Part shown: one piece after another, positions 1 to 64,000 of the stretch
How the letters are laid out: each line of letters opens with the position of its first letter
How positions within the stretch are numbered: the stretch's first letter is position 1
Source of the DNA: Minisyncoccota bacterium
GTDB taxonomy: Bacteria; Patescibacteriota; Minisyncoccia; Phycocordibacterales; UBA918
Reading direction: 5' to 3'
Length of the DNA: 64,000 bases
Assembly (NCBI GenBank): GCA_022841645.1
Contig: JALHRC010000003.1
Location: 6,553 to 70,552 of the forward strand
Notes under the pieces: model-generated
Told to the model about the DNA's origin: nothing
The model's database searches: none
What the model saw: the letters and a program-made list of their open reading frames with translations, nothing else
Made by a program: the position numbers and the translations under genes

Positions 1-125
1 ACTCTCAGTAGTGAGTACCGTACTGCATCGACTTTAGCAATCAGGGCGTAGCGTAGTGACGCAGAGAACTCGCGTGAAAGAAGCCGTCTATTATTTCGTA
101 GTAAGCAGTATAATCCCTTCACCAC

Positions 126-650
126 ATGTCACTCACCTACTACGACGTTACCGTACCACTGTTTGTAAAGACGCTCGAAAATCTGAAGCACTTCTTTGAA
201 AAAGGAGCAGTTCACGCCAAGTCCGAGGGGCTAGCCGAGTCAACGTATCTCGCTTTGCAACTGGCGCCTGACATGTTCCCACTCTCTCGCCAGATTCAGA
301 TTTCTACCGATAACGCTAAGGGGGCAGTGGCACGCCTCTGCGGTGTTGAGCCACTGCGTATAGAAGACAAGGAGACGACGGTTGCCGAGCTCGTGGCGCG
401 TATCGATACGGTGATTTCTCATCTTAAAACCTTTACACCCGAACAACTACTTGGTGCTGCAGCATCCACCCCCACCCTACCTTATTTTCCGGGAAAGCAT
501 TTTAAAGGACACGATTATCTCATCGAGTACGCGCTGCCAAATTTCTTTTTTCATGTCAATATGGCCTACGCCATCATTCGCCACAGCGGCGTGCCGCTCG
601 GGAAGGTTGATTATGTGGGAGAGTTGACGCTTCACGACGAAGCGCATTAG
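126..650 (+). CDS. DUF1993 family protein
   Basis: 174 aa; N-terminal MSLTYYDVTVPLFVKTLENL pattern typical of DUF1993; TATAAT at 109-114 leaves a near-leaderless start. Confidence 0.55.
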   Translation: MSLTYYDVTVPLFVKTLENLKHFFEKGAVHAKSEGLAESTYLALQLAPDMFPLSRQIQISTDNAKGAVARLCGVEPLRIEDKETTVAELVARIDTVISHLKTFTPEQLLGAAASTPTLPYFPGKHFKGHDYLIEYALPNFFFHVNMAYAIIRHSGVPLGKVDYVGELTLHDEAH

Positions 651-668
651 AAGTCACGGCTCGATGGG

Positions 669-1583
669 GTGCGTTATACTGTAGGAGTTATCCTACTTCA
701 GATTTTTATGTCGACACGCACCCTTGTTTTGTTAGTAGGCTTCGCTGCTCTCTTCGGTGTACTGCTGCTTTTTGTTCTTTCCTCACAGCGTGACATCGCA
801 GATGTTGATGTGCGCCTCGACTCTCAGGGTATGCCTTCTGTTGCACACGCAGGTCTGGTAACAGAAGTGGTACGCGGCAACTTAGCAGCCGACGTGCCTG
901 CGAGCGTTCGTTTTGCAGGTAGTGATGGCGTGATGTATCAAGTTATTCTGCCGGGTATGGAACTCCCCAATTGCGCAAGCAGAGCGGCGCTCGCTCTCCC
1001 GACAGTTGTTTCGCCAGGTGATCGGGTAGAGGTGCGTGGCCAAAAAGGGGAAGACGGGGCCATTAGACCGTGTATGGACAAGGCAGATTATTTTCGCGTC
1101 ATTGGTACCGTCTCACAATCTGATGTCGGTATGGTGTTTGCTTACCGTAAAGGTCCACGAGGCTACCGCGATATGACGCCAGCGACGACACTTAGTAATC
1201 ACGAACACTTCGTACGCGGACTAGTATTAGTGTATGAAGATGACGCCGAGGTAGCTAACCGCGGCGGCGCACAGGAGGGTCCGCCAGCAATTACGGTGCG
1301 TTCTTACCGAAATCCCGAGCGATTATCCGCTGCGCTGTGGGCCGCCCAACATTCAGCTGAGTCAAATAGTAACCTCGTGCTGGGGAGTGCTACTGAAGCG
1401 GTAGTGGGTGGAGCGAACGCGGTCACCTACCGGGCAGACGGTTTGTATCCGTCAGTAGTGTATGTTGTTGCGCACGGCAGCTACGTACATGTATTCTCAG
1501 CTGCGTACCTCGATGAATCAGCGCCGCAGCCGGGTGATCTTGAAGCCATCCTCACGACCGTAACCTTTTTCCCTGAACGGTAA
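669..1583 (+). CDS. hypothetical membrane-anchored protein
   Basis: 304 aa ORF with N-terminal hydrophobic segment; no recognisable motif; true start may be internal (MSTRTL...). Confidence 0.35.
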   Translation: MRYTVGVILLQIFMSTRTLVLLVGFAALFGVLLLFVLSSQRDIADVDVRLDSQGMPSVAHAGLVTEVVRGNLAADVPASVRFAGSDGVMYQVILPGMELPNCASRAALALPTVVSPGDRVEVRGQKGEDGAIRPCMDKADYFRVIGTVSQSDVGMVFAYRKGPRGYRDMTPATTLSNHEHFVRGLVLVYEDDAEVANRGGAQEGPPAITVRSYRNPERLSAALWAAQHSAESNSNLVLGSATEAVVGGANAVTYRADGLYPSVVYVVAHGSYVHVFSAAYLDESAPQPGDLEAILTTVTFFPER

Positions 1584-1587
1584 CAGC

Positions 1588-2046
1588 ATGTCCCATTTTT
1601 CTCCTCCGTGTAAATTTGTTATCCGCTCACGTGCCATCATTGTGCACGAAGGGAAGCTCTTAGTGGTGCGACACGCGCACAACCCATCCTACGCTGCGCT
1701 ACCAGGCGGACACCTTGAACCTGGCGAAGGACCACAGGCTACCTTGATACGTGAAATTGAGGAGGAGCTTGGCGTAACGCCCACACTCGGTCGGCTTCTC
1801 TATGTCAACACCTTCACCACTACGGTGGATGGGGAGAAGGTACAGCCAGTAGAGTTTTTCTTTGCGGTTGAAAATGCCACAGACTTCCTTGATCTTAATG
1901 AGGCAGGGCAGAGTCATGGTCATGAGCTCGCTGCCACACAGTGGGTAGGGCCAGCGGAGGTTGGTCAGCTGCGGCCGGCACAAATTGCTACCGACTTTGC
2001 TGCCGGTGCACTGCTTTTGCCCGAGGTGCGTTTTATACAAAGCTAG
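1588..2046 (+). CDS. NUDIX hydrolase
   Basis: Nudix box GGHLEPGEGPQATLIREIEEELGV (GX5EX7REUXEEXGU). Confidence 0.75.
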   Translation: MSHFSPPCKFVIRSRAIIVHEGKLLVVRHAHNPSYAALPGGHLEPGEGPQATLIREIEEELGVTPTLGRLLYVNTFTTTVDGEKVQPVEFFFAVENATDFLDLNEAGQSHGHELAATQWVGPAEVGQLRPAQIATDFAAGALLLPEVRFIQS

Positions 2047-2642
2047 TACCCGGCTGATTGCCAGGTAGTAATAAACTCCAGTGGATAGATGAGGTTTATG
2101 ATATTGAGGAGAAGGCCATCGCGAATGGCATACATCACGAGTACTTCAAACACTATGATGATGAGTAGAGTTGCCCAATAGGGAAGGCGAGCGGCGAGAA
2201 AAAACCCACCGACCATCGCTAGGGTATCCGAAAGTGAATTGAGAATACTGTCGCCGGCATAGCCCGCCGCGAGCGCTTGCTGCCGGTAGTGGTCGATCAC
2301 CATCGGAGTGTTCTCGATAATCTCCCACGAGATCTCAAGAGCGACGGCCGTAAGGAGCCGCGCACTAAGTGAGCTGCGAGGCCATAGCCACGAAAAGAGG
2401 GCAAAGAAGAGGATGCCGTGGATGATATGAGACGGGGTGTACCAGTCGCTTACCTGCTGAGAATTTCCCGCACTGGCCACCTCGCCTTCCCACACTTTCA
2501 ACTCGCCACACTCACACAAAAAAGGTTGCCCAAAGGCGAGTAAGGCGGCGATCTGTACCGCCACCAGGCCGAGGGCAATCAGGAGAAGGTTTTTCTCACC
2601 TAGGGTGGGCAGAGTCATGTAATCATTATATGCTAGTGGCAC
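2043..2642 (-). CDS. integral membrane protein (possibly DUF2585/UPF0314-like)
   Basis: 199 aa, multiple TM segments, overlaps stop of upstream gene by 4 nt; family assignment from memory only. Confidence 0.35.
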   Translation of the reverse strand: MPLAYNDYMTLPTLGEKNLLLIALGLVAVQIAALLAFGQPFLCECGELKVWEGEVASAGNSQQVSDWYTPSHIIHGILFFALFSWLWPRSSLSARLLTAVALEISWEIIENTPMVIDHYRQQALAAGYAGDSILNSLSDTLAMVGGFFLAARLPYWATLLIIIVFEVLVMYAIRDGLLLNIINLIYPLEFITTWQSAGY

Positions 2643-2657
2643 TCCTCTATAGCGCCC

Positions 2658-3398
2658 ATGGAATACCTACCCGTTGTTACTCGTGTACTACAACCACCCA
2701 AGGACGACCTTTTGGCCGTTCTGGCGGCGTCGCTGCCACCGCTTCGTGAGCGCGACATTGTGGTGGTGAGCTCAAAGGTGGTCGCTATCGACGAGGGTCG
2801 GTGTGTTCCCAAGGCAGGTTTTGATAAAGCCGCTTTTTTGCGCGCCGAGGCCGAGCTCATCATCCCGCGTGACTATTGGTCAACCCCACTCACTGTTTCG
2901 CGACACGCGTTTGTGAGCGGTTGTGGCCTCGACGAAAGTAACGGGGATGGCTACCTCATACAATTACCGGTAGATGTTTTTGCCAGTGCCAAGCGACTGT
3001 ACGAGCACCTGCGGGAGCAGTCGGGGTGCGCTGAACTTGGTGTTGTCATTACTGATAGCGCGTCTGCGCCGTTTCGCTACGGCGCTCATGGTGTGGCACT
3101 TTCATGGTGGGGTTTTGAACCGTTGCAAAATCACATCGACCGAACTGACTTGTTCGGCCGTGAGATTCACTATGAACGTTCAAATCTAGTGGATGGATTG
3201 GCAGCCGGTGCGGTGGTGGTGATGGGAGAAGTAGACGAATGCACGCCGGTAGTGATCGTCCGTGGGGTGCCACGTGTGCTATTTACCGAGCGCGACACTC
3301 GCGATGAACTCCTGGCACCCTTTTCTGAGGACACCTTTAGAGTGCTGTATGAAAAGTGGCTACCAAAGGGTGCGGGGGAGTCTGACTTGCTATACTGA
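2658..3398 (+). CDS. CofE-like F420-0:gamma-glutamyl ligase family protein
   Basis: 246 aa; DIVVVSSKVVAIDEGR and DSASAPFRYGAHGVAL segments resemble CofE/FbiB N-domain. Confidence 0.55.
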   Translation: MEYLPVVTRVLQPPKDDLLAVLAASLPPLRERDIVVVSSKVVAIDEGRCVPKAGFDKAAFLRAEAELIIPRDYWSTPLTVSRHAFVSGCGLDESNGDGYLIQLPVDVFASAKRLYEHLREQSGCAELGVVITDSASAPFRYGAHGVALSWWGFEPLQNHIDRTDLFGREIHYERSNLVDGLAAGAVVVMGEVDECTPVVIVRGVPRVLFTERDTRDELLAPFSEDTFRVLYEKWLPKGAGESDLLY

Positions 3399-3403
3399 CG
3401 CAC

Positions 3404-4777
3404 ATGAAGCCATCCCCATCTCTACTAGCCGATTTTACTAAGGCTTTTAAGGAAGCTGACATTCGTGGTGTCTACCCCCGCGAGCTCGATGACGAGGTGG
3501 TGTATCTCATCGCCCGCGCGTTTGTTGAACGAGGTTCGTATAAAAAGGTAGTCGTTGGGCGCGACATGCGCCTCTCCTCGCCCGCCCTACGTGAAGCTTT
3601 TGTGCGCGGCGCGGTCGACGCTGGAGCTGGGGTGGTCGATATCGGCCTGTGCACCACACCCATGCTCTACTTCGCTTCGGCCACTCTGAAGCTTCCGGGT
3701 GTGATGATTACCGCCTCGCACAGTCCCAAGGATCACAATGGGCTCAAGCTCGTTGCCGCCGGTGCGGTGCCTTTGACTTCCAGAACTGGTCTAGACGCTA
3801 TTTTGAAATGTCTGCAGCACGGTCGTTTCCTCTCCGCCGCTCGTCGTCCGGGAAAGATTGTACATAAAGAAGTCGCGGCAGCGTTCGGTCGCTTTGTTTT
3901 AAAAAGTCACCGCACGCCTCCGGCCGCCACGCCACTACGTGTCGTCGTCGACTGCGGTAGTGGGATGGGAGCGCTGCTCCTGCCGCTGCTGCCGCGCCTC
4001 GGGCTTACGGTGACGCCGCTCTTTGCTGAACTCGATGGTACTTTTCCACATCGTGGGTCTAATCCGACGGTCCCTAAAAATCAGCAAGCTATCGTGGCTG
4101 AACTCAAAAAGGGTGGCTATGACTTTGGTATTGCTTTCGATGGCGACGCTGACCGCATTGCATTTTTTGACGAGACAGGTCATTACGTTAACTGTGGTGC
4201 TATTGGCGCGCTCATTGCTGAGCGTCTTCTCAGTACACACCCCAAAGCCACCTGCGTCGGTACGGTACTGACAAGCCGCGCCTACCGTGAAGCGGTGGTT
4301 GGCGCTGGTGGCCGCCACGCGCTTGCCAGGGTAGGGCATACCTATGTCAAAGAAGTAATGCACGCAAAAGATGCGGTATTTGGTTGCGAACACTCTGGTC
4401 ATTTTTTCTTTAAAGATTTTTTTTACACCGACTCAGTTGTGCTCACGCTGCGCTATGTTCTTGCGTCGTACCGCAGCCAGGGAGAGGGCTTCGCAAGCCT
4501 TCTTTCCCGCCATACGCACTACCACCAAACTGAAGATCTGATGGTTGCTGTGCGTGACGTGATAAAGGCAGAGCGCGGCATGGCGGAATATGCGTCGAGT
4601 GAAAACGCCCGACTAACAGTGCGGGATGGACTCACCCTCGATTATGGCGACGTGTGGGTGGTGATAAAACCATCAGTGACCGAGACGGCTCTCAACATCA
4701 TGGCGGAAGGGAAGGATAAGAAGCGTGCCATCACCCTTCGTGACCGGGCAGTTGCCAAGGCGCGTGCGCTCGCGTAA
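3404..4777 (+). CDS. phosphoglucomutase/phosphomannomutase (alpha-D-phosphohexomutase)
   Basis: active-site serine loop TASHSPKDHNGLK; metal-binding FDGDADR; 457 aa. Confidence 0.8.
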   Translation: MKPSPSLLADFTKAFKEADIRGVYPRELDDEVVYLIARAFVERGSYKKVVVGRDMRLSSPALREAFVRGAVDAGAGVVDIGLCTTPMLYFASATLKLPGVMITASHSPKDHNGLKLVAAGAVPLTSRTGLDAILKCLQHGRFLSAARRPGKIVHKEVAAAFGRFVLKSHRTPPAATPLRVVVDCGSGMGALLLPLLPRLGLTVTPLFAELDGTFPHRGSNPTVPKNQQAIVAELKKGGYDFGIAFDGDADRIAFFDETGHYVNCGAIGALIAERLLSTHPKATCVGTVLTSRAYREAVVGAGGRHALARVGHTYVKEVMHAKDAVFGCEHSGHFFFKDFFYTDSVVLTLRYVLASYRSQGEGFASLLSRHTHYHQTEDLMVAVRDVIKAERGMAEYASSENARLTVRDGLTLDYGDVWVVIKPSVTETALNIMAEGKDKKRAITLRDRAVAKARALA

Positions 4778-4793
4778 GGTGGTTTCATCATCT

Positions 4794-5618
4794 ATGAAAA
4801 AGAGCCAGGACGCTAAAGAGCGGCCGCACGGTGGCCGCCCCATAAGGAGTCGTGAGAAGCGGCCTGCTGCCCGAGTGGAGTATATTTTTGGTAAGCACGC
4901 CGTCCTCGAGGCGGCCACCGCACGGCCCGACGTTGTACGTGAACTCTACGTAGCGGCAGGCTTTAGTGACGGAGCGTATCTCGATAAACTCCTTGCGACA
5001 GGACTCCTGCCTCGCCCACTTAATGTAAAAAATCCGCCGCGGGGGGTCTCGAGTAATGCGCCTCATCAGGGAGTAGTAGCGGGCATTGCTCCGACAGCGC
5101 TCATGGTGTCATATCACGACTTTCTTGGAAGTCTCAAAGTAGACGAGCATACGGCACTCCTCCTCCTTGGTGAGGTGCAAGACCCCCACAATGTAGGAGC
5201 AGTTATCCGTAGCGCCGCCGCTTTTGGTTTTGCTGGCGTACTTATTCCACCGCATAACCAAGCGCCGGTTACGGGTACGGTAGTAAAGGTATCAGCTGGC
5301 ATGGCATTTCGGATTCCGCTCATTGCAATCGGTAACGTGAATACCACGGTGCGCGATCTTAAAGAGCGGGGCTTTTTCACCTATGGTCTTGAGGGCGGTA
5401 CCACCACTACAACAACTACGGAACAGTTTTCAAAACCATCATTGTTTCTCTTGGGCAATGAGGGGGAAGGTTTGCGCGAGAAAACTCGCCTTCTCTGCGA
5501 TACGCTAATAAGCATTCCCCTCCATCCGCGCTGCGAATCATTGAATGCTGCAGCAGCAGCAGCGGTTGTCATGGCGGCCTGGAGCGCCCAGCATCAAGCT
5601 GCCCTCGCGGTCGCCTAG
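4794..5618 (+). CDS. TrmH/SpoU-family RNA 2'-O-methyltransferase (RlmB-like)
   Basis: LLLGEVQDPHNVGAVIRSAAAFG, LFLLGNEGEGL and SLNAAAAAAVVM SPOUT motifs; ATG at 4794 preceded by AAGGTGG, chosen over ORF-track start 4725 which overlaps upstream gene. Confidence 0.75.
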   Translation: MKKSQDAKERPHGGRPIRSREKRPAARVEYIFGKHAVLEAATARPDVVRELYVAAGFSDGAYLDKLLATGLLPRPLNVKNPPRGVSSNAPHQGVVAGIAPTALMVSYHDFLGSLKVDEHTALLLLGEVQDPHNVGAVIRSAAAFGFAGVLIPPHNQAPVTGTVVKVSAGMAFRIPLIAIGNVNTTVRDLKERGFFTYGLEGGTTTTTTTEQFSKPSLFLLGNEGEGLREKTRLLCDTLISIPLHPRCESLNAAAAAAVVMAAWSAQHQAALAVA

Positions 5619-5701
5619 GCGAGTGTGGTACACTAGCGCCACGTTGTCGCAATGAGTGTATTTCTCAGAGTGAACGTTTTTTAACCAAGTAACATTTTCG
5701 T

Positions 5702-6493
5702 ATGGACGAATCGCAGTCATCACCACCCGCAGTTACAACTGCGCCAACTGGCACAAGCGCACCTTTGACTGCGCCTGGTCGCTCTGCGCGCACGACGCTC
5801 GTGTGGTATCTCTTTGCCGCTGTTGTTGTGGTACTTATTGGTATGGGATTGTGGTTCGTGCTTGAGCGCGACGGCCGTGTTTCCACCGGGGTATTTGATG
5901 CTCCCCTCGCACTTCTCAAGCAACGTCAGTCAGCGGCGGTGGTCAATGGAACATCCATCTCAGTGCATGATTTTGAATCGACCCTGCGTCAACTCACGAG
6001 TAACGTTTCGCAACAAGGCGTGGACGCGAGTGATCCAGCGGTAGCGGCCGATTTGCGCACCCAGGCACTTGATTCTTTAGTCAACACCGAAATCCTGCGC
6101 CAGAAGGCAGCGGCCGACGAAGTGGTGGTGACCGAGGAGGACATTGCTGCCCGCTACACCGATATTGAGACCGGTATTGGCGGTCCAGAAGCACTGGCTG
6201 CTCGCATGAGTGAACTTGGTGTTACCGATGCCATGCTGCGCCGTGATATCGAAAACGATATTTTGATCCAGGCGCACCTTGAGCGCATACTGGCCGACAC
6301 GACGGTAGTAGTTGAAGAAAGCGAAATCACCGCCTTCTACGAACAGGCTGTCGCCGGTAGTCCAGAAGCGCCGCCGCTTGAAGAGGTACGCGAGCAGGTA
6401 GAAGCGCAGCTGCGCTTTGAGAAGGAACAGTCGTTCGTGGCTGAGTATGTTGAGCGTCTCCGTGGCGAATCGTCGATTGAGCTTTTGATCTAG
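5702..6493 (+). CDS. SurA N-terminal-domain-like chaperone protein, membrane anchored
   Basis: 263 aa, N-terminal TM; helical SurA_N-like region without PPIase domain. Confidence 0.4.
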   Translation: MDESQSSPPAVTTAPTGTSAPLTAPGRSARTTLVWYLFAAVVVVLIGMGLWFVLERDGRVSTGVFDAPLALLKQRQSAAVVNGTSISVHDFESTLRQLTSNVSQQGVDASDPAVAADLRTQALDSLVNTEILRQKAAADEVVVTEEDIAARYTDIETGIGGPEALAARMSELGVTDAMLRRDIENDILIQAHLERILADTTVVVEESEITAFYEQAVAGSPEAPPLEEVREQVEAQLRFEKEQSFVAEYVERLRGESSIELLI

Positions 6494-6512
6494 CTACGTA
6501 CACAGAAGACAC

Positions 6513-6550
6513 ATCGGCGCGGCCCCGTACGGGGGCCGCGCCGATTTGTG
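6513..6550 (+). terminator. GC-rich hairpin terminator
   Basis: ATCGGCGCGGCCCC-GTAC-GGGGGCCGCGCCGAT followed by TTTGTG. Confidence 0.6.
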
Positions 6551-6600
6551 CGCAAGAGCGACCACTTCTCCTTCCGTCACTGTTATACTGAACGTCGAAT

Positions 6601-7854
6601 ATGCACGTTGATTTAGAAGAGAAGGCACGACAAATTACCTACAGCGCGGGGGAGCGCACGACCCTTTTTCGCGCGCTCACACTCTCGGAACAAAGTGTCG
6701 TCCTGGGGCAGCTGTCGCCACATGTGCAGCAATCATTGATCGAAAAGCTCAAGGATTACGAGTTGGTCGATATTCTCGATCACCTGGATTTACGTCAGGC
6801 CGAGAGTCTCGTCAGTAGAATCAAGAATGTGCGCCGGCGCGATCGCATCGTAGCCGCTCTCAAAGGAGCAGTGCGCGACAAGATTGACTACTTCCTGCGC
6901 TTTCACCCGAAGGCGACTGTCTCCCTGATTAATTTCAACTACCTCTTTCTTTCTGCGACGACCACTATTGGTGCCACAGCCGACGCCATCGACGAGCACT
7001 ACCAAGACACGGGGAAGTTCCCCGAGGTTTTGGTGCACGAGAAAGGCGTACTTATCGGTGACGTCTCTATGACCGACCTAGTACGCGAACGTAATACGCA
7101 AACGCTTAAGAAGTTTGTGCAACCAGTAGCCACCATCACCTATTTGGCTGAAGTGAGTGACATCATGAACGCCCTCTCCGCATCAAAAAAGAAAAAAGTG
7201 GTAGTACTCGATCATGACGATAGTGTGCTTGGTATCATCTACGCCGATGAAGCACTGGCCCTCTTTGGTAGTGCTATTGACCAGTCGCTCTATGACGTCG
7301 CGGGCGTTGACGACAGCGAGCGGCCATTTGATGGGGCACTAGTAAAATTTAGACGACGTTATCGTTGGCTCATTTTAAACCTCGCCACCTGCTTCTTGGC
7401 CGGCTCGGTCATCTACCTCTTTGAAGACACGGTCACGGCGCTTGTCATACTTACTATGTATATTCCGATTGTAGCTGGCATGGGTGGCAATGCCGCTGCG
7501 CAGACCTTTGCCGTTACTTTACGTGGCATTACGCTTGGAACAATATCACTAAAAAATTGCTGGGCAGCCGTGGGGAGAGAGACAGGTGCTGCGCTCTTAA
7601 ATGGTGTGGTGATTGGGTGTATCGTTGCGCTCATTTCGGTGGTCTGGAATGAAAGCGCACTGCTTGGACTCACCGTCGGTCTTACTATGGTGGGCGTGCA
7701 CCTCATCGCGGCGGTTGCGGGAGCGGTCATTCCACTCTTTCTCAGGTCGCTCGGGAAGGACCCAGCCGCGACGTCGTCAATTTTTATTACTACGGCGACT
7801 GACGTAGGCGGACTTCTTCTCCTCCTTAGTCTCGGTACGCTGCTTTTGATGTAG
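6601..7854 (+). CDS. mgtE: magnesium transporter MgtE
   Basis: CBS region plus MgtE membrane motif MGGNAAAQTFAVTLRGITLG; 417 aa. Confidence 0.85.
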   Translation: MHVDLEEKARQITYSAGERTTLFRALTLSEQSVVLGQLSPHVQQSLIEKLKDYELVDILDHLDLRQAESLVSRIKNVRRRDRIVAALKGAVRDKIDYFLRFHPKATVSLINFNYLFLSATTTIGATADAIDEHYQDTGKFPEVLVHEKGVLIGDVSMTDLVRERNTQTLKKFVQPVATITYLAEVSDIMNALSASKKKKVVVLDHDDSVLGIIYADEALALFGSAIDQSLYDVAGVDDSERPFDGALVKFRRRYRWLILNLATCFLAGSVIYLFEDTVTALVILTMYIPIVAGMGGNAAAQTFAVTLRGITLGTISLKNCWAAVGRETGAALLNGVVIGCIVALISVVWNESALLGLTVGLTMVGVHLIAAVAGAVIPLFLRSLGKDPAATSSIFITTATDVGGLLLLLSLGTLLLM

Positions 7855-7856
7855 TG

Positions 7857-8216
7857 CTACGAGCGGTGCGTGCTGCAGCGCCCGTGGAGCACCACCTCGA
7901 GATCGTCAACCCGAAAGCCCGGTAGACTGAATTCCTTGCGCAGCTCAGTGTCGTCGGTGGTGAAGTGCAGCACCTTGCCGCACTCGGTGCAGATCGCATG
8001 GTGATGGGGCTCTGCTTGTACCTCGTACACCGCCTCCTCGTCGGTGAGGGTGAATTTTTTCACTAGGCCAGCTTTTACCAAGTAATCGAGTACCCTGTAG
8101 ACCGTCACAAGATTAATAGATGGAAGGGCGGCGTGAACTTCGGCAGCACTACGAGTACCGCCACAGTGAGTGAGGTGGTCAAGAATTGTACGCCGGTGGG
8201 GGGTGAGATGGACCAT
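7857..8216 (-). CDS. zur: Fur-family metalloregulator, likely Zur
   Basis: 119 aa; HHHAICTECGKV metal site; divergent from ZIP transporter with two palindromic boxes in the shared intergenic region. Confidence 0.75.
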   Translation of the reverse strand: MVHLTPHRRTILDHLTHCGGTRSAAEVHAALPSINLVTVYRVLDYLVKAGLVKKFTLTDEEAVYEVQAEPHHHAICTECGKVLHFTTDDTELRKEFSLPGFRVDDLEVVLHGRCSTHRS

Positions 8217-8241
8217 GTGTACATAATACTAGCCTGCATGC

Positions 8242-8272
8242 CGCCTAAATGCAAATGACTTGCATTTAGGCG
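8242..8272. promoter_or_regulatory. Zur/Fur-box-like perfect palindrome 1
   Basis: CGCCTAAATGCAA-ATGAC-TTGCATTTAGGCG, 13-bp perfect arms. Confidence 0.6.
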
Positions 8273-8279
8273 GCGATTG

Positions 8280-8308
8280 CGTATAATGCAAATGATTTGC
8301 ATTATACG
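8280..8308. promoter_or_regulatory. Zur/Fur-box-like perfect palindrome 2 overlapping a TATAAT (8282-8287)
   Basis: CGTATAATGCAA-ATGAT-TTGCATTATACG, 12-bp perfect arms; core ATGCAAATGAnTTGCAT shared with box 1; 21 nt upstream of ZIP start. Confidence 0.6.
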
Positions 8309-8328
8309 AAATAACCGAAGAGTTTGTT

Positions 8329-9207
8329 ATGTTACTCGAAGTTTTGCTGGCAGCGCTTTTTATCATGGTGGCGTCGCTCGTGGGGGTTGTCTTTGTCACT
8401 AGCTTGGCGCAACAATTTTTAGAGCAGCGGCTGTCATTTTTGGTAGCCTTTTCAGCCGGAGTATTTTTAGTGACATCAGGTGCTCTGTCGCTTCACGTAT
8501 TTGAAATCTACGAAGGTACATTGTGGCTTGCTATCGGGCTTATTGTCGTAGGGTATGGTCTCGCCTGGATACTTGAAGTGCTCTTACCAGAAACTCATCA
8601 CCACCACGATCCGACGTGCGATCATGGTCACGGCAAGGGCGCGCGTAAGCTCATGGTCGGAGATGCCGTTCATAACATCGCTGACGGTATCATTTTGGTC
8701 CCAGCCTTTATGGTCTCACCGGCACTCGGCCTCGCGGTCACGGTATCGATTTTTATTCACGAAGCACTGCAAGAAGTCTCGGAGTTTTTTGTCCTTAAGC
8801 AAGCTGGTTACAGTACCAAGCGCGCCCTTGCGCTTAACTTTGCTATCTCCAGTACGATCCTCATCGGTGTGGGGCTTAGTTACCTAGCGCTCGCTTCACA
8901 CAACTTGGAAGGACTACTATTGGCACTTAGCGCCGGCTTTTTCCTCCACGTAGTACTGCATGACTTGTTGCCAAAACGCGGTCAGCATGAGACAGCGGGT
9001 GCTTTTCTTCGCCACGTTGTAGTAGTAGTGGTGGGGTTGCTTCTCATGGCGAGTGTCACCACCGCTCTTGGTGAGTCGCATGGTCACGGAGGTGAAGATC
9101 ATAGTGAGCACGCTGATGAGAGTGGGGTTGGTGACGTTCACCCCGACGATCACGATGATCATAGCGACCACGACGAGGAAGCGAACCACACAAACGACGA
9201 CCACTAG
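8329..9207 (+). CDS. zupT: ZIP family zinc transporter with His/Asp-rich C-terminal tail
   Basis: ZIP signature HNIADGIILVPAF, HEALQEVSEFFVL; HHHHDPTCDHGHG loop; C-terminal HGHGGEDHSEHADES...HDDHSDHDEE. Confidence 0.8.
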   Translation: MLLEVLLAALFIMVASLVGVVFVTSLAQQFLEQRLSFLVAFSAGVFLVTSGALSLHVFEIYEGTLWLAIGLIVVGYGLAWILEVLLPETHHHHDPTCDHGHGKGARKLMVGDAVHNIADGIILVPAFMVSPALGLAVTVSIFIHEALQEVSEFFVLKQAGYSTKRALALNFAISSTILIGVGLSYLALASHNLEGLLLALSAGFFLHVVLHDLLPKRGQHETAGAFLRHVVVVVVGLLLMASVTTALGESHGHGGEDHSEHADESGVGDVHPDDHDDHSDHDEEANHTNDDH

Positions 9208-9312
9208 AGGTCGCTGCTGAGTGATGAAAATAGTGCTCTCGTGCTTGTGATCCTGAGCTCATAGATGAGCTTTGTAGTATACTGCTGGTATTATCCCTTA
9301 CCACGTTCACCT

Positions 9313-10194
9313 ATGGGAATACTTTTTACTTTATTGTTACTGGTCATTCTGCTCGTACTCCTGCCGTCGATGGTCTACATTGTACGTGGCAAGACGGCGG
9401 CGATTTTGGAAACTTTTGGTCGACCGCACCGCGCTGCGGTGTTTCCTGGTCTGCGTTTTAAGTGGCCGTGGCCGATCACGAGCATCGTGGCGCGGGTGAA
9501 TTTACAGCTCCAAGAAATTCACGCTGACGTATCAGTAAAGACCAGTGACAACGCCTTCATGACACTGCCGGTGAAGGTACAGTACCGCGCGAGTGATGAT
9601 CCGGTAGGAGCGGTGAAAGCTCATTATGAATTGGAGGCCCCAGAACGACAGATTTCTTCCTACGTGCTCAACAACGTTCGGCAAACTGCCTCAGGCATGG
9701 AGATGACCGAGCTCTACGCTAATCGTGACGCTGTTGAAAGCCAAGTCCAAGCAGCGCTTTCAGAGCAATTTGCGCACTTTGGCTATATCATTGAAAACGT
9801 ACTCGTGGATGAACCGCAACCAAGCCAAGAGGTACGTGATGCCTTCAATAAGGTGATTGCGAGCAAGCGTCTTATGGAAGCGGCGCGCAACGAGGCTGAG
9901 GCCGAGCGTATTAAATTGGTCGGAGCAGCCCAGGCTGAAGCTGAAAGTAAAAAGCTACAGGGTGAAGGTATGGCGCAGATGCGTGAGGCGGTGGCGCGGG
10001 GACTTGAGGCGGCTATGGAAACCATGCAAAAAGCTGGCCTCACGCCCGACATGGCCGTTCGTTTTCTTTCCGATACGAATCGTATTGATGCGATTACGAG
10101 CGCAGCCGCACACGGCAACACCATCATCATTGACGCTAGCGGTGAGCGCAGTAGCGCCGGTACCGCCGCTATGTTGGAGGCGCTCCAGAAGTAG
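9313..10194 (+). CDS. SPFH/band-7 (stomatin/prohibitin-like) membrane protein
   Basis: N-terminal TM then PHB domain and C-terminal coiled coil (EAARNEAEAERIKLVGAAQAEAESKK). Confidence 0.75.
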   Translation: MGILFTLLLLVILLVLLPSMVYIVRGKTAAILETFGRPHRAAVFPGLRFKWPWPITSIVARVNLQLQEIHADVSVKTSDNAFMTLPVKVQYRASDDPVGAVKAHYELEAPERQISSYVLNNVRQTASGMEMTELYANRDAVESQVQAALSEQFAHFGYIIENVLVDEPQPSQEVRDAFNKVIASKRLMEAARNEAEAERIKLVGAAQAEAESKKLQGEGMAQMREAVARGLEAAMETMQKAGLTPDMAVRFLSDTNRIDAITSAAAHGNTIIIDASGERSSAGTAAMLEALQK

Positions 10195-10197
10195 GAC

Positions 10198-10809
10198 ATG
10201 ATCGGCCTACTCATCTCGCTCGCGGTCATAAGCACGCTAGTTGGTGTCGTGTATTTTAGTGACGCTACTGATAGCCCTAACGTTGTCGGGGAAATACTTC
10301 AAGAAGCACAGCCAGCAGCGCGCGAGTCAGCACAGTCAGCTGTGGAAGCTGCAAAGGATGCTGCGCGAGCACTCGAAGCGGCTAGTCGTGGCGAGAGCAG
10401 ACCAGTAGCACCGGCGACTCCTGAGTTGGGGCCACTTACGCCCATCACCATCGGTGCCACGGCGGTGAAGGCATCCATCGCCCGCACGCCAAAAGAGCGC
10501 ACGGCAGGTCTCTCTGGTGTACTGGAGTTACCAGAAGACGTAGTAAAACTCTTTGTGTTTGACGTCCTTGGTCCGCAGAGTATTTGGATGAAGGAGATGC
10601 TCTTCGCGCTTGATATCATGTGGCTCGATAAAAGTGGGGTAGTGGTACATGTAGAAACTAATGTCGCTCCTGAAACATTCCCGACGAGTTTTAGTTCGCC
10701 GGTGCCGGCTCTCTATGTCATTGAAGCGCAGGCTGGTTTTGTGGAGACTCACGGCATAAAGTTGGGGGCAGTAGCTGATCTGGCTAAAGTTGTAGAAAGT
10801 AATCTTTAG
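10198..10809 (+). CDS. DUF192 domain protein
   Basis: C-terminal region LFVFDVLGPQSIWMKEMLFALDIMWLD...ALYVIEAQAGF matches DUF192/COG1430. Confidence 0.6.
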   Translation: MIGLLISLAVISTLVGVVYFSDATDSPNVVGEILQEAQPAARESAQSAVEAAKDAARALEAASRGESRPVAPATPELGPLTPITIGATAVKASIARTPKERTAGLSGVLELPEDVVKLFVFDVLGPQSIWMKEMLFALDIMWLDKSGVVVHVETNVAPETFPTSFSSPVPALYVIEAQAGFVETHGIKLGAVADLAKVVESNL

Positions 10810-10825
10810 TTGTATAATGTTATAG

Positions 10826-11504
10826 TACGGTGATCGCCGAGCACCTTCTCTCGTTAGTATTTATGTGCGGCGCGGTTGACGAAAGGTCATTTCGTTACTG
10901 CTGGTGTGCATAAATTAAATGGTAGCGAGAGAAGGTGCTCGGAGGAAAGTCCGAACACGCCCAGCCCCAGTTTCGGTGGCGATTTATTCACTGTGGTGGA
11001 CAGCAGACCTTTTTCTGCTCCACACCTTCGTTTATAAATGGCTGTAGAAACTGGGGCTGGAGTAGGGTAGCGGGTAACCCCCGTCGTGCGCCCATAAAGC
11101 GCGAAGAGGTGCGAGCAGAGACGCTTCCACGCGAAAGTACGGAGCTCCCTACGGCATTTTGTTGTAGGAAGAGCCGCCACGGTAACGTGGCGGGTGAAAC
11201 GGCAAAATCCTTACCTGCGTGCAAGGCCGTGCCCCGCCCCAGTTTTGGCGGCTGTGTAGAGGTAACGTGTGGTGTGATGCTGTGCCCAGCATATCATTGT
11301 AAGAACCTATACGGCCACTAAAACTGGGGCGGGGAGAGCCGCTTGAGGGTGTCGGCAACGCCACTCCTAGATATATGATCACCCCGAGCACCTTCTTTGG
11401 CTGTCAGGTGGAGCATTGCGGAGTCAGTTAATCTGCTACTGTCTTGCATTAGTCCGCTTGGTTAGTAGAGAAGGTGCTCGGACAGAATTCGGCTTACGTA
11501 CACA
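10826..11504 (+). ncRNA. rnpB: RNase P RNA (bacterial type A) with large insertions
   Basis: GGAGGAAAGTCCGAAC (P4 5' strand) at 10941-10956; GGTAAC, GTGCGAGCAGAGACGC, GGGTGAAACGG, GCAAGGCC blocks; ACAGAATTCGGCTTA (P4 3' strand) at 11482-11496; TATAAT at 10813-10818; hairpin terminator 11505-11535; boundaries approximate. Confidence 0.8.
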
Positions 11505-11535
11505 CTGCGCCGCACCCCTCTGGGGTGCGGCGCAG
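11505..11535 (+). terminator. hairpin after rnpB
   Basis: CTGCGCCGCACCCC-TCT-GGGGTGCGGCGCAG. Confidence 0.55.
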
Positions 11536-11588
11536 TGCTCTATGCTACGATAGGTGTATACACGTTAATCACCAGTGGGTTTTTATCT

Positions 11589-14129
11589 ATGGATCACGTC
11601 ACTTTTTCACCCCGCTTGCGTCCCGGGGGCGACACACTTGAACGCTGGCTTATTGGCGCGGCGCAAATAGTGTTGCTGACACTCCTTGTGATACTGCCGA
11701 TTTTGTTCATCCCGCACGCACAATTGTCGCTCGGTTTTACCAAGAGCTTTGTGGCTCTGGCGGCTGTCTCGTCTGCTTTCGTGCTCTTTGGACTTTTTAT
11801 GTTGCGTATGGGATTTGTGCGCCTGGTCGGATGGTCAACTCTTTCGTTGTGGTGGCTCTGGGTTTTTATCGGAGTTGCTTCGGCACTATTGTCGGGGGAT
11901 CGGCGCGATGCCTTTTTAGGTGACGTCTTTGGATCGGGCACGGTTGGTTTTATGGCGCTCCTCGCGCTCATCATCACCGTCACTGCGCTTGTCATTGAGC
12001 AGCGCGCACGCCTCTTACGCGGACTCATGGCCTTGGCAGTAGTGTCATTTCTATTTCAACTTTGGCATGTTTTGCGAATAGTGGCCGGCCCCGAGTGGCT
12101 GTCGTTTGGCGTATTTACGGCACCGACCCTCTCGCCCTTGGGTAGCTTCAATGACGTGGCCATATTTTCGGGACTACTCATTATTGTTTCGCTGATTGCT
12201 CTCTTGCAGCTACCACTTCGCGCTTCTGCACAAGTCTTCTTTGGATTACTTACGGCGCTTTCGCTGTTTCTTTTACTCGTTATCAACTTCTTCGCAGTGT
12301 GGGTAACGGTCGGCTTCTTTGCACTCCTCGTCTTGCTCTATGCGCTCACCCGTGACCGTCTGCTAGCGCCTGTTAGTACCCCCGCCATCCCGGCAGCAGC
12401 GGCCCGCAGTGTTTCGTGGCCAGTCGTGGCTATCGTGGGTCTCGTATGCGTTACTGCCGCCACTGGTGTCTTGGGTGGTTCGGCGGTGGGCAGTAGCCTC
12501 GGGTTAGCATTCGGTGTGCAGTATGTTGAAGTGCGTCCGTCATTCACTAGCACGCTCGATATTGCGAGTGCTGCCTACCGCGATGACCAGGCGCTTTTAG
12601 GTGTTGGACCGGCTCGTTTTGAAGATGCGTGGCGACAGTATCGCGACCCAGTCATAAACACGACGCTCTTTTGGAACACTACCTTTGGCAGTGGCAGTGG
12701 CTACATTCCAACTATGTTGGTTACCCTCGGCGTGGCCGGAGTACTGGCGATGTTACTTGCACTCGGCAGCCTCGTGCTCACGGGCTACCGGACACTCGTC
12801 ACGGCTGCCGCTCAGGCCGATGCGTTTTGGTACTTTATTGCGACAACCGCCAGCGCCAGCGCCTTCTACCTGTGGGGTGTGGCCTTCATCTATGTACCAG
12901 GCGTGAGCCTTTTGCTTTTAGCGGCGTTTATGAGTGGTCTCCTCCTCGTCGCATATGGTCAGCTCCAGCCACAATCAGCACGCGTTTATACGTTTACCGA
13001 TAGCCGACCTCGGGCCTTCATACTGATTGGTATCGTAATGGCGATGGTAACGGGTGCGATGGCAGTACTGTTTGTGGTAAGTACACAATTCGTTGCTCAT
13101 GTTACCTTTGCAAACGCACTACGCGCCGCCACGACCAATCCTGATCCCGTGGCTGCCGACGCCGCACTCGCCGATGCTGACGCACTTTTTCCGAGCGACA
13201 GTTATATAGCACAGCGGGTGCAATTGCGCCTCGGTCTCATTGGTGATTTGTTGCGCACCGAAAATCCTACCGAGGCTGACGTAAGTCGCTTTAATCAGGC
13301 TGCGGCCGAGGCGCTCTCCTATGCGAGCGAGGCCGTCCGGCGTGATCCGACAAACCCCACTACCCACCTCCTCTTAGGTACGGTGCATGGCGTACTCTTT
13401 CTTAATGGCGCTACCACTACCGAGGGAGCACTCATGGCCGCTTTTGCGAAAGCAAGTGAGCTCGATCCTCAGAACCCTGAGTATGCTTTGATTGAGGCTC
13501 AAATCGCCGCTCGCGTGGGTAACCTCGCGCGCACGCGTACACTCCTACAGATGGCGCTTACGCGTAAGTCAAATTATGTCGACGCACTCTACTTACTCAC
13601 CCAGTTGGATGTGAGTGAAGGTAATACCGAAGCCGCACTTTCAAGCGCTCGTTCCCTGGTGTCGATCGAACCACAGAACCCTGTGCGCTACTTTCAGCTC
13701 GGTTCACTACTTCTTTCACGCCGCGACACCGCTGCCGCTCGTGGTGCGTTTGAAGCTGCTCTCGCGCTTGATCCCCAGTTTGCGAATGCTCGCTATTTGC
13801 TCGCCCTGGTCTATATTGAGGAGGGTCGCACCGCCGAGGCGCTGGCCGCTTTACGCACCGTCCAGTCCACCAACATGGAGAATGCTGAACTAAACGAACT
13901 GATTGCCGCTCTTGAGTCTGGTACCTCAACTATTCCAACCCTCGGTGTGACGCCGCCCGTTTCAGAATCGACCCCCGCTGTTGACGGAGAAGGTGTGACG
14001 ACCTCACCCGCCCCTTCCGACACTGATCTGATCGTTCCGGTTAATCGTTCGAGTACCCCTGATGAAGAGATTGACTCGACAGATGACCCACTACCTTCTG
14101 AGGCTACGAGCGATGAGACTCCTGATTAG
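11589..14129 (+). CDS. O-antigen-ligase-like polytopic membrane protein with C-terminal TPR repeats and acidic Pro/Ser/Thr/Asp tail
   Basis: about 10 TM helices in first 500 aa, then TPR-like repeats (LALDPQ...ARYLLALVYIEEGRTAEA); ATG 11589 preferred because ORF-track GTG at 11535 lies in the rnpB terminator. Confidence 0.5.
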   Translation: MDHVTFSPRLRPGGDTLERWLIGAAQIVLLTLLVILPILFIPHAQLSLGFTKSFVALAAVSSAFVLFGLFMLRMGFVRLVGWSTLSLWWLWVFIGVASALLSGDRRDAFLGDVFGSGTVGFMALLALIITVTALVIEQRARLLRGLMALAVVSFLFQLWHVLRIVAGPEWLSFGVFTAPTLSPLGSFNDVAIFSGLLIIVSLIALLQLPLRASAQVFFGLLTALSLFLLLVINFFAVWVTVGFFALLVLLYALTRDRLLAPVSTPAIPAAAARSVSWPVVAIVGLVCVTAATGVLGGSAVGSSLGLAFGVQYVEVRPSFTSTLDIASAAYRDDQALLGVGPARFEDAWRQYRDPVINTTLFWNTTFGSGSGYIPTMLVTLGVAGVLAMLLALGSLVLTGYRTLVTAAAQADAFWYFIATTASASAFYLWGVAFIYVPGVSLLLLAAFMSGLLLVAYGQLQPQSARVYTFTDSRPRAFILIGIVMAMVTGAMAVLFVVSTQFVAHVTFANALRAATTNPDPVAADAALADADALFPSDSYIAQRVQLRLGLIGDLLRTENPTEADVSRFNQAAAEALSYASEAVRRDPTNPTTHLLLGTVHGVLFLNGATTTEGALMAAFAKASELDPQNPEYALIEAQIAARVGNLARTRTLLQMALTRKSNYVDALYLLTQLDVSEGNTEAALSSARSLVSIEPQNPVRYFQLGSLLLSRRDTAAARGAFEAALALDPQFANARYLLALVYIEEGRTAEALAALRTVQSTNMENAELNELIAALESGTSTIPTLGVTPPVSESTPAVDGEGVTTSPAPSDTDLIVPVNRSSTPDEEIDSTDDPLPSEATSDETPD

Positions 14130-14132
14130 GTC

Positions 14133-15812
14133 ATGGTGCGACGAGCCTTCACACTGATGTATAGCGAAATACGTGGCCTTCATCAGGCTGCGTATCTCTT
14201 GGCCCTCTTTGCGTTTGGCTCGCAGCTGTTGGCGATTGTACGTGACCGCGCGCTGTCGCATACCTTTGGGGCTGGCCGCGAACTTGACCTCTACTACGCT
14301 GCCTTTCGTATTCCTGACTTGTTGTTTGTGGTGTTTGCCTCAGTGCTCTCAGTCTACGTCCTTTTGCCGTTTGTCGAGCGTGCTCGGGCTACCTCCGGAG
14401 AGGGTGCGGCGGCGCGTCTTTTGAGCCAATGTTTTACCCTCTTTCTTAGTGTCTACGCAGTAGTGGCAGTGGTGTTGTGGGTCGCCTTGCCTTATCTCAT
14501 CCCATTCCTGTTTCCTGGTTTGACCGCTGACGCCGAGATTCTCACTACCCTCACCCGTATACTGCTCCTCCAGCCATTCTTCCTTGGGCTCTCGACTCTT
14601 TTTGGGGTGGTGACGCAGGCTGAACGTCGCTTTGTGCTCTACGCATTGTCGCCACTTCTCTATAACCTCGGGATCATTATTGGTGTGGTACTTCTGTACC
14701 CACTCTACGGGCTTAATGGTGTGGTGGTGGGTGTCGTAGCGGGGGCGATCGGCCACTTGGCGGTGCAGTATCCACTGGTGCGAAAAAGCAGTCTCCGCTT
14801 TGATTTTGCCCGCAGCATCGACTGGCGAGCCATACGTGAACTTATACTAGCGGCACTCCCACGAGCCGCTACGCTTTCCGCACACCAGCTAAGCCTCTTT
14901 GTGCTCATTGCGATTGCTACCATGATGACAGTTGGCTCGGTGGCAGTTTTCCAGCTTGCTTTTAATTTACAGTCGGTACCGCTCGCAATTATTGGTATGA
15001 GTTACTCAGTGGCTGCCTTTCCGATGCTGGCTGAGTGTATGGCCAAAAATGATCGAGCCAACTTTGTCGAGCACGTGGTGTCGGCACTGCGTCACATTAT
15101 TTTTTGGTCCCTCCCGGCTATTGGCCTTATTATCGTGCTCCGTGCCCAGATGGTGCGGGCGCTCTTTGGCAGTGGAAACTTCGACTGGGATGACACGCGA
15201 CTCACAGCTGCGGTGGTCGCTCTCCTCGTCGTGTCCTTAGTGGGGCAGTCGCTCCTCCTATTGTTTGTGCGCGCCTTTTATGCCGCCGGACGCATGGCCC
15301 TACCGCTCCTGATCGCCATTGTCGGTGTTGTCGTGACGGTAGTTTCGGCGTTCTTTTTCGATTACGCTTTCACGGAGTGGCCGTTTCTTCTGGTGGCGCT
15401 CGAAGAGCTGCTTCGACTCACTGAAGTCTCTGGTACCGAAGTACTCGTCATCCCGCTTGCCTTTACGTTCGGGGTGCTGGTTGAGGCCGTACTCCTCGTT
15501 CTCATCTTTGCTCGAAATTTTGGCTTGCCGTTTGGCATTCTAGGTAAGCTCTTTTTAAAAAGTACTTTTGCGGCGCTTGCTGGTGCGGGGAGCGCCTACC
15601 TTACCCTCCAGTTTATTGTTGATGGTGTTAATCAAGAAACGCTCATCGGTATAGTGCTCCAAGGCACCGCGGCCGGGTTCGTCGGGCTCTGCGCAGTCGT
15701 GCTTGCGTATGCGGCCGTCCGTTCGCGCGAGCTGGCTGAATTGTACGCTTCCTTTAGAGCTCGCCTCTTTAAAGCCGATGTGATCGCCCCCCAGACCGAC
15801 ACCATCGCCTAG
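14133..15812 (+). CDS. murJ: lipid II flippase MurJ (MviN)
   Basis: 559 aa polytopic; N-terminal LAIVRDRALSHTFGAGRELDLYYAAFRIPDLLF typical of MurJ. Confidence 0.8.
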   Translation: MVRRAFTLMYSEIRGLHQAAYLLALFAFGSQLLAIVRDRALSHTFGAGRELDLYYAAFRIPDLLFVVFASVLSVYVLLPFVERARATSGEGAAARLLSQCFTLFLSVYAVVAVVLWVALPYLIPFLFPGLTADAEILTTLTRILLLQPFFLGLSTLFGVVTQAERRFVLYALSPLLYNLGIIIGVVLLYPLYGLNGVVVGVVAGAIGHLAVQYPLVRKSSLRFDFARSIDWRAIRELILAALPRAATLSAHQLSLFVLIAIATMMTVGSVAVFQLAFNLQSVPLAIIGMSYSVAAFPMLAECMAKNDRANFVEHVVSALRHIIFWSLPAIGLIIVLRAQMVRALFGSGNFDWDDTRLTAAVVALLVVSLVGQSLLLLFVRAFYAAGRMALPLLIAIVGVVVTVVSAFFFDYAFTEWPFLLVALEELLRLTEVSGTEVLVIPLAFTFGVLVEAVLLVLIFARNFGLPFGILGKLFLKSTFAALAGAGSAYLTLQFIVDGVNQETLIGIVLQGTAAGFVGLCAVVLAYAAVRSRELAELYASFRARLFKADVIAPQTDTIA

Positions 15813-15860
15813 GCTCGCTTTTTTCACGAGGTAGGGTAGAGTATCGCCACCACACACCGT

Positions 15861-17657
15861 ATGGCCACTCTCATTAGAAATTTCAGTATCATTGCGCACA
15901 TCGATCACGGCAAATCGACCTTGGCTGATCGTATGCTCGAGCTCACCAAAACCGTCGAGGCCCGCAAGATGAAAGACCAAATGCTCGACTCGATGGAGCT
16001 TGAGCGCGAGCGGGGCATCACCATCAAGATGCAGCCGGTGCGCATGCGCTATGAGCGGGGAGGGGTGGAATATGAACTCAATCTTATTGACACTCCTGGT
16101 CATATCGACTTTTCCTACGAAGTGTCGCGGGCACTGAAGGCCGTTGAGGGGGTACTACTCCTCGTTGACGCAACGCAGGGTATTCAAGCACAGACCCTCA
16201 CGACACTCCAGATGGCCAAGGACCAGGGCCTTACGATCATCCCAGTACTGACCAAAATTGATGTGCCGCACGCGCGGGTAGTAGATGTAAGTGGTGATGT
16301 GGTTACCTTGCTTGGCTGCGCTCCCGAGGATATTGTTTGTGTGTCAGGAAAAACTGGGGAGGGTGTACCAGAGCTTCTTTCAGTCATCTGCGATCGCATC
16401 CCACCGCCGGCGCCAAGCGAACACACTCAAGGCTTCCGTGGTCTTGTGTTTGATTTTCAATATAGCAATCACCGGGGGGTGATTGTATTTTTCCGTGTCT
16501 TTGATGGTCAGGTGAAGAAGGGCGATATGCTCCGCTTTATTGCGAGCGAGCGCACCTTTACCGCGCTTGAGGTGGGAATTGTAACGCCCGAGCAAAAAGC
16601 GGTCGAGATGCTGACCGCTGGGGAAATTGGCTATATCGTTACCGGCATCAAAGAGCCGGGGGTAACCCGCGTCGGTGACACACTTACGCTCGAGCGTTCC
16701 CCTCTGCCGGCTTTGCCTGGCTATACCGAGGCGCGACCAGTCGTATGGGCGTCGGTATTTCCGGAAAACCAGGATGATTTTACGATGCTCCGTCAGGCGC
16801 TTGATCGACTCAAGCTTTCTGATTCATCGCTCTCGTATGAGGAAGAATCGTCAGGAGTGCTGGGGCGGGGATTTCGTTGCGGCTTTCTCGGGATGCTCCA
16901 CCTCGAGATTGTGACCGAGCGCTTGCGCCGCGAATTTGACATGGAGATTATTATCACTGCTCCCTCGATTGCCTACGAGGTGACCTTTCCCAATGGAAGT
17001 GTAGAGTCTATCTACGCGGCATCACGTTTTCCCGAGCATGGCGAAAAGGTGAGTGTACGAGAGCCCTGGATCTTGGGACAGATTTTTATGCCGCCCGAGT
17101 ATATGGGAGGAGTTCTTACGCTGCTCTACGAACACGAAGCCAGTGTGCTTGATACTGAAGTCTTTCGTGACGGCCGTAATTTGCTTACGATCGAGATGCC
17201 GCTCCGGGAGCTTATGCGCAATTTCTTTGATAAGCTCAAAAATGTGAGCAGTGGCTACGCTTCACTCTCCTACGAAGTTGCTGAAGTGCGCCCGGCTGAT
17301 GTAGTACGGCTCGATATTTTGGTAGCCGAGGAATTGGTGCCGGCTTTCTCACGAGTGGTGGGAGCGCGCCGCGCTGAGTTTGATGGGCGCGCCATGATCG
17401 ATAAGCTCTACGACACGATGCCGCGCCAGCAGTTTGTCTTAAAGTTGCAGGCCAAGGTCCGAGGCAAGATTATTGCGAGCCGTTCGCTGTCGGCCCTTCG
17501 CAAAGACGTTACCGGCTACCTCTACGGCGGCGACATTACGCGTAAAATGAAACTCCTTGAGAAACAGAAGGAAGGCAAGAAAAAAGCTCTTGAGCGCGGC
17601 CGAGGCAATGTGCACATCCCGCAAGAAGTCTTCATGAAAATGGTTAAATCAGACTAA
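15861..17657 (+). CDS. lepA: elongation factor 4 (LepA)
   Basis: IRNFSIIAHIDHGKSTLADRMLELT G-domain; 598 aa; LepA C-terminal domain. Confidence 0.95.
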   Translation: MATLIRNFSIIAHIDHGKSTLADRMLELTKTVEARKMKDQMLDSMELERERGITIKMQPVRMRYERGGVEYELNLIDTPGHIDFSYEVSRALKAVEGVLLLVDATQGIQAQTLTTLQMAKDQGLTIIPVLTKIDVPHARVVDVSGDVVTLLGCAPEDIVCVSGKTGEGVPELLSVICDRIPPPAPSEHTQGFRGLVFDFQYSNHRGVIVFFRVFDGQVKKGDMLRFIASERTFTALEVGIVTPEQKAVEMLTAGEIGYIVTGIKEPGVTRVGDTLTLERSPLPALPGYTEARPVVWASVFPENQDDFTMLRQALDRLKLSDSSLSYEEESSGVLGRGFRCGFLGMLHLEIVTERLRREFDMEIIITAPSIAYEVTFPNGSVESIYAASRFPEHGEKVSVREPWILGQIFMPPEYMGGVLTLLYEHEASVLDTEVFRDGRNLLTIEMPLRELMRNFFDKLKNVSSGYASLSYEVAEVRPADVVRLDILVAEELVPAFSRVVGARRAEFDGRAMIDKLYDTMPRQQFVLKLQAKVRGKIIASRSLSALRKDVTGYLYGGDITRKMKLLEKQKEGKKKALERGRGNVHIPQEVFMKMVKSD

Positions 17658-17670
17658 ATGTCTGATTTAA
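17647..17670 (+). repeat. 24-nt hairpin element copy 1 (overlaps lepA stop)
   Basis: AATCAGACTAAATGTCTGATTTAA, 9-bp inverted repeat; identical copy at 17832-17855. Confidence 0.7.
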
Positions 17671-17831
17671 GACCTAGCCAGCTACTTTTGAGTGCGCGAA
17701 AAAAGTAGCGACAAGGTGTACTGGCGACCGTAGGGCGAAAAGTGACTAACGTCACTTTTGAGATCTTTTGAGATAGACTACGAGCGGAGCGAAGTAGTAT
17801 ATCCAAAAGGTATACTGGCACCTGTAAGCGG

Positions 17832-17855
17832 AATCAGACTAAATGTCTGATTTAA
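17832..17855 (+). repeat. 24-nt hairpin element copy 2
   Basis: identical to 17647-17670; each preceded by 27-nt motif AAGGTRTACTGGCRMC.GTARGCGRAA (17713-17739 and 17807-17833). Confidence 0.7.
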
Positions 17856-18037
17856 AACCTTGCCATCTACTGCGACGGATGGAAGAAGCGTTACTAGCGG
17901 CCACTAGGCCATGCCTAAAGTGAGGCCTATCACCATACTGGCGATGATAATAGTAGCCACGGTGATCCAGGTCCACTTAATAATCGCTTTTCCTCGTTTA
18001 TCAAACAGAAAATTCATACGTGGTAAGATAGTACCAC

Positions 18038-18364
18038 ATGTTGAGTTTCAGCCAAAAGCGCCAACTACGCCGTTTTGCCACCTCGCGGCTCATGCATATT
18101 GCGCTCCTTTTCGCCTGTGTGGCGGTGGGTGTAAGTGCCTATGGTCGCTATGAAGTAGCGCGCGAGATGGCGCAGCGACGAGCGGCGGCCGAGAGGGAAC
18201 TCGCGAGCCTCTCCGAGCGACGTGCGGCGCTCGAGGCCGAGGTGGCGTACCTCAAGAGTGAGCGAGGAATTGAAGCGGAGATGCGACGTCAGTTTGATAT
18301 TGCTCGTGAGGGCGAACAGGTGGTCATTATTCTCGACAAACCCACTACCGCTGAAACAAACTAG
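18038..18364 (+). CDS. FtsB/DivIC-like septum formation initiator
   Basis: 108 aa, single TM then coiled coil (LASLSERRAALEAEVAYLKSERGIEAEMRRQF). Confidence 0.55.
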   Translation: MLSFSQKRQLRRFATSRLMHIALLFACVAVGVSAYGRYEVAREMAQRRAAAERELASLSERRAALEAEVAYLKSERGIEAEMRRQFDIAREGEQVVIILDKPTTAETN

Positions 18365-18411
18365 CCAGCCAAGCGTACTACGCGTATACTGGTCATATTA
18401 AACACCCTTGT

Positions 18412-18648
18412 ATGTCAAAAACCGTCACCATTTACAGCACCCCGGTCTGCCATTACTGCCACACCGCCAAAGAATTTTTTAAAGAGAACAACATTGCTTA
18501 CACTGAGCACGATGTGGCGAGCGACGCCGAGAAGCGCGCTGAGATGGTCGACATGACAGGTCAGATGGGTGTGCCGGTGATTCGCATCGAAGACGAAGTG
18601 ATTGTCGGCTACGACGAAGATAAGCTCAAAGAGCTTTTAGGAGTGTAG
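18412..18648 (+). CDS. glutaredoxin-like (NrdH/YruB-type) thiol-disulfide protein
   Basis: 78 aa; CHYC active site, thioredoxin-fold pattern VPVIRIEDEVIVGYD. Confidence 0.7.
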   Translation: MSKTVTIYSTPVCHYCHTAKEFFKENNIAYTEHDVASDAEKRAEMVDMTGQMGVPVIRIEDEVIVGYDEDKLKELLGV

Positions 18649-18674
18649 CGAAGAGAGGAGGGTACGAGTGAGGC

Positions 18675-18705
18675 AAAAAAGTCGCCCTTATGGGCGACTT
18701 TTTTG
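18675..18705. terminator. bidirectional rho-independent terminator
   Basis: AAAAAAGTCGCCC-TTAT-GGGCGACTTTTTT. Confidence 0.7.
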
Positions 18706-18737
18706 CTGTCCAGAAATATGCCATACTGACGCGACTT

Positions 18738-18810
18738 GCCCCCGTAGTTCAATGGATTAGAACAGTCCCGTCCTAAGGGATAGATGTAGGTTCGATTCCT
18801 ACCGAGGGCA
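18738..18810 (+). tRNA. tRNA-Arg (anticodon CCT)
   Basis: manual cloverleaf: acceptor GCCCCCG/CGAGGGC (one C-A mismatch), D-arm GTTC/GAAC, anticodon loop GTCCTAA, T-arm GTAGG-TTCGATT-CCTAC. Confidence 0.8.
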
Positions 18811-18836
18811 CAAACACGTTATAATAAAGTGTCACC

Positions 18837-19124
18837 ATGGAAACCATCGACACGCATGATGAAATTAAGGAGCTGCTCCTTGAAAACCAGCGGCTGCTTA
18901 AAGAAAATAACGAGCTACTGTTAGGTATGCGCCGCAGTGCGCGCTGGGCGTTCGCATTTCGGGTGCTGTGGTTTGCGATGATTCTCGGTGCACCGATCGC
19001 GCTCTACTATCTTTTGCTTGAGCCAAACATTGACTCGCTTTATCGGGCGTACGGGGTCTTTGAGCGGAGCGCCACCGAGCTTACGGGCTTGCGCCAATTC
19101 CTCAATGAATCAGGCACAGAATGA
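18837..19124 (+). CDS. hypothetical small membrane protein
   Basis: 95 aa; N-terminal coiled-coil-like segment then one TM. Confidence 0.3.
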   Translation: METIDTHDEIKELLLENQRLLKENNELLLGMRRSARWAFAFRVLWFAMILGAPIALYYLLLEPNIDSLYRAYGVFERSATELTGLRQFLNESGTE

Positions 19125-19132
19125 TATATAAG

Positions 19133-19205
19133 TGCTTGGGGCCGGGCTCGAACCGGCGACCCCCTCCTCTTCAGGGAGATGCTCTACCAACTGAGCTACC
19201 CAAGC
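19133..19205 (-). tRNA. tRNA-Phe (anticodon GAA)
   Basis: reverse complement folds: acceptor GCTTGGG/CCCAAGC, D-arm GCTC-AGTTGGTA-GAGC, anticodon loop CTGAAGA, T-arm GCCGG-TTCGAGC-CCGGC. Confidence 0.9.
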
Positions 19206-19289
19206 AATTCGTGGCAAGTATACTCGATTTACACACTATTTCAACTAGAACGTCCGCAAACTTTTTATTACATTGTAGATGTAGTTTGT

Positions 19290-19329
19290 AAAAGTAAGAG
19301 CTACCTCTAGAGGTAGCTCTTACTTTTTT
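19290..19329. terminator. bidirectional terminator hairpin
   Basis: AAAAGTAAGAGCTACCTC-TAGA-GAGGTAGCTCTTACTTTTTT downstream of Hsp20 gene. Confidence 0.7.
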
Positions 19330-19344
19330 ACGCCGTAAGAATTG

Positions 19345-19848
19345 CTACTTCTGCACCACGTTGCTCTTCACCCGCAACTGCGTGCTGCGCTGCTTGTCGA
19401 GCTTGGGGAGGCGAATCTCCAGGAGACCGTGCTTCTCTTGGGCCTCAGCTTCGTCAATCACAATTTCTTCGGGAAGCAGCACTGAACGTGAGAAGCTGCC
19501 CCAAAAGAGCTCGCGGTTTTGGTAGTTGTCGTCATGAGTTTCCTGGAATTCTTCGCGGACGCCGCGGATGGTGACCATATCGCGGGTGATCGCAATATCA
19601 AGATCGGTAGGGGCAACACCAGCTACGAGCGCCCGAATCACAATGGCGTCGCTGGTCTGGTACATGTCGATGGGGAGCTCACCCTCCTGGGGGGCGCGGG
19701 TGCCTGAGGCGGCGTCGTTTTCCCACGTGTCGGCTTCTTCGTGCTCGTCGGCTTCATCACCAAAGCGGTGATTCTCATCGAGAATTTTATCATAGTCGGT
19801 ATCTGGGGCACTGCCCGTGAGTCGTTCGAGGAATGAGGGTTTTTTCAT
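19345..19848 (-). CDS. Hsp20/alpha-crystallin family small heat shock protein
   Basis: 167 aa; ACD region with C-terminal GLLEIRLPK. Confidence 0.8.
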   Translation of the reverse strand: MKKPSFLERLTGSAPDTDYDKILDENHRFGDEADEHEEADTWENDAASGTRAPQEGELPIDMYQTSDAIVIRALVAGVAPTDLDIAITRDMVTIRGVREEFQETHDDNYQNRELFWGSFSRSVLLPEEIVIDEAEAQEKHGLLEIRLPKLDKQRSTQLRVKSNVVQK

Positions 19849-20570
19849 GAGCGTGGTACCGAGTTAGTGTGGGCTGATTCGATCAATTTTACTTTTTCAA
19901 AGAGAAGAAACAGAACAATGATGCCGAGCCAGACAAACAGGAAGACCCCGAGGGTTGCCTCTCCACTTGCATCAATTATAAAAAAGTTAAAGAGCGCATG
20001 CAATACGATAGCAATGAACAACCCAACCGTGGCGTAGGCGAGGCGGACCAGCGGTGGGCGATAAAAAGCGAGCGCGAGCGCCATTCCTACGGTGCCGGAA
20101 GCGAGGACGTGCAGCAAGGTGGCACCCAAGAAGCGGAAACTGCCAAACAGCGCTGTTTCCACGAAGGCACCTTCACCGAGGGGGCGGAACATAAAGAGAG
20201 CGTTTTCGAGTGCCGCAAAGCCGAGCGCGATCACTATCAGGTAGATCACCATATCAATTGGTTCGTCGACTTCGCGGTGCCAGAGAATAACAATGAGCGC
20301 CGCCGTGTACTTGAGTACTTCCTCGATAATTACCCAGAGCGTCATGAGGTTGTCGCCAGCCGGGTAGCAGGCACCGGCCTGCAGGAGGTCGCAGGCAAAT
20401 TTTTGTAAAGGGAGCGCGAGCGGCACCACCAACATGCCGGCGATGAAGGTAATGGCAATAAGCAGGTATGGTTCCGGTCGAGCACGGTCTTCACGTAGCC
20501 AAAACCACAACCAAAACAATGCGGGAATAAGCCCGCCTAAAAAAGCAATTGCAAACGTGGTAGCGTCCAC
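19845..20570 (-). CDS. PrsW-family intramembrane metalloprotease
   Basis: EEVLKYTAAL, GFAALENALFMF, HVLASGTVGMALA motifs; 241 aa polytopic; GTG start. Confidence 0.6.
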   Translation of the reverse strand: MDATTFAIAFLGGLIPALFWLWFWLREDRARPEPYLLIAITFIAGMLVVPLALPLQKFACDLLQAGACYPAGDNLMTLWVIIEEVLKYTAALIVILWHREVDEPIDMVIYLIVIALGFAALENALFMFRPLGEGAFVETALFGSFRFLGATLLHVLASGTVGMALALAFYRPPLVRLAYATVGLFIAIVLHALFNFFIIDASGEATLGVFLFVWLGIIVLFLLFEKVKLIESAHTNSVPRS

Positions 20571-20584
20571 GAGGGTATTGTACC

Positions 20585-20616
20585 AAGCGTAGCGGCCCCC
20601 TGGGGCCGCTACGCTT
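20585..20616. repeat. palindromic hairpin containing the CGCTACGCTT 10-mer
   Basis: AAGCGTAGCGGCCCC-CT-GGGGCCGCTACGCTT; shares the recurrent CGCTACGCT block with the repeat family. Confidence 0.5.
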
Positions 20617-20648
20617 GCCTCTGTGGGGACGAAAAAGCCGCCTCTCCC

Positions 20649-20677
20649 TAAACCCTTCGGTTAACCGAAGGGTTTTT
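20649..20677. terminator. bidirectional terminator
   Basis: AAACCCTTCGG-TTAA-CCGAAGGGTTTTT. Confidence 0.65.
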
Positions 20678-20710
20678 AGGAAGTTGCAGGAAGTTTCTTG
20701 GGGAGCTTTC

Positions 20711-20790
20711 CGTGGACACTTCGCTACCATTAAGCAGAAACAAGAAGCCGTAGGCGACTATGTTTTGCTTATGCGGCCGCCTCAAACACT
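20711..20790 (+). repeat. degenerate copy (E) of the structured repeat family
   Basis: CGTGGACACTTCGCTACCATTAAG ... ATGTTTTGCTTATGCGGCCGCCTCA, compare with GTGGTCAC..TTCGCTACGCTCATAAG..ATGCCTGCGGCCGTCACC in copy C1. Confidence 0.35.
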
Positions 20791-20936
20791 ACCGTTACTT
20801 TCGTCGCTTTGATGCTCGAAAGTAACGAAGTGTTTGCCTAATCAAAATATGTTCGTGCTCCGCACTCACTATTTCTGTTCATCACTACCTTTGAACAGCA
20901 AAGTGATAAAAGTGGTGGCGGCGAGCCGCCAGTATA

Positions 20937-23162
20937 TTATTGTGGCCATTTCGCTACCATCAACATTTCCGCATCTTTCATATGTGTCGGCAACTCCTGC
21001 CAAATTGCTTCGGTCACAAACGGCATGAAAGGGTGAAGAAGCTTGAGTGAAGTGATGAGACATTCGGCCAGTACTGCTTGGCGGGCAGTCTTGGCGCCTT
21101 CGTCCGTACCATTAATTATAGGTTTTGATTCTTCAAGGATTTTGTCAGCCAGCTCATGCCAGATGTAGTGGTAGGTTTTTTCAGCGGCGAGGTGGAGCGA
21201 GAATTTTTCCAGATCGTCAGACACCTCAGCTACTACGGCGTGGAGAGTAGAAAGGATCTCCTCGTCACTGGCATTTTTTGTACCGGTGGAGCTGGGTGTA
21301 TAGCCATCGAGTGCAGTCAGGGTGAAGCGGGTGATGTTCCAGAGTTTATTGGCAAAGTGCTTGTAGCCCTTAGTCTTTTGTTCTGATAGTGGCACGTCAT
21401 TCCCTGGTGCTGCGCCAATGATAAGTGAAAGACGTACGGCGTCAGCACCATACTTGGCGATCATATCGAGAGGGTCGATGATATTGCCAAGACTCTTGCT
21501 CATTTTGCGATTCTTTTCGTCACGCACCAGGCCATGAAGATAGACGTTTTTAAAGGGCACCTGACCAGTGAGGAAGGTGGACATAAGTACCATGCGGGCT
21601 ACCCAGAAAAACAATATGTCGTAACCGGTTTCGAGGACGGTGGTGGGATGGTAGTTTTTGAGGTCGGCAGTTTCCTCTGGCCAACCGAGGGTCGAGAAAG
21701 TCCACAATCCCGAAGAGAACCAGGTGTCGAGGGTATCGAGGTCCTGCTGCCAGCCGTCGCCTGAAGGAGGTACTACATCGCAGTAAATCTCACCATTCTT
21801 ATACCAGACGGGAATGCGGTGACCATACCAAATTTGCCGCGAAATACACCAGTCGCGGAGATTCCCGATCCAGTGGTAGTACACGCGTTTAAAGCGCTCG
21901 GGGAAGATGTCGACACCACCGTGCTCGACGGCGGCGGTCATGAGCTCTTTGAGTGTTACTTCACTTCCCGAGGTAACGCCAGGAATTTCTGAGTGGGGGA
22001 GGACAAACTTCTTATTTACATCAATGAACCATTGCTCTTTGATCTGCGGTTCGATGGTGCCACCGCCACGGCTGTTGGTGGCCACGTTATGGACGTACTT
22101 CTCTTCGATTTTTTCCACTAGGCCTTTCTGCTGAAGTTTCTCGATGATAGCAGCTCGCGCTTTCTTAATGTGCTGGCCGGCAAATTCACCAGCAACCGGA
22201 AGCAACAGACCTTTTTCGTCGATTATTTGTTCTTTGTCGAGTCCGTGCCGCTCAGCAATCTCAAAGTCCGTGGCGTCATGCCACGGGGTGATAGTCATGA
22301 CACCGGTGCCGAATTCACGGTCGATTGAATCGTCCTTGATGACTGTGGCGGTAATTGGACCATTAATCCACTCGAGTTCTATCTGCTGGCCCTGGGTGTA
22401 GTCCTTATAGCGCTCATCGTCCGGATGCATTACCACGTACTTATCGCCAAACTTAGTCTCAGGCCGCGCGGTACCAATGACAAACGGCCCGTACTTAAGG
22501 TAATAGAACTGGTCGGTTTGTTCGACGTGATCAATTTCGTCATCGGAGACGGTAGTCTGCATTTTGGGATCCCAATTGACGATACGGGCGCCGCGGTAGA
22601 TGAGCCCGGCCTCAAACATTCGTTTAAAGGCAGTCATTACGGCGTGGTAGCGAGTGCCGTCAAGGGTGAAGGCATAGCGTGACCAGTCGAGACTCGAACC
22701 CATTTTTTTAGTTTGGCCGATGATGGTGTTTTTGCTTTCCTCAGCAAATTCGTAGACGAGTTTAAGAAACTCTTCGCGACCCAGGTCGTGGCGGGTTTTG
22801 CCCTCCTTCTTGTACAGTTCGCTTTCGACCTTCGATTGCGTCGCAATAGCTGCCGAGTCAGTACCGGGAATCCACAATGTGCGCTTACCTTGCATGCGGG
22901 CGTAGCGAACAAGTATGTCCTCGACGGCGAGCATGGCGGCGTGTCCCATGTGAAGGGTGCCAGTGACATTGGGAGGCGGCAGGACAATCGAGAAGGTGGG
23001 GGCGTCCGCGGCAGCAATTCCTTTCTCTATACAAACATCAGGATTGAAAAAATCGCTTTGCTCCCACATGGCGTAGAGGCGATCTTCGTGACCTGCTGGG
23101 TCGTAGGGCTTTAGAAAAACCTCGGGGATGGCGGGTGCGGCGGGTGTGGGGGTGTCACTCAT
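20937..23162 (-). CDS. valS: valine--tRNA ligase, short form lacking C-terminal coiled coil
   Basis: HMGHAAMLAVEDILVRYARMQGK (HIGH), KMSKSLGN (KMSKS); 741 aa. Confidence 0.95.
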   Translation of the reverse strand: MSDTPTPAAPAIPEVFLKPYDPAGHEDRLYAMWEQSDFFNPDVCIEKGIAAADAPTFSIVLPPPNVTGTLHMGHAAMLAVEDILVRYARMQGKRTLWIPGTDSAAIATQSKVESELYKKEGKTRHDLGREEFLKLVYEFAEESKNTIIGQTKKMGSSLDWSRYAFTLDGTRYHAVMTAFKRMFEAGLIYRGARIVNWDPKMQTTVSDDEIDHVEQTDQFYYLKYGPFVIGTARPETKFGDKYVVMHPDDERYKDYTQGQQIELEWINGPITATVIKDDSIDREFGTGVMTITPWHDATDFEIAERHGLDKEQIIDEKGLLLPVAGEFAGQHIKKARAAIIEKLQQKGLVEKIEEKYVHNVATNSRGGGTIEPQIKEQWFIDVNKKFVLPHSEIPGVTSGSEVTLKELMTAAVEHGGVDIFPERFKRVYYHWIGNLRDWCISRQIWYGHRIPVWYKNGEIYCDVVPPSGDGWQQDLDTLDTWFSSGLWTFSTLGWPEETADLKNYHPTTVLETGYDILFFWVARMVLMSTFLTGQVPFKNVYLHGLVRDEKNRKMSKSLGNIIDPLDMIAKYGADAVRLSLIIGAAPGNDVPLSEQKTKGYKHFANKLWNITRFTLTALDGYTPSSTGTKNASDEEILSTLHAVVAEVSDDLEKFSLHLAAEKTYHYIWHELADKILEESKPIINGTDEGAKTARQAVLAECLITSLKLLHPFMPFVTEAIWQELPTHMKDAEMLMVAKWPQ

Positions 23163-23224
23163 AAAGATAACGATTAGAAACGCATCGTAGCACGAAAAAG
23201 CACCGTCTTGAAGGCTCTTCGCAC

Positions 23225-24403
23225 TTACTCTGGCAATCGGTCGTGGGATGATTTGTTGCCGAAGGCGCGCATGTCGCGAGCAACCTCAGGACTCATTTTT
23301 TCTTCCAGGTGGGCGTGCCCAGCGAGTGCAATCATCACGCTGTTGTCGGTCGAGAGAGTGATCTCGGGCAGGTAGACGGCGAGGTCGGGGAAGTGAAGTG
23401 GGGTAGCGAGCGCCGCGACGCTTTCGCGGAGGCGCTGATTGGCGGCTACGCCGCCGCCCACGATGACACTTTCAGCAGCGTGCGTCTCCACCGCCTTTGC
23501 CAGTTTCGCCACCAATACTTCAATAGCAGCGTCTTCAAAATCACGCGCGAGCGCGCTTACCTCGTCGTCGGTGAGCGCACGGTCGGCAATAGTGTAACGG
23601 ACGGCGGTTTTGAGACCAGAAAAGGAAAAGTCGAGATCGGGTGAGGTGAGCATGGGGCGCGGCAGTTCGGCAAAGCGCGGAAGGTTCGCTGCGCGTGCTG
23701 CCTTGGCACGGCGACTGATCTGTGGTCCACCTGGATACGGGAGACCGAGAAGACGCGCGACTTTATCAAACGCTTCGCCCACAGCGTCGTCGCGCGTGCG
23801 ACCAAGGAGTTCGTAGTGCCCCCAGTCTTTCATAAGGAGTAGCTCCGTATGGCCACCAGAAACCAGGAGAGCAATGGTGGGGAAGGAAAGGGCCGCGAGG
23901 CGCTGTCCATCAAAGATGGAAGCTAGCACATGTCCTTCCATGTGATTTACCGCTACCACCGGCACATTCCACAGCTGAGCGAGCGCTTTGGCAAAATTTA
24001 CCCCTACCCATAGTGCCGGTTCGAGGCCGGGGCCACTCGTGACTGCAATGGCGTCGATGGGGAGCTTTCCGTGCTCGCGGTGGAAGGTGAGGAGGGTGTC
24101 CGCGAGTCCCTCTTCACGCAGGAGGAGTTCTTTGACGGCAGCTTCGTCGGCCGGGCTGTCGGGCACCTTAGTGCCCGACAGCCCGGCCTCACGGAGCGCC
24201 TTCTCAAACACCGGTACGATTGTGGCAATATGCTCGCGTTTGGCGAGCATCGGTACCACACCTCCATAGGCGCGGTGATCGTCCATTTGCGACCACAGCG
24301 CGTTTCCTAAGACCGTGTAGGTAGCGCTCGGGAAGTCGCCTACGGCCTCCACGATGCTGATCGCGGTCTCGTCGCAGCTTGTTTCGATGGAAAGCAGTAA
24401 CAT
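23225..24403 (-). CDS. tsaD: tRNA N6-adenosine threonylcarbamoyltransferase TsaD (Kae1/Gcp) with about 45-aa C-terminal extension
   Basis: MLLLSIETSCDETAISIV N-terminus, HMEGHVLA metal site, 392 aa. Confidence 0.9.
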   Translation of the reverse strand: MLLLSIETSCDETAISIVEAVGDFPSATYTVLGNALWSQMDDHRAYGGVVPMLAKREHIATIVPVFEKALREAGLSGTKVPDSPADEAAVKELLLREEGLADTLLTFHREHGKLPIDAIAVTSGPGLEPALWVGVNFAKALAQLWNVPVVAVNHMEGHVLASIFDGQRLAALSFPTIALLVSGGHTELLLMKDWGHYELLGRTRDDAVGEAFDKVARLLGLPYPGGPQISRRAKAARAANLPRFAELPRPMLTSPDLDFSFSGLKTAVRYTIADRALTDDEVSALARDFEDAAIEVLVAKLAKAVETHAAESVIVGGGVAANQRLRESVAALATPLHFPDLAVYLPEITLSTDNSVMIALAGHAHLEEKMSPEVARDMRAFGNKSSHDRLPE

Positions 24404-24414
24404 GGTGTACTAGT

Positions 24415-25287
24415 CTACATTCCAATTTTCCACGTACCCTTTTCTAAAAAGGCTTCAATGGTCTGCCGTTTTGCCTTGTTGATGAGATTGGGGTGAGAGA
24501 GCCGTTTGCTTTTTGCATAACTAGCTAACGTCACAATTTGTTTACCCTCAAGATATGCCAGGTGTCTATGGTAGCTATTACACAGTGCTCGACCGACAAT
24601 GTCTTCCATAACTCGCGTCATACCCGCACGATCATATTCTTTGAATGCCTCATAGTACTGTGTGCGCTCCATGAATTTTATATTGATGGGTACGTACCCG
24701 TCACGAATGAGAAGGTAGTTGTTCATTACACGTCCGATGCGGCCGTTGCCGTCGACAAAAGGGTGGAGGTGCTCAAACGCTAAGTGTAGTCGCGCTATGC
24801 GAGCAATGATGTGTGAGGCCGTGTCGCCCCTGTAGGTAGCGAGAATATCGTGCATGGTAGGTAGGAGCGTCTTTGGGTCGGGTGCGATGTGGGTACCGAC
24901 ACGCACGTACTCGTTAGGTTGGCGGAAACGACCGGCAATATCTTTACTGATGTTTCCGAGCAGCATTTCATGTAGTGATAGAAGAAGTGTTGTATCGAGC
25001 TCTCGAGCTGGTGCCTGCTTTTCAACATATTCCATTACTCGCGCTAAATTCTTGGCCTCAAATAATTCCCGCTCCGACACGTAGCGACTTAATTCGAGCT
25101 CGAGCAAGATTTTTTCGGTTTCTTCCAGCGTCAAGGTGCTATTTTCGATAGCGTTTGAGTTGTAAACATGGTCTGCTACTTCGGCCTCGCGCAATAGGAC
25201 GACCAAGGCCTCTTTGCCAGTTATTGCGCGGTGGTACCGAAGGCGTAGCGTGTCGACCAGCTTAGCGAGTTTCAAAAGTTTTTTCAC
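24415..25287 (-). CDS. Fic family protein
   Basis: Fic motif HPFVDGNGRIGR. Confidence 0.85.
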   Translation of the reverse strand: MKKLLKLAKLVDTLRLRYHRAITGKEALVVLLREAEVADHVYNSNAIENSTLTLEETEKILLELELSRYVSERELFEAKNLARVMEYVEKQAPARELDTTLLLSLHEMLLGNISKDIAGRFRQPNEYVRVGTHIAPDPKTLLPTMHDILATYRGDTASHIIARIARLHLAFEHLHPFVDGNGRIGRVMNNYLLIRDGYVPINIKFMERTQYYEAFKEYDRAGMTRVMEDIVGRALCNSYHRHLAYLEGKQIVTLASYAKSKRLSHPNLINKAKRQTIEAFLEKGTWKIGM

Positions 25288-25499
25288 CCACTAAGTATAG
25301 CATATCTTAACGATTTTAGCAACTCAAACCGTTAAAAACAACAAAAAAGGTGCTATTTTAACGAATTTAGTGATTTTTTCATGAAAATTTAATGGGGACA
25401 TGACATCGAGTCATAGTGTACCTACTGCTAGCAGAACGCCCTGGTACCCCCGCGTGCTACCCGGCTCTGCTCTACTGTGGGGTGAGCTCGTCAGATGTT

Positions 25500-26345
25500 T
25501 TACACAAAAGTAAATGGTAGCTCGTTAAAGTTCTCAACCCGGATGCTGGCCGCGTGCTTGTGACCACCACCACCGAACGTTTCGGCGAGCACCGCCACAT
25601 CAACTTCACCTTCGCTCCGTAGCGAAATATGCACCGCGCCACGATTACGATAGTACACGATACCCAGCGGTGTTTCTCCACTGGCAGCATTTAGTTGTGC
25701 CAGACGGTGACCAACTATTGAGCGGTGCGGCCGCGCGCAGTTCACTGCCCAGGTCTCATGGCCTGCAAAAACCACTCGCTCCCTATAGGTGAGTAGTTCT
25801 TCAACTAATTTATCTGATACCGTTGCTGCCACCTCACCTTTGGCAATAAATTCGTTGAAGAATTTAGCGTTTTCAAAGTTAGTTGCCAGCTCGTCGAAGT
25901 GAGCAAATGTCATTGGTTCAAGAGCCAGAGCGGCACCCACTTCGCGATGGTCGGGCAAGACAAATCGCCACAAGTCTTGATCTTCAATATATAACAGCAG
26001 CTTTGGTACAGGGATTGCGGGGTGAAAATATTGCCAGGCTAGTACTGCTCCAGAGTGATCAAGATCGAAGACATTTTCAGGAAATGCTGTCACCGCCGCT
26101 TCTCCACTCTGGTGATGGTCAATCACAACGACCGAGCGATTTTGTGCGCGTAGTGTGGTGAGCGTAGGGAGGTCAAAGCTGTAGTCGACGATATAGATTT
26201 CCTTATCAATTAGTCCTTTAGGCACTGAGGCTTGGGTGGTGAGGGGAATGTAAGTAGCTTCTTCACCAAACTTCTTCCAGGCTGCATAGGCAGCACCAAA
26301 GCCGTCTTGGCACTGGTCGTGGTAAATGATGACGATGGTGTTCAT
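25500..26345 (-). CDS. DHH-family phosphoesterase (NrnA-like)
   Basis: HDQCQDGFGAAYAAW, VVIDHHQSG (DHH), GGGHKHAASI (DHHA1-like). Confidence 0.65.
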   Translation of the reverse strand: MNTIVIIYHDQCQDGFGAAYAAWKKFGEEATYIPLTTQASVPKGLIDKEIYIVDYSFDLPTLTTLRAQNRSVVVIDHHQSGEAAVTAFPENVFDLDHSGAVLAWQYFHPAIPVPKLLLYIEDQDLWRFVLPDHREVGAALALEPMTFAHFDELATNFENAKFFNEFIAKGEVAATVSDKLVEELLTYRERVVFAGHETWAVNCARPHRSIVGHRLAQLNAASGETPLGIVYYRNRGAVHISLRSEGEVDVAVLAETFGGGGHKHAASIRVENFNELPFTFV

Positions 26346-26411
26346 GTTCCAAAGCGTACTGCCTTGGTGAAGCTATGGCAACAGGGTGCCAGAGGCCCGG
26401 ACCTAGGAACC

Positions 26412-26825
26412 TCATTTCCCCGCCCAGTAGCCACGGAATATTTGGATAAGTGAGCCGAGGGTGAAAACTCCATACACGAGACCGAGTGCTACAAACTCAA
26501 ACAACGCATCAATGTCTCCAATGTATGAGGCGCTGTCGTCACGGAGTACACCAAAGTTGACTGCTGCCACCAGTAGAAATGAAATGGGTAACGCGTATTT
26601 TGCAAATCGCCACCAGTACTGAAAAGATGTGTGAGATCGCAATGTAATGAGGCAGAGCATCAAAACTAATGGAAAAAAATAAAATATGTGTTCAATTGTG
26701 TCATAGGTTGTTCGGCAATCAATTTGTGGAGCATCACACAAACCGAAACTAACTGAATTACGTGACACCAAAGCAATCAAAGTTCCTAAAAGAGATAGTC
26801 CGATTACGGTTTTTTGTAACAACAT
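26412..26825 (-). CDS. hypothetical membrane protein
   Basis: 137 aa, about 4 TM, AT-richer codon usage. Confidence 0.3.
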   Translation of the reverse strand: MLLQKTVIGLSLLGTLIALVSRNSVSFGLCDAPQIDCRTTYDTIEHIFYFFPLVLMLCLITLRSHTSFQYWWRFAKYALPISFLLVAAVNFGVLRDDSASYIGDIDALFEFVALGLVYGVFTLGSLIQIFRGYWAGK

Positions 26826-26833
26826 ATTTAAAA

Positions 26834-29524
26834 TTATATTTCGCTTAATAATACATCAACCATACGGATTGCTTCCTGCGACAAGTCTGGGGCCAATAGT
26901 CCACTGTCTCTGTAGGATATGACGAGGAGACGGAAGGCAGTAAGCACATTACGCTCCTGAAGGCGAGCAAAAGTAGGCTGGAGGGACCGTCGTTGTCGAT
27001 TGTATTCACCTAATCTCAGCGTACTAACAAGTCTATTCTTTTCTAGTGTCGGCAAGGTAAGGGTATTTACGAACGCCAGCGCGACAGGATAGGTCACTAC
27101 CACCCCGTTAGTGTTGTAGTGGCGATCAGTGACGCCATTTCCATCATAATCTACCGAAAGTACCACTGGCGACAGACCGGGGGAGATCGCGGCTATTACC
27201 ACGGTGTTGGTGGCCGAGGGAACCCCCGAAAAAGTTTGCCGCTTTTTAAGTTCATTACCTTCGTGTAGTTCAATATCAAGCGTAAATGAACCTTGGGCGT
27301 AACCACGGAGCTCAAGGATGATATCAGGTATGTCGGCCGGTAATGATATGTACTGCAATTCACCAAAACGACGATAAGTAGCATTTGGGATGTCGACAGT
27401 AGAACTACTCACCTCACCTTCACTAGTTACAATCGACAAATCTAGTGGGGAGTGGAGCTGGAAAGTAAGGCGTGAAAATCCTGTAAAATCAGGTTGTGTT
27501 TTGGTGAGGTAATTGTATGTTTCATCAAAACTAGCACTATTAATAGTATTTTCTACGAAACTTATAAGGTCGACCACTTCAAGAATATTTGAATGCTTTC
27601 TGTTTGGTGCATTGTCGTCGTTATACTCAAAGAGATTCAACCACCATCTCTCGACATTATTACCAGTTAATGCAAGTGCACTCGGAGTAACTACTGTCTC
27701 GTCGCCATCGATCACTGTTCGTATTTGAGGCCGGACCTCCCATAGGTACTGAATACAAGTGCCAGAAATAAACTTCGCGCAAACTCGTACTGTAGTGTAC
27801 GTAATTTTAGCCGGTGTCGATAGTCCTACCCCAGCAATTTGGTAGACTTCTAATGTCTGCGGTGGCTGCCAAGCAGCTTGTTTTTCTTCAATTTCCCGTG
27901 CATAGGCCAAAAGCTCATCGTTTAATAGCTGCGGTGTAACCAGGTCTTGGTCTAGTGCCCGAGAACGACCACTGCTGCTACCAAGAAAACGATGGAGAGT
28001 AGATCGGTCAGTAATGTCACCGTAGTCGTCACGCCAGGCAGTGGTAGATGCTCCTGCCTCAAAGTCTATAACCGGAGTGGAAACGCTGCCACCCTGACCA
28101 TCAAAATATTCCTGATTAGGAAGTAAATGATACCCCATTGGCATGTTAGTGAGGAGCCGGCGTGACATTTCTTCATCGAGTACAAAACCGAGACCAAGAT
28201 CAGTGCCGTGAAGAAGAGATATTAGAGCTTCCGGCGTCCCCACCTGTGGTACGGCAACAAGAATCAGATTATCAATCTTGGCAAGCAGCGGATCATTCGC
28301 TTCTTCAAGTTCAATCAAAAACTGCTTTGCCACCAATCCCCCGTTTGAATGTGCCACCAGGGTTACCTTGCTTGAGAGCGATGTGGATGCTAAAGCGGCC
28401 AAGGTTTTATAGAGATGTTGCTCGCGGAGCGGCAAGTCTCGCCGCGACAATAGTTGGTCAGTGGTGGCTGCGCGCCATGATAGCAATGTGTCCGATAACT
28501 TGAGGCGCCAATCGTACGGCACAATAGCGTAATCAGCGATTATACCTTCACCTCGCCAGTCATCAAGCGAATTGACGAAGGATTTATAGTAATTAAGTGT
28601 GTAGGCTTCGTCCACGAGTCCCCGCCGCCCGACATACGTGTACAGAGGGTTAATTGATTCTCCCGCACTGCTCATCGACATTCGTGCCTGGAAACATTCG
28701 TTGCTATCTACCCAAACTTCGTGTTCTTCCCCATCGGCTGCGCAGGCGTTGGTTACCTCAAACAACCGCGACCCCATTACGCCTGGCAAAAACAGCACAC
28801 TCGACGCACCGGTCGGCGAGGGCTCTTCGGGCGCCAAAGTGAAAGTAAGCGTAGTTACCCTGTTTGGTAGGTGCCCATGAGCGTGAGCAGTAGCGACAAG
28901 CCACTCCCACCAAGGCCGTCTATGCTCGACGTTGTAAATCATCGATTCAACAACAACCATTGTGTAGGTGCCAGCAAGTAGTGGCGGTTGAGGGTGGGTG
29001 AGGCTGTAGAGGTAATCGAGTAAATCGCCATAGCGGTTGGAACTTTCTTCGTCGTCAGGAAACGGCTCACTGTCATTGTTAAGAAAGGCTTCAATGTACG
29101 GAGTAACATCAATTTCTGGCGGAAAAAAGTCGTCTGCAGCAGCGCGGTATTCGGCTTCGGTGTAGGATGGTGGATTCAGCGAAACATAGGTGTAGCTGTT
29201 ACCATCATGTCGGTACACATGGGGCTCAGCAAATGAGTAGGTGGTGTCACTATCGAACTGAAATGCTGTCGTCCCCAACGGAGGAATGAGTACCGTGGCG
29301 CCCTCTTCAACCACCGTTCCCTCAATGCGCAAAACGCCGGGCACCCCTTCATCGGTCACGCCAAACGGATTTTGGCAGTCGGTAATTGGATAGGTGAAAA
29401 TAGCATCTGCGCTAAGGTGGAATTGTGGACCTGTGATAGTGCCACACCCCTCTGCGTGGACGTACGAAACTGGTCCTACAAAAATGAGGAAGATGAGAAC
29501 CGCGACGAAGCGCCAGGTGCTCAT
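26834..29524 (-). CDS. secreted multidomain protein with lipase/esterase-like alpha/beta-hydrolase domain
   Basis: signal peptide; LFLPGVMGSRLFEV (LCAT/PGAP1-like) and nucleophile elbow LVAHSNGGLVA (AHSxG as in Bacillus LipA); 896 aa. Confidence 0.5.
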   Translation of the reverse strand: MSTWRFVAVLIFLIFVGPVSYVHAEGCGTITGPQFHLSADAIFTYPITDCQNPFGVTDEGVPGVLRIEGTVVEEGATVLIPPLGTTAFQFDSDTTYSFAEPHVYRHDGNSYTYVSLNPPSYTEAEYRAAADDFFPPEIDVTPYIEAFLNNDSEPFPDDEESSNRYGDLLDYLYSLTHPQPPLLAGTYTMVVVESMIYNVEHRRPWWEWLVATAHAHGHLPNRVTTLTFTLAPEEPSPTGASSVLFLPGVMGSRLFEVTNACAADGEEHEVWVDSNECFQARMSMSSAGESINPLYTYVGRRGLVDEAYTLNYYKSFVNSLDDWRGEGIIADYAIVPYDWRLKLSDTLLSWRAATTDQLLSRRDLPLREQHLYKTLAALASTSLSSKVTLVAHSNGGLVAKQFLIELEEANDPLLAKIDNLILVAVPQVGTPEALISLLHGTDLGLGFVLDEEMSRRLLTNMPMGYHLLPNQEYFDGQGGSVSTPVIDFEAGASTTAWRDDYGDITDRSTLHRFLGSSSGRSRALDQDLVTPQLLNDELLAYAREIEEKQAAWQPPQTLEVYQIAGVGLSTPAKITYTTVRVCAKFISGTCIQYLWEVRPQIRTVIDGDETVVTPSALALTGNNVERWWLNLFEYNDDNAPNRKHSNILEVVDLISFVENTINSASFDETYNYLTKTQPDFTGFSRLTFQLHSPLDLSIVTSEGEVSSSTVDIPNATYRRFGELQYISLPADIPDIILELRGYAQGSFTLDIELHEGNELKKRQTFSGVPSATNTVVIAAISPGLSPVVLSVDYDGNGVTDRHYNTNGVVVTYPVALAFVNTLTLPTLEKNRLVSTLRLGEYNRQRRSLQPTFARLQERNVLTAFRLLVISYRDSGLLAPDLSQEAIRMVDVLLSEI

Positions 29525-29668
29525 GGAGGTACTTCTAGCGTAACGCCGCCCTACCCGAGCGCAAGGGTAAGTGTGTGGGTAACTTTTTGACTAGACTACT
29601 TTCATAGGTACTGGGAGCAACGTCACTGTCGTGCGACCCTGTGGAAAAGGCTTGATTTATAGTTACTT

Positions 29669-29883
29669 TTATGTAAGAATGATTAAGAAATCGCCCGCGC
29701 CTCCCTCAAAAGAGTGTGCGGGCTTTTCGTTGTGTGGGGTATAATTTTCACGAACAACAATGAGTACTGGAGCTTGCCAACTCTGGCAAATGTCCATGAG
29801 AGCAAAGGTGCCCTCGTACGCGGGCCCGCACCAAAACCAGGTAGAGAAGTCCGGTGCAGGACTTGACCCAGAATCACGGATTT
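29669..29883 (-). pseudogene. decayed fragment of an EEP (exonuclease III-like) gene paralogous to 44434-45162
   Basis: minus-strand translation ...APDFSTWFWCGPAYEGTFALMDICQSWQ... aligns with APEQLAVPLSKLGYQTTFAPMDIRQSGQ of the EEP protein; nucleotide block 29778-29812 about 85% identical to 44980-45015; no start codon. Confidence 0.4.
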
Positions 29884-29990
29884 TTATTTCGTCTGCGACT
29901 CATAAAAATGCTCGTGTTCTTGGTCGGCCCCTCGCGTAGGTTGCTCCTTAGTGGTCGCAACCTACATGCGCCGGGGCTTCAAGTCCTGAC
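29851..29990 (+). repeat. repeat module A1: partial tRNA-Val 3'-end copy + AGAATCACGG + covarying hairpin
   Basis: CCGGTGCAGGACTTGACCC (29851-29869) repeats tRNA-Val 3' part; hairpin GTAGGTTGC...GCAACCTAC 29937-29966; homologous to module B1 at 45212-45350. Confidence 0.6.
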
Positions 29991-30044
29991 ACAACGCCCG
30001 CAGGGGCGTTGTTCACCACGCACCGTCGTCGCTATGCTCCTCAA

Positions 30045-30140
30045 GTGGGGTCAAGTTTCTAATTCGCTACGCTTATAAGAACTTGCTCCCCTGGCTCGCC
30101 TGTTTTCTGCTGTAGGGACGGAGCAGAAAACATGGCTCCG
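30045..30140 (+). repeat. repeat module A2 of structured repeat family
   Basis: GTGGGGTCAAGTTTCTAATTCGCTACGCTTATAAG...hairpin GTTTTCTGC..GCAGAAAAC (30102-30131)...CATGGCTCCGCCTCGCAC; aligns with C1/C2/D. Confidence 0.65.
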
Positions 30141-30182
30141 CCTCGCACTCGAGCCCGCACGCAAAACTGTTTGCGTGCTATA

Positions 30183-30220
30183 CCAAAAAACAATACCCAC
30201 TAGGGGGTATTGTTTTTTGG
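30183..30220. terminator. terminator hairpin 3' of tRNA-Val
   Basis: CCAAAAAACAATACCC-ACTAG-GGGGTATTGTTTTTTGG. Confidence 0.65.
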
Positions 30221-30230
30221 TATGCTCAAG

Positions 30231-30303
30231 TGCGCGGTGCAGGACTTGAACCTACGACCCCCACAATGTCAATGTGGTGCTCTACCAGCTGAGCTAACCG
30301 CGC
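30231..30303 (-). tRNA. tRNA-Val (anticodon GAC)
   Basis: reverse complement: acceptor GCGCGGT/ACCGCGC, D-arm GCTC-AGCTGGTA-GAGC, anticodon loop TTGACAT, T-arm GTAGG-TTCAAGT-CCTGC. Confidence 0.9.
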
Positions 30304-30479
30304 GTGAGTCGAAAGATGGTACCACGCGCCACAAAAATGTGAAATGCAGGTTTTGCTCGGGGGGCTTTTTTGAAGGTAAACCGCTGTTTTTTGGTGGCGG
30401 CGTAACCGTTCCGGGCTAAATGAGAATTAGTGAATTGTTCCAAAATTGCACCGGGTACTCTAGCGGGGAGGTGGTTTGT

Positions 30480-31648
30480 AGCCACGAGTAGGCAACTTTC
30501 ATGGCTTCAAATAAGTCTTATTTACAAACTGTGCATGAGAGCTAATGCACAAGTTCACAAACATTTGAGACTCCTTAGCAATAAGGAAACCATGAGAATA
30601 CGGAGCACGTTGAGAGGAGTGAAGGGGTTTGTGGTGGCGTGGGAGCGTCTGGTACGGTTCCGCTATATGATTAGCGACAAAGCCAAGGAACGGTGCCGGA
30701 TCCTCGCCTTCTGGGAACGACATGGTCTTGACGCCACGAGAGAAGCCTTCGGTGTCTCGCGGGCCACACTCTTCCGCTGGCAACAAGCGCTCCAAAAGAG
30801 ACAAGGGAAACTAGAAGGACTGAATGCCAAGAGCACGGCTCCGAGGCGAAGGCGACAGCGCACCATTCCTGACGCGGTCCGGAACCTCATCTTGAGCGAA
30901 CGCCTCATGGATCCTCGCCTCGGCAAAGACAAGCTGGCTCAGTTAATCAAAGACGACGGCCTCGGCACGTATAGTGCCTCGACCGTGGGGCGGATGCTTA
31001 AGGATCTGCAGCGACAGGGGGTACTCCCTGATCCACGACCGCTGTCCTTTCATGGGAAGACCGGCAGACACCACGAGAAGCACCAGTCATACAAGCCCAA
31101 GCAGCGCAGCACGCACCACGAAGGTGCCCTGGCGAAAGCCGATACGGTGGTGCGGTTTATCGATGGTCTAAAACGATACATCGTCACCGGTATCGATACT
31201 GAGACCAAGTTCGCGTTTGCCTATGCCTATCCGAGCCACTCGTCAGCGGCCGCCGCCGACTTCATGCGTCTCTTTAAAGCGGTGGCACCCGTCTCCATCA
31301 CCCACGTGCAGACTGACAACGGTTCGGAGTTCGCCTGTCACTTCGAAGCCACCTTGGGTGCATATGGGATAACTCACTTCCATACGTACCCGCGCTCTCC
31401 TAAACAGAATGCCGAGATCGAACGCTTTAACCGCACCCTCTGGGAAGCCTTTGCTCGGTACCGCAAGACCACCCTGGCTCATGACCTCTCGGCCTTTAAT
31501 CGAGAGCTGATGGAGTGGCTCCTCTGGTACAACACGAGGCGACCCCACCAGACGCTTGGCCAAGTATCACCGCTAGGGTACATTGTGTCGACGTTATCAG
31601 AGGTGGAGTCTCAAAGGTGCTGGACGAGTACAAGCTATTGACAAAACA
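30480..31648 (+). mobile_element. IS481-like insertion sequence (right end defined, left end uncertain)
   Basis: right terminus TACAAGCTATTGACAAAACA (31629-31648) resembles IS481 terminal repeat ...TACAACCTATTGACAGTTCACA (from memory); no matching left inverted repeat found. Confidence 0.4.
30592..31641 (+). CDS. IS481-family DDE transposase
   Basis: N-terminal HTH (GVSRATLFRWQQ), rve core with YNTRRPHQTLG; ATG 30592 with AAGGA RBS (ORF track extends to 30430); stop lies within a terminal repeat-like sequence. Confidence 0.8.
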   Translation: MRIRSTLRGVKGFVVAWERLVRFRYMISDKAKERCRILAFWERHGLDATREAFGVSRATLFRWQQALQKRQGKLEGLNAKSTAPRRRRQRTIPDAVRNLILSERLMDPRLGKDKLAQLIKDDGLGTYSASTVGRMLKDLQRQGVLPDPRPLSFHGKTGRHHEKHQSYKPKQRSTHHEGALAKADTVVRFIDGLKRYIVTGIDTETKFAFAYAYPSHSSAAAADFMRLFKAVAPVSITHVQTDNGSEFACHFEATLGAYGITHFHTYPRSPKQNAEIERFNRTLWEAFARYRKTTLAHDLSAFNRELMEWLLWYNTRRPHQTLGQVSPLGYIVSTLSEVESQRCWTSTSY

Positions 31649-31716
31649 AGCAAAAGGTGCATTATTGAAGATGGACTACAACGCAACAGCTGCAAAACCC
31701 AAGGAGGATCGCAGCC

Positions 31717-32214
31717 ATGTCCTTTTTCACCACCCGCCGCCTGCTCGTCATCGCCGCGCTCGGCTTCGTCGTCGCCTGTGGGCCCGACAACCGCCCGCAG
31801 CCCGTCGCTTCGGCGCAGTCCGGCGCCCAGCCGGCCTTCGCGGTCATGCCGTCCACGGCCACGCCGCCGGCGCCCACCCAGGTCGCCATGCCGCTGACGG
31901 CCTCGGCCATCTCCGGCCGGTGGAGTCGCTCTGCGCAGTTCCTGGAGCGGAATCCGCAGATCGCCGATGCTCGTGTCGACTTCCAGGACGGTGTCATGAC
32001 CATCTATGATGCCCAAGGTGCTGTGCGCAATCGTGCTACCAGGGTCTCCGGCCAGTTCAATACCTATACGGAGTTCAGTGCCCAGACCATGACCCGGATC
32101 ACCTGGAGGTGCGATACCGTCTCCGAGGGCGCCGCGATTGCCTGCAATGCCGAGGCACTGTACCTCAACACCGGGAATACCAATCGTTGGACGTCCCGCT
32201 ACAGCAGAATCTGA
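31717..32214 (+). CDS. lipoprotein of high-GC (foreign) composition
   Basis: 165 aa; lipobox VVAC; about 68% GC versus about 53% host; followed by two strong terminators. Confidence 0.5.
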   Translation: MSFFTTRRLLVIAALGFVVACGPDNRPQPVASAQSGAQPAFAVMPSTATPPAPTQVAMPLTASAISGRWSRSAQFLERNPQIADARVDFQDGVMTIYDAQGAVRNRATRVSGQFNTYTEFSAQTMTRITWRCDTVSEGAAIACNAEALYLNTGNTNRWTSRYSRI

Positions 32215-32220
32215 GTCCAC

Positions 32221-32258
32221 AGGCCCTCTCCGCAGAAAACTTTCTGCGGAGAGGGCCT
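32221..32258 (+). terminator. perfect 18-bp-stem hairpin terminator
   Basis: AGGCCCTCTCCGCAGAAA-AC-TTTCTGCGGAGAGGGCCT; second hairpin GCGCCGGT-AACATGA-CCGGCGC at 32292-32314. Confidence 0.65.
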
Positions 32259-32351
32259 ACTAAAATTGGTGTACAATAAATAAGTTGCGTTTATGCGCCG
32301 GTAACATGACCGGCGCTTTTCCTTAGGTATAATTAGTCTACAATACTAGCC

Positions 32352-34310
32352 ATGTCCTACTCAGTCGTTGTACCTACTTACTGTCGTCCGGCGAAACTCA
32401 ATCAGTGTCTATGCACTTTGCTTGAACAATCTATCTTACCGGGGGAGGTTCTAGTTGTTGATGATGATTCCCCTGGGCAGGCCACACATCAAGTGTGTCT
32501 AGATTTGGATAATCTATTTCAGCAAAAAAATATCAACCTTAGGTACCTAAAACACAGTAAAAATCGCGGTCCTGCTGCGGCACGGAATACTGGGTTGCGA
32601 AGTGCCGTGTTTGAAACTGTCTTCTTTACAGATGATGACTGCATCTTGCCAACTGAGTGGGCTAGTAATCATATACGAACACATGAATGTCATGTCGACG
32701 CCGCTGCGGTCCATGGGTGGTACACTCCAAAGGCAGGTAAGAATATATATGACGAATACGAAGAGGTTTCTTTAAATCTTTTGCTTCCAGATTTTTTTAC
32801 GTCAGAAATATACGGAGACAGTCCCTTGGTCCCTCTTGCTAATACAGCAAATCTCTCAGTCAAAAAGAGTATTTTAGAGAAAGCCCAGGTATATTTTGAT
32901 GAAAGTATTGTTTTTACCGGTAATGAAGATTTTGAATTCTCCTTGAGTATAAATCAAAAAGGACTTAGTCGTGTCCATATCCCATTTTGTGTTATTCATG
33001 ACAGGGTGTGGGATCTCAGGAGCTACATCAAAGCTGGTGTTTTGCGAGGAAGAGGTCATGACTATTGCGTTCAGAAGTATTTTTTTGGAAGAGGACGAAA
33101 GAGTCTTTTTGCTTTTGTGTCAGTAGCATTGTTTAAGTCGTTTGAGTATGGTTCAAGAAGGTTGCATTTGGTTTTTCTTCTTACGTACTTAAGTCACTGG
33201 TTGGGCAAGACAGTCAACGTTGTAGCGAATTTCAAGCCGCCCCAACCGCTCACATTTGGTATAAGGGTTTCAAGCATGGCTTGGAAAAAAGAAGGTTTAA
33301 TTATCAGGAAACACGAGTGGCATCCCTTTTATGCGGCACATCGATACTCTAATAGGCCACCAAGCACAGGTAATACTTTTTGCTCAGTTATAGTGCCCAC
33401 TTATGATCGTTCGAGTTTATTAAAACTTCAACTTCCATATATTTTAAATCAGAGTATCAGCGCTGAACGTTATGAAATTATTATTGTTGATGACGGGTCA
33501 ACCGATGATACTGAAGAGGTTGTTTCGGATCTTGTTAAACGCAACCCAACTCATACTATTAGGTACATCTATCAAAAAAACCACGGTGCAGCAGCTGCTC
33601 GTAATGCTGGAGCAAAAATAAGTAAGGGCGACCTATTAATTTTTATTGATAGTGATGTGGTTCCTGACCGGCACTGGATTAGTGACCATGTATATGCACA
33701 TAGCTTATTTCCAGAAATATCAGCCGCCGGTGGAGGTCAAATTGTTGAAGCAGAAAACGCGACCATTTTTGACAAGCACAGAAATTCACTTTTTTGTAAT
33801 CAGTTTGCAAAAAGGTACCCTTATTCAACTCTAATTACTAACAATACCTTTCAGCGAGTTCATGCTTTTGACACAGGGAATTTGTCTATTAAAAAAAACG
33901 CCCTTGAATCCCTGGGCGGCTTTGATGAAGATCTATTAAGGCATCAAGATATGGAATTTGGTTTTAGACTACAGAACAGCGGTCGACTGGTTGCTTTGTT
34001 ACCAATTACGGTAAAATCGATAAGATCGACCACTTTCAGGGATTTTATAGATCTTGTCAGAAAACAGGCAATTTCGTACCCAATCCTTTTTCAAAAAATA
34101 AAGCCCTTACCGAAAGAATCATTGAGAATAAAAAACTCAATAGAGAACTACGGCATTTTAATGGCTTTGTTAAATTTTTTATTCAACATTAGCACCTTTG
34201 GCAGGGTTTATTTAATAGAGTGGTTTGTTTTAAAAAAGTACTACAAAACAGTACAGAGTCGTGAAGGCTCAAATTCAAATAATCACGATAGTTCGTTGTC
34301 CTCCGTTTAA
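32352..34310 (+). CDS. tandem family-2 glycosyltransferase (two GT-A domains)
   Basis: two copies of VVPTY..D(D)(D) and GxAAARNxG motifs (aa about 1-110 and about 335-440); AT-rich. Confidence 0.75.
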   Translation: MSYSVVVPTYCRPAKLNQCLCTLLEQSILPGEVLVVDDDSPGQATHQVCLDLDNLFQQKNINLRYLKHSKNRGPAAARNTGLRSAVFETVFFTDDDCILPTEWASNHIRTHECHVDAAAVHGWYTPKAGKNIYDEYEEVSLNLLLPDFFTSEIYGDSPLVPLANTANLSVKKSILEKAQVYFDESIVFTGNEDFEFSLSINQKGLSRVHIPFCVIHDRVWDLRSYIKAGVLRGRGHDYCVQKYFFGRGRKSLFAFVSVALFKSFEYGSRRLHLVFLLTYLSHWLGKTVNVVANFKPPQPLTFGIRVSSMAWKKEGLIIRKHEWHPFYAAHRYSNRPPSTGNTFCSVIVPTYDRSSLLKLQLPYILNQSISAERYEIIIVDDGSTDDTEEVVSDLVKRNPTHTIRYIYQKNHGAAAARNAGAKISKGDLLIFIDSDVVPDRHWISDHVYAHSLFPEISAAGGGQIVEAENATIFDKHRNSLFCNQFAKRYPYSTLITNNTFQRVHAFDTGNLSIKKNALESLGGFDEDLLRHQDMEFGFRLQNSGRLVALLPITVKSIRSTTFRDFIDLVRKQAISYPILFQKIKPLPKESLRIKNSIENYGILMALLNFLFNISTFGRVYLIEWFVLKKYYKTVQSREGSNSNNHDSSLSSV

Positions 34311-34324
34311 AAGCAACTCAATAT

Positions 34325-35851
34325 ATGGAATTAGACTCAGGGATATCAGATTTTACCACTCATGGTTCTGCAGAAAGACGTTTAATGTCTGAGGTTATTA
34401 AAGACTGCATATCTCACCCATTTACTCCGTTTAAGCCACTGCCAAGGAGCATTAAAGCCCTGGTTCTTTTTTGTTTATCCTGCGTTTGGTTTGTAGAGCT
34501 GCTTGGCAGGCGTAGATTCTTTACTGAAAGTAGTTTGGGCAATTTTTCAAATATTGATTCAAGAGTTCGGCGTGTTCTGGGTGAATTAGTCACACAGAAA
34601 GTGATTAAAATGTGGTACGTTTTTGCTACAAAATTATCGGGTGGGTCATCGGTGGTACAAGCGCTTATACAAATTGCTCCATACCAGGCTCCGAACGGCC
34701 TAATTTTTCCTTGGCCTGGTGGTTTAGCCTCTGGTGTAAGTATGAATCTGCACGACGCCATGTGCATAGCACTTGCCGAAACCGTCGAGCGCCACGCCTT
34801 GTACGCTTGGTCGTCAGAACGTAAATTTGAAGCTAGCTATAGAGAAGTTTTTAAAAAAGCTCTTCCGCTGCATGAGTTCAAACCTTACTCAGAGACACAA
34901 CTGTCAACACCGGATTTTTGGAACTGGTCTCTTAGGAATACTGATCAAAAGATGCTCTGGATGTGGTCAAATGAGTTTGTTTCTGGACTCCCCGTGTTAC
35001 TCCCCGCTCAACTCGTCTATTGTAACTATAACCAGGTTCGTCCCGACGAACAGCAGCTTTTAGAGGTTACTTCTAATGGCGTTGCAGCATCAACAAACCT
35101 TAAACTGGCGAGGCATAAAGCAATTTTGGAGGCAATTGAAAGGGACGCCTTTTTACTACATTGGCTTAACGAGACTCCACCCACATGCCTAGATATAGGT
35201 TCTATTGATGACGTTGAGATCCTGGGTCTGCTAGAAATTGTTAAAAAACATGACTACGAAATCACAATTCTCGATTTCCCCAATGATATACAGATACCCG
35301 TCATGGGAGCGCTCATGTTTGGTCCTTCTGGAAAAAGAGCCGTTACCATACAATTGGCTGCTGGCTTTGATGTAAGAGAAACCCTAAGGAAGGTAATTTT
35401 AGATTGCACTCGCTCGCTCCGCGTAGCTAATAGTGAAGTTTCGAAAAGCTTTTCCTACCAAGACATTATTAATAATCCCCAGTTAATTACAAATATAAAC
35501 AGCCGTCGCGAATTATGGCAACATCCAGAAATGATCCCCCATGTAAGTTTCTTAAAGAAAGGACAGGTCATTGGATGGCAGCAATATAAACATAACTATA
35601 GTCTACATTGCAGCATGTCTTTAAATGGTAAGGAGGAATGGGTGCGGACGCGTTTGCGATCACTAGGATATCAATGTTATGTAGCAAATATCACATCCAT
35701 CACAGCAAGACGTTATGGTCTGCATGTTACAAGAGCCTTTTTACCACAGCTCATACCAATGTATTTTGATGAGAAACGCGTCCCGCTCGGCATAATTAGA
35801 TTGAACAAAATGAGAGGCGGATTAAACACTGTTCCACACCCCTTCTTATAA
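34325..35851 (+). CDS. YcaO-domain protein
   Basis: GVSMNLHDAMCIALAETVERHALYAW and TSNGVAASTNLKLARHKAILEAIERDAFLLHWLN match the two hallmark YcaO ATP-binding motifs; about 130-aa N-terminal extension. Confidence 0.7.
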   Translation: MELDSGISDFTTHGSAERRLMSEVIKDCISHPFTPFKPLPRSIKALVLFCLSCVWFVELLGRRRFFTESSLGNFSNIDSRVRRVLGELVTQKVIKMWYVFATKLSGGSSVVQALIQIAPYQAPNGLIFPWPGGLASGVSMNLHDAMCIALAETVERHALYAWSSERKFEASYREVFKKALPLHEFKPYSETQLSTPDFWNWSLRNTDQKMLWMWSNEFVSGLPVLLPAQLVYCNYNQVRPDEQQLLEVTSNGVAASTNLKLARHKAILEAIERDAFLLHWLNETPPTCLDIGSIDDVEILGLLEIVKKHDYEITILDFPNDIQIPVMGALMFGPSGKRAVTIQLAAGFDVRETLRKVILDCTRSLRVANSEVSKSFSYQDIINNPQLITNINSRRELWQHPEMIPHVSFLKKGQVIGWQQYKHNYSLHCSMSLNGKEEWVRTRLRSLGYQCYVANITSITARRYGLHVTRAFLPQLIPMYFDEKRVPLGIIRLNKMRGGLNTVPHPFL

Positions 35852-35970
35852 ATTAAATCATTATTTTTTTGAATTTTACCTTTGCTTTATGAGAAAGGTG
35901 CAAGTAAAGTAGTGACCGTATGGTGTGCATAGACAGATTGCCTGCTTCTTGATCTGCTATAATAAATCCT

Positions 35971-37524
35971 ATGAGTTTTTCGTGGAAAACTAGCCTGGTC
36001 AAACTTTCTGAGAATCGCCCTCTCTGGCTTGTTGGGATGATGGTGCTGGTGTGGTTTGTTTTTGAGCCTGACTTCTTGGAGACAATATTTCAGTTTTTTG
36101 TAGTATTGTCGCAGGCTGCCGATGGTACGCCGTCAGGACAAGATTGCTCGTGCTGTGGAAATGCCCAAAATGGAGGGGAAAACTTCAACACATCAACACC
36201 TTTCTTGTGTGTTTATAAAAATGGTTCCTATGAAATTGACAATGATCTGATGTATGGCAAGAAGACAACTTTTTTTTCCAACTTTGAATTAGGAAGGCGT
36301 GTTTATGAAGAAGGAAGTCTCGTCCCTGAAATTTACAAAATCTCGACAAATCCTGATTTGATAGATGGAAAAATCAAACTACAGCTTATTGAGCTAGAAC
36401 CCGAGGATTCGTACATTGATACGGTTAAGTTATCAAAAATCATTTATCCTGCTACTGCTGAGTTGGTTGTTGATGCGTCTTTTAGCGGTATGTACGCGGT
36501 AAAACGTGACGACATTATTAACCGGGTGGGAGTTTCCGGGGTCAGCCTCACTCCGCAGTTTTTGGGCAATCGGCGATCAACTTCTCCTGAAATTAGTATT
36601 GAAAGATTATCTTCTGAACAACAATTCAATTCTCTTTGCCAAAAGAATCAGCCTGGCATACGCTTCGAAGACGGTGATGTCCTAGAAGTCACCGCTAAAG
36701 TTGAATCGCTTGAGGCCGATAAACTCCTTTTGTTTGTCGGGGCAAACTATCGAGACTGGCTGCTTTCTTCGGATGCGACACCGCGTACAGCACGGAAGAT
36801 CTTGAAGCGAACAGCTCTACTTAGTCCATTTTGGTCTAGTGCTGCTCGCGTTGCAATCATGATATTCATGCTTTTCCCGGTCTGGGTTGTTAGCTCGCTG
36901 CTGTCCACAAGCCGTCAGACAGCAAATGATGGTAGTGAAATGGACTTTATGCGAGCCTTTGGCATCCCCGCAACTAGTGCTGACGTTCCTTCTCGAACAC
37001 CGAAGTGTTTCAATGTGGAATATTGGGACGGTTCACATTTTGTGCCAATAACTTTTATTCAGCCACGATACTGTCACAGCACACTCGAGGCTGTGTCCGT
37101 ACCATGGGAAGCGGTGGACGGACAGGGTCTTCTTAAATTGAGACTAATCGCAACCAATACACACAATCTCTCTTATATCTCACTGGCCGCACCTTCGTCG
37201 TTGATGTTGTATAAATCAGCTGATCTCTCGCTCAGTTCGGCCCACTGCAATCGTGCTGGTGGTGACTCTACCGACGTACTCAGCTCGGAAAAAAATGCTT
37301 CATACGTTCATGTTATTCCTGCCGACACAATTGAGCTCGAGTTTACAGAACCAGGCAATTTTATTGCCAAAGAAGGCGAAAAGGAGTCCTACGTGATTAG
37401 TGTCCGCGGCTTTTACACTAGCCTTTCTGAGGAAAGTAAAGTAATTGCTGGAGACTGGGAATCAAGATTAAGTGAAGAGTCGGCTAACTGGCTGCAAGAA
37501 ATGGTTGCCATGGGACGACGCTAA
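35971..37524 (+). CDS. hypothetical membrane protein (517 aa)
   Basis: N-terminal and central TM segments; CSCCGNAQNGGE cysteine cluster; no known domain. Confidence 0.35.
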   Translation: MSFSWKTSLVKLSENRPLWLVGMMVLVWFVFEPDFLETIFQFFVVLSQAADGTPSGQDCSCCGNAQNGGENFNTSTPFLCVYKNGSYEIDNDLMYGKKTTFFSNFELGRRVYEEGSLVPEIYKISTNPDLIDGKIKLQLIELEPEDSYIDTVKLSKIIYPATAELVVDASFSGMYAVKRDDIINRVGVSGVSLTPQFLGNRRSTSPEISIERLSSEQQFNSLCQKNQPGIRFEDGDVLEVTAKVESLEADKLLLFVGANYRDWLLSSDATPRTARKILKRTALLSPFWSSAARVAIMIFMLFPVWVVSSLLSTSRQTANDGSEMDFMRAFGIPATSADVPSRTPKCFNVEYWDGSHFVPITFIQPRYCHSTLEAVSVPWEAVDGQGLLKLRLIATNTHNLSYISLAAPSSLMLYKSADLSLSSAHCNRAGGDSTDVLSSEKNASYVHVIPADTIELEFTEPGNFIAKEGEKESYVISVRGFYTSLSEESKVIAGDWESRLSEESANWLQEMVAMGRR

Positions 37525-37555
37525 TTTTTGAGCTAGTAATCTGAGCTAGTAATCT

Positions 37556-38668
37556 ATGAATAAAAAATTCATTCTAGGCGTCGTCGTAGCAGGTATTTTT
37601 CTGATAGGCATAATTTTTACAGTCTTCCTTTTTAACTCAAGTACTGAGCCTGCCGTAGAGCCTGGAAACGATTACACTACGGTGCCTGCCGTGACAGAGT
37701 CAGTACCAAAAGGAAAAATCTACCTGTCTCTTCGTACCCTGGGGACCAATCGGGTGGATTTATTCGCTTACGACTTCGAGAAGAAATCAATTGATCCGGT
37801 GCTGTCAACTGAGCCTGAAAAAATTCGCCATACAGGCGTTTTTAATGCTGAGGGCTCTCGCTTCGCCTACTTTGAGCTTTCGGAGTATAAGGAAGTCTAT
37901 GATTTTGGAACCTCTGGAGAAGACAATGAAATCCCTTGGAACCTTAAGGTCCGTGACTTTTCAAAGAAAAAAGCAACAACAGTATTCGATGTTATCTACA
38001 CTCTGAACACCCCTAGGTCACCGACATGGTCGCCTGATGGAACAAAGATTGCTTTTTCCTGGTGGTTAACTCAATCTGACATGGATGAGAAGTTCCGTGA
38101 TCTAAATAACTGGAGAATAAGCTGGCTTGAGCTTAACGACAAGTCTCAGTATAAAAATACAATTTCGCCATACTTCATTGGGACATCGCCTTTTTGGTCG
38201 CCCGATGGTAGCAGTATCATTTTTCAGAAGGCTGACGGCATATATCAAAAGTCGGTTGACACTCTTGAGGAGCAGCTTGTCCTCCCGCATCCGACAGGCA
38301 GTAGTACCAATCTTTTTTCTAAAATTGGTCTTTCGCCAGACAAGTCACTCTTTGCTTGGACATTTGTAGATTTTATTGAACATAATGCAGCTTCACTCGT
38401 TCTCTATCGGGTTGATTCATGGAGTCCATTCTCCGCACGCGCCGCTATTCGTCTTGAGGCCACTAACCCAGGATATCGTTATTACTGGCCGGTCTTTTCG
38501 CCAGATAACAAATACGTTACTGTACAGCGTATTATCCGTGACGCAGATAATAAGGCAGTGAGTTCTTCATTATGGGTATATGACGTTGAAACCGGAGAAA
38601 AGCAAGAAATTATTGACTTAATGGCCTACGACCCCGATGCCTTATTCATTTCTGATTGGAGATGGTAG
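37556..38668 (+). CDS. PD40/TolB-like beta-propeller repeat protein, membrane anchored
   Basis: repeated WSPDGTKIAFSW, WSPDGSSIIFQ, FSPDNKYVTVQ blades; N-terminal TM. Confidence 0.6.
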   Translation: MNKKFILGVVVAGIFLIGIIFTVFLFNSSTEPAVEPGNDYTTVPAVTESVPKGKIYLSLRTLGTNRVDLFAYDFEKKSIDPVLSTEPEKIRHTGVFNAEGSRFAYFELSEYKEVYDFGTSGEDNEIPWNLKVRDFSKKKATTVFDVIYTLNTPRSPTWSPDGTKIAFSWWLTQSDMDEKFRDLNNWRISWLELNDKSQYKNTISPYFIGTSPFWSPDGSSIIFQKADGIYQKSVDTLEEQLVLPHPTGSSTNLFSKIGLSPDKSLFAWTFVDFIEHNAASLVLYRVDSWSPFSARAAIRLEATNPGYRYYWPVFSPDNKYVTVQRIIRDADNKAVSSSLWVYDVETGEKQEIIDLMAYDPDALFISDWRW

Positions 38669-38680
38669 TTGCTTTCTTAG

Positions 38681-39478
38681 ATGAGTACACCCATTAGAGG
38701 CGGTTATTCTTTACTACTAGGCGGCACACTTCTTATGCTGTTTCTAGCCGCCTCTGGAAGTTTTTTCCATTTCGAAAACACAGCGCAGCTCTCGTTGTTG
38801 TACAGGGAAGACAAGCTGGGTCTTGCGAGCATATTTTTCTCCCGCGGGAATTATTACTTTGGGAAACAACCAGAGACCTATGACATCGAAAAAGCGGAGT
38901 GGAATTTCAAAACTGCCCTGCGTTTTGAAAATGTCCACAACGCACCCATTCATTATCAGTTAGGACGGGTGGCGTTTATCAAAGGTGACCTGCGTTTAGC
39001 TCTGGTGCACTTTAATGCACAACTCGAGGCCGATCCGACCTTTAACCGCAGCTACTACATGCGCGGCCTCACCTACGGTTATCTTAATAATTTTGCCAAG
39101 GCCGAAGAGGACTTTGCCGCCTACCTCGAGCGGGTCCCCGAGAGCTGGGCCGCGCACAACGACATCGTGTGGGTATATTTCCGTTCCGGACAATTCGCCA
39201 AAGCTGAAGAGTACGCCCGCAAAGGTCTAGCGGTCGCACCCGACAACGCCTGGCTTTCCAATGCCTTAGGAGGAATTTTGGTGAGTACTGGACGATACGA
39301 TGAAGCAGAGCCCTATTTACGTACTGCCCGTGAAGAATTTGAACTCATTGGTCCTGAAGGGTGGGGAAGGGCCTACCCAGGTAATGATCCTGCCATCTAC
39401 GAAATGGGATTTGAGGCCTCTCTAGCATCGGTTGACCACAATCTGTCCCTAGTAGCCAAAGCACAAAGTCGTGAATAA
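38681..39478 (+). CDS. TPR repeat protein with N-terminal TM anchor
   Basis: TPR-like 34-mer periodicity (AEEDFAAYLERVPESWAAHNDIVWVYFRSGQFAKAEEYARKGL). Confidence 0.6.
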   Translation: MSTPIRGGYSLLLGGTLLMLFLAASGSFFHFENTAQLSLLYREDKLGLASIFFSRGNYYFGKQPETYDIEKAEWNFKTALRFENVHNAPIHYQLGRVAFIKGDLRLALVHFNAQLEADPTFNRSYYMRGLTYGYLNNFAKAEEDFAAYLERVPESWAAHNDIVWVYFRSGQFAKAEEYARKGLAVAPDNAWLSNALGGILVSTGRYDEAEPYLRTAREEFELIGPEGWGRAYPGNDPAIYEMGFEASLASVDHNLSLVAKAQSRE

Positions 39479-39519
39479 CTCCCGTTTTGTCATTTTGAGA
39501 GGAGTATTATTACCATAAA

Positions 39520-41652
39520 GTGGACTACACTTTCATGTTCCCGCGCACTCTCTTGAGGCTCTCATACTGGCGTCTACTCGTAGTAGCTGTCGTCATGGCA
39601 ATAATTGCTGTTGCGTGGTGGACAGACGTTTTTGCCATCCAATCGGTGCCAGATAATGCGGCAACTGCTTACGACGCCGAGCTTTCGTTTGCAGCACATT
39701 CACCGCTTGGAAGTGACGGTGGTTCTGTTATCCCCGCGTCGTGTGATTCTGGTGTACTGCACTGGCCTGGCGATCTCGACGCCTGTCCAAGTGGCTGGGT
39801 GACGTATTGTTCAGGTGCGCTTCCTGGTGATCCTAACGGTCAGAACTGGCAGTGGTGGCGCTACTACGACAGTGCCGGGGGAAGAATTCATCGCTTCGTC
39901 AGTGAGGGCTATGGTACGTGCACTCCCGACGCTCCGTCGTCAATCAGCTACGAATGTTCACCTGATGGTCTTACTGCCACTACCACGTGGACCGCTTCCT
40001 ACGCAGCTGAAGCCTACTATCCGCGCATACAAGGCATCACTGTAGCGCAGTGTAGTGCCATGGGGTGGAATTGGTGGACCGATGGTGCAGGCACCAACAT
40101 TTGTTACAAAGATGCTTGGAATGCAACCTCAATGTTTACCTACGTTGGTAGTGGTTTTAATCGAGTGTATGTCCACTCTGGTCCGCCAGTCAATTGGAAC
40201 AAATTTGCTGATACTGGTTGGTTCCAGTGCCCAACAGCAACAGCCCTTCCTGCTCCCACACCCACCTACAGTTGCTCTGGTGATGGTACGCAGGTAACGG
40301 TGAATTGGAATGAGGTAGCTGGTGCGACCGAATACCATCCCCGCCTTTTGGGTATTACAGAAGCGCAGTGCAATGCTATCAGTGGCGGTGTTGGGTGGTT
40401 CTTTGATGCCAGTTCTAATTCCTGTGCATACAACAATCTTCCTGCAAGTTGGGGTACGCCACCGCGACAGCTTACCTTCAATCTTCGCCCCGGGGGGTAT
40501 CAGCACGCTTTTTGGGTACATGCAAGTAGGGATGCGATTCCCGAGACTACTAGTCCAGCTGGATCAACTGGATACTTCTCCTGCCTTCCCGCCCCCACCA
40601 ACCTAAGTGGTTCGTGTAGTGCCGATGGTACCGAAGGAACTATCACCTGGACAGCACCCGCGGGCTACACTACTTTCTACACACGCGCTAGTGCCGTGGC
40701 TCAGGGTAGGAATGACCTCGTTGGTGTACCCAACACAACAGATGATCCGTGGGATGATAATGTGGTTGGCACCTCGAAGTCATTTACTACCGATCCTGGC
40801 GAAACCTACTACGTCTGGATACACACTAAAAATACTACTAATGGAACGTGGAGTGATCCTGCAAGAACGCAGTTCACCTGCCCCGATTCGCTTGCCGGAA
40901 CACCTCCTCCGTCACCGCGGTTAAACTCCGCTATCTGTAGACCTGATCCGAGCGATCCGTCAGTTGGTCTGGTCACGCTTAGTTGGGAACGCGAAGCACG
41001 TGCTACCAGTTACGATGTACGGGCGCGCTGGATCAATCCTTCAACGGAAACCAACCCAGCAGAAGCTTGCCCTAATGGTAAGTACAGTACGCAGGAGCGG
41101 TGGTGTTGGAATTCGGTTGGACAAAGTTTCACTACGGGCTACTCTCAAACCAATGACACAGCGAGTTTCTCTTTCAGTGGCTTGCCGCTTGATAATAATA
41201 AGAATTATACGTGGTGGGTACACTCTAGAAACGCTGCCGGGTCAAGTAACCCTCCATCACACGCGAATAGCAATATAACGTTTACCTGTGCCGTGGGTAC
41301 TCCACCGGAGGCTGGTGACCCGCCAGCGGTCCTTGCCCTCACTGCTACTCCCAGCCTTATTCTTCCCGGACGCACGACTACCCTCAACTATCGCATAGAG
41401 GCACCGTATGACATGGACTGTACGATAACCGGCGGTGACAGCAGTTATCCTGAAATTAACTACCGGCCAACGCCGTCCCTACCAGTAACTGGTGCTGGTA
41501 TTCCGTATCTAGAGGACACTATTTCTTCAGCACCGATAGTTGCCACCACTAACTTTGTACTTAGTTGCGATCCGGTACCTAATATAAACCCGCCTGGTGA
41601 ACGAGAAGCCAGTGTCCGTGTGGAGATCGTACCAACATTTGAAGAACGGTAG
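39520..41652 (+). CDS. secreted/membrane-anchored repeat protein, paralog family member 1 (710 aa)
   Basis: signal anchor; CPSGWVTYCSG...NWQWWRY module; repeated FN3-like segments; shares RWxxxSTxxxPxxxCPNGKYSTQERWC block with 43109-44428. Confidence 0.45.
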   Translation: MDYTFMFPRTLLRLSYWRLLVVAVVMAIIAVAWWTDVFAIQSVPDNAATAYDAELSFAAHSPLGSDGGSVIPASCDSGVLHWPGDLDACPSGWVTYCSGALPGDPNGQNWQWWRYYDSAGGRIHRFVSEGYGTCTPDAPSSISYECSPDGLTATTTWTASYAAEAYYPRIQGITVAQCSAMGWNWWTDGAGTNICYKDAWNATSMFTYVGSGFNRVYVHSGPPVNWNKFADTGWFQCPTATALPAPTPTYSCSGDGTQVTVNWNEVAGATEYHPRLLGITEAQCNAISGGVGWFFDASSNSCAYNNLPASWGTPPRQLTFNLRPGGYQHAFWVHASRDAIPETTSPAGSTGYFSCLPAPTNLSGSCSADGTEGTITWTAPAGYTTFYTRASAVAQGRNDLVGVPNTTDDPWDDNVVGTSKSFTTDPGETYYVWIHTKNTTNGTWSDPARTQFTCPDSLAGTPPPSPRLNSAICRPDPSDPSVGLVTLSWEREARATSYDVRARWINPSTETNPAEACPNGKYSTQERWCWNSVGQSFTTGYSQTNDTASFSFSGLPLDNNKNYTWWVHSRNAAGSSNPPSHANSNITFTCAVGTPPEAGDPPAVLALTATPSLILPGRTTTLNYRIEAPYDMDCTITGGDSSYPEINYRPTPSLPVTGAGIPYLEDTISSAPIVATTNFVLSCDPVPNINPPGEREASVRVEIVPTFEER

Positions 41653-41707
41653 TAAGTGTTGTTTGAGAACCTCGTGCTAACATTGTAGGAGCAGAAAGAT
41701 TTATTCT

Positions 41708-42130
41708 ATGTACCCTTGGCTACAAAAAATACATACAAATGTGGTCAAAAGACCGCTAGCGATGTTATTAATCGCGGTCTGTATTGCACAGCTAGTTTTT
41801 GTTATCGCACCAGCTTTTTCGTTCGTGGAAGAGATTGTGCGTGTAACAACAGCTGCCTCGGCTACCACGGTAGAGGCACAGGATAAGGTGCCGCCACACG
41901 CCGGTATTTTGCGGCGCACCTGGGTGCCTCCCGTATTTGAAGATCGTTGTGAGCAGGCGTGTGGCCACGATGACAATGGTTCTTTTTGCTGGAATGATTG
42001 TGGACCAAAGTATGCTGGTGGTGGGTACTTTACCGAAAGCTGTGACCCCGGCTACTACCTGACCCGCTACTATCTCAATCTAGTCAACGACGCCAACGCT
42101 ATTTGGTGGCAGTGTAATAGCCTTGAATAA
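41708..42130 (+). CDS. small secreted Cys/Trp-motif protein, paralog family member 2
   Basis: 140 aa; N-terminal TM; C-terminal CDPGYYLTRYYLNLVNDANAIWWQCNS. Confidence 0.4.
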   Translation: MYPWLQKIHTNVVKRPLAMLLIAVCIAQLVFVIAPAFSFVEEIVRVTTAASATTVEAQDKVPPHAGILRRTWVPPVFEDRCEQACGHDDNGSFCWNDCGPKYAGGGYFTESCDPGYYLTRYYLNLVNDANAIWWQCNSLE

Positions 42131-42132
42131 GT

Positions 42133-42459
42133 ATGACAAACACATCTCTTACCCTCTACTACGTACGTGATGCCATGGCGTCACTCGCAGTTCTGGTCGT
42201 GGTGGTGCTGGCGACGTTTGTCACCTTGCTGGAAGCGCGGGTGCTGCCAGCGTCGCTGGTGTCGAGCGTCATAGTGACCCAGAGTGCGCAAGCAGCTACC
42301 TGGGAAGCACGTGTCGGGCGGCTTCACTGGAACGGCAATCCCTATCCAGGTGCACAAGTGTGGTGGTGTGATCCCGGTTATTGGCTCACGTCAAATTACC
42401 TCGCCGTAGATAATACCAACAATACCATCTGGTATAACTGTGTCACCGGTGCCTGGTAG
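42133..42459 (+). CDS. small secreted Cys/Trp-motif protein, paralog family member 3
   Basis: 108 aa; C-terminal WCDPGYWLTSNYLAVDNTNNTIWYNCVTGAW parallels member 2. Confidence 0.4.
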   Translation: MTNTSLTLYYVRDAMASLAVLVVVVLATFVTLLEARVLPASLVSSVIVTQSAQAATWEARVGRLHWNGNPYPGAQVWWCDPGYWLTSNYLAVDNTNNTIWYNCVTGAW

Positions 42460-42496
42460 CTTTACTTTCGTCTGTAGTACATCACATCATTGCGCT

Positions 42497-43099
42497 ATGA
42501 ATCCACCACTAACACCACTAACACCGTCCACTACTCCGGTTCCTTCGCCTACCTACGCACGTGTGCGCACCGCAGTGGGTGTGATAGCGGTGCTGTACCT
42601 AGCGGCTCTTCTGGGAGTGTACACTTGGCACGCCTACCGAGGCGCTGTTGCACAGGCACCAGAACTACCGGTATTTGTGACTGATGTGAAGGCTCTCACT
42701 GGTGTCGTGGGAGAGATACGTGATAATGAATTTGTCTTACACCTCGACACATTACCCCCCGACATGCCAGTCGCGCTGGCTGAGCGCACTGTTTTGCTAA
42801 GTGACACAACGACATTTAAAGCTCGGCAACCAAAAGATCCTGCGGTGTTTGCGCAAGAACTTACCACCTACCACCGAGAAAACACCTACTATGGTTTTGG
42901 GCGAGCCACTGATACAGCTGAGACGGCTCGTGAGGTAGCTGACCTACCCCCGCTTCCCCCTGAACCATTTACCTATGAGGAGGTCGGGCGCGAGCAACTT
43001 CAAAGTGGGGCGGTGGTGACGGTACTAGCCCAGGAAAATATCTATGAGGCATCTCGAATTATTCCCACTGAGGTGATGGTGCAGCAACTACCAAATTAG
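42497..43099 (+). CDS. hypothetical membrane-anchored protein
   Basis: ATG at 42497 (MNPPLTPL) then TM; Pro/Thr-rich linker. Confidence 0.35.
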   Translation: MNPPLTPLTPSTTPVPSPTYARVRTAVGVIAVLYLAALLGVYTWHAYRGAVAQAPELPVFVTDVKALTGVVGEIRDNEFVLHLDTLPPDMPVALAERTVLLSDTTTFKARQPKDPAVFAQELTTYHRENTYYGFGRATDTAETAREVADLPPLPPEPFTYEEVGREQLQSGAVVTVLAQENIYEASRIIPTEVMVQQLPN

Positions 43100-43108
43100 T
43101 CACTCGCT

Positions 43109-44428
43109 ATGTTTCGTTCTTTTTTAAGCTCATGGTCACTTACTGCTGGATTGTCGGTGCTGAGTGTCCCCGTAGCGATGGTGGCCTGGTTTGTGGTGGT
43201 GCCACTCCTTCTAGGACAAGCCTTTACACCCACCACAGAGGCTCAGGGTGGGGTATGTTTTCCAAGAACGGCTGTTGCTCCTTATGCTGCTTGGTACGGC
43301 GGCTTCTACTGCGCGCCCGGCTACACACTTGTCTATCACTACTACCAGCCTGGTGGTCGGGAAAATAGCAACTGGTATGAGTGTGTCAGTGAGCAGTGTG
43401 CTAACCCAAAACCACCAGGGCCCGAGGTGGTCTGGACTGAATATTGTACTGGTGAAGGAAACACCAATCCGACCGTCGATTGGCAATGGTGGCGCTATTC
43501 AAATGAGGTGTCACCACGCTACGAGCGGGTGCGTGCCGGTGATGGTACCTGCACCCCGCCCCCTCCGGCCGAAATAGTGTGGACCCAATATTGTACTCGC
43601 GACCTGCAGTCTGACCCTACCCGCAATTGGCAGTGGTGGCGTGTTTCCAACGAAACACCAGCGCGTCATGAATTTGTGCGTGCTGGTGATGGCCTGTGCG
43701 CACCGCCGACGAGCGTTACCCTCAACCCACCCCGTCTCCTCTCAGCGACGTGTGAAGTCGACCCTGCTAACCCTACGACGGGAAGAGTAGAGCTGCGCTG
43801 GGAGGAGGTGTCGGGTGCGACGGGCTATGATCTGCGAGTACGTTGGGACGACGCCTCAACCCGCGACGCCCCAGTTGGTGAACGTTGTCCGAATGGTAAG
43901 TACAGTACGCAGGAGCGCTGGTGCTTTAACAATCAGCCAGGAAATGGTGGGTCATTCGTTCTTACCGGTCTTCCCCTCAGTACGGAAAAGCGCTACGTCT
44001 GGTGGCTACACTCACGCACTGGTAACAACACGAGCGTTCAGACCCATTCGACGTTGGACACCTCGTTTAAGTGCTTACCTGACGACACCATAAATCCAGA
44101 TGATAGTGACCCTCTTCCAGTAGCGCCAGTAGTCACTATGGGTGCTCGTTCGTGGCTGGTCCAAGCGGGTACACCGGCTCAACTCTATTGGAGTGTGGTG
44201 GCCACCTATCCTGTACGTTGTGAGCTGACGGGAGGTACCACACGCCGTACTTTCTCTTATCTAGCAGGTGGTGGCACGGTGTCTGTTGATGCCCCCTTTG
44301 TTACTGATCCGGTTGTTGGCACGACCCGTTTTGGTTTGGTGTGTCAGCCTGATCCGTCTATAGACGGCGTAGCTTCAGGTAATGCGGTAACGGTGATAGA
44401 TGTCACAGCAACGGTTGACCCGTTGTAG
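43109..44428 (+). CDS. secreted repeat protein, paralog family member 4 (439 aa)
   Basis: YCAPGYTLVYHYYQPGGRENSNWYECVSEQC module; duplicated NWQWWR repeats; CPNGKYSTQERWCF block shared with member 1. Confidence 0.45.
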   Translation: MFRSFLSSWSLTAGLSVLSVPVAMVAWFVVVPLLLGQAFTPTTEAQGGVCFPRTAVAPYAAWYGGFYCAPGYTLVYHYYQPGGRENSNWYECVSEQCANPKPPGPEVVWTEYCTGEGNTNPTVDWQWWRYSNEVSPRYERVRAGDGTCTPPPPAEIVWTQYCTRDLQSDPTRNWQWWRVSNETPARHEFVRAGDGLCAPPTSVTLNPPRLLSATCEVDPANPTTGRVELRWEEVSGATGYDLRVRWDDASTRDAPVGERCPNGKYSTQERWCFNNQPGNGGSFVLTGLPLSTEKRYVWWLHSRTGNNTSVQTHSTLDTSFKCLPDDTINPDDSDPLPVAPVVTMGARSWLVQAGTPAQLYWSVVATYPVRCELTGGTTRRTFSYLAGGGTVSVDAPFVTDPVVGTTRFGLVCQPDPSIDGVASGNAVTVIDVTATVDPL

Positions 44429-44433
44429 CAACG

Positions 44434-45162
44434 TTAGATCTGCTTTGTTAGGTGGGCGATAACCGCGGCATGATCGCTGATCCCAAAGCGTAAGGTGACG
44501 TTCTTGGCACTATAGGGTCCCTTGGTAAATAGGTAGTCCACCATGAATGAGTCAAAGAGGAATTTTAGCTCTGGGTTTTTACCGTGGCGGTGGAGCGAGG
44601 CATCAAGGCTGCTTTTATACTGTGCTGGTATAGTGTCGGTGTAGTGCTCCGTGAGGTTTGTGTAGAGGGGATTGTGCTGGCGGGGAATGTTAAAGTCGCC
44701 ACAGAGGATGTGTGGTGGTAGGGGAGCTAGTGTCTCTAAAAGCGCTGCCATGTTCGCCTGCTGTTCGGGACTGGCGATCTCACCTCGTGGCGACCAGGTG
44801 AAATGCGTGGTAGCGATAGTGTAGTCGCCGACGCTCGCGATAATGACTGCCCGCGCCACGGTCCCTGGCACGTTGGTGACATCAATCGGAACAATCGCCT
44901 CGGTGGGGCGGTGGTAGTACTCACTCCGTGCAGAGGAAGGGAGCCGACTGGCAAGTAATATGCCTTCGGTAAAGGCCTCTTGACCACTCTGGCGAATGTC
45001 CATAGGAGCGAAGGTGGTCTGGTATCCAAGTTTACTAAGCGGCACTGCCAATTGCTCGGGGGCCTCCTGAAGGCAGAGAACGTCCGCCCTCTCGGTCTCT
45101 AGAAAGGGAAGTACTTTATCGAGGTGAGTGATGCCTTCAACATTGAGCGAGATGAGTTTCAT
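44434..45162 (-). CDS. endonuclease/exonuclease/phosphatase (EEP) family protein, exonuclease III-like
   Basis: MKLISLNVEG...LCLQE N-terminus and C-terminal SDH motif typical of EEP fold. Confidence 0.7.
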   Translation of the reverse strand: MKLISLNVEGITHLDKVLPFLETERADVLCLQEAPEQLAVPLSKLGYQTTFAPMDIRQSGQEAFTEGILLASRLPSSARSEYYHRPTEAIVPIDVTNVPGTVARAVIIASVGDYTIATTHFTWSPRGEIASPEQQANMAALLETLAPLPPHILCGDFNIPRQHNPLYTNLTEHYTDTIPAQYKSSLDASLHRHGKNPELKFLFDSFMVDYLFTKGPYSAKNVTLRFGISDHAAVIAHLTKQI

Positions 45163-45211
45163 TGGAGCACTGTAGCAAAAAAATACTGGCTAGCCAATTA
45201 TGGAAACGCAA

Positions 45212-45350
45212 GGAAGCGGAGAGATTTGACCCAGAATCGCGGCTCTTTTACTTCGCTACGCTTGTAAAAGTGACTCGCGTTCTCGGTCGACACCTCGCGT
45301 GTTTTACTCTTTGACGTCGCAAAACACAAGCTCCGGTGCTTCAAATCCCT
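45212..45350 (+). repeat. repeat module B1: partial tRNA-Ser 3'-end copy + AGAATCGCGG + covarying hairpin
   Basis: GGAAGCGGAGAGATTTGACCC (45212-45232) repeats tRNA-Ser 3' part; TTCGCTACGCTTGTAAAAG 45252-45270; hairpin GTGTTTTAC...GCAAAACAC 45299-45327; T-loop-like GGTGCTTCAAATCCCT 45335-45350. Confidence 0.6.
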
Positions 45351-45387
45351 ACGTACCGTGCGCAGGCACGGTACTCCGCTTCCGCGA

Positions 45388-45421
45388 ACAAAATATGCGT
45401 CCACAAGGGACGCTATTTTGT
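45388..45421. terminator. terminator hairpin 3' of tRNA-Ser, nested in a 13-bp inverted repeat with the tRNA 3' end
   Basis: ACAAAATATGCGTCC-ACAA-GGGACGCTATTTTGT; outer CTCCGCTTCCGCG (45375-45387) complements CGCGGAAGCGGAG (45426-45438). Confidence 0.6.
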
Positions 45422-45426
45422 ACTCG

Positions 45427-45513
45427 CGGAAGCGGAGGGATTTGAACCCTCGATAGAGTTTCCCCTATGCCGGTTTTCGAAACCGGTACCTTCAACCACT
45501 CAGCCACGCTTCC
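45427..45513 (-). tRNA. tRNA-Ser (anticodon CGA), type II with long variable arm
   Basis: reverse complement: acceptor GGAAGCG/CGCTTCC, discriminator G, anticodon stem CCGGT/ACCGG loop TTCGAAA, T-arm GAGGG-TTCAAAT-CCCTC. Confidence 0.85.
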
Positions 45514-45562
45514 AGTGGGAACGGTGCTATACTAGCACCGTTATTCAGTAAGTTTCAAATGT

Positions 45563-45916
45563 ATGACTACACAAGAAATTGCCGATCGCCTAGTAGTACT
45601 TAATCGTGCTAACGATCATGAGACTGCGTACGCCGAACTGTACTCACCGGATGTTCGTAGCGTTGAGACTTGGAATGGCACGACGACAGCCTACCAAGGT
45701 ATGGCTGGTCTTAAGAAAAAGGCTGAGGAATGGCTTGCTAACGTGGTGGAGATGCATGAGACAAAAGTAAGCGATCCGCTGGTCAGCGACCAGAGTTTTG
45801 CAGTAACATTTTATATGGATGTGACGTATAAAGATCGTGGTCGAGAGGCTATGACCGAACTGGCAGTGTATACGGTTGTGGATGGGAAGATTATCCGCGA
45901 GGAGTTTCAAGCCTAA
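45563..45916 (+). CDS. SnoaL-like/NTF2-fold protein
   Basis: 117 aa; size and alternating hydrophobic pattern of SnoaL_2 proteins; weak. Confidence 0.45.
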   Translation: MTTQEIADRLVVLNRANDHETAYAELYSPDVRSVETWNGTTTAYQGMAGLKKKAEEWLANVVEMHETKVSDPLVSDQSFAVTFYMDVTYKDRGREAMTELAVYTVVDGKIIREEFQA

Positions 45917-45929
45917 CCAGCTGTCGCCT

Positions 45930-46430
45930 ATGCTTAAAATTGGACGCAAAGCCCCGCTGTTTAAACTGGCCGATCAGGATGGAAAACTGCACGCCCTTAA
46001 AGACTACGCTGGGCAGTGGGTGCTGCTTTATTTTTACCCTAAAGACGATACGCCAGGCTGCACCAAAGAAGCCTGCATGATTGCCGAAGTGTACAAGGAT
46101 TTTAAGCGTATGGGCGTGACGGTCATTGGCGTGAGTAAAGACTCCGTAAAGTCACACAAAAAGTTTGCGGAAAAATACTCGCTACCGTTTACGCTTCTGT
46201 CTGATGAATCAACTGAAATGATCCAGAAGTATGGGGCCTGGGGTGAGAAAACTATGCGCGGAAAGAAGTATATGGGCACTTTTCGAGTGTCGTACCTTAT
46301 CGGGCCTGACGGCACGATTGCCAAGGTATATCCGAGTGTTGATCCAGCCAACCATGCTCTAGAGCTTCTTGCTGACATCAAGGCTATCCACAAAGAGGAA
46401 AAGAAGGCGGCCAAGGCCGCTACTGTGTAG
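45930..46430 (+). CDS. bcp: peroxiredoxin Bcp (PrxQ)
   Basis: FYPKDDTPGCTKEAC peroxidatic Cys motif; ATG 45930 (ORF-track start 45876 overlaps upstream gene). Confidence 0.85.
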   Translation: MLKIGRKAPLFKLADQDGKLHALKDYAGQWVLLYFYPKDDTPGCTKEACMIAEVYKDFKRMGVTVIGVSKDSVKSHKKFAEKYSLPFTLLSDESTEMIQKYGAWGEKTMRGKKYMGTFRVSYLIGPDGTIAKVYPSVDPANHALELLADIKAIHKEEKKAAKAATV

Positions 46431-46444
46431 CAGTGAAGCACAAG

Positions 46445-46482
46445 CACGTACTACATTAAATACGTATTTAATGTAGTACGTG
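46445..46482. repeat. perfect 38-bp palindrome
   Basis: CACGTACTACATTAAATAC|GTATTTAATGTAGTACGTG, no mismatches. Confidence 0.9.
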
Positions 46483-46491
46483 AAAAACGAA

Positions 46492-46523
46492 GAAGGGCCG
46501 GCGCGCTTGCGCGCCGGCCCTTC
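46492..46523. terminator. GC-rich bidirectional terminator between convergent bcp and DUF305 genes
   Basis: GAAGGGCCGGCGCGC-TTG-CGCGCCGGCCCTTC. Confidence 0.65.
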
Positions 46524-46527
46524 ACGT

Positions 46528-47154
46528 CTAGAAGTCAGCCAGCAGCCGCTGCATCGTAGCAATTTCTTCTGATTGGGTGCGTACAATATTCTCAGTCAGG
46601 GTGCGCATTTCTGCGTGTTCGATCGAGCGCTCGACACTACGTGCCATCATAATAGCGCCCATATGGTGGTGAATCATGTCCTCCAGAAACACCTTATCGA
46701 GTTCAGTTCCAGAGAGGGCAGTGAGATCACGCATCATTGGACGATAGGTACCAGTTGCGATATACGGACTACCGTACCACGCTGCATACCAAGTCTTCAT
46801 GTCAGCGATTTCTTTTTCTTGCGCGGTGATGATGGCTTCGGCCAATGCCCGTACTTCAGGGGTTGTGCCGCCTCGTGCCAGCACTTCTTTCGCTGTCATG
46901 ACTGCTTCCTCGTGATGAGGGATCATATGTTCGATAAACTCGCGTTCGCTCCCCACCATCATGTCTGCATGCATACCATGCTCATTCATGTTACTACCGT
47001 CACGCATGGTGTTACCTGCTGGTATTTCTCTCTTATGGTCGTAGCTGCGATTATCCCACCGCTTACCGTCCTTACCTACGTGCGCTACTGTAAACCCTCC
47101 AATGCCGCCAACTATCAACGCCAATAAAACTCCTAGCACAAGTGTGTTATTCAT
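46528..47154 (-). CDS. DUF305 family protein (predicted lipoprotein/periplasmic)
   Basis: two HH-containing repeats (MIPHHEEAVMTAKEV; MIHHHMGAIMMARSV) characteristic of DUF305. Confidence 0.65.
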   Translation of the reverse strand: MNNTLVLGVLLALIVGGIGGFTVAHVGKDGKRWDNRSYDHKREIPAGNTMRDGSNMNEHGMHADMMVGSEREFIEHMIPHHEEAVMTAKEVLARGGTTPEVRALAEAIITAQEKEIADMKTWYAAWYGSPYIATGTYRPMMRDLTALSGTELDKVFLEDMIHHHMGAIMMARSVERSIEHAEMRTLTENIVRTQSEEIATMQRLLADF

Positions 47155-47204
47155 ATGCCAGTTATTACGCTAGTTCACGGTATTTATTTCTGCGCTAGAA
47201 TAGA

Positions 47205-48056
47205 ATGATGAAAAGTGTAGTGGGCGCTGGGGCAGTCATCTTAATAACACTCATCGTTATTGTGATGGTGGGTGCATTGGACCGACCGTCACCAGAAAGT
47301 GAGCAGCCACTACAAGCAGGCAGGGAGGCTGCTGCCACCGCCACCCCAGATACTGCTGACAGTGCGAACGCAGTGGAGGTGGGGTCAGAGTCCGCTGCAC
47401 CCATCAGCTCTCCGCAAAGCCAGTACCCCGTAGTGGCGGTCATAGACGGTGACACGATTGATGTGGAGATTGATGGCGAAGTGAAGCGGGTACGCTACAT
47501 CGGTATCAATACTCCCGAAACAGTGCATCCGACGCGCGACGTAGAGTGCTTTGGGGAAGAGGCAAGTGCGCGCAATAAGACACTGGTCTTGGATATGAAG
47601 GTGGGCCTCGAGAAAGACGTGAGCGAAACCGATAAATACGGGCGACTCCTTCGCTACGTCTACGTGGGCGGCGTAATGGTGAACGAGACGCTGGTGCGTG
47701 AAGGGTATGCCAGTGTTTCTACCTACCCGCCTGATGTGCGTCATACCGAGCGGTTCCTGATAGCAGAGACAGCGGCCCGCACGGAGGGTAGGGGGCTGTG
47801 GGGAGCCGGGTGCGAGCCGTACGCTTCCGGCGCCAAGGACGTAGGGGAGGTCGAAGCCGAAGGGAGTGCCAGCGCCTGCCTTATCAAAGGCAATATTGCT
47901 ATCGAGAGTGGTGAGCACATTTATCATCTTCCGGGGTGTGAGTACTATGAGGCGACCCGTATAAATGAAGAGAAGGGTGAGCGATGGTTTTGTAGCGAGG
48001 AGGAGGCACTGGCGGCAGGCTGGCGCCGGGCGCTTAATTGCCCGGCCTACCCCTAA
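47205..48056 (+). CDS. thermonuclease (SNase-like) with C-terminal Cys-rich domain
   Basis: VIDGDTIDVEIDGEVKRVRYIGINTPET and DKYGRLLRYVYV SNase motifs; C-terminal CLIKGN...HLPGCEYY...WFCSEEEA. Confidence 0.75.
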   Translation: MMKSVVGAGAVILITLIVIVMVGALDRPSPESEQPLQAGREAAATATPDTADSANAVEVGSESAAPISSPQSQYPVVAVIDGDTIDVEIDGEVKRVRYIGINTPETVHPTRDVECFGEEASARNKTLVLDMKVGLEKDVSETDKYGRLLRYVYVGGVMVNETLVREGYASVSTYPPDVRHTERFLIAETAARTEGRGLWGAGCEPYASGAKDVGEVEAEGSASACLIKGNIAIESGEHIYHLPGCEYYEATRINEEKGERWFCSEEEALAAGWRRALNCPAYP

Positions 48057-48087
48057 GGTTTACGCATAGTAGTGGTAGTATTTTTAT

Positions 48088-48846
48088 ATGGAGAGACTGA
48101 CACTAAAAGATGAAGCCACCACAAAAATAAGAGAAATGATCGAAGGGGAGCCAGAGGTATTTTTTATTTTAGTGGGAGCAATGAAGTTTAGTCAGCAAAA
48201 GGGTCGCTATGAAAATGGCTCATTTGGTGACGCCGATGAGAACTCGCTCAGGTCGACGGGCGTGCCGCTCGCAACTGGAGGAAAAGATCGGATGCTGGCG
48301 GCAGAAGCCCTCAATCAAGTCTTCCCCCGTTCCCTCATCGTCCCTATGAGTCGTACACGTAACGAAGACAAGCCCACCTATGCGTCGGTTACCAAAGAAG
48401 AGTTGTTACGCAAGGGTGTACCAGACGAGATTATTGCTCTCGAAGAAGTTTCTGTCAGCACAATCACCGAATTTAAAGAGGCAGCCAAAATGTGGCACCA
48501 AGAGCGCTGGACTAACCTGGCGTTTATTACCAGTAATTGGCATTTGCCTCGCAGTGAGCGACTGTTTAATCGTTTAGAAAATTTCGCTGACGACGAAACT
48601 GAAACAGAAATACTGTCAGCATTTGCTGAAGCAGTTCGAAACGGCAGTGTGCGCATACAGTTTGTAGGTGCGAGTGACGTACTTACAGCCAAAAGCAAGC
48701 ACTATGAGACGTTATTTAAAGCAGTAGACAATGACGAGGGAGTGCGGGAGCGAAAGCGGGTTGAGGCAGGGGGCATAGCTCAAATTGAGGCAGGTGAGTA
48801 CGGTGGTCGGAAATTACCAAAAAAAATTTGGGAAGATAGGCCGTAG
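48088..48846 (+). CDS. DUF218 (YdcF/ElyC-like) family protein
   Basis: 252 aa; FITSNWHLPRS resembles DUF218 core; weak. Confidence 0.4.
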   Translation: MERLTLKDEATTKIREMIEGEPEVFFILVGAMKFSQQKGRYENGSFGDADENSLRSTGVPLATGGKDRMLAAEALNQVFPRSLIVPMSRTRNEDKPTYASVTKEELLRKGVPDEIIALEEVSVSTITEFKEAAKMWHQERWTNLAFITSNWHLPRSERLFNRLENFADDETETEILSAFAEAVRNGSVRIQFVGASDVLTAKSKHYETLFKAVDNDEGVRERKRVEAGGIAQIEAGEYGGRKLPKKIWEDRP

Positions 48847-48933
48847 TTGGTGGCGCTCACCGCGCGGTGTAAATAGGCTCCTAGTTATAGTCCGCTTTTT
48901 ACGGTATAGTGAAGGTCGAAAGGAGGTGATCTT

Positions 48934-49158
48934 TTGCGCATACATCTGATTCTGATTACCGCGATCGCGCTGCTCGGGCTCTTGCCTGGATGTGTCGTGA
49001 CACTGAATCGTCCGCCCATCTACCATGACCCGCGTCCTTTCTACTACCCGCCAGTACGCCCGCACTACCACGCGCCACCGCCGCGGCACTGGCAGCGAGC
49101 GCCACCACGCCACCACTTTGAGCCTCGCTATCGAGACCGGAGACATTGGCGCAGGTGA
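48934..49158 (+). CDS. small His/Pro/Arg/Tyr-rich lipoprotein
   Basis: TTG start 8 nt after AGGAGG; signal with LLPGC lipobox-like site; mature part RPPIYHDPRPFYYPPVRPHYHAPPPRHWQRAPPRHHFEPRYRDRRHWRR; hairpin terminator 49187-49215. Confidence 0.4.
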   Translation: MRIHLILITAIALLGLLPGCVVTLNRPPIYHDPRPFYYPPVRPHYHAPPPRHWQRAPPRHHFEPRYRDRRHWRR

Positions 49159-49281
49159 GCACACTCGCTATGACGGCGAAGTCGACAGCCCTGGCGTGCC
49201 TGCACGCCAGGGCTGAAGTTTTACTAGTTTGTCCGCAATGCACCGCCCTGCTCTGCCGGAGCGTGAGCAGGGCGGATGTTT

Positions 49282-49674
49282 TTACGAGGTGTACAGGCTC
49301 TCGCGCACTTTCTTTACAATTTCGTCGAGGCTGTTGTGAGCTTTGATGATGTAACTCGTTATGTCACCGTCGTAGGCGCCGGCAATATTGCCAGCGTCGT
49401 CCATCGCACTTAAAACTACGACGCGGGCCTGCTTTCCCCACGGATCCTGGCGAAGTTTTTCTAGCACAGTATGGCCATCGTATCCGGGCATAATGAGATC
49501 AAGTAAAATGATGTCAGGATGTTCTTGGAGCGCCTGTGCGAGTCCATCCATCCCATTGGTGGCCGTACCGACTTTAAAACCAGCGTCAGTGAGTGCTTCT
49601 GCCACTGCTTCGCGGATGTCTTTTTCGTCCTCGATAAGTAGGACTGTTTTTTCCATATACCACAATTTTACCAC
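49282..49674 (-). CDS. single-domain response regulator (CheY-like receiver)
   Basis: LLIEDEKDIREAV...ILLDLIMPGYDG...K receiver motifs; 130 aa. Confidence 0.8.
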   Translation of the reverse strand: MVKLWYMEKTVLLIEDEKDIREAVAEALTDAGFKVGTATNGMDGLAQALQEHPDIILLDLIMPGYDGHTVLEKLRQDPWGKQARVVVLSAMDDAGNIAGAYDGDITSYIIKAHNSLDEIVKKVRESLYTS

Positions 49675-49698
49675 ATTCCTATCATCGCCACCCTGGTC

Positions 49699-50985
49699 GT
49701 GACTACAAGCTGGTACTATAGAGATATGAAAACAGCCACGCGGATTAGGGCATGGAATCGGGTGAGTTATCTCTTCCTCGCGCTTTTTCTTTCTCTGGCG
49801 ATAGGATTAGTGTTCTTTCACACTGATTTAGAACTCAACCAACTACAGCGCATTGGAGGGGGTGTGATAGCAATTATACTCATGCTGGGATGGGTGTTGG
49901 TACAGCGGAAGCGCGATCGTTGGCTGACTGCCACGCTGGAGCGCATCCAACTTTCTGATGAAGAGTCATTTTACTTGCTTTTCAGTAACAGCCCAGTAGC
50001 ACATATTATTCTTGATCGATCTGGCAAGATTGCTAATTTTAATCCAGCGACAGCCCAGCTCTTAAAGACGAAACTACATGCACTCAGTGGTCGTTCGTTC
50101 GTGACACTGTGCGCTCCTGAATTTGATACGTCTATCTTAGCTCAAAAACTACGCGCTGGAATCACTATTAATGAACTGGAGCTTCCTCTGATCACTGATG
50201 AAGGGATGCTCGTGTGGACACTCTTGTCGGTGAGTTCATTGTTGTGGGAAGAAAAGCTGTTAATTACGATGGTTGATATTACCGATCAGAAAAAAGTAGA
50301 CACTGCCAAGTCAGAATTTGTGGCGCTTGCCACCCACCAGTTGCGTACCCCAATTGCCGCTATCCGCTACGCGACCGAGCTGCTGGGCCGACGGCTCGCC
50401 GATGGAGCAACTGAACGGAATGCTGCGTACATTGATAAGATCGACCGCAATGTGGTGCGTATGCTCTCACTCATTGACGACTTTCTCAATGTTTCAAAAC
50501 TTGAAATGGGTACCTTTGCCACCGAGCCAAGCCGTCTTAACATGAGTGAATTTGTGACGGGTGTACTCGATGAACTTGGTGATCGTATGCTAAAGCAGCG
50601 TATCACTGCAACTCGAAGTGATACGCCAACTGATCTTTGGTTTATCACCGACCCACGTCTCCTTAACATTATTCTCACTAATCTCATTTCCAACGCGGTT
50701 AAATACACTCCCGAAGGCGGCAAGATCCACGTAGCGTTCACTGGTACCAGCTCTTCGTTGCGATTTGAAATCAGTGATTCAGGTATCGGTATTCCGGCCG
50801 CCGAAATTCCCCAGCTGTTTAGTAAATTCTTTAGGGCAAGTAACGCTCGAACGATTCAGACCGAAGGAACTGGCCTGGGGCTATACATTGTGGCGCAGGC
50901 CTTACAAAAGTTAGGTGGCACGATTGAGGTTGACTCGCGTGTTGGTGAGGGGACCAGTTTTGTGGTCACCATTGCGTCTTTGTGA
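49699..50985 (+). CDS. sensor histidine kinase with PAS-like domain
   Basis: H-box HQLRTPIAAIRYATELL, N/G boxes ...NLISNAVKYT, GTGLGLYIV; two N-terminal TM. Confidence 0.8.
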   Translation: MTTSWYYRDMKTATRIRAWNRVSYLFLALFLSLAIGLVFFHTDLELNQLQRIGGGVIAIILMLGWVLVQRKRDRWLTATLERIQLSDEESFYLLFSNSPVAHIILDRSGKIANFNPATAQLLKTKLHALSGRSFVTLCAPEFDTSILAQKLRAGITINELELPLITDEGMLVWTLLSVSSLLWEEKLLITMVDITDQKKVDTAKSEFVALATHQLRTPIAAIRYATELLGRRLADGATERNAAYIDKIDRNVVRMLSLIDDFLNVSKLEMGTFATEPSRLNMSEFVTGVLDELGDRMLKQRITATRSDTPTDLWFITDPRLLNIILTNLISNAVKYTPEGGKIHVAFTGTSSSLRFEISDSGIGIPAAEIPQLFSKFFRASNARTIQTEGTGLGLYIVAQALQKLGGTIEVDSRVGEGTSFVVTIASL

Positions 50986-51044
50986 GTCGAGTAAGTGGAA
51001 TAGGGGCGTTCATACCAGTGTCGCAAGCCAGCCTGGTTATGTGT

Positions 51045-51147
51045 GTGGTCACGAGTTACTAATTCGCTACGCTCATAAGTACTCTCGACCCCGGCTCGGC
51101 CGTTTTAGCTTTAGGAAAAAGCTGAAAACATGCCTGCGGCCGTCACC
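51045..51147 (+). repeat. structured repeat family copy C1
   Basis: GTGGTCACGAGTTACTAATTCGCTACGCTCATAAGTACTCTCGACCCCGGCTCGGCC-hairpin GTTTTAGCTTT..AAAGCTGAAAAC-ATGCCTGCGGCCGTCACC. Confidence 0.7.
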
Positions 51148-51176
51148 GCGACACGTCAGCGACATTAGTCGCTCTT

Positions 51177-51296
51177 GTGGTCACCAGTCACTAAGCGTAT
51201 TTGTTCACTACGTTCCAAATCCGCTAAGTGCTGTCGACCCCGCCTCGCGGTTTCCGCCGCTTTGACGGCGACGGAAACATCGCTGCGGCCGTCACA
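51177..51296 (+). repeat. structured repeat family copy C2 (tandem to C1)
   Basis: GTGGTCACCAGTCACTAAGCG...CCGCTAAGTGCTGTCGACCCCGCCTCGCG-hairpin GTTTCCGCCGC..GCGACGGAAAC-ATCGCTGCGGCCGTCACA. Confidence 0.7.
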
Positions 51297-51325
51297 CGAG
51301 CCGAAACTGAAAGCTTTCAGTTTCT

Positions 51326-51370
51326 AAAACGAAACAGCCTTCTTTGGATGAAGAAGGCGGTTTCGTTTTT
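51326..51370. terminator. terminator hairpin 3' of tRNA-Glu
   Basis: AAAACGAAACAGCCTTCTT-TGGATG-AAGAAGGCGGTTTCGTTTTT; additional hairpin GAAACTGAAAGCTTTCAGTTTC 51303-51324. Confidence 0.6.
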
Positions 51371-51376
51371 GTCGTG

Positions 51377-51448
51377 TGACCCCACCGGGAGTCGAACCCG
51401 GCTTTAAAGCTTGAAAAGCTTTCGTCCTAACCGATAGACGATGGGGCC
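51377..51448 (-). tRNA. tRNA-Glu (anticodon TTC)
   Basis: reverse complement: acceptor GGCCCCA/TGGGGTC, anticodon stem AAAGC/GCTTT loop TTTTCAA, T-arm CCGGG-TTCGACT-CCCGG. Confidence 0.8.
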
Positions 51449-51491
51449 AAATTGGTGCGCCTCATGATACCAAAAAGGTAATAAAAAGCTA

Positions 51492-53513
51492 GTGGTAGCA
51501 GGGCTGAGGTGGCGTTCGATGCGGTACCCGATGTACGAATATATGCGGTATAATCAGCGACAATTATTCTCTGAATATACTAAGTCTATGAGCAAAACCA
51601 CCCACCGCATTCTGGAAGAAATTGCCGAAGAAAGGGGAGAGCTGCGAGAGCGGGCGCTGCTGACTATCCTTACGGGTATCGGCCTAGTAACCGGGGTTTT
51701 GGGCCAGTGGCTTGATTGGCCTACGTCGGTCGTGGTGGTGGCATTCGTCGCGGCTTATTTGGGGGGTGGTATACCAGCTGCTCGAGAAGCAATTTCCTCC
51801 TTGTTTAAAGGTCATCTCAACATTGACCTCCTCATGGTACTGGCGGCACTGGCCGCTGCTGGGGTAGGTGAGGTGCGTGATGGAGCGATTCTACTCTTTC
51901 TCTTTAGCCTCGCGGGTACCTTAGAAAAATACGCTATGGGTAATACCAAGCGGTCAGTAGCTGCCCTCATGGACTTGCGGCCCGACGAAGCTAACAGAAA
52001 GTTGTCTGACGGGACCACCGAGCGCGTGCGGGTGGAGGAACTGCAGGTGGGTGATGATATCCTGGTTCGACCTGGTGAACGGATTCCAATTGATGGCGTG
52101 ATTGTCGCCGGCGCAGGTGCCGTTGATCAGTCAACAATCACCGGTGAATCTGTGCCTCTCGATAAGGGGATAAACGACAAGGTATTTGCTGGGTCAATGA
52201 ATCAGAACGCTTTATTGACGATTTCTGTTACCGCGACAGCTGCACATTCCACTCTCGCGCGGATGATCGATTTGGTGACTGAGGCACAGGAAAAGCGGTC
52301 ACCTAGTGAAAGTTTTAGTGACTGGTTTGGTGAGCGTTATACGGTGGTGGTACTCGTGGGTAGTGTGATCGCACTCGGCGTTTTTCTCCTTGTTGGTATA
52401 CCGACTGATTTAGCTTTTTATAAAGCCGCGACGTTGCTTGTGGTGGCAAGTCCCTGTGCAATTGTGATCAGTGTGCCGGCGGCGGTACTGTCGGCACTAG
52501 CATCTGCCGCGCGACATGGTGTTTTGTTTAAAGGTGGTGCAGCACTCGAGAACTTTGGTAACGTATCGGTGCTGGCGCTTGATAAGACCGGCACTCTTAC
52601 CACGGGTGCTATGGAAGTGGTCAGGGTAATAGCATTTTCTGAATCTGAAGAGAGTGTCCTGGCGCTCGCTGCCTCGCTTGAGACGCACTCTGATCACCCC
52701 CTGGCACGCAGTATCGTGCGTTATGCACAAAGTAATGGGGTGCGTAGTTTAGAAGCTGAAGGAGCGGCAGCGGTTCCCGGGAAAGGGGTGCTTGCCCAGG
52801 TGCACGGTCAGATAGCTTGGGCAGGTAATCGAGCCCTTCTTAAAGAACGGGGTGTGACGTTATCATCAGAGCAAGACGCACAGATAGCGGCGCGCGAAGT
52901 TGAAGGTGAGACACCGATAGTGATCGGTAGTGGCAGCACCCTGTGGGGTGTGGTAACACTCGCTGATACACCGCGTGCTACGGCACAGGCGGCGCTTCAT
53001 GGGCTGCGACAATCAGGGGTAAAAAGTATCGTCATGCTCACTGGTGATAGTGTGGCGGTAGCTCAAACGATCGGACGTCGGCTTGGCTTTTCTCCCGAGA
53101 CAATCTATGGAGGACTGCTTCCCGAAGATAAGGTGGTGCAGATAGAACAACTAGCCGGCAAGGGCCTGGTAGCGTTTGTTGGTGATGGGGTGAACGATGC
53201 AGCAGCGCTGGCGACGGCGCGGGTAGGGGTGGCGATGGGTGTAGCAGGTACCGACGCAGCACTTGAGGCAGCTGATGTAGCACTTCTATCTGACGACTTG
53301 CGACAGCTCACCTACGCCCATACCTTAGCCAAGAAGGCGAATCGCATCATCAAGCAAAACCTGATCTTTGCTTGCGGCATTATGGCTCTTATGGTGGTAA
53401 CGACGCTCTTCTTCCACTTACCGCTGCCACTTGGCGTTATTGGCCACGAAGGAGGAACGCTTCTTGTGGTAGCGAATGGTTTACGACTCCTTCTGAGTCG
53501 TTCAGAGAAGTAG
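51492..53513 (+). CDS. heavy-metal P1B-type ATPase (SPC-motif subtype, no N-terminal metal-binding domain)
   Basis: VVASPCAIVISVP, DKTGTLT, GDGVNDAAAL, TGES motifs; 673 aa (true start may be internal). Confidence 0.85.
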   Translation: MVAGLRWRSMRYPMYEYMRYNQRQLFSEYTKSMSKTTHRILEEIAEERGELRERALLTILTGIGLVTGVLGQWLDWPTSVVVVAFVAAYLGGGIPAAREAISSLFKGHLNIDLLMVLAALAAAGVGEVRDGAILLFLFSLAGTLEKYAMGNTKRSVAALMDLRPDEANRKLSDGTTERVRVEELQVGDDILVRPGERIPIDGVIVAGAGAVDQSTITGESVPLDKGINDKVFAGSMNQNALLTISVTATAAHSTLARMIDLVTEAQEKRSPSESFSDWFGERYTVVVLVGSVIALGVFLLVGIPTDLAFYKAATLLVVASPCAIVISVPAAVLSALASAARHGVLFKGGAALENFGNVSVLALDKTGTLTTGAMEVVRVIAFSESEESVLALAASLETHSDHPLARSIVRYAQSNGVRSLEAEGAAAVPGKGVLAQVHGQIAWAGNRALLKERGVTLSSEQDAQIAAREVEGETPIVIGSGSTLWGVVTLADTPRATAQAALHGLRQSGVKSIVMLTGDSVAVAQTIGRRLGFSPETIYGGLLPEDKVVQIEQLAGKGLVAFVGDGVNDAAALATARVGVAMGVAGTDAALEAADVALLSDDLRQLTYAHTLAKKANRIIKQNLIFACGIMALMVVTTLFFHLPLPLGVIGHEGGTLLVVANGLRLLLSRSEK

Positions 53514-53743
53514 TGCGCGTGCAAGTACCAATCTACAGGCTTTCCCACGGCCTTCTACAGTGGTATTCCACCGACTTTTCCACCGGTTATACCCAGTCTA
53601 CGGTAAAATAACGGTCTTTAGGGGCGATTGACTGTAGAGGTGGGTATGCGACTATACACACAGGTTTGCACGGTGGTGAGTATTACATACTTAATGTCCG
53701 AGGCTACGGGCAACGCGTGCAGACCTACATCTCTACGTTGTAC

Positions 53744-53780
53744 AAAACAAAGCACCCTCGTCGCGGGGGTGTTTTGTTTT
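53744..53780. terminator. bidirectional terminator between convergent ATPase and trxB genes
   Basis: AAAACAAAGCACCC-TCGTCGC-GGGGGTGTTTTGTTTT. Confidence 0.6.
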
Positions 53781-53808
53781 GCTCAAATTTTTCTTCTGAG
53801 GAAGGTGA

Positions 53809-54729
53809 CTATTTGGTGCGGAGCGTGACGTAGATGTCCTCGAGCGCCCGCACACCGTCGCCAGCAGAAATATTGTTCTGGTGGTACTTCACGTTGGTAC
53901 AATCACCGGCGGCCCAGATGCCTGGGGTAGTGGTCTTCTGCGTCCAGGGGTCAATTTCGATGCGGCCATAGGTGTCGAGTGCGACTACATTTTTGGCAAA
54001 GTCGGTGTTGGGGAGCATGCCGATCTCGATAAAGATTCCCGTGACGGGTAGTTCGACAATTTCACCAGTCTGGTTGCGGTAGCGGAGGCCACTCACAAAC
54101 TTCTCACCAAATACTTCGGTAGTATTGGCCTCGGTAATCCCGCGCATGTTGGGGTGGGCTAGTACCTTTGCAACCGTCACCGGATCAGCCTTAAACGTTG
54201 GGCCATGCTGAAGGAGGGTGACACTCTTGGTGTACGCCAGGAGCTGGGCGGCTGTTTCAAAACCAGCGTTACCGCCACCAATTACCGCAACATCTTGTCC
54301 GGCAAATAGCGGACCATCGCAGGAGGCGCAGTACGTGAGGCCTTTATGTTCAAAGATGTCAGCTCCGCTAGCGGAAAGCTGGCGGCGTCGGCTGCCACTG
54401 GCTATCAGGATGGATAGGGTGTCGTGAGTGGTACCATTTTCTAGCGTCACACGAAAGCCACCGTCATTTTTTTCAATATTGGTAGCGAGGGCTTTATCAC
54501 TGATGTCGACAAAGCCGTCGGCGTAGGTATGCAAGTGGGCTTTTAGGGTATCCGCCAAGGCAGCGCCAGAAAGAGAAGGCGTGCCAATCCAGTTTTGAAT
54601 GTCAGGTGAAACTGTGCTCTGCCCACCCCACTCTTTAGTAATAAAGAGAGTTTTCAGTTGCTTTCGTGAGGCGTAGACACCAGCGGCTATGCCTGCCGGC
54701 CCGCCACCAATAATGATGAGTTCGTACAT
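53809..54729 (-). CDS. trxB: thioredoxin-disulfide reductase
   Basis: IIGGGPAGIAAGVYASR FAD site, redox CASCDG, VIGGGNAG NADPH site. Confidence 0.8.
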   Translation of the reverse strand: MYELIIIGGGPAGIAAGVYASRKQLKTLFITKEWGGQSTVSPDIQNWIGTPSLSGAALADTLKAHLHTYADGFVDISDKALATNIEKNDGGFRVTLENGTTHDTLSILIASGSRRRQLSASGADIFEHKGLTYCASCDGPLFAGQDVAVIGGGNAGFETAAQLLAYTKSVTLLQHGPTFKADPVTVAKVLAHPNMRGITEANTTEVFGEKFVSGLRYRNQTGEIVELPVTGIFIEIGMLPNTDFAKNVVALDTYGRIEIDPWTQKTTTPGIWAAGDCTNVKYHQNNISAGDGVRALEDIYVTLRTK

Positions 54730-54790
54730 AAGTAATCAGTGAAAATGAAGTGCACACCAGCATAGCATGATGAGGAAGCGGTGGCACGGG

Positions 54791-54828
54791 GAAACCCGGC
54801 CGGTCCCTTTAGGGACCGGCCGGGTTTC
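54791..54828. other. strong GC hairpin upstream of trxB
   Basis: GAAACCCGGCCGGTCCC-TTTA-GGGACCGGCCGGGTTTC. Confidence 0.6.
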
Positions 54829-54855
54829 GTACGTGTGGTGCGTGGTTTAAGAGTT

Positions 54856-55003
54856 GGCACCGGTCACAAGTCACTAACTATAATTGGCCGCTACGCTCCA
54901 ATTCTAGTAAGTGCTCGCGACCCGTGAAAAGCAATATTGAATTGCTTTTCACCGCGGCCCGTTTGTCCCCAAAGACAAACGGGCAACGCTGCGGCCGGCA
55001 GTG
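54856..55003 (+). repeat. structured repeat family copy D (not tRNA-linked; 3' of ftsZ)
   Basis: CGGTCACAAGTCACTAACTATAATTGGCCGCTACGCTCCAATTCTAGTAAGTGCTCGCGACCC-hairpin GTGAAAAGCAAT..ATTGCTTTTCAC-second hairpin GCCCGTTTGTC..GACAAACGGGC-AACGCTGCGGCCGGCAGTG. Confidence 0.65.
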
Positions 55004-55151
55004 CCTGCTATTTCAGCTTGCTTCGCCGCAGAAATGCAGGTACTGCCTCTTACAGAGGCAGTCCACTCATTGGTCTTTTTGCTTCGTGGGAAGCTTGCAA
55101 AAATACTCAATGAGTCCGCCGTGCCCTCGCTGCGTCGCTCACTGCGCTCAA

Positions 55152-56423
55152 TTACTTGAGCTTGGATCGACGCAGGAAAGCGGGCACGGCGCCCCAGTCG
55201 TCATCGCTATCTTCGTCGATTGGGTCAACTGGCTTCGGGTCGCGCTTTGGCAAGTCTGCCGGGCGCGGTGTCGGTGCTGCAATGGGCGTCTCGTTCACTA
55301 CCGGCTCTGGCTCACGGCGGGGCATTGATAGTGAATTAAAAATCTTGCCGCGGGACTCAACGCGTTCATCGCGGTCTTCAAAATCATCGTGGCGCTGACC
55401 GATTATGGGCGTTGGGGCTGGTGTAGCCATTGGAGCACGGCGCGCAATCGGATGGCTGACCATCGTCTCCTCCGGGAAGCCGGTTGCAATCACGGTCACT
55501 TTGATTTCGTTCTTCTTCAATTTATCATCGCGGATAGCACCGAATATCACCTTGGCATGGGGATCGATCGATTCAGTAATGACCCGCGCTGCGTCTTGTA
55601 CTTCCAGCATACCGAGGTCGTCGCCACCAGCAATCGCAAAGAGCACTCCCTTGGCTCCTGTGATCGATACTTCAAGGAGAGGTGAATTAATAGCCATCCG
55701 AGCAGCTTCTTCGGCGCGCTTTTCGCCGGAAGAGACACCCACGCCCATGAGCGCTGAGCCGGCGTTTTCCATCACGCTACGGATGTCAGCAAAGTCGACG
55801 TTAATGATACCTGGCATGGTGATGAGGTCAGAGATACCTTCGACGGCTTGCTTCAAAACATTGTCGCACTGTTCAAAGGCGCTGCGCACAGTGGTTTCCT
55901 TATCGACAATCGCGAGGAGGCGATCATTGGGGATGGTGATGAGTGCGTCTACTTCTTTCTTAAGCTCCTCGATGCCTTGGAGTGCTAGGCGCATACGTTC
56001 TTGACCCTCAAAGAGAAACGGCTTAGTGACCACGCCGACGGTGAGAGCACCACTTTCACGAGCGATCTTGGCGATCACCGGTGCAGCACCAGTACCGGTA
56101 CCGCCCCCCATACCGCCCGTGATGAAGATCATGTCCGAGCCTTTGATGGCGTTTGCGATCTCTTCCCTGGTTTCTTCGGCAGCGCGGCGACCCATGTCGG
56201 GGTTGCCACCAGCACCAAGACCACGGGTCAGGTTTTTACCGATGTGGATTTTTTTCTTGGCAAGTGAGTTATGAAGATCTTGTGCGTCACTGTTGACCGC
56301 AATGAACTCCACACCCTTCACCTTCGCCCCGACCATGTAGTTGACGGCATTGCCACCAGATCCACCAGCACCGACAACGCGGATGCGCGCGAACGATTCA
56401 ACGTCAGACCGTATCTGTTCCAT
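55152..56423 (-). CDS. ftsZ: cell division GTPase FtsZ
   Basis: [16 protein letters not shown] tubulin signature; disordered C-terminal tail. Confidence 0.95.
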
Positions 56424-56571
56424 ATAATGTGTGTATAACTAGTTACGCCTCACCCCGCACCCCCACCAAGGAATGCGAAACAGCAGGTAGCACTATCATA
56501 GCGCGTAGCGCTGTGCCTGTCACCATATTGACTTTATTGCTTATCGTGTGTTTGACAGTACTCAACTATTG

Positions 56572-57744
56572 TTATGGTAAAAATTGTTGCAGCCACGACC
56601 AAAGTCCACGCTTGGTTTGCTTCACGACGCCGATGGCACTCGACTCTTCACGGTCGGCTGCTCCCCACATGCAAAGTCCATACGCAACTGCCCAGGCTGA
56701 GTCTTTGATCTTAGTGTGCTTATTGCCGAGCTCAAGCGTGGCAGTACGAGCGGGAAGTAGCAGCACTCGCTTGGCAACATCGGTGATGCGCGGCACACCT
56801 GAGCCACCGCCGGTTAAGATGGCACCAGCTGGTAAAAGTCCATCCCGCTTAATTTTTTTAAGGTGAGCGTCGATGAGGGTAAAGAGGGTAGCGAGGCGAC
56901 CGTCGATGATGTCGTCGAGATGCTTCTTGGTGTACGAGACTGATGTCATACCGCCGCACTTAATTTTCTCAGCCTCCTCGAGGGGGATCTTGAGCCCAAG
57001 TGCGATGTCGTTGGTGAGATCAGCCGAACCCATGGGAAAGATCTTGAGTGAAATTGGCGTGGAGTCTTCAAACACTACCATGGATGTAGTTTCGGCACCG
57101 ATATTTATAAGTATGCACCCCGCGCGCTTTTGGGCTTTGGCGAGCATCACAAAACTGGCCGCTAATGGGGAAGCGATCACGTCTTCCACGAATACCCCAG
57201 CGGCTTCAACTGCACTCACGAGATCGCTGACGTGTTGCTCGTACGTAGTAATAAAGAGCGTGTCCACTTCAAGCTTGGTGCCGCGCAAACCTTGTGGCCG
57301 ACCTAATACCTCAGCGCCGTCGACAGTGTAGTGTAAGGGGATGCTGTGTAGGACGGCGCGGTTCGGAATACGATCAGCGATGCGCTCTTCACTGTCGGTG
57401 GTGGCTTTTTCAACGTCACTGTCGGTGATCTCGGAGTCGGCCCGTGCGGGGATAACTTCGCCCCTTGAGTAGAGTTCATCGAGTCCAATTGAACCAAGTG
57501 CTACGTGCGCTCGCTTGACCGTCACTCCCGCTTGCTTCTCGGCCTGCGTGAGGGCACTCTTCACGCTCCGCGCCACATCGGCGGTTTGGAGGATGTAACC
57601 GCTCTTAAGACCGCGACTCTCCGCATAGCCGGTGCCGATGATTTCGGGCACCGCCCGTTCCCTGGCCCCCTTTTGTACACGGGCAATTGCCACCTTCACG
57701 TGGTAGGTGCCAATATCAATGCCGGTGATGAGGTGGTCTTTCAT
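56572..57744 (-). CDS. ftsA: cell division protein FtsA
   Basis: actin-fold MKDHLITGIDIGTYHVKVAIA; located immediately upstream of ftsZ. Confidence 0.85.
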   Translation of the reverse strand: MKDHLITGIDIGTYHVKVAIARVQKGARERAVPEIIGTGYAESRGLKSGYILQTADVARSVKSALTQAEKQAGVTVKRAHVALGSIGLDELYSRGEVIPARADSEITDSDVEKATTDSEERIADRIPNRAVLHSIPLHYTVDGAEVLGRPQGLRGTKLEVDTLFITTYEQHVSDLVSAVEAAGVFVEDVIASPLAASFVMLAKAQKRAGCILINIGAETTSMVVFEDSTPISLKIFPMGSADLTNDIALGLKIPLEEAEKIKCGGMTSVSYTKKHLDDIIDGRLATLFTLIDAHLKKIKRDGLLPAGAILTGGGSGVPRITDVAKRVLLLPARTATLELGNKHTKIKDSAWAVAYGLCMWGAADREESSAIGVVKQTKRGLWSWLQQFLP

Positions 57745-58148
57745 GATGTACTGGCCTCCACATGCGCCGAATACTTCCGCCGGTAGCGCTGTTCGAGTGA
57801 CTCCATTGTAGCCCCGTGGTCGTAACCCTTCAAATGTAAGAGTGCGTGGATAAATAAAAAGAGCACATGTTCGGCATAGGAGTGCTGGTAGCGTGGCGCT
57901 TCGCGCTTGGCGACGGTGGTGCAGATATATATTTCACCCGCCTCCTTTCCGAGGGGAAAGGAGAGAACGTTGGGGACGTACTCTTTGTGGCGGTAGGTTT
58001 GGTTGAGGCGGCGGGCCCTAGCTTCTCCAATGAAGGTGAGTGTGAGTTCGTAGCGTGCACCAAGGATGCCCTGCGCAATCATGGCGTAGGGGAGAGCGGG
58101 ATACTCAGCAACAGTAGCCGCGGTGGTGACACGGGTAGCGGTCGTCAT
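57741..58148 (-). CDS. ybeY: rRNA maturation endoribonuclease YbeY
   Basis: HALLHLKGYDH zinc-binding motif. Confidence 0.8.
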   Translation of the reverse strand: MTTATRVTTAATVAEYPALPYAMIAQGILGARYELTLTFIGEARARRLNQTYRHKEYVPNVLSFPLGKEAGEIYICTTVAKREAPRYQHSYAEHVLFLFIHALLHLKGYDHGATMESLEQRYRRKYSAHVEASTS

Positions 58149-58181
58149 AAAGCTCAGTATGACACGGAAGCAGACAACGCA

Positions 58182-58211
58182 ACAGCGCGCCGTATGTGTA
58201 CGGCGCGCTGT
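58182..58211 (-). terminator. hairpin between rpsU and ybeY
   Basis: ACAGCGCGCCGTA-TGTG-TACGGCGCGCTGT. Confidence 0.5.
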
Positions 58212-58229
58212 GTTCTGCAGAATTTATTT

Positions 58230-58484
58230 TTATGAGCGGCGGCCTGGCCGTGTCGGTGTCTCAGAGATTTTACCGAGCTTTAGAAGTTTTTCATAAGTTA
58301 CTTTCTTGACCAACTTCTTGAGACGGGCAGTGCGCTGGACGTTACGACTCTTGACACGACTGTGGTAGCGGCCCTTGCGGACGCGCGGAATAATGCCAGC
58401 TCCCTGGACGCGCTTTTGAAAGCGACGGATAACGTTGGCGCTACTTTCGTTGGTGTGTTTATCGACTTGGACATTGGTTGCCAT
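58230..58484 (-). CDS. rpsU: 30S ribosomal protein S21
   Basis: ATG at 58484 (MATNVQV...); IRRFQKR...basic C-terminal RTARLKKLVKK pattern of S21; ORF-track start 58619 is an upstream extension. Confidence 0.7.
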   Translation of the reverse strand: MATNVQVDKHTNESSANVIRRFQKRVQGAGIIPRVRKGRYHSRVKSRNVQRTARLKKLVKKVTYEKLLKLGKISETPTRPGRRS

Positions 58485-58584
58485 AGTGGCCACGAGAATA
58501 CCATGGGAGGCGCGTGAGCGCAACCGTCTTAGTAGTGTGAAAATATGGGGGCCGGCGATGAAGTCGCCGGCCCCCCCACATCTC

Positions 58585-59327
58585 TCAGGTGATCTCCGCG
58601 ACGTTTCTGCTGACCTCAAGGAAACACCTGATGTGGGTAATTCCCTCGAGAAGGACGAGGGCCTGGACGCGTCGCTTTTCGGTGCCCGCTTGTCCTATTT
58701 CACCGAGCTGCCAGTTGATCTCGTTCGCGAGAGCCTGCTGTTCTGCCGGCGAGCGTGTCTGGCTGCGAGGTACCACCAAGTTCAGTCCATACTGTTCGCG
58801 GTAGTAATTATCGAGTGCTCCTGCACACACCTCTACTCGGGGCGGCAGTCGGCGAAGAAATTCGGTCCAGCCTACCGACTGATGGAGTGTGCTCAGGAAG
58901 GCTGCCCCAGCGGCTGTCGCCTCATTCTCTACGAATTCGCGGAGTGAGCCGATACCGTGATAAGCGTCGCCGACGGCCAGAAGTTCGCTTACGCAGTCGT
59001 ACACCAGGATACTGCCCTCGTCTGCCGTCCGCCGTGCCTCGTAGGCGACGCTTCGTTCCTGTCGGCTCGCCTCGAGAATCTTTTCGGAGAACCGATATTT
59101 CTCGATGAGCTCGACAAACATCCTGTTGTGGCCCCGCTTCGCCACCTCATAGAGGAGATAGTATAGTTCGTGCCCCCCATCCACGATCGAATACCCCAGA
59201 AGACTTGTATATCAGTAGGACTCACCTGTGAACTCGCGACAGCGTTAGCAAAGGCGACGGTGTCGCCAGCCAGCGCCGCTTCGATCAGATCGTGCACGTC
59301 AACGTCATGGCTCCAGTACTCGCGCAT
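58585..59327 (-). pseudogene. hypothetical protein gene interrupted by +1/-1 frameshift in a G6 (C6 on + strand) homopolymer
   Basis: ORFs 58989-59327 and 58585-59184 are contiguous in adjacent frames; junction at CCCCCC 59173-59178; a 7th G would fuse them into about 247 aa. Confidence 0.45.
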
Positions 59328-59434
59328 CGTTCATCTCCCAAAAGGACTGTACTAACCGGAGTATAGAAGAAGCCCGATTAAAATACAATCAGCCACCCAC
59401 AACAGGTTTTTCGGTAAGGTGGCTAACGTCAGTG

Positions 59435-60604
59435 TTACGCCACCTGGGCCACAACGGCGTTGTGTCGCTTGAGCTTTTTGATGAGGGCGTCTTCGCTTAC
59501 GTGCTCTTGGGTGCGCGCGCTCATGTCGCGCAGGATGACATTGCGCTCCACAAACTCCTTTTGCCCCACAATAATGGTGTAGCGGACGCCGCGCGCCTCG
59601 GCGTCACGCAGCTGGGTAGAGAGCGAGTCGCTCATGAGGCTGTGGGTCACCGGCACGCCGGCCTTGCGTAGGGTATCAATAAGAAGGAGGCTTCGTACCT
59701 TGGGTCCAAACCCAAGCTGTACAACATAGACCGACGGCAGCTGGTCCTTGAGCCGCGGTGGACGAGCGGGGAGGCGCGCACCGTGAAGTATCATGACCGC
59801 ACCCACACTCGGCGTGCGGCTCTTGGTAGCCCGGAAGAGGAGCTCGTTCATGCGACCGCCGCGAACAGTTAAGGGCGAGGGTTCACTGCCACTGACGTCG
59901 ATAGAAAACAACGCGTCGCTGTAGCACTCGTGGTGACCGAGCATTTTTGGATCAATTTCGTAGGGTGTTTCGCTCATGTCGAGATATTCGACGATTTCGC
60001 GGAAATGCTTGCGGCTTTGGTCGGAGAGGTACTCGAGCGGGTTGGGGCTGCGGGCCGCTAGTTCGTGCCCAGTAGCAATCAGGTGGCCAAGGGCAGAGAG
60101 CGGGTGTTCCTTCATGAGTTCGCGGGCCTCACTCGGGAGGGTATCGAGGCGGCGCTTGAGGAAGTTGCTAATTTCTCGGCCATAACGGGTGACCGATTCT
60201 TGGTCACCGAGGGAGTTGATGCGGACAAAATGTTCGTGGTGACCAAGTTCAGACAAGAGTGAGCGCGTAGCCTGAATAAGAATGGCTTCAGCAATACTTT
60301 TATCAACGTTAAAAATGGAGAAGCTTACCGCCACATCACCCTGTTCCGGGAGGTCGTGATGGTGGTAGAGAAGGACTGGCTCGGCAAGGGCGTGGAGGTT
60401 GTCGTCGCAGTAGGTAGCGACGCTATCGGAAAGAAGCGCGCCGTAGGTGTCAAAGCGCTTGCGTAGTTCCGCTACAGAATGGGGAAGAGTGATGGTGCAG
60501 TCGCGGCAGGCCGGGGATTTTTTCAGCTGCTCGGTGGTACGAAAGCCGTAGTGTTCGGCGGTTTTGGTTGCAGTCTTGAGAAAATCGGTGGGAGAGGTGG
60601 CCAT
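59435..60604 (-). CDS. hisS: histidine--tRNA ligase-like class II aaRS (divergent)
   Basis: C-terminal anticodon-binding fold (YVVQLG...RDAEARGVRYTIIVGQKEF...ILRDM) and motif-3-like GGRMNELLFRATKSRTPSVGAVMILHG; ATG 60604 chosen to avoid overlap with lepB. Confidence 0.55.
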   Translation of the reverse strand: MATSPTDFLKTATKTAEHYGFRTTEQLKKSPACRDCTITLPHSVAELRKRFDTYGALLSDSVATYCDDNLHALAEPVLLYHHHDLPEQGDVAVSFSIFNVDKSIAEAILIQATRSLLSELGHHEHFVRINSLGDQESVTRYGREISNFLKRRLDTLPSEARELMKEHPLSALGHLIATGHELAARSPNPLEYLSDQSRKHFREIVEYLDMSETPYEIDPKMLGHHECYSDALFSIDVSGSEPSPLTVRGGRMNELLFRATKSRTPSVGAVMILHGARLPARPPRLKDQLPSVYVVQLGFGPKVRSLLLIDTLRKAGVPVTHSLMSDSLSTQLRDAEARGVRYTIIVGQKEFVERNVILRDMSARTQEHVSEDALIKKLKRHNAVVAQVA

Positions 60605-60620
60605 AGAGGAGATTACACGA

Positions 60621-61247
60621 TTAATCGTTCGATGCTTCGAGCCTTCCTGGCATGATGTCGATGGTACTCGGTGGGAAGAGGCGCAGGAAGGCGCGACCAA
60701 TGATGTTTTCTTGCTGGAGGACTCCCCATACACGGGAGTCAGAGCTTTGGTCACGATTGTCGCCCATCACAAAGTACTCGCGTTCCCCCAATTCTTGGAT
60801 AACGGTGGGGCCTGGCTTCATGGCGTCGACATACGGTTCGTCGAGTACGATACCAGCTACGTGATCATTATTTGCAATACTGACTGTCGCTCCTTCGATC
60901 GTGACGGTGTCGCCCGGGACGCCAATCACGCGCTTAATAAAGTACTTTGAGGGGTCGCGTGGGTAGCGAAATACGACGACATCCCCCCGCTCAGGCGAGT
61001 GGAGGTAGTAGGAAATTTGATCGACAATCAGATATTGGCCATCGTGAAAGGTGTCTTCCATCGAAGCGCCCGAGACAATGAAGGGTTGCGCAATGAAAAG
61101 GCGTATCGGCACTACAATAATGAGCGCGATAATGGAGAAGCGAATTATTTCCAGGACGGGGTGTGGCTCGGAAGAGGTGTCGATTGTTTCTGATGACGGA
61201 GAAACCGGTGTAGTAGACGATGGTGAAGAACGAGAGAAAAGATTCAT
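60621..61247 (-). CDS. lepB: signal peptidase I
   Basis: SGASMEDT (Ser box), KRVIGVPGDTV, GDNRDQSSDSRVWG motifs. Confidence 0.85.
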   Translation of the reverse strand: MNLFSRSSPSSTTPVSPSSETIDTSSEPHPVLEIIRFSIIALIIVVPIRLFIAQPFIVSGASMEDTFHDGQYLIVDQISYYLHSPERGDVVVFRYPRDPSKYFIKRVIGVPGDTVTIEGATVSIANNDHVAGIVLDEPYVDAMKPGPTVIQELGEREYFVMGDNRDQSSDSRVWGVLQQENIIGRAFLRLFPPSTIDIMPGRLEASND

Positions 61248-61383
61248 AGCACTACGTTGTATGAAGAGACTTCATTATACTCGCGTCGTCGCATTGTGAC
61301 AAACGTTTTGCCGTGGTGCACTCGAGTGCGCTACACATTTTTTTACGCGTGTGTTTCTGTGGCGTCAGTGCTATAGTTTTTCC

Positions 61384-61950
61384 ATGCATTACATCGTTGC
61401 TCTCGGAAATCCTGGTACTCGTTACGACAAGACGCGACACAATATTGGCTGGGCGCTCGCTGATCGACTGGTAGAGAGGGCACAGCTGCCTTTGCCGCAC
61501 GCTAGTAGTCGCTATCGTGGCCGACTGTGTGAAGGAGTGTACGAAGGCGCTGCTCTACAGCTGCTTTATCCTGATACATATATGAATAAAAGCGGGGAAG
61601 CCGCCGCGGCGCTCGTGCCGCGTGACCGTATAGAACAGCTTATTGTCCTACATGACGACATCGCACTCCCTTTAGGAAAGGTGCGAGTGTCGGTTGGGAG
61701 CGGGGCGGCGGGGCACAATGGGGTCGCGTCGGTGATCGATGCTCTTTCTACCACTGAGTTTACCCGCGTACGCCTGGGGGTGGGTGCCCCGCCGCCCCTA
61801 CTTCCCCTGGAACAGTACGTTCTCCAGCCTTTTTTGCCGGAGGAGGCCGAGGCAGTGGAGGCGCTCATGACACAAGGTTTTTCTGCCCTCGAACTCATTC
61901 TCACTGAAGGCGTCGAAATGGCCATGAATAAGGTTAACGGCGGCAACTAG
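61384..61950 (+). CDS. pth: peptidyl-tRNA hydrolase
   Basis: MHYIVALGNPGTRYDKTRHNIGW N-terminus; ATG 61384. Confidence 0.9.
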   Translation: MHYIVALGNPGTRYDKTRHNIGWALADRLVERAQLPLPHASSRYRGRLCEGVYEGAALQLLYPDTYMNKSGEAAAALVPRDRIEQLIVLHDDIALPLGKVRVSVGSGAAGHNGVASVIDALSTTEFTRVRLGVGAPPPLLPLEQYVLQPFLPEEAEAVEALMTQGFSALELILTEGVEMAMNKVNGGN

Positions 61951-61959
61951 TCTGATAGT

Positions 61960-62367
61960 ATGTATTTAGTAAAAACAAAAATCGGACCTTCAGCTGCCCA
62001 TGGCGATGGCGTGTTTGTCGATGAAACGATTCTGGCAGGAGAAGTAGTGTGGCGCTTTGTCGCCGGTCATGACTGCACGCTTTCTAAGGAAGAATTTGCT
62101 GCGCTCGGTGACGACGAAAAAAAGGCGCTCTCGCACGTAGCCTACCTATCGCGCGCTACCGAGCGTTGGGTATTTCCTCCAGAAGGGGACCCAGCGCGCT
62201 TCACGAACCATAGCGATACTCCAAATTTAACGGTGGTCGTAAATTCAGCCGTCTCACCCGAGCCACTATTTGTTGCACGAATAGCGATTCCTAAAGGAGA
62301 GGAACTCACCGTTGACTACCGAACTTTCGATAGCTCGCTTGTTGAACGGAAGTTAGGTTGGCAGTAA
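61960..62367 (+). CDS. SET-domain protein (putative lysine methyltransferase)
   Basis: GDGVFVDETILAGEVV, RFTNHSDTPN (NHS/CxPN-like), IPKGEELTVDY motifs. Confidence 0.65.
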   Translation: MYLVKTKIGPSAAHGDGVFVDETILAGEVVWRFVAGHDCTLSKEEFAALGDDEKKALSHVAYLSRATERWVFPPEGDPARFTNHSDTPNLTVVVNSAVSPEPLFVARIAIPKGEELTVDYRTFDSSLVERKLGWQ

Positions 62368-62374
62368 GCACAGA

Positions 62375-62414
62375 ACAACAGCGCCGCGCCCCCAAAGGGG
62401 CGCGGCGCTGTTGT
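62375..62414. terminator. bidirectional terminator with 18-bp perfect stem
   Basis: ACAACAGCGCCGCGCCCC-CAAA-GGGGCGCGGCGCTGTTGT between convergent SET gene and rpsA. Confidence 0.7.
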
Positions 62415-62556
62415 GTTCACTACTGAGATGGCTCTAAAGTTAATCCAGCACTGTCACACTTATCGTTGTCGGTTCCCTCGTCCCGGTCCTCGCTCCAAGT
62501 ATCGTCGCTGCGGGGGACTCGTCCACCAACAACGACAAGTGTACGCTGGTAGAGAG

Positions 62557-63654
62557 TTATTTCTTCGGATTAGCTTCCTTGTATGAGAGGGTCATGCGCT
62601 GCTCAGCTGGCTCAAACAGCATGATCTTGAACTTATAGACGTTCCCGAGCGAAAGCGTAGCTCGCAGTGCCGCTTCGTTTTCAAAGTCAGACACATGCAC
62701 GAGACCAGCCACACCCTCTTGAATCGAGGCCAAAGCACCGTGCTTGTTGTACTTGATTACTACTGCGTCTACCAACTGTTCTTTCTTGTAGGTACGGCCA
62801 GCTTCGGTCCAAGGATTTTCTTTTAGTTGCTTGATCGAGAGGGAAATCTTGTCATCCTTGACCTCAATCACCTTCACCTTGACGCGGTCACCGACCTTAT
62901 AAAGGGCGCGAGTGTCTTCCACGAGACCCCAGTCGAGCTCAGAAATGTGCACGAGGCCCTCAAGACCTTGCTCAATTTTCACAAACACACCGAAGTCAAC
63001 CGCGCCCGTTACTTCACCTTCGACGGTCTCGCCGACTTGGTAGCGGCCCACTTTCTCTTCCTTCTCTTCCTTTTCCTGGAGACCCTTCTCCGAGAAGATA
63101 AGCTTGTGCTCCTTCTGATCAGCCGTGATCATAATGACCGAGAGATGCTTGCCGACAAGTCCACCGAGAGCGGTAAGAATCTTGTCCTTGTCGCCATCAG
63201 CTACGCGTGGGTAGTGTTCACTTGAAAGCTGGGATGCGGGGAGAAAGCCCTGGATACCCTGCCAGTCAATAATAAGACCACCCTTGTTGGCTTCCTTTAC
63301 CTCGAGACTCATCACCGTACCGCGCTTCACTGCTTCCTCAGCGTCAGCCCAGATGAGTGCCTGACGCGCCTCCTTAAGCGAAAGCTCGATGTAGCCGTCC
63401 TCGTTTTCTGGAGTTACGACCTTAGCACCGATGGTGTCGCCGACCGATACCTTGCGCAGGACGTCGCGCGCGTTCATATATTCACGGCCGTAGATGAGAC
63501 CCGTTCCAAACGGGAAGAGATCGACATAGACCCGCGCGCGGCCGATCGCCGAAACGGTACCTTCTACTAAATGGCCTTCTTTTGGTGCCTCGGGCGTTTG
63601 CTCGAGGAGCGGAGGCATGACGCCACTTTTGGCGTCAATAGTTGCTTCTGACAT
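62557..63654 (-). CDS. rpsA: 30S ribosomal protein S1 (short, about 4 S1 domains)
   Basis: repeated S1 OB-fold motifs (GEVTGAVDFGVFVKIEQGLEGLVHISEL; GKHLSVIMITADQ...). Confidence 0.85.
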   Translation of the reverse strand: MSEATIDAKSGVMPPLLEQTPEAPKEGHLVEGTVSAIGRARVYVDLFPFGTGLIYGREYMNARDVLRKVSVGDTIGAKVVTPENEDGYIELSLKEARQALIWADAEEAVKRGTVMSLEVKEANKGGLIIDWQGIQGFLPASQLSSEHYPRVADGDKDKILTALGGLVGKHLSVIMITADQKEHKLIFSEKGLQEKEEKEEKVGRYQVGETVEGEVTGAVDFGVFVKIEQGLEGLVHISELDWGLVEDTRALYKVGDRVKVKVIEVKDDKISLSIKQLKENPWTEAGRTYKKEQLVDAVVIKYNKHGALASIQEGVAGLVHVSDFENEAALRATLSLGNVYKFKIMLFEPAEQRMTLSYKEANPKK

Positions 63655-63794
63655 TGTTATTTATGATTAATTCCGACGACACGCGTCCGGACAACTGTTA
63701 CTCGTGGCCATGTCCATGAGTCCGGGGTTAACGTGTGCCGCTAGGAACTGCTAATACCTCAACGAGGTGGCAGAAATATACCAGAATGTATCAA

Positions 63795-63908
63795 AAAAAC
63801 AAGGATTAGGAACGAGAGTTAAAAGAGAAGAGTGAAGAGGGAAAAGAGAAACAGGAAGAGGAAACAAAAACGCCACCGACTCGCGGGGAGGGGTGGAAAA
63901 AAAGAAAA
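63795..63908. repeat. about 110-nt purine-rich (+ strand) / polypyrimidine (- strand) low-complexity tract upstream of rpsA
   Basis: AAAAAAACAAGGATTAGGAACGAGAGTTAAAAGAGAAGAGTGAAGAGGGAAAAGAGAAACAGGAAGAGGAAACAAAAACG...GGGGAGGGGTGGAAAAAAAGAAAA. Confidence 0.8.
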
Positions 63909-64000
63909 CTCGCCGGTATGCCAACTGGGCAAATACCGGCGAGTGGAGCTTGGAAGAGGATCAGGTTTGGCTACGTGTAGCTCCACCATCACAGTCTCCC

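Follow-up and report, generated by a model that had tools for sequence, protein, structure and literature searches.

A conserved structured element anchored behind tRNA genes in Patescibacteria

Downstream of the tRNA-Val(GAC) gene in the window analysed here, a stretch of 64,000 nucleotides from a Minisyncoccota bacterium (contig JALHRC010000003.1), lie two tandem units, A2 next to the tRNA and A1 farther away, of a conserved, tRNA-anchored structured element that is a real feature of these genomes and apparently has no prior description. The element is non-coding, measures ∼150-215 nt and carries, split in two, an antisense of the last ∼22 nt of the tRNA gene that it follows. That it is mobile is well supported, and we give an even chance to the reading that it is a non-autonomous structured mobile element homing to tRNA genes, with the built-in antisense setting the target. 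No description of such an element was found in the literature, coverage of which was incomplete; the absence is not proof of novelty. The features in the window are listed in Table 1.

Table 1. Positions of tRNA genes, element units and their parts, and flanking features in the window.
Feature	Position	Strand	Evidence or remarks
tRNA-Val(GAC), locus A	30230-30303	-	ARAGORN and Rfam
Promoter-like site of tRNA-Val	30316-30343	-	TTCACA, 16 nt spacer, TG-TACCAT
Hairpin H, locus A	30180-30223	.	22-bp palindrome, flanking A and T runs (repeat finder)
Unit A2, divergent subfamily 1c	30034-30190	-	covariance model match 30038-30190, 33 bits, E=2e-8
A2 hairpin P2	30157-30178
A2 antisense	30146-30156		GGGCUCGAGUG
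A2 sense copy	30034-30047		CACTTGAGGAGCAT
Unit A1, type 1	29850-30027	-	covariance model match 29855-30027, 151 bits
A1 anti-acceptor	30015-30024		GGUGCGUGGU
A1 hairpin P2	29991-30012
A1 anti-T	29976-29988		CAGGACUUGAAGC
A1 core (P4-P6)	29865-29975		includes CGACCAAGAACACGAG and CCGUGAUUCUGGGUC
A1 sense copy of tRNA-Val 3′ end	29850-29864
EEP-like fragment, 46 nt	29773-29818	-	80% identity to EEP gene 44979-45024, codons 46-61
tRNA-Ser(CGA), locus B	45426-45513	-	ARAGORN and Rfam
Promoter-like site of tRNA-Ser	45529-45558
Locus B trailer and terminator hairpin H	45387-45425	.	stem 45397-45413, terminator-like on both strands
Unit B, type 1, behind tRNA-Ser	45212-45386	-
Unit B anti-acceptor	about 45374-45385		GCGGAAGCGGAG
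Unit B hairpin P2	45353-45374
Unit B anti-T	45338-45349		GGGAUUUGAAGC
Unit B core	45228-45337
Unit B sense copy	45212-45227		AAAUCUCUCCGCUUCC
tRNA-Glu	51376-51448
Tandem pair of divergent subfamily 1c units, downstream of tRNA-Glu	51037-51340	-	14 bits, E=0.02

The anatomy of the loci is constant. On the tRNA strand, read 5′ to 3′, the tRNA gene and its trailer are followed by a hairpin or terminator (H), an anti-acceptor segment, a hairpin (P2), an anti-T segment, a core (P4-P6), ..GAUUCUGGGUC and finally S′, a sense copy of the tRNA that begins in the T-loop directly after ..GGGUC. At locus A the sense segment S, which is matched by the downstream units, is the 3′ part of tRNA-Val from the T-loop to the discriminator, together with the trailer. 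Anti-acceptor and anti-T together form the split antisense, which takes in trailer bases, or the encoded CCA where one is present. Hairpin H differs completely between copies and may therefore be the locus's own terminator and not cargo, which blurs the left boundary of the element.

Units A1 and B take the same predicted fold (z-scores −6.9 and −5.8, respectively), in which the two ends are paired with each other (P1), P2 follows, the anti-T segment pairs with the tRNA-end copy (P3), and P3 encloses P4 together with an extended, irregular P5/P6 arm. Cores (∼110 nt) from Saccharibacteria and Parcubacteria share ∼85-90% identity; their helices are irregular, and they contain unpaired bases that do not vary. 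Core variants of types 2 and 3 follow the same grammar. In the covariance model R1 (172 positions, 40 pairs), 94.3% of the pair cells are paired across 24 distinct aligned rows (25 matches); shuffles give 71% and slid controls 36-45%. Double changes occur at 35 of the 40 pairs; the observed values were reached in none of 500 shuffles, the pair counts being taken from an alignment fitted to the model's own structure. The same helices were obtained with RNAalifold from a plain MAFFT alignment. An RNA of the opposite strand is disfavoured both by stability, with 29 of 33 copies folding better on the tRNA-sense strand than on its complement (by a mean of −5.9 kcal/mol; p=2e-5), and by the presence of 25 G-U against 10 A-C pairs. 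RNA and DNA energy parameters yield the same fold, and the active form may thus be RNA or single-stranded DNA. A pseudoknot between the P2 and P6 loops (CUGC with GCAG), which fits some copies by eye, showed no covariation and was dropped.

The tRNA-Val locus had drawn attention through a direct repeat of the tRNA 3′ end, and a repeat finder recovers it as CGGTGCAGGACTTGACCC (29852-29869) and CGGTGCAGGACTTGAACC (30235-30252), identical at 17 of 18 positions; ∼0.002 such pairs are estimated to arise by chance per 2-kb region. The two copies are 383 nt apart, not 360 as given in the preliminary description. The same layout of a tRNA gene and a direct repeat of its 3′ end recurs at >20 other tRNA loci, and in this respect the proposal of integration scars resting on it was sound; the intervening DNA is itself a conserved element and not a scar. 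Modules A1 and A2 of that description are both matched by the covariance model. Between loci A and B, the ∼175 nt after each tRNA hairpin align, with stems that differ in sequence and complementarity that is kept. The decamer AGAATCRCGG, which had been seen after the partial tRNA copy at each locus, is present in both (AGAATCACGG, 29870-29879, at locus A; AGAATCGCGG, 45233-45242, at locus B) and corresponds to the 3′ strand of the conserved helix P5 (CCGYGAUUCU). The inverted T-loop piece that had been reported at 29973-29988 is likewise present; in the fold it makes up the 5′ side of helix P3, opposite the tRNA-end copy.

The expected tRNA terminator was located as hairpin H of locus A, which looks, from its palindrome and flanking runs, like a two-way intrinsic terminator and which a pattern scan had missed because the T run lies inside the extended stem. 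The palindrome of locus B is longer than the hairpin, extending on one side into the 3′ end of tRNA-Ser and on the other into the anti-acceptor segment. Within the antisense of A2, GCUCGAGUG pairs with CACUUGAGC, which comprises the last bases of tRNA-Val and the trailer (30224-30232); the core of this unit carries a GCGUAGCGAA apical motif, and its 3′ end repeats CACTTGAG..CAT. The tRNA-Glu gene probably carries two further units, with weaker support than the others, and the subfamily 1c units (A2 and those at tRNA-Glu) fit the grammar of guide plus sense copy less cleanly. A decayed EEP gene remnant of about 70 codons had also been placed at 29669-29883. Only 46 nt (∼16 codons, amino acids 46-61) align and the 215-nt remnant is absent: the remainder of the interval has no similarity to EEP, and its 29850-29883 portion is the 3′ end of A1. 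The short fragment is debris in the flank, outside the element. The EEP gene was also considered as a part of the system and rejected, its homologues occurring in six other genome contexts that have neither an upstream tRNA nor the element; the link to EEP is incidental.

A degenerate P5 pattern retrieved 13 copies in 12 genome loci, all from Patescibacteria (Kaiserbacteria, Nomurabacteria, Parcubacteria, and Saccharibacteria), and also matched 20 metagenome loci, several of which represent the same genomes. Pattern scan and covariance model together yielded 50 copies on contigs of the same four groups, and R1 also picks up weaker relatives such as A2 and the weak tRNA-Glu match. Genome, metagenome, viral, phage, and plasmid sequences were searched, and all copies found belong to Patescibacteria; viral contigs, phage records and plasmid records gave no match, which leaves a phage or plasmid origin unsupported. 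A tRNA on the same strand lies upstream of 44 of the 50 model matches, at a distance of 11-41 nt for first units, ∼190-240 nt for second units and 391 nt for a third, and at least 14 different tRNA species carry elements. The six exceptions consist of two copies cut by contig ends and four orphan copies; the latter represent three distinct sites, since L016 and L022 are the same locus, and at two of the three the left flank is still faintly similar to a tRNA 3′ end.

The antisense segments match the tRNA that they adjoin. Of 20 copies, 19 have an anti-T that is complementary to the copy's own tRNA over an unbroken 10-14 nt, and 15 have an anti-acceptor complementary to it over 8-14 nt; runs of pairing with other tRNAs are on average 4-9 nt long. 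Pairing reaches the trailer or the encoded CCA at loci L011, L019, L021, and L033, and at these four and L015 the antisense and H make up perfect palindromes of 27-30 bp. At element-free tRNA sites the terminator palindromes end short of the tRNA, from which it follows that the antisense arrives with the element. On one contig, copies behind tRNA-His and tRNA-Gly(gcc), which have the same T-arm, contain near-identical cores and anti-acceptors that differ at exactly four positions, each fitting its own tRNA. In many copies S′ measures only 8-14 nt and the anti-acceptor forms a perfect palindrome with the real tRNA. Such a combination might point to a role in cis on the precursor of the tRNA, or might stem from correction of palindromes during replication, not from guiding.

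Several observations bear on mobility. Tandem arrays of 187-190-bp units are found behind tRNA-Leu (L012) and tRNA-Lys (L023, L031, and L038), with two units in some samples and three in others; the hairpins between units are weak, and a strong terminator follows the last one. Direct repeats of 14-58 bp occur at L012, L020, L024, L026, L030, L031, and L032, including perfect repeats of 44 bp at tRNA-Cys of L012 and 58 bp at L030. At L024, L031, L020, and L017 the distal tRNA-end copy is followed by an apparently native trailer and terminator, and at the first three of these the terminator after the distal copy differs from the one adjoining the tRNA, as expected if an insertion at the T-loop brought a substitute 3′ end with it. 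A relic behind tRNA-Gly(gcc) (L018) retains only anti-acceptor, P2 and a broken anti-T, and a related genome has an intact unit at the same tRNA (L021). Presence at orthologous tRNAs is patchy, and most tRNAs of the same genomes are without the element. An identical arrangement in all relatives, named in advance as the outcome that would speak against integration, is not what is found: empty sites, relics and arrays of two versus three units all occur. No clean pair of filled and empty sites with otherwise identical alleles was recovered, loci A and B in close relatives included, and no free or excised form was seen.

No shared protein gene accompanies the element. Between the repeats there are only 150-380 nt of non-coding sequence, with neither an island nor an integrase in ∼32 loci examined, and all-against-all clustering of 417 ORFs from 34 loci revealed local synteny and no shared neighbour protein family. 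By Pfam the neighbours in the window are housekeeping genes and one IS481-like transposase (rve, 30430-31641), which is the sole recombinase gene in the window and lies outside the repeats; the Pfam scans of these neighbours detected no DEDD/RuvC-like recombinase adjoining the element. Promoter-like sites are those of the tRNAs, and no separate promoter was found upstream of most single units; within 29500-30500 the tRNA-Val site is the only one. Among Rfam 15 families only tRNAs reach the gathering score, and nothing credible falls on the elements even at E≤10. Comparison by eye with consensus sequences gave no match to a hammerhead-like junction, C/D or H/ACA boxes, or group II domain V. A leader of the downstream gene (riboswitch or T-box) was ruled out, the downstream ORFs having mixed orientations. 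Miniature inverted-repeat transposable elements (MITEs) are expected to have terminal inverted repeats of fixed sequence and a short target duplication of fixed length. A MITE was rejected, the complementary ends of the present element (anti-acceptor and S′) being derived from the target and varying between copies, and its direct repeats varying from 8 to 58 bp.

In the mechanism that we envisage, the element would enter at the T-loop, after C56, with the A2-type subfamily entering just past the tRNA 3′ end. It would supply a replacement tRNA 3′ end and hairpin, push the native 3′ end and terminator downstream, and so restore the tRNA that it interrupts. The antisense of the folded single strand would pair with either the upstream tRNA copy or the downstream copy, and with either partner the breakpoint would come to lie in a three-way junction next to the conserved core, where an enzyme encoded elsewhere (a recombinase, nuclease-ligase or reverse transcriptase), or perhaps the core itself, would cut and join. 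We infer that the antisense acts as a guide, in an active form that may be either a transcript made by read-through or single-stranded DNA. In the minimum free energy (MFE) structure of the whole tRNA-Ser-plus-B transcript, the antisense is paired to the tRNA copy upstream, in a helix that meets H and P2 at a three-way junction, and the 5′ acceptor strand of the tRNA pairs with S′; in the alternative, pairing with the downstream S′ closes P3 and P1 around the core. In both pairing states ..UC|RA (tRNA position 56/57), the boundary between constant and tRNA-derived sequence, falls at a junction of helices next to the irregular part of the element, which is also its most conserved; from this the antisense is taken to be the specificity determinant of T-loop homing. 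No partner enzyme is encoded near the elements. The strong terminator and the lack of an upstream promoter for most single units argue against an abundant RNA. It is conceivable, if doubtful, that the element is a protein-less RNA of ∼170 nt or a folded single-stranded DNA with a retargetable split antisense, a decoy in S′, and a core that is a ribozyme or a recruiter of a host enzyme; here S′ would mimic the target and keep the guide closed, and cutting and joining would take place at the T-loop three-way junction.

Much of this evidence has also to be read against a non-coding RNA that serves the host, co-transcribed with the tRNA by read-through, tRNA-like or sensing 3′ ends, acting in cis on the precursor, and maintained in its various copies by selection; possible roles are 3′-end processing, quality control of read-through, and release by RNase P or RNase Z. 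Such an RNA would account for the conserved core and its covariation, the better folding of the tRNA-sense strand, the restriction of promoter-like sites to those of the tRNAs, the arrays with weak hairpins between units and a real terminator after the last (L031), and an antisense that matches precursor or gene sequence including the trailer. The topology is also tRNA-like, with P1 resembling the acceptor stem, P2 an arm and P3 the T-stem, and the core replacing the T-loop, and the pairing of the tRNA-Ser 5′ acceptor strand with S′ fits as well. A host function is nevertheless rather unlikely in our view: it sits poorly with the patchy presence at orthologous tRNAs and the many tRNAs of the same genomes that lack the element, the relics, tRNA-less orphans, and variable numbers of identical units in tandem suggest selfishness, a strong terminator usually stands between tRNA and element, and pairing to the 3′ half of the tRNA would unfold it.

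Two further explanations dispense with a guide. The repeats might be the attL and attR of an integrase island since deleted, or of a mini-element with double-stranded att sites and an integrase acting in trans, the fold being irrelevant. A regenerated tRNA with a displaced 3′ fragment and a T-loop breakpoint is the classic signature of tDNA islands (PMC4383910), and repeated integration would give tandem arrays. On the other hand, neither an integrase nor any other gene lies between the repeats in any of the ∼32 loci, the DNA between the repeats is kept from class to class and shows compensatory changes, unlike att arms, integrase sites have no need of antisense target copies, and there is no viral, phage or plasmid match; the covarying fold and split antisense are absent from integrase att sites, and we regard this explanation, a form of which the preliminary description had favoured, as improbable. 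A low probability is likewise assigned to a passive cassette spread by DNA uptake and homologous recombination through the tRNA gene and its repeated 3′ end, in which arrays would arise by slippage between direct repeats and palindromes by template-switch correction against the tRNA arm. The direct repeats of 18-58 bp flanking units, the arrays of identical units, the palindromes that are perfect just where the tRNA supplies one arm, and the lack of an associated protein would all be consistent with such a cassette; left unexplained are the conservation of the ∼110-nt core between Saccharibacteria and Parcubacteria, the match of anti-T, which lies beyond P2 and is not contiguous with the palindrome, and movement between different tRNAs.

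The mobile element with a built-in antisense, the reading we prefer, shares features with several known systems. Regeneration of the target with displacement of a fragment is the signature of tDNA-integrating elements, and Islander-type tDNA islands, which use tyrosine integrases, likewise split and restore the tRNA gene, leave a displaced 3′ fragment at the far end, break at the T-loop or 3′ end, and show fixed orientation and tandem insertions (PMC4383910). The present element differs from them in being 150-215 nt long and non-coding, with neither integrase nor cargo, and in having a covarying fold and antisense copies of the target. The bridge RNA (seekRNA) of IS110/IS1111 elements is also a structured RNA of ∼150-200 nt in a mobile element, whose target specificity is set by short stretches matching the insertion target and the end of the element itself (PMC11208160). 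The element described here has no DEDD recombinase gene in or beside it. IS110 has two internal loops with separate target and donor guides, whereas in the present element a single split antisense serves both copies of one repeated sequence. No sequence or Rfam similarity to the IS110 bridge RNA was detected.

Folded single strands also act as recombination substrates elsewhere. In integron attC sites and CTX-phage attP, a folded single strand forms a duplex recombination site from distant segments, with extruded hairpins. The present element would resemble these in its predicted single-strand fold, whether of RNA or DNA, in the conservation of structure over stem sequence and in its arrays; it differs in that the duplex mimics a tRNA gene 3′ end and the conserved core is large, and with respect to attC there is no integron integrase or attI nearby and there are no GTTRRRY core sites. 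The ends of IS200/IS605 elements are strand-specific and hairpin-bearing, with the cleavage site paired by an internal guide across the hairpin; these elements make no target duplication, and their non-coding derivatives use an enzyme in trans. Their guides are of 4 nt as against 10-22 nt here, no TnpA or TnpB is encoded nearby, and no homology was detected. Group IIC introns are retroelements that insert downstream of intrinsic terminator hairpins in one orientation, with short pairing to the flank. The present element is about one tenth of their size and has no reverse transcriptase ORF, domain V/VI or Rfam intron match. A split 20-nt antisense and a sense mimic of the tRNA end around a conserved core is found in none of the systems compared, and to our knowledge an architecture of guide plus decoy has not been seen in CRISPR, OMEGA or bridge systems; if the protein-less reading were true, the element would be a natural example of it.

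The covariance model can now be used to annotate the element. Even on a conservative reading, the copies make up a conserved RNA family that is new and linked to the biology of tRNA, in a host lineage whose RNA processing is almost unstudied. If the antisense does direct homing, widespread tiny elements of Patescibacteria would read the identity of tRNA genes by base pairing and settle behind a tRNA gene without damaging it, which would place a new and very compact form of sequence-programmed targeting beside CRISPR, OMEGA, bridge RNA, and group II introns, and would explain the recurrent assembly breaks and unannotated intergenic DNA beside tRNA genes in these genomes.

Besides type 1, in which the antisense acceptor and T segments flank the P2 hairpin, a second type of these folded non-coding units was detected 3′ of tRNA genes (type 2; see table). 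In type 2 the P2 hairpin is absent and the tRNA 3′ end is represented in antisense by one unbroken stretch of ∼20 nt, which is followed by a related core ending in ..GUGACC and then by the sense copy of the tRNA. Types 1 and 2 were found in tandem, in either order. A third variant (type 3), at locus L013, possesses a core that differs from those of the other types but displays an identical grammar: its anti-acceptor, GTGACCCCACG, is perfect, the P2 hairpin is present, and GGGAATCGAA and TCCCCGTGGGGTC form the anti-T segment and the distal copy, respectively.

Coordinates of elements and neighboring features
Feature	Sequence	Position	Strand	Remarks
Type 2 elements	L015	∼700-830		
	L020	1990-2150		
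	L025	240-280		
	L032	7470-7596		
Type 3 element	L013	∼4560-4775	minus	downstream of tRNA-Glu
Orphan type-1 loci	L010	2451-2800; 6126-6201		
	L039	2480-2775		
Divergent subfamily 1c units, two in tandem	window	51037-51340	minus	3′ of tRNA-Glu (51376-51448)
IS481-like transposase gene	window	30430-31641	+	domains rve, rve_3, HTH_32
A2-like stretch (25 nt)	window	29812-29836		80% identity to part of A2 (30141-30165)
GT2/YcaO/517-aa gene row	window	32352-37524	+	

Orphan type-1 units, the anti-acceptor of which matches tRNA-Val(tac), were detected in L010 and L039, where the left flank is merely a decayed tRNA look-alike (..ATGGCCAC). In L010 the true tRNA-Val(tac) gene, which encodes CCA and is without an element, is located 3.5 kb upstream of the orphan, and the gap may reflect a later insertion that separated the two.

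Within the 64-kb window, the tandem pair at tRNA-Glu, which contains GGGGUCGA..ACUUAG.. and the apical motif GCGUAGCGAA, probably belongs to the same superfamily, and therefore three of the five tRNA genes, with these units counted, are followed by one or more units, the exceptions being tRNA-Arg(CCT) and tRNA-Phe. Unit B, behind tRNA-Ser, is present on all five Logan contigs that carry the window's exonuclease-III-like (EEP) gene (L001-L005, same genome), each of which stops at the upstream edge of the unit, either inside tRNA-Ser or directly downstream of that gene, where the hairpin and the anti-acceptor lie. These shared end points suggest that short-read assemblies are broken by these repeats.

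At the tRNA-Val locus, the IS481-like transposase gene is situated directly upstream of the tRNA promoter; it lies outside the repeats and was not detected at the other element loci. Between unit A1 and the EEP-like fragment is a short stretch resembling part of unit A2; this similarity is weak, and the stretch may represent debris of an even older unit.

Also encoded in the window, one after the other, are a double glycosyltransferase of family GT2, a YcaO cyclodehydratase and a protein of 517 aa that matches no Pfam family. This gene row may constitute a peptide-modification cluster, which, if true, would be unusual in a small Patescibacteria genome.

Follow-up and report, generated by a model that had tools for sequence, protein, structure and literature searches.

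The known systems nearest to the locus analysed here are the TOMM/LAP systems (McbBCD, SagBCD) and the cyanobactin enzymes TruD, LynD, and PatD, which, like it, include a YcaO protein with ATP/Mg motifs and a Pro-rich C-terminus. TOMM enzymes typically end in PHPF. YcaO enzymes can also modify folded or large proteins, as in the YcaO-TfuA system that forms the thioglycine of McrA and in E. coli YcaO, which is associated with ribosomal proteins; these systems produce thioamides or support methylthiolation, via TfuA or RimO. LAP-type clusters with YcaO and a nitroreductase have been described in 93 CPR genomes (Sharrar 2020, mBio, PMC7298704). Those clusters, from Parcubacteria, Microgenomates, and other CPR, likewise have a nitroreductase adjoining YcaO, and they probably represent the same cluster population as the loci compared below. 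The same paper describes an 84-aa precursor and a 'peptidase' but does not mention the F517/PD40/TPR/F5 neighbourhood or the membrane-anchored, protein-embedded cores discussed here. The variant found in the window (the whole 64-kb stretch of DNA that was analysed) also differs from those clusters in having no nitroreductase.

Layout and composition of the locus

The earlier note had reported five packed + strand genes of atypical composition at 32352-39478. The ORF coordinates are exact, with gaps of 14, 119, 31, and 12 nt, and Pfam bears out the domain calls (GT2 twice, YcaO, PD40, and TPR). The locus and its edges comprise the following features:

30430-31641, + strand: IS481-type DDE transposase (HTH_32, rve, and rve_3 in Pfam) at the upstream edge, given as context only
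32221-32258 and 32295-32316: two hairpins 5' of the promoter-like site, ending the upstream lipoprotein gene
32306-32333, + strand: promoter-like site ATGACC-16-TATAAT, 19 nt 5' of the GT2 start (consensus match only)
32352-34310, + strand: double-GT2 ORF (652 aa), tandem GT2 glycosyltransferase
34325-35851, + strand: YcaO-domain ORF (508 aa), TOMM/azoline-type
35971-37524, + strand: F517 ORF (517 aa), two-jelly-roll membrane protein family
37556-38668, + strand: PD40 ORF (370 aa), membrane-anchored PD40/TolB-like beta-propeller
38681-39478, + strand: TPR ORF (265 aa), membrane-anchored TPR protein
39520-41652, + strand: large secreted or anchored protein (710 aa), host-like in GC, corresponding by synteny to the 'F5' proteins that come after TPR in related loci

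No terminator-like site was found between the TPR gene and the 710-aa gene. Measured in 1-kb windows, the GC content of the five-gene stretch is 0.40-0.45 versus ~0.53 in the flanks. The GC3 values of the GT2, YcaO, F517, and PD40 genes (0.35, 0.39, 0.42, and 0.43) all fall below the minimum of the 41 other window genes (0.455; mean 0.56, sd 0.07), whereas the TPR gene is host-like (0.51). The low-GC anomaly therefore spans ~32.3-38.7 kb and not the entire interval, and the reported atypical composition holds for the first four genes but not for the fifth. The lipoprotein gene at the locus edge has a GC3 of 0.82.

Horizontal acquisition is possible: composition and the adjoining IS481-type transposase favour it, but in most other CPR loci, too, these genes have less GC than their flanks, and synteny runs on into the host-GC gene at 39520-41652. 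The window locus has the strongest GC deviation among all loci.

The YcaO protein and its recurrent neighbourhood

The 508-aa protein matches PF02624 at residues 137-476 with 155.9 bits (cutoff 25.7), and both YcaO motifs previously read in it were confirmed, ALAETVERHALYAW at aa 149-162 and AILEAIERDAFLLHW at aa 266-280. Full-length and intact, the ORF keeps every invariant catalytic residue. It carries the two ExxER(D) Mg/ATP motifs and, at the C-terminus, VPHPFL; of these, ExxER and PHPF are conserved in the YcaO comparison. Among solved structures, the nearest profile matches are TruD, MusD, and LynD (1e-42 for TruD to 6e-41), followed by the remoter MJ1094 (4e-22), McbD (8e-11), and E. 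coli YcaO (5e-5). Judged by these profiles, the window YcaO is nearest to the azoline-forming heterocyclases (TruD/LynD). It differs from TOMM enzymes in a TIGR03604 SagD score (190 bits) below the cutoff of 219. E1/ThiF, TfuA, dehydrogenase, and RimO genes are absent from the 46 window ORFs, and no RRE/E1-like partner was detectable; TOMM systems, in contrast, have an E1-like, Ocin-ThiF, or RRE partner or fusion and a dehydrogenase. The suggested role in peptide or protein modification is plausible.

The missing dehydrogenase and E1 partner, together with a weak TIGR03266 match (1e-13) and the precedent of a protein substrate in McrA, would fit non-azoline chemistry (thioamidation or amidine formation) with a protein as the substrate. 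We consider this very unlikely, since TfuA and sulfur-donor genes are absent, the protein is much nearer to azoline heterocyclases than to MJ1094, all relatives have a SagB-type dehydrogenase, and the PHPF C-terminus is of the TOMM kind. The McrA and E. coli YcaO systems differ further in their TfuA or RimO partners, and their sequence similarity to the window protein is much weaker.

We compared 23 genome and 41 metagenome loci by tblastn and clustering, giving more than 60 related loci. The window locus belongs to a gene neighbourhood that recurs in CPR (Patescibacteria) assemblies; all 23 genome loci belong to CPR MAGs. The recurrent order is YcaO, nitroreductase, F517, PD40 (or the TPR-like F11), TPR, and the large secreted F5 protein, often with GT2 or sugar genes upstream. 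The cluster type had been called undescribed and unexpected in a CPR genome, which is contradicted by the same gene set in dozens of CPR loci and by the published LAP clusters (PMC7298704). A nitroreductase, SagB-like in the relatives, adjoins YcaO in every other YcaO locus; among the more than 30 such loci the window alone lacks it, and none occurs within its 64 kb.

This singular lack, a GC deviation larger than in any other locus, and the transposase and high-GC3 lipoprotein genes at the edge are what one would expect if YcaO were a functionless remnant in a horizontally transferred or rearranged locus that has lost dehydrogenase, ATP-grasp, and methyltransferase genes, so that only the envelope/glycan module matters. 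Such decay is improbable in our assessment: the YcaO protein is full-length with its invariant catalytic residues and C-terminal motif, its gene starts 14 nt 3' of GT2 within the operon, identical copies occur on 8 contigs from several samples, and CSCC is kept in the F517 linker.

Candidate substrates of the YcaO enzyme

The 517-aa protein has no Pfam match. Its description as a membrane protein is right as to the helices but too narrow, since it belongs to a conserved two-domain family (F517), present in the loci examined here in CPR (Patescibacteria) assemblies only; the homologue in locus L005 is 31% identical (3e-60). Two jelly-roll domains (aa 75-262 and aa 345-515), both carbohydrate-binding-module-like, flank a central TM helix (aa 291-311); in front of the first domain lie an N-terminal hydrophobic helix (aa 18-31) and, after it, a Cys/Ser/Gly-rich juxtamembrane linker containing AADGTPSGQDCSCCGN. 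Two segments follow the helices, the family consensus of the post-TM motif being FGxxxAxADxP:

36106-36192, + strand: candidate YcaO substrate segment, aa 46-74 of F517 (LSQAADGTP-SGQDCSCCGNAQNGGENFNT), immediately N-terminal of the invariant STPFLC and disordered in the structure model
36955-36990, + strand: second copy of the post-TM motif, AFGIPATSADVP, aa 329-340, before domain 2

At least one Cys occurs in the 45-aa pre-domain linker (linker 1) in 19 of 29 YcaO-positive loci versus none of the 8 from which YcaO is verifiably absent (Fisher p = 0.001, not corrected for phylogeny). Cys-bearing linkers are confined to YcaO-positive loci, but phylogeny confounds the association, most of the Gly/Cys-rich linkers falling in a single clade. 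With 3 Cys, the window linker, which includes DCSCCGN, has the lowest Cys/Gly content in its group. The positive-inside K/R count (3.1 vs 1.1) suggests that linker 1 faces outward, in which case modification would have to come before export.

Four loci (L025, L057, L074, and L076) contain stand-alone ORFs with a membrane helix, AxADxP, and a Cys/Gly-rich tail. These ORFs occur only in YcaO-positive loci where F517 is absent or has no Cys run, and in 1.03 Mb a strict filter recovered three of the four (L025, L057, and L076) and no other ORF. The window linker can be aligned with them at AD-x-P, then S/C; by BLAST and hhalign, the stand-alone peptides are not significantly homologous to F517 N-termini, with which they share only architecture and the short motif. 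In L074-L076 the YcaO pair adjoins TPR and F5 without F517, so F517 is not an obligatory partner.

From these sequence patterns we infer, at about even odds, that a TOMM-type YcaO acts on a membrane-anchored, protein-embedded core, with GT2, PD40, and TPR as parts of a conserved envelope/glycan module. The candidate cores in the CPR loci are Gly/Cys/Ser-rich, like microcin B17; TOMM systems differ in that this CPR locus type has no discrete leader peptide gene and a membrane helix tethers the candidate core, which in the window is also part of a 517-aa envelope protein.

A possible though somewhat unlikely alternative is that the locus is an ordinary LAP/TOMM RiPP cluster and that its small precursor lies elsewhere or has escaped recognition, with F517, PD40, TPR, and GT2 as neighbours serving export, immunity, or an unrelated envelope function and the linker merely a flexible or metal- or disulfide-binding tether. 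Distant CPR YcaO loci (L072/L073) do show the classic layout, with a C39 peptidase, a 66-aa Cys/Ser-rich ORF, YcaO, and nitroreductase, and an 84-aa precursor is known from a Microgenomates cluster (Sharrar 2020, PMC7298704). F517, PD40, and TPR also occur without YcaO, and linker 1 is free of Cys in 10 YcaO-positive loci. However, the operon and its surroundings yielded no candidate small precursor ORF in the window, L008-L010, or similar loci, and the operon gaps (12-119 nt) hold no conserved small ORF in the window or L008-L010. Moreover, the only stand-alone Cys-rich ORFs have the layout of an F517 N-terminus exactly where F517 has no Cys run, and the YcaO-nitroreductase pair lies immediately 5' of F517 in the same orientation in ~15 loci.

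The putative envelope and glycan genes

The 652-aa protein contains two GT-A domains (PF00535, two stretches, E 1e-51) with intact DxD motifs (VVDDDS/FTDDDC and IVDDGS/FIDSDV) and a C-terminal hydrophobic helix (aa 602-627). Its best PDB match is the K4CP chondroitin polymerase (9e-25, two matched stretches). Like K4CP of E. coli K4 and Pasteurella heparosan synthase, it combines two GT-A domains in one chain with a hydrophobic C-terminal segment, a likeness at the domain level only that is not evidence of polymer synthesis. In L012, L044, L053, and L064, full-length relatives are encoded upstream of YcaO.

The adjacency of GT2 and YcaO (14-nt gap), as in SunS-like glycocin systems where GT2 adjoins peptide-modification genes, and the small Cys-containing secreted ORFs nearby would fit a new glycocin-like system in which both enzymes jointly modify the Cys/Trp-rich proteins at 41708-42459, as the earlier note had tentatively proposed. 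This is extremely unlikely. Those proteins share a folded Cys/Trp domain (CxPGYxL…WxC) with a neighbouring 439-aa protein, have host-like GC, and lack counterparts in related loci. The GT2 is of the K4CP-like tandem polymerase type with no fused TPR, and the window has no glycocin precursor, C39/ABC transporter, or thioredoxin/thiol-disulfide oxidoreductase genes. Among relatives, GT2 genes are separable from YcaO; GT2, PD40, and TPR accompany the F517 family with or without YcaO.

The 370-aa protein has a PD40 domain (Pfam E 2e-12), a weak TolB match, and no peptidase domain; its propeller is 28% identical to that of L005 (1e-22), with homologues in at least 13 loci. The 265-aa TPR protein (Pfam E ~1e-17) is the best-conserved member of the neighbourhood (31-44% identity across loci). 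The 710-aa protein matches the L010 F5 protein at both ends by tblastn (5e-5 and 5e-6) and also L074/L075. The likeness to the Bcs/Pga/Alg synthase-dependent exopolysaccharide machineries, which have a carbohydrate-binding co-subunit and a TPR scaffold, is confined to the fold level (~10% identity); the window locus differs in having no multi-pass processive synthase, outer-membrane porin, or c-di-GMP module.

If YcaO acts on a protein-embedded core, the cytoplasmic enzyme would activate backbone amides at the expense of ATP and cyclodehydrate Cys (perhaps Ser) to azolines in a Cys/Ser/Gly-rich segment C-terminal of a membrane helix and an AxAD-x-P-like motif. The putative substrate would be the N-terminal F517 linker in the window (aa 46-74, with DCSCCGN within aa ~55-74) and a stand-alone mini-protein in some relatives. 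An adjoining dehydrogenase would oxidise the azolines to azoles in the relatives; in the window, which has none, the pathway would end at azolines, rely on an unlinked enzyme, or be in decay. The neighbourhood has three layers: a putative envelope module, whose proteins (F517, PD40, TPR, and the large secreted F5) are extracytoplasmic and membrane-anchored, variable glycan genes, in the window a two-domain GT2 of co-polymerase type, and a TOMM-type modification pair of YcaO cyclodehydratase and SagB-like nitroreductase.

The operon and its YcaO enzyme

The five plus-strand genes of the operon were confirmed as open reading frames (ORFs) at 32352-34310 (tandem GT2), 34325-35851 (YcaO), 35971-37524 (F517, as we call this 517-aa protein and its family), 37556-38668 (PD40), and 38681-39478 (TPR), with intergenic gaps of 14, 119, 31, and 12 nt in gene order. 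Pfam upheld the domain calls of the earlier note, namely two GT2 domains, a YcaO domain, PD40 repeats, and TPR repeats. Ahead of the GT2 gene lie two hairpins and a promoter-like site (32306-32333), and nothing resembling a terminator was found between the TPR gene and the next gene. The observation made in the earlier note was confirmed; its interpretation as a YcaO- and GT2-dependent peptide modification system held only in part, with the YcaO assignment retained and the glycocin and substrate proposals set aside.

The 508-aa YcaO protein matched PF02624 over residues 137-476 at 155.9 bits, well above the threshold of 25.7, and contains both of the YcaO motifs that had been quoted for it. 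In the acidic ATP/Mg2+ motifs ExxER and ExxERD, residues E152, E155, R156, E269, E272, R273, and D274 are invariant in the alignment. The top NCBIfam match was to the SagD family model TIGR03604, which was covered at full length (model positions 1-376) with a score of 190.2 bits, under the cutoff of 219.25; TIGR03266, the model used to judge kinship to TfuA-dependent thioamide-forming YcaO enzymes, gave 51 bits against a cutoff of 365. The C-terminus reads VPHPFL, and PHPF(L/I/P) in relatives, aligned with the PTPMPF C-terminus of TruD. Among solved structures, the profile of the YcaO clade matched TruD, MusD, and LynD, which are azoline-forming heterocyclases, at 1e-42 to 6e-41, with weaker matches to the thioamide enzyme MJ1094 (4e-22), McbD (8e-11), and E. 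coli YcaO (5e-5). An E. coli-type enzyme acting with RimO was considered as an alternative; the weak E. coli match, compared with 1e-42 for TruD, speaks against close kinship to that type, and the window contains no radical-SAM or RimO ORF. The N-terminal ~130 residues had no match in PDB, Pfam, or NCBIfam and may be a poorly conserved start of the YcaO fold; the TruD region matched by the clade profile begins at residue 411, roughly 95 residues after what we take to be the start of its YcaO domain. No E1-like or Ocin-ThiF partner and no fused RRE was detected in the 46 window ORFs or among the neighbors of the related loci, and neither TfuA nor a dehydrogenase occurs among the window ORFs, as had been noted before. 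The profile and motif matches indicate that the window YcaO is probably of the azoline type, and with modest confidence we predict that the enzyme is still active.

F517 and its neighborhood in CPR genomes

The closest relatives of the window YcaO are very few and distant (best 32% identity), and their contexts were nevertheless informative. In one related locus (L005), the genes after YcaO encode a nitroreductase, a PD40 propeller homologous to that of the window (28%, 1e-22), and a 531-aa protein homologous to the window F517 (31%, 3e-60). A word-index homology search with F517 matched only itself, and Pfam and NCBIfam gave no match for the protein; exhaustive HMMER searching yielded 202 cluster representatives of about 500 aa each. 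Scanning species-representative genomes with the F517 alignment recovered 23 loci, all in metagenome-assembled genomes of the candidate phyla radiation (CPR; Patescibacteria), spanning Parcubacteria, Kaiser-, Sung-, Morani-, Nomura-, and Saccharibacteria, and Paceibacterota, and a metagenome scan added 41 further loci. The genome scan used the pattern EPEESY; the window F517 reads EPEDSY and hence was unmatched by it.

A recurrent block was defined by tblastn and clustering of neighbor genes. Its core order is YcaO, nitroreductase, F517, PD40 (or a TM-anchored TPR-like protein), TPR, and a large secreted protein of neighbor cluster F5, preceded by a variable part in which GT2 genes occur along with a set of sugar-nucleotide genes; some loci also have a methyltransferase and an ATP-grasp-like gene. 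The window order GT2-YcaO-F517-PD40-TPR-F5, with the 710-aa gene at 39520-41652 as the F5 counterpart, recurs in L008-L010, L034-L037, and other loci, and the window is almost certainly a member of this block. The YcaO-nitroreductase pair was found in 29 of the 37 non-redundant loci with usable flanks, and F517, the propeller, and the TPR protein were seen both with and without YcaO. The cluster type had been called undescribed and unexpected in CPR; however, YcaO(+nitroreductase) clusters of the azol(in)e peptide (LAP/TOMM) class have already been recorded in 93 CPR genomes by antiSMASH-type mining (PMC7298704; see also PMC12153355), and a TOMM/LAP-type YcaO system is thus known in these bacteria. 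No description of the F517-propeller-TPR association was found in the literature searched. What is unusual is the putatively protein-embedded, membrane-anchored substrate and the conserved link to an envelope module that, among the loci recovered here, is seen only in CPR.

A nitroreductase adjoins YcaO in every other YcaO locus examined, so the window is an exception: tblastn across the whole 64-kb window found no nitroreductase/SagB/McbC-type FMN dehydrogenase, and likewise no ATP-grasp or methyltransferase partner. In two loci (L012:8248-9750 and L015:7619-9124) a single 500-aa protein combines the nitroreductase with an N-terminal HemK/PrmC-like methyltransferase that bears an NPPY motif, and L008-L010 carry a separate methyltransferase and an ATP-grasp-like gene ahead of YcaO.

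The AlphaFold model of F517 built with a 50-sequence alignment reached pLDDT 80 and pTM 0.74 (single-sequence AF2, pLDDT 33). It comprises an N-terminal hydrophobic helix, a disordered linker (aa 42-71), a β-sandwich (aa 75-262), a central TM helix, whose orientation is ambiguous by the positive-inside rule, and a second β-sandwich (aa 345-515). An FGxxxAxADxP motif trails F517's own helices, and the second copy in the window protein reads AFGIPATSADVP. In L022:10001-11305 and L023:10001-11287, F517 is split in two, with the domain-2 gene preceding the domain-1 gene and a helix and linker in each, an arrangement that fits internal duplication of a helix-linker-jelly roll unit.

GT2, PD40, TPR, and F5 probably belong to the F517 envelope/glycan module rather than to peptide (RiPP) tailoring; they are kept in the absence of YcaO, and their folds suggest roles in handling carbohydrates and in scaffolding. 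The tandem GT2 is most similar to the two-domain chondroitin polymerase K4CP, over two stretches (9e-25), has both DxD motifs intact, and has full-length relatives upstream of YcaO in L012, L044, L053, and L064. The PD40 and TPR proteins are both membrane anchored, the former lacking a peptidase domain, and the TPR protein is well conserved (31-44% identity to that of the window across block loci). A SunS-type glycocin system, suggested in the earlier note, is very unlikely: the tandem GT2 lacks the GT2-TPR fusion, no exporter or C39 peptidase was found, and the nearby small ORFs are folded-domain paralogues.

The 710-aa protein and a 439-aa protein (43109-44428) are paralogues (33% over about 300 aa), and the latter shares a CxPGYxL…W(Y/W)xC module with the 140-aa (41708-42130) and 108-aa (42133-42459) proteins; the four make up one family of Cys/Trp-rich proteins at the cell surface, either anchored or secreted. 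A related F5 protein of L010 bears a thrombospondin type-1 repeat.

Composition and edges of the operon

GC content is 0.40-0.45 across the operon compared with about 0.53 in the flanks. The earlier description of an AT-rich operon applies to the first four genes, whose GC3 (0.35-0.43) is lower than in any of the 41 other window genes (mean 0.56, sd 0.07, minimum 0.455), whereas the TPR gene is host-like (GC3 0.51). The upstream edge consists of tRNA-Val, an IS481-type transposase, and a GC-rich lipoprotein gene, in that order. The transposase (30430-31641, +) is intact, with HTH_32, rve, and rve_3 domains, and identical copies of it flank the cluster on Logan contigs L001 and L002. The 165-aa lipoprotein-like product of 31717-32214 (+; GC 0.655, GC3 0.82), encoded between the transposase and the AT-rich operon, may match the small secreted proteins (neighbor cluster F19) beside the propeller in L005 and L008-L010; the 207-aa ORF antisense to it (31597-32220) is likely to be an artefact of high GC. 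The 3' end of tRNA-Val is directly repeated over 18 nt (94% identical; 29852-29869 and 30235-30252, 383 nt apart), and a 22-nt perfect-type palindrome at 30180-30223 abuts the tRNA; these features could be what is left of an integration site, with the tRNA lying between it and the operon.

Acquisition or replacement of the operon would be in keeping with its composition, the IS element, and the mosaic edge upstream. Other observations argue against an island or favor neither view: block genes are poorer in GC than their flanks in most CPR loci (by 0.02 to 0.08, compared with 0.096 in the window), and synteny reaches past the operon into DNA of host GC. The repeat search found no direct repeats flanking 32.2-38.7 kb as island borders. 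All relatives stand at about 30% identity, so no horizontal donor can be named.

Beyond tRNA-Val, away from the operon, GC drops a second time but less strongly (0.45-0.49), in a stretch that encodes an 896-aa LCAT-like α/β-hydrolase (26834-29524, -) and a Fic/DOC protein (24415-25287, -). The window also encodes a CofE-like F420-0:gamma-glutamyl ligase homologue (2658-3398, +; PF01996, 1e-31), unexpected in a presumed reduced CPR genome.

Candidate substrates of the YcaO enzyme

The F517 operon offers no space for a precursor gene: its gaps, like those of the most similar loci, are free of conserved small ORFs, and a small-ORF search within 5-7 kb of YcaO returned nothing in the window or in L008-L010-type loci. 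The Cys/Trp-rich ORFs at 41708-42459, put forward in the earlier note as substrates, were dismissed: they share a folded domain with the 439-aa neighbor, are host-like in GC, and do not occur in any of the related loci.

A candidate core was instead placed inside F517 itself, at aa 55-74. The variable segment of the family lies between the first hydrophobic helix and the invariant STPFL motif, and in many members it is a Gly/Cys/Ser/Asp run such as LCACDCDCSCDGGSGDCSGTCGCGNGG… and ECGCGDGGG…CSSGCNTADCTAGECSSGCGS; in the window protein the linker reads LSQAADGTP-SGQDCSCCGNAQNGGENFNT (aa 46-74). At least one Cys occurs in the 45 residues before the F517 domain in 19 of 29 YcaO-positive loci, compared with none of the eight loci in which YcaO is verifiably absent for at least 4 kb on both sides (Fisher p = 0.001, uncorrected for shared ancestry). 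Ten YcaO-positive loci have no Cys in linker 1, the segment before the first jelly-roll domain, and some of these have CxCxC runs in linker 2. The Gly/Cys-rich linkers fall largely in one clade.

In four YcaO-positive loci, F517 is either devoid of a Cys run (L025, L057) or missing from the surrounding ±6 kb (L074, L076). All four contain a mini-gene encoding a hydrophobic helix, AxAD-x-P, and a C-terminal tail rich in Cys, Gly, Ser, and Asp (for example, …SEASADTP-SCGGGDASCTPGDDDSCAGGGCSCGDACGGCSCGGG…).

Mini-genes encoding a helix, an AxADxP motif, and a Cys-rich tail in four YcaO-positive loci
L025, 2819-3097, plus strand: adjoins the YcaO-nitroreductase pair
L057, 6345-6653, plus strand: adjoins the YcaO-nitroreductase pair
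L074, 5631-5963, minus strand: adjoins the YcaO-nitroreductase pair; uncalled in the public annotation
L076, 11192-11614, minus strand: adjoins the YcaO-nitroreductase pair

A strict architecture filter, applied to the window and 1.03 Mb of loci, recovered the L025, L057, and L076 genes and no others, and the L074 ORF was recovered by a looser scan. The four mini-genes likely encode membrane-anchored LAP precursors. In alignment, the window linker and the mini-proteins match at AD-x-P and at the S/C after it. Neither BLAST nor hhalign detected significant homology between the mini-proteins and the F517 N-terminus, so our claim is limited to an architecture and a motif that they have in common; profile searching with the TM-AxAD-core alignment recovered nothing beyond the L025 peptide and truncated fragments of F517. 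One CPR YcaO that is more distantly related is accompanied by a classic soluble 66-aa precursor with a C39 peptidase. In L025:3118-4344 and L076:4688-5950, a ~410-aa polytopic membrane protein (49% identical between the two, no Pfam match) lies beside the Cys-rich peptides and the YcaO pair and may be an exporter or processing factor. Taking the Cys distribution and the mini-genes together, we give an even chance to the F517 linker or the mini-proteins being the YcaO substrate.

In the mechanism proposed here, YcaO would act as a TOMM-type ATP-dependent cyclodehydratase on a membrane-tethered Cys/Ser/Gly-rich module, which would be the F517 juxtamembrane linker in the window and a separate mini-protein in some relatives. 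The adjacent SagB-like dehydrogenase of relatives would convert azolines to azoles; in the window, the reaction might stop at azolines, an unlinked enzyme might complete it, or the system might be decaying. The full proposal, that YcaO (in relatives together with a dehydrogenase) forms azol(in)e heterocycles within the juxtamembrane linker of the full-length, CPR-specific F517 and that the mini-precursors are the unfused form, is tentative, and we regard it as possible rather than probable.

If correct, it would place a TOMM core in a structural membrane protein rather than in a released peptide, taking YcaO/TOMM chemistry beyond small secreted peptides, to membrane-anchored modules and to an envelope protein of full size, and it would explain why no precursors are found for many of the CPR "LAP" clusters that genome mining flags. 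It would also tie a backbone-modifying enzyme to a cell-surface block seen here only in CPR. This block, in which a protein bearing two CBM-like domains is joined by a propeller, a TPR protein, and large adhesin-like proteins, is a candidate for a role in host attachment or envelope biology of the uncultured CPR episymbionts. Should the chemistry not hold, the F517 family and its conserved neighborhood would still offer a concrete, testable entry point to CPR envelope biology.

Follow-up and report, generated by a model that had tools for sequence, protein, structure and literature searches.

Modular surface proteins built from FN3/Ig-like domains (Big, CARDB, PKD-type), for instance monoderm adhesins and S-layer-associated proteins, are the closest described counterparts of the gene cluster reported here. 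The cluster shares with them an N-terminal export signal or anchor and tandem beta-sandwich domains with FN3/Ig matches in Foldseek and a weak match to Pfam fn3, and relatives carry CARDB and fn3 domains. However, none of the domains in the cluster attains a Pfam gathering score, Cys residues flank every FN3-like domain, the cluster lacks LPXTG, S-layer-homology and other known anchoring motifs, and it has two undescribed mini-modules together with a TPR gene as conserved partner. A second comparison, an analogy rather than a database match, is with small aromatic repeats that bind carbohydrates or cell walls (CBM5/12 chitin-binding, choline-binding and LysM-type repeats). Like these repeats, the mini-modules are units of about 40-50 aa rich in Trp, Tyr, Asn and His; one of them, CxPGY, is found at the ends of secreted proteins, singly or as three copies in tandem, and in one case lies next to a lytic transglycosylase gene. 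By contrast, the mini-modules have no sequence or profile match to such families, and binding by them is putative. Based on the data below, we suggest that the interval probably holds operon-like genes for the cell envelope of a Patescibacteria (CPR) bacterium, which would encode a Sec-exported surface assembly.

In the window (the whole 64-kb stretch of DNA that was analyzed), the ORFs of p710, p140, p108 and p439 (710, 140, 108 and 439 aa) all lie on the + strand. An earlier note on this DNA had described an interval of four genes and overlooked a fifth, p219, between p108 and p439 (42440/42497-43099). The genes are closely packed, with gaps of 2-55 nt, and no convincing terminator was found inside the cluster. 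They are real genes, and all five proteins are already called in public collections, the 108-aa ORF being omitted by one gene caller. Every peptide quoted previously was located in the sequence, and the N-terminal signal or anchor sequences ascribed to all proteins agree with hydropathy analysis, which gave one N-terminal hydrophobic segment per protein. Cys counts of the ectodomains are even (20 in p710, 6 in p140, 2 in p108, 0 in p219 and 14 in p439). In a six-frame translation of the window, the CxPGY and NWQWW motifs were not found elsewhere. Upstream, a gene at 38681-39478 (+) encodes a membrane-anchored TPR protein of 265 aa that matches multiple Pfam TPR families (E about 6e-17). The TPR protein and p710 are a pair kept across several Patescibacteria: in L002, L003 and L005, a TPR gene immediately precedes that of the large protein (55-59% and 37% identity).

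p710 (39520-41652, +) is all-beta, contains 20 Cys and is anchored at its N-terminus; gene callers start it at ATG 39535, giving 705 aa. Its transmembrane or signal-anchor segment (about residues 17-40; 39568-39639, +) contains the sole Kyte-Doolittle windows above 1.6. It is followed by a head motif, AELSF...GGSVIPASCDSGVLHWPGDLDAC (residues 53-89; 39676-39786, +), whose alignment columns are invariant in the p710 orthologue P0003 (40% identical, E 6e-121) and both L003 paralogues, and by one NWQWW mini-module delimited from alignments (residues 90-139, with Cys97 and Cys134; 39787-39936, +). Four Cys-bracketed FN3-like domains come next (about residues 140-237, 245-355, 359-454 and 463-590; 39937-41289, +), recognized by the repeated pattern C...W...Y.R...W(V/I)H...F.C in sequence and alignments and by a sub-threshold Pfam fn3 match at residues 358-450 (22.3 bits vs a cut-off of 25). 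p710 has no other match in Pfam and none in PDB, NCBIfam or PHROG. The C-terminal Ig-like domain (about residues 600-705; 41317-41634, +) aligns with residues 336-437 of p439 and terminates in VEIVPTFEER. A further relative of p710, P0010, is from a Patescibacteria MAG.

Alignments, AF2 and Foldseek identify p439 (43109-44428, +) as a chimeric paralogue of p710 with a signal or anchor. It consists of a CxPGY module (residues 50-97; nt 43256-43399), two NWQWW modules (residues 105-150 and 154-199; nt 43421-43558 and 43568-43705), an FN3-like domain with the CPNGKYSTQERWC loop (residues 205-322; nt 43721-44074) and an Ig-like domain (residues 336-437; nt 44114-44419), all on the + strand. About 300 C-terminal residues of p710 and p439 align with 33% identity (E 9e-39). 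This paralogous stretch corresponds to the C-terminal FN3-like and Ig-like pair and includes CPNGKYSTQERWC, which sits in the last (fourth) FN3-like domain of p710, in agreement with the previous proposal of an extra motif common to the two proteins. An alignment was obtained between their NWQWW segments as well (E 2e-8 and 5e-8). AF2 modelled p439 as all-beta, with a pLDDT of about 70-80 in the FN3-like and Ig-like parts, the latter forming a beta-sandwich, and below 50 in the N-terminal half. Its best Foldseek matches are tandem FN3/Ig ectodomains (Ihog, integrin beta4, CD45, KIR). On this fold-search result the two large proteins are FN3/Ig-like, as fits surface or adhesin-type proteins. 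At the DNA level, the 39-nt CPNGKYSTQERWC patch in p710 (41067-41105, +) has about 90% identity to p439 at 43885-43923 (92% over 39 nt in blastn; 0.90 in codon windows vs a median of 0.49 across the aligned region). The CPNGKYSTQERWC peptide is not conserved in P0003. Judging from the sequence, the patch is likely a micro gene-conversion tract between p710 and p439.

Four genes had been proposed to share one module. This holds for p140, p108 and p439, while p710 stands apart. The CxPGY module is a ~45-aa unit, G-x-LHW...F-x-CDxGYxL...NNxxWYxC, with two invariant Cys at an ungapped spacing of C-x23-C; p140, p108 and p439 (at its N-terminus) carry it, and p710 does not. The three pairwise comparisons gave BLASTP E-values of 2e-8, 4e-4 and 3e-5 and shuffle z-scores of 10.9, 5.1 and 5.9, the observed score being reached in 0/300 shuffles, whereas p108 vs p710 gave z = 0.0 and no significant BLAST match. 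The "CPSGWVTYC...NWQWWRY" stretch of p710, taken earlier for the shared Cys module, belongs to the NWQWW module, a ~48-aa two-Cys unit with one copy in p710 and two in p439. The p439 repeats are 49 aa apart (nt 43481 and 43628), so their period is not the FN3-like spacing previously ascribed to them. In a profile-profile comparison, CxPGY and NWQWW matched with 3.6% probability. Thus, the two are unrelated mini-modules with different distributions, and the idea of a single module common to four genes is wrong.

The NWQWW module also occurs in L003 (twice), L005, L006, L007 (twice) and L018; large exported proteins with this module come from Nomurabacteria, Saccharibacteria and further Patescibacteria. 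CxPGY constitutes a genuine domain family: when its profile was scanned against 1.84 billion proteins, the members recovered were P0029, P0039, P0034 (two copies), P0046, P0043, P0016 and P0026, all with N-terminal signal-like sequences and the last two with three tandem C-terminal copies each. The module extends beyond Patescibacteria to proteobacterial secreted proteins with three tandem copies. In other phyla, mobile-element genes lie near CxPGY proteins (ArdC/DUF736 for P0016 and NikA/MobC for P0043). In L013, the gene immediately before that of a CxPGY protein encodes an SLT_2 lytic transglycosylase (Pfam E 2.5e-9); in L017, an upstream gene fragment resembles the C-terminus of the L013 SLT_2 protein by eye and has no Pfam match. 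Both mini-modules, whose alignments are shallow, gave no match in Pfam, NCBIfam, PHROGs, PDB sequence searches or Foldseek, and no experimentally studied or annotated relative came to light. By sequence comparison they appear to lie outside the described domain families searched, with a likeness to Sushi at the motif level only.

p140 (41708-42130, +) has an N-terminal anchor followed by a Cys-rich insert (residues 73-104; nt 41924-42019, +), and its C-terminus is formed by a CxPGY module (residues 105-140, with Cys112 and Cys136; nt 42020-42127, +). Its insert is weakly similar to a loop of p710 (residues 500-533; E 3e-4, z 5.3) and is absent from its 100-aa orthologue P0039 (E 3e-12). p108 (42133-42459, +) has an N-terminal anchor and one CxPGY module (residues 61-108, with Cys79 and Cys103; nt 42313-42456, +), and its 103-aa orthologue P0029 (49% identical, E 2e-24) shares the CVTGAW end. 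In the AF2 model of the p108 ectodomain (pLDDT 71), two short strands accompany a long beta-hairpin closed at the two invariant Cys positions. p219 (p200; 42497-43099, +; longest ORF from GTG 42440) is a single-pass membrane protein with a Cys-free ectodomain and without a match in Pfam, NCBIfam, PDB or PHROG; it is no paralogue, yet belongs to the conserved unit.

The four genes downstream of p710 each have a positional orthologue, with 26-50% identity, in L008/L009/L010, contigs of a related metagenomic genome that, because of these identities, is not the window's own population. The p219 orthologue (220 aa, E 6e-16) lies at the equivalent position, and a p219 homologue follows module proteins in L017 (tblastn 1e-5). 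The p439 orthologue is a 542-aa ORF in L008 (E 2e-22) with a near-identical N-terminus (CFPRTAV...GGFYC..GY...NNS.WYEC), and in L009 the C-terminus of a p710-like gene precedes the orthologous cassette. The cassette is absent from the same locus in L002 and is thus dispensable in at least one relative. This gene-for-gene conservation, together with the absence from L002, indicates that p140-p108-p219-p439 is a long-standing cassette rather than the product of recent expansion. As a result, of the proposed "lineage-specific expanding family", the lineage-restricted tandem of exported Cys/Trp-rich proteins stands, but not the expansion.

Among other readings, it is conceivable but improbable that p140 and p108 act as secreted mini-proteins resembling bacteriocins or toxins, with p219 as immunity or export factor and p439 as a surface-displayed version. 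The two proteins are small, Trp-rich and apparently exported with one disulfide staple; an Ala-x-Ala/Gln-type motif, read from the sequences, lies just ahead of the module in p108, P0029, P0039 and p140; module genes in the window, L008/L009/L010 and L017 are followed by a gene for a p219-type single-pass membrane protein; and CxPGY proteins stand among mobile-element genes in other phyla (P0016, P0043). However, genes for a transporter, a protease or a typical immunity factor are lacking, and no similarity to bacteriocin families was found in Pfam, NCBIfam or PDB. Moreover, CxPGY also stands at the N-terminus of a large structural-type protein and forms C-terminal triple repeats in large secreted proteins, a pattern typical of binding modules.

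Somewhat less probable still, CxPGY could be a divergent bacterial Sushi/CCP (complement control protein, or SCR; PF00084) domain. Both are beta-rich, extracellular units of about 45-60 aa that occur in tandem and share the core (F/Y)-x-C-x-x-G-Y-x-L followed by a Trp and a closing Cys about 20 residues on; profile searches retrieve many eukaryotic Sushi-repeat proteins (P0015, P0017, P0018, P0027, P0028, P0035) and, in PDB, complement receptor 2 (summed E 1.8e-9). This significance arises only from summing repeats, the best single-repeat match having 14.7 bits and an independent E of 0.26, and matches span about 11-27 residues per repeat. CxPGY has two invariant Cys compared with four in Sushi, and its N-terminal G-x-LHW-D-x-NW segment and NNxxWYxC end are missing from Sushi. 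Pfam, including Sushi, assigned no family to p140, p108 or p439 (E up to 1) or to seven other members (E up to 0.01), and Foldseek with the p108 model returned no Sushi structure.

We consider it very unlikely that p140 and p108 are RiPP-like precursors modified by the upstream GT2-YcaO cluster and released as peptides, in line with the earlier note's alternative of small members as substrates of the adjacent modification cluster. As in YcaO-dependent RiPP clusters (thiazole/oxazole-modified microcins, thioamitides), small Cys-containing ORFs lie near a YcaO gene (34325-35851, E 2e-45), which with a GT2 gene is 5.8 kb upstream of p140, and L005 and L018 have YcaO genes within 10 kb of NWQWW-type proteins. 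By contrast with such clusters, the candidate precursors are predicted membrane-targeted folded domains, not adjacent to YcaO; the PD40, TPR and p710 genes intervene, and the N-termini of p140 and p108 are hydrophobic and membrane-type rather than leader peptides. The module has only two invariant Cys and is also a folded domain within proteins of 439-782 aa, alphaproteobacterial ones included. The GT2-YcaO-517aa-PD40 block, with an IS481-type integrase, lies between tRNA-Val and the TPR gene, has a GC content of 0.40-0.44 vs 0.51-0.55 elsewhere and is missing from that position in L003, a syntenic relative. The YcaO cluster thus looks like a separate low-GC island, which weakens the substrate idea; the orthologous cassette is kept on the 7-kb L008 contig without YcaO, and next to its YcaO gene L018 carries a Gly/Cys-rich precursor candidate of its own. 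Finally, that the motifs reflect chance or composition in spurious ORFs, or that p140 and p108 are decaying duplicates of the p439 5' end, finds a basis in the uncalled 108-aa ORF and in their signal-plus-module layout like the p439 N-terminus, but is refuted by the conservation data. Against it stand shuffle z-scores of 5-11, entries for all five proteins in public collections, p108 and p140 orthologues matching in length, position and C-terminus, and further CxPGY members across phyla.

In the cell-envelope reading that we favor, all five proteins would leave the cell via Sec, fold oxidatively outside it and form a surface-attached assembly, probably binding something at a cell surface. p710 would contribute an N-terminal anchor, head motif, one NWQWW module, a disulfide-bracketed FN3-like string and an Ig-like end; p140 and p108 would essentially be an export signal or anchor with one ~45-aa disulfide-stapled, aromatic/Asn-rich beta-hairpin module; and p439 would combine CxPGY and two NWQWW modules with an FN3-like and Ig-like pair copied from the p710 lineage. 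The FN3/Ig domains would act as spacers and the aromatic mini-modules as putative ligand-binding parts, as suggested by composition, tandem-repeat architecture and one kind of neighbor gene; the ligand would most plausibly be a glycan or cell-wall ligand of the own cell or of a host. With a "Patescibacteria group bacterium" as the closest relative that bears a name, the epibiont framing proposed earlier is reasonable, and these putative surface proteins are candidates for a role as adhesins or in host interaction and may assist in host attachment. The locus represents a conserved cluster of predicted exported, disulfide- and Trp-rich proteins made from shuffled small modules.

The interval 39520-44428 carries a conserved, operon-like set of genes for exported, beta-rich proteins with paired Cys residues, and our comparisons show that two small modules within these proteins behave as mobile domains. 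An earlier note had counted four genes here; these four are all present as plus-strand ORFs, but the count falls short, as five closely packed ORFs lie on this strand. They are p710 (39520-41652; started at 39535 by the gene callers, giving 705 aa), p140 (41708-42130), p108 (42133-42459), p219 (42440-43099; likely true start at 42497, giving 200 aa) and p439 (43109-44428), each named by its length in aa. The intergenic gaps from p710 to p439 are 2-55 nt, and at its end the cluster meets a convergent endonuclease/exonuclease/phosphatase gene head-to-tail; a promoter and terminator scan for operon boundaries gave nothing decisive. The proposal that all members have an N-terminal signal or anchor sequence holds, in that hydropathy analysis finds exactly one hydrophobic segment per protein, at the N-terminus. 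Outside this segment, p710, p140, p108, p219 and p439 contain 20, 6, 2, 0 and 14 Cys residues, all even numbers, and Trp makes up 3.6-6.5% of the four proteins with Cys (p710, p140, p108 and p439). p219 is a membrane protein with a single pass and no Cys; we detected no relatives of it in Pfam, NCBIfam, PDB or PHROGs. The exact sequences of all five proteins are in public collections as singleton clusters, and the sole near-identical copy of the window is a Logan contig (L001; 99.99% identity).

A single Cys/Trp module had been attributed to p710, p140, p108 and p439. This is correct for the last three but not for p710. p140, p108 and p439 have in common a C-x-PGY...W-x-C motif with identical C-x23-C spacing (Cys112/136, Cys79/103 and Cys68/92, respectively), and their pairwise alignments are significant by BLASTP (E 2e-8, 4e-4 and 3e-5) and by Smith-Waterman comparison with shuffled sequences after removal of the N-terminal 45 residues (z 10.9, 5.1 and 5.9). 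By contrast, there is no BLAST match between p108 and p710 and their z-score is 0.0; the p710 string CPSGWVTYC...NWQWWRY, which had been taken for this module, is the beginning of a second module. We define the first, CxPGY, as a ~45-aa unit G-x-L-H-W...F/W-C-D-x-G-Y-x-L...N-N-x-x-W-Y-x-C with two invariant Cys. In p140 and p108, a single CxPGY module follows the N-terminal hydrophobic segment and a spacer and forms the extreme C-terminus; a conserved A-x-A/Q site directly precedes it. An AlphaFold2 (AF2) model of the p108 ectodomain (pLDDT 71, core 75-84) has two short strands and a 10+10-residue beta-hairpin with the invariant Cys pair at its ends.

Further CxPGY members were recovered by running a three-sequence profile with HMMER over the full set of 1.84 billion representatives, which was decisive; a word-indexed search with the CxPGY profile recovered p108 alone. 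The scan found the proteins P0029, P0039, P0034, P0046, P0043, P0016 and P0026. P0029 (103 aa) is 49% identical to p108 and has the same CVTGAW end, P0039 (100 aa) is of the p140 type, P0034 has two modules, and P0016 and P0026 each have three tandem modules at the C-terminus. P0026 comes from a MAG annotated as Alphaproteobacteria and has an OmpA gene nearby, while the neighbours of P0016 are ArdC/DUF736 genes and those of P0043 NikA/MobC genes. CxPGY reaches beyond the phylum, to alphaproteobacterial and mobile-element-borne secreted proteins. The alignment of 16 copies gives the consensus xGxLHWDxxWTxxNFWCDxGYxLxxxHxxxGxSNNAxWYxC with two invariant Cys, spaced by 23 residues in the three window copies and most others and by 25 in one P0034 copy. 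On contig L017, a p219 homologue comes after two CxPGY-module proteins (96 and 140 aa). On contig L013, a gene for an SLT_2 lytic transglycosylase (88-798; E 2.5e-9) lies directly upstream of a gene for a CxPGY mini-protein; a partial gene upstream of the L017 pair (26-286) resembles it by eye and has no Pfam match.

The second module, NWQWW, is a ~48-aa unit W-T-x-Y-C-T-G...N-W-Q-W-W-x-Y...F/Y-x-R-x-G-D-G-x-C-x-P, again with two invariant Cys. It is present once in p710 and twice in p439 and missing from p140 and p108; the p710 segment aligns to both p439 segments (E 2e-8 and 5e-8). The p439 copies are 49 residues apart and, therefore, the FN3-like spacing ascribed to these repeats is wrong. 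NWQWW is also found in other large exported proteins, from Nomurabacteria, Saccharibacteria and a further Patescibacteria genome, and in an alignment of 11 copies from six genomes the residues W, C, W-x-W-W, G and C are invariant. A six-frame translation of the window contains neither motif elsewhere. We reject a common origin of the two modules because hhalign of the 11-copy NWQWW alignment against the CxPGY alignment gives a probability of only 3.6%.

The two large proteins resemble each other well beyond these motifs, as the earlier note had implied, and are clear paralogues over the last ~300 residues (33% identity, E 9e-39). Reading of the sequence and alignments with orthologues give the layout of p710 as an anchor, a conserved head AELSF..GGSVIPASCDSG..H.PGDLDAC, the NWQWW module, four FN3-like domains, each bracketed by its first and last Cys, and a C-terminal Ig-like domain ending in VEIVPTFEER. 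p439 begins with a signal/anchor and the CxPGY module, the latter flanked by an additional Cys pair; both NWQWW copies come next, and then a single FN3-like domain, which bears the CPNGKYSTQERWC loop, and an Ig-like domain. Modelled by AF2 from a five-sequence alignment, p439 is all-beta; the model is poor overall (mean pLDDT 54), and only the FN3-like (205-305) and Ig-like (340-435) regions, with pLDDT ~70-80, are usable. Foldseek against PDB matches it to the tandem FN3/Ig ectodomains of Ihog, integrin beta4, CD45 and KIR (E ~2e-5, probability 1.0), with TM-scores of 0.15-0.37, low values that we ascribe to the several domains and the low overall confidence of the model.

The peptide CPNGKYSTQERWC, inside the paralogous C-terminal region, is identical in p710 and p439. 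The 39-nt tracts encoding it (41067-41105 and 43885-43923) are ~90% identical, compared with a median of 49% for 13-codon windows of the aligned region, and the peptide is not conserved in P0003, the p710 orthologue. This contrast points to a probable micro gene conversion between the two genes. Similarly, relative contig L003 has tandem paralogues of 636 aa, with two NWQWW copies, and 862 aa whose C-terminal domain (~100 aa) is identical. Together, the CPNGKYSTQERWC tract and the identical L003 C-termini indicate ongoing exchange between tandem copies. A weaker likeness connects p140 and p710: the Cys-rich insert of p140 (residues 73-104), which is missing from the p140 orthologue, resembles the p710 loop RARWINPS...ACPNGKYSTQERWCWN (E 3e-4, z 5.3).

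We also observed a recurrent C-terminal tail, V-x-V-(I/V/L)-P-x-x-x-E-(R/I/Q), after the last Ig-like domain and with no hydrophobic segment behind it. It is carried by p710 (41620-41649), P0003, both L003 paralogues, the 822-aa, 1235-aa and 542-aa ORFs of contigs L005, L007 and L008, and the surface protein P0013 (e.g. VEIVPTFEER, VEVIPQTQPR, VDVIPEQQEI, VNLLPSYIEQ, VGIKPTEHEI, VEVVPLFKER and VSLDPMYNE); p439, which ends in ...TATVDPL, is without it. This tail may be a recognition or sorting signal.

Assignment of the shared motifs to a common, known domain found no support, as neither mini-module matches any family. Searches of Pfam, NCBIfam and PHROGs with the five proteins, the 11 NWQWW copies and seven CxPGY homologues returned only sub-threshold fn3 and spurious DUF matches; PDB sequence and profile searches with p710, p219 and both module profiles returned only a motif-level Sushi match and an insignificant LytM match; and Foldseek of the CxPGY module model against PDB and BFVD returned no match. 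The fn3 model (PF00041) matches the third FN3-like domain of p710 (residues 358-450) with 22.3 bits (E 1.6e-4), below the gathering score of 25 bits, and does not match p439 at E up to 1. p710 and p439 belong to the broad, known kind of modular FN3/Ig-like bacterial surface proteins while falling below every family threshold.

Only Sushi/CCP repeats gave a recurrent signal with CxPGY. Many top matches in the CxPGY profile scan are eukaryotic Sushi/CCP proteins, and among PDB sequences complement receptor 2 reaches a summed E of 1.8e-9. However, the likeness is limited to F-x-C-D-x-G-Y-x-L and a later Trp, and the PDB Sushi profile matches cover only an 11-27-residue core (best single repeat, 14.7 bits). 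Sushi/CCP (PF00084) has four conserved Cys (C1-C3, C2-C4) in ~60 aa, whereas the 16 CxPGY copies have two invariant Cys; the Pfam Sushi model matches no true CxPGY member; and Foldseek of the p108 ectodomain model against PDB gives no match at E <3 and lists no CCP structure, a result that is not decisive as the model is small and of medium confidence (pLDDT 71). We treat the similarity as a motif-level likeness of the sequences and consider CxPGY very unlikely to be a Sushi/CCP repeat. Sortase-type, C-terminally sorted proteins do not fit either, because there is no LPXTG, the only hydrophobic segment is N-terminal, and the C-termini read ...VEIVPTFEER (p710), ...WWQCNSLE (p140), ...CVTGAW (p108) and ...TATVDPL (p439). 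Type IV pilins or pseudopilins are rejected since the five N-termini have no class III signal and no G-(F/M)TLIE-type motif, and a beta-trefoil since there was no trefoil-like match.

Word-indexed searches recovered very little, namely P0003 (40% identity to p710, E 6e-121), P0010 from a 'Patescibacteria group bacterium' MAG and a few distant FN3-containing proteins; a scan of genome contigs found four loci only, in three genomes; scans of metagenome contigs for p439-type and p108-type genes gave no confirmed locus; and a literature search on this protein family found nothing. A membrane TPR gene lies immediately upstream of the large protein in the window and on contigs L002, L003 and L005 (a Candidatus Nomurabacteria MAG), with TPR identities to the window of 55-59% in L002 and L003 and 37% in L005. 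On L008, L009 and L010, from two unrelated metagenomes, a p710-like C-terminus (...VEVVPTLEER) is followed by genes for 100-aa, 103-aa, 220-aa and 542-aa proteins and then by GlmS, tRNA-Ser, SnoaL, AhpC and DUF305. The four genes are the best matches of p140, p108, p219 and p439 (E 3e-12, 2e-24, 6e-16 and 2e-22), with identities of 26-50% and saturated synonymous sites. The 542-aa protein keeps the N-terminal CxPGY module and the C-terminal Ig-like domain and has a different middle domain where p439 has its NWQWW modules, which indicates domain shuffling. These comparisons show that the constant partners are the TPR protein for the p710 type and p219 for the small module proteins.

The same comparisons bear on the suggestion of an expanding family. 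L002 and L008 are about equally close to the window (AhpC, 88% versus 90%; SnoaL, 70% versus 48%), but in L002 the p710 orthologue is followed 63 nt on by tRNA-Ser, and the p140-p108-p219-p439 cassette is absent. Because the cassette is conserved gene for gene in L008, L009 and L010 and absent at the same site in L002, it is not a recent expansion but an old unit that genomes either have or lack at a single chromosomal site.

The small proteins had alternatively been suggested to be substrates of an upstream modification cluster, i.e. p140 and p108 would be RiPP precursors processed by a YcaO protein. This cluster occupies 30430-38668, between tRNA-Val(gac) and the TPR gene, and comprises an IS481-like integrase (30430-31641), a double GT2 glycosyltransferase, YcaO (508 aa), a membrane protein of 517 aa (containing ...GQDCSCCGNAQNGG...) and a PD40 beta-propeller. 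In favour of the suggestion, L005 and L018, the latter a Patescibacteria contig (GCA_903951795.1), have YcaO genes no more than 10 kb away from NWQWW-type proteins. Against it, p140 and p108 are at least 5.8 kb from YcaO with three unrelated genes between; the block has a GC content of 0.40-0.44 versus 0.51-0.55 elsewhere; in the syntenic L003, the TPR gene directly follows tRNA-Val and the block is absent, for which reason we regard it as probably a horizontally acquired island; YcaO is missing from the 7-kb cassette contig L008; and L018 has its own obvious precursor candidate next to YcaO, a Gly/Cys-rich ORF of 105 aa. Moreover, p140 and p108 have transmembrane-like N-termini in place of a soluble leader, and their C-terminal part is a conserved module, folded in the p108 model, with two invariant Cys rather than a Cys/Ser/Thr-rich core of the RiPP type. 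Because of the evidence from position, GC content, L003, L008 and L018, we regard the YcaO block as an island separate from the surface-protein cluster, and consider a RiPP role of p140 and p108 very unlikely. YcaO nevertheless recurs loosely near NWQWW/FN3-like surface proteins in the window, L018 and L005. In L018 (7662-13514), the NWQWW/FN3-like P0013 is followed by a PD40-like protein, a 299-aa protein, YcaO, the 105-aa ORF, a likely RiPP precursor with the tail GGGGGGDGGCGEGGGGSQGECGGGGSEGGGGCQGS, a TPR-like protein and a second YcaO; in L005, YcaO is ~7 kb from the TPR and large-protein pair.

The tRNA genes of the window have a feature of their own, a structured RNA-like element of ~130-185 nt (~160) that directly adjoins the 3' side of tRNA-Ser(cga) and tRNA-Val(gac) and shares their strand. 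With a covariance model derived from the two window copies, we detected five copies, all on the minus strand, in three Patescibacteria genomes (window, 45213-45372, 29850-30010 and 30033-30176; L003, 8022-8152; L008, 5066-5249; E 1e-40 to 1e-5), each time at this position. The two best copies are 74-77% identical, and each copy ends in a resemblance to the 3' T-arm/acceptor of the neighbouring tRNA. In the model-fitted alignment, 96.5% of cells are paired and both sides have changed in 35 of 54 pairs; not one of 500 shuffles attains these values, and slid controls are 33-43% paired. The element has no match in Rfam and is a candidate for a new tRNA-linked ncRNA or an ancient mini integrative element. 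Between it and tRNA-Ser lies a 64-nt near-palindrome (45374-45437; ~83% self-complementary) with a bidirectional terminator-like hairpin at 45397-45413. Elsewhere, positions 12001-16000, over the genes for an 864-aa TPR protein and a MurJ flippase, have an AT skew of -0.21 to -0.28, far from the rest of the window.

Taken together, the earlier observation is confirmed in part, and its interpretation as adhesin-like surface proteins is supported in part. We hold the descriptive part, i.e. the genes, the modules and their conservation, with high confidence, and the explanation as a whole to be somewhat more probable than its opposite. In this explanation, the proteins would be located at the surface and disulfide-bonded, the FN3/Ig domains would act as spacers, and the aromatic, Asn-rich mini-modules would be the ligand-binding parts, with a glycan or cell-wall component as the probable ligand. 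The composition of the modules, their terminal triple repeats in other bacteria and the one lytic-transglycosylase neighbour suggest such binding; a function in binding or adhesion is, however, tentative. In an epibiotic CPR cell, these proteins could serve in attachment or envelope organisation. We also considered that CxPGY works in threes, with p140, p108 and the p439 N-terminus co-assembling at the membrane into a hetero-trimeric ligand-binding base that would hold the p439 stalk, with p219 as a possible assembly factor, while the Proteobacteria with P0016 and P0026 would have the three units fused in tandem in one chain. Were the ligand a host cell-wall glycan, such an assembly would give epibiotic CPR bacteria an attachment device unknown so far, based on a new domain family. 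The one line of evidence for working in threes is copy number, i.e. 1+1+1 in the window and in L008 and three each in P0016 and P0026; P0034, with two copies, is on a short, truncated contig. However, P0043 has a single copy and the long-hairpin p108 model is unlike a trefoil subunit, and we regard this arrangement as improbable.

The locus is a genuine, fairly ordinary CPR surface-protein finding; new here are a conserved four-gene cassette and two mini-domain families absent from domain databases. Uncharacterised Cys-rich surface proteins are numerous in CPR genomes. Patescibacteria live attached to other microbes and, to our knowledge, little is understood of how they recognise and hold their hosts beyond type IV pili. 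The locus offers a compact, conserved candidate set of a TPR protein, two stalk proteins, two mini-proteins and one membrane protein, and the module definitions allow the parsing of hundreds of "hypothetical" surface proteins and provide small, expressible domains for binding assays.
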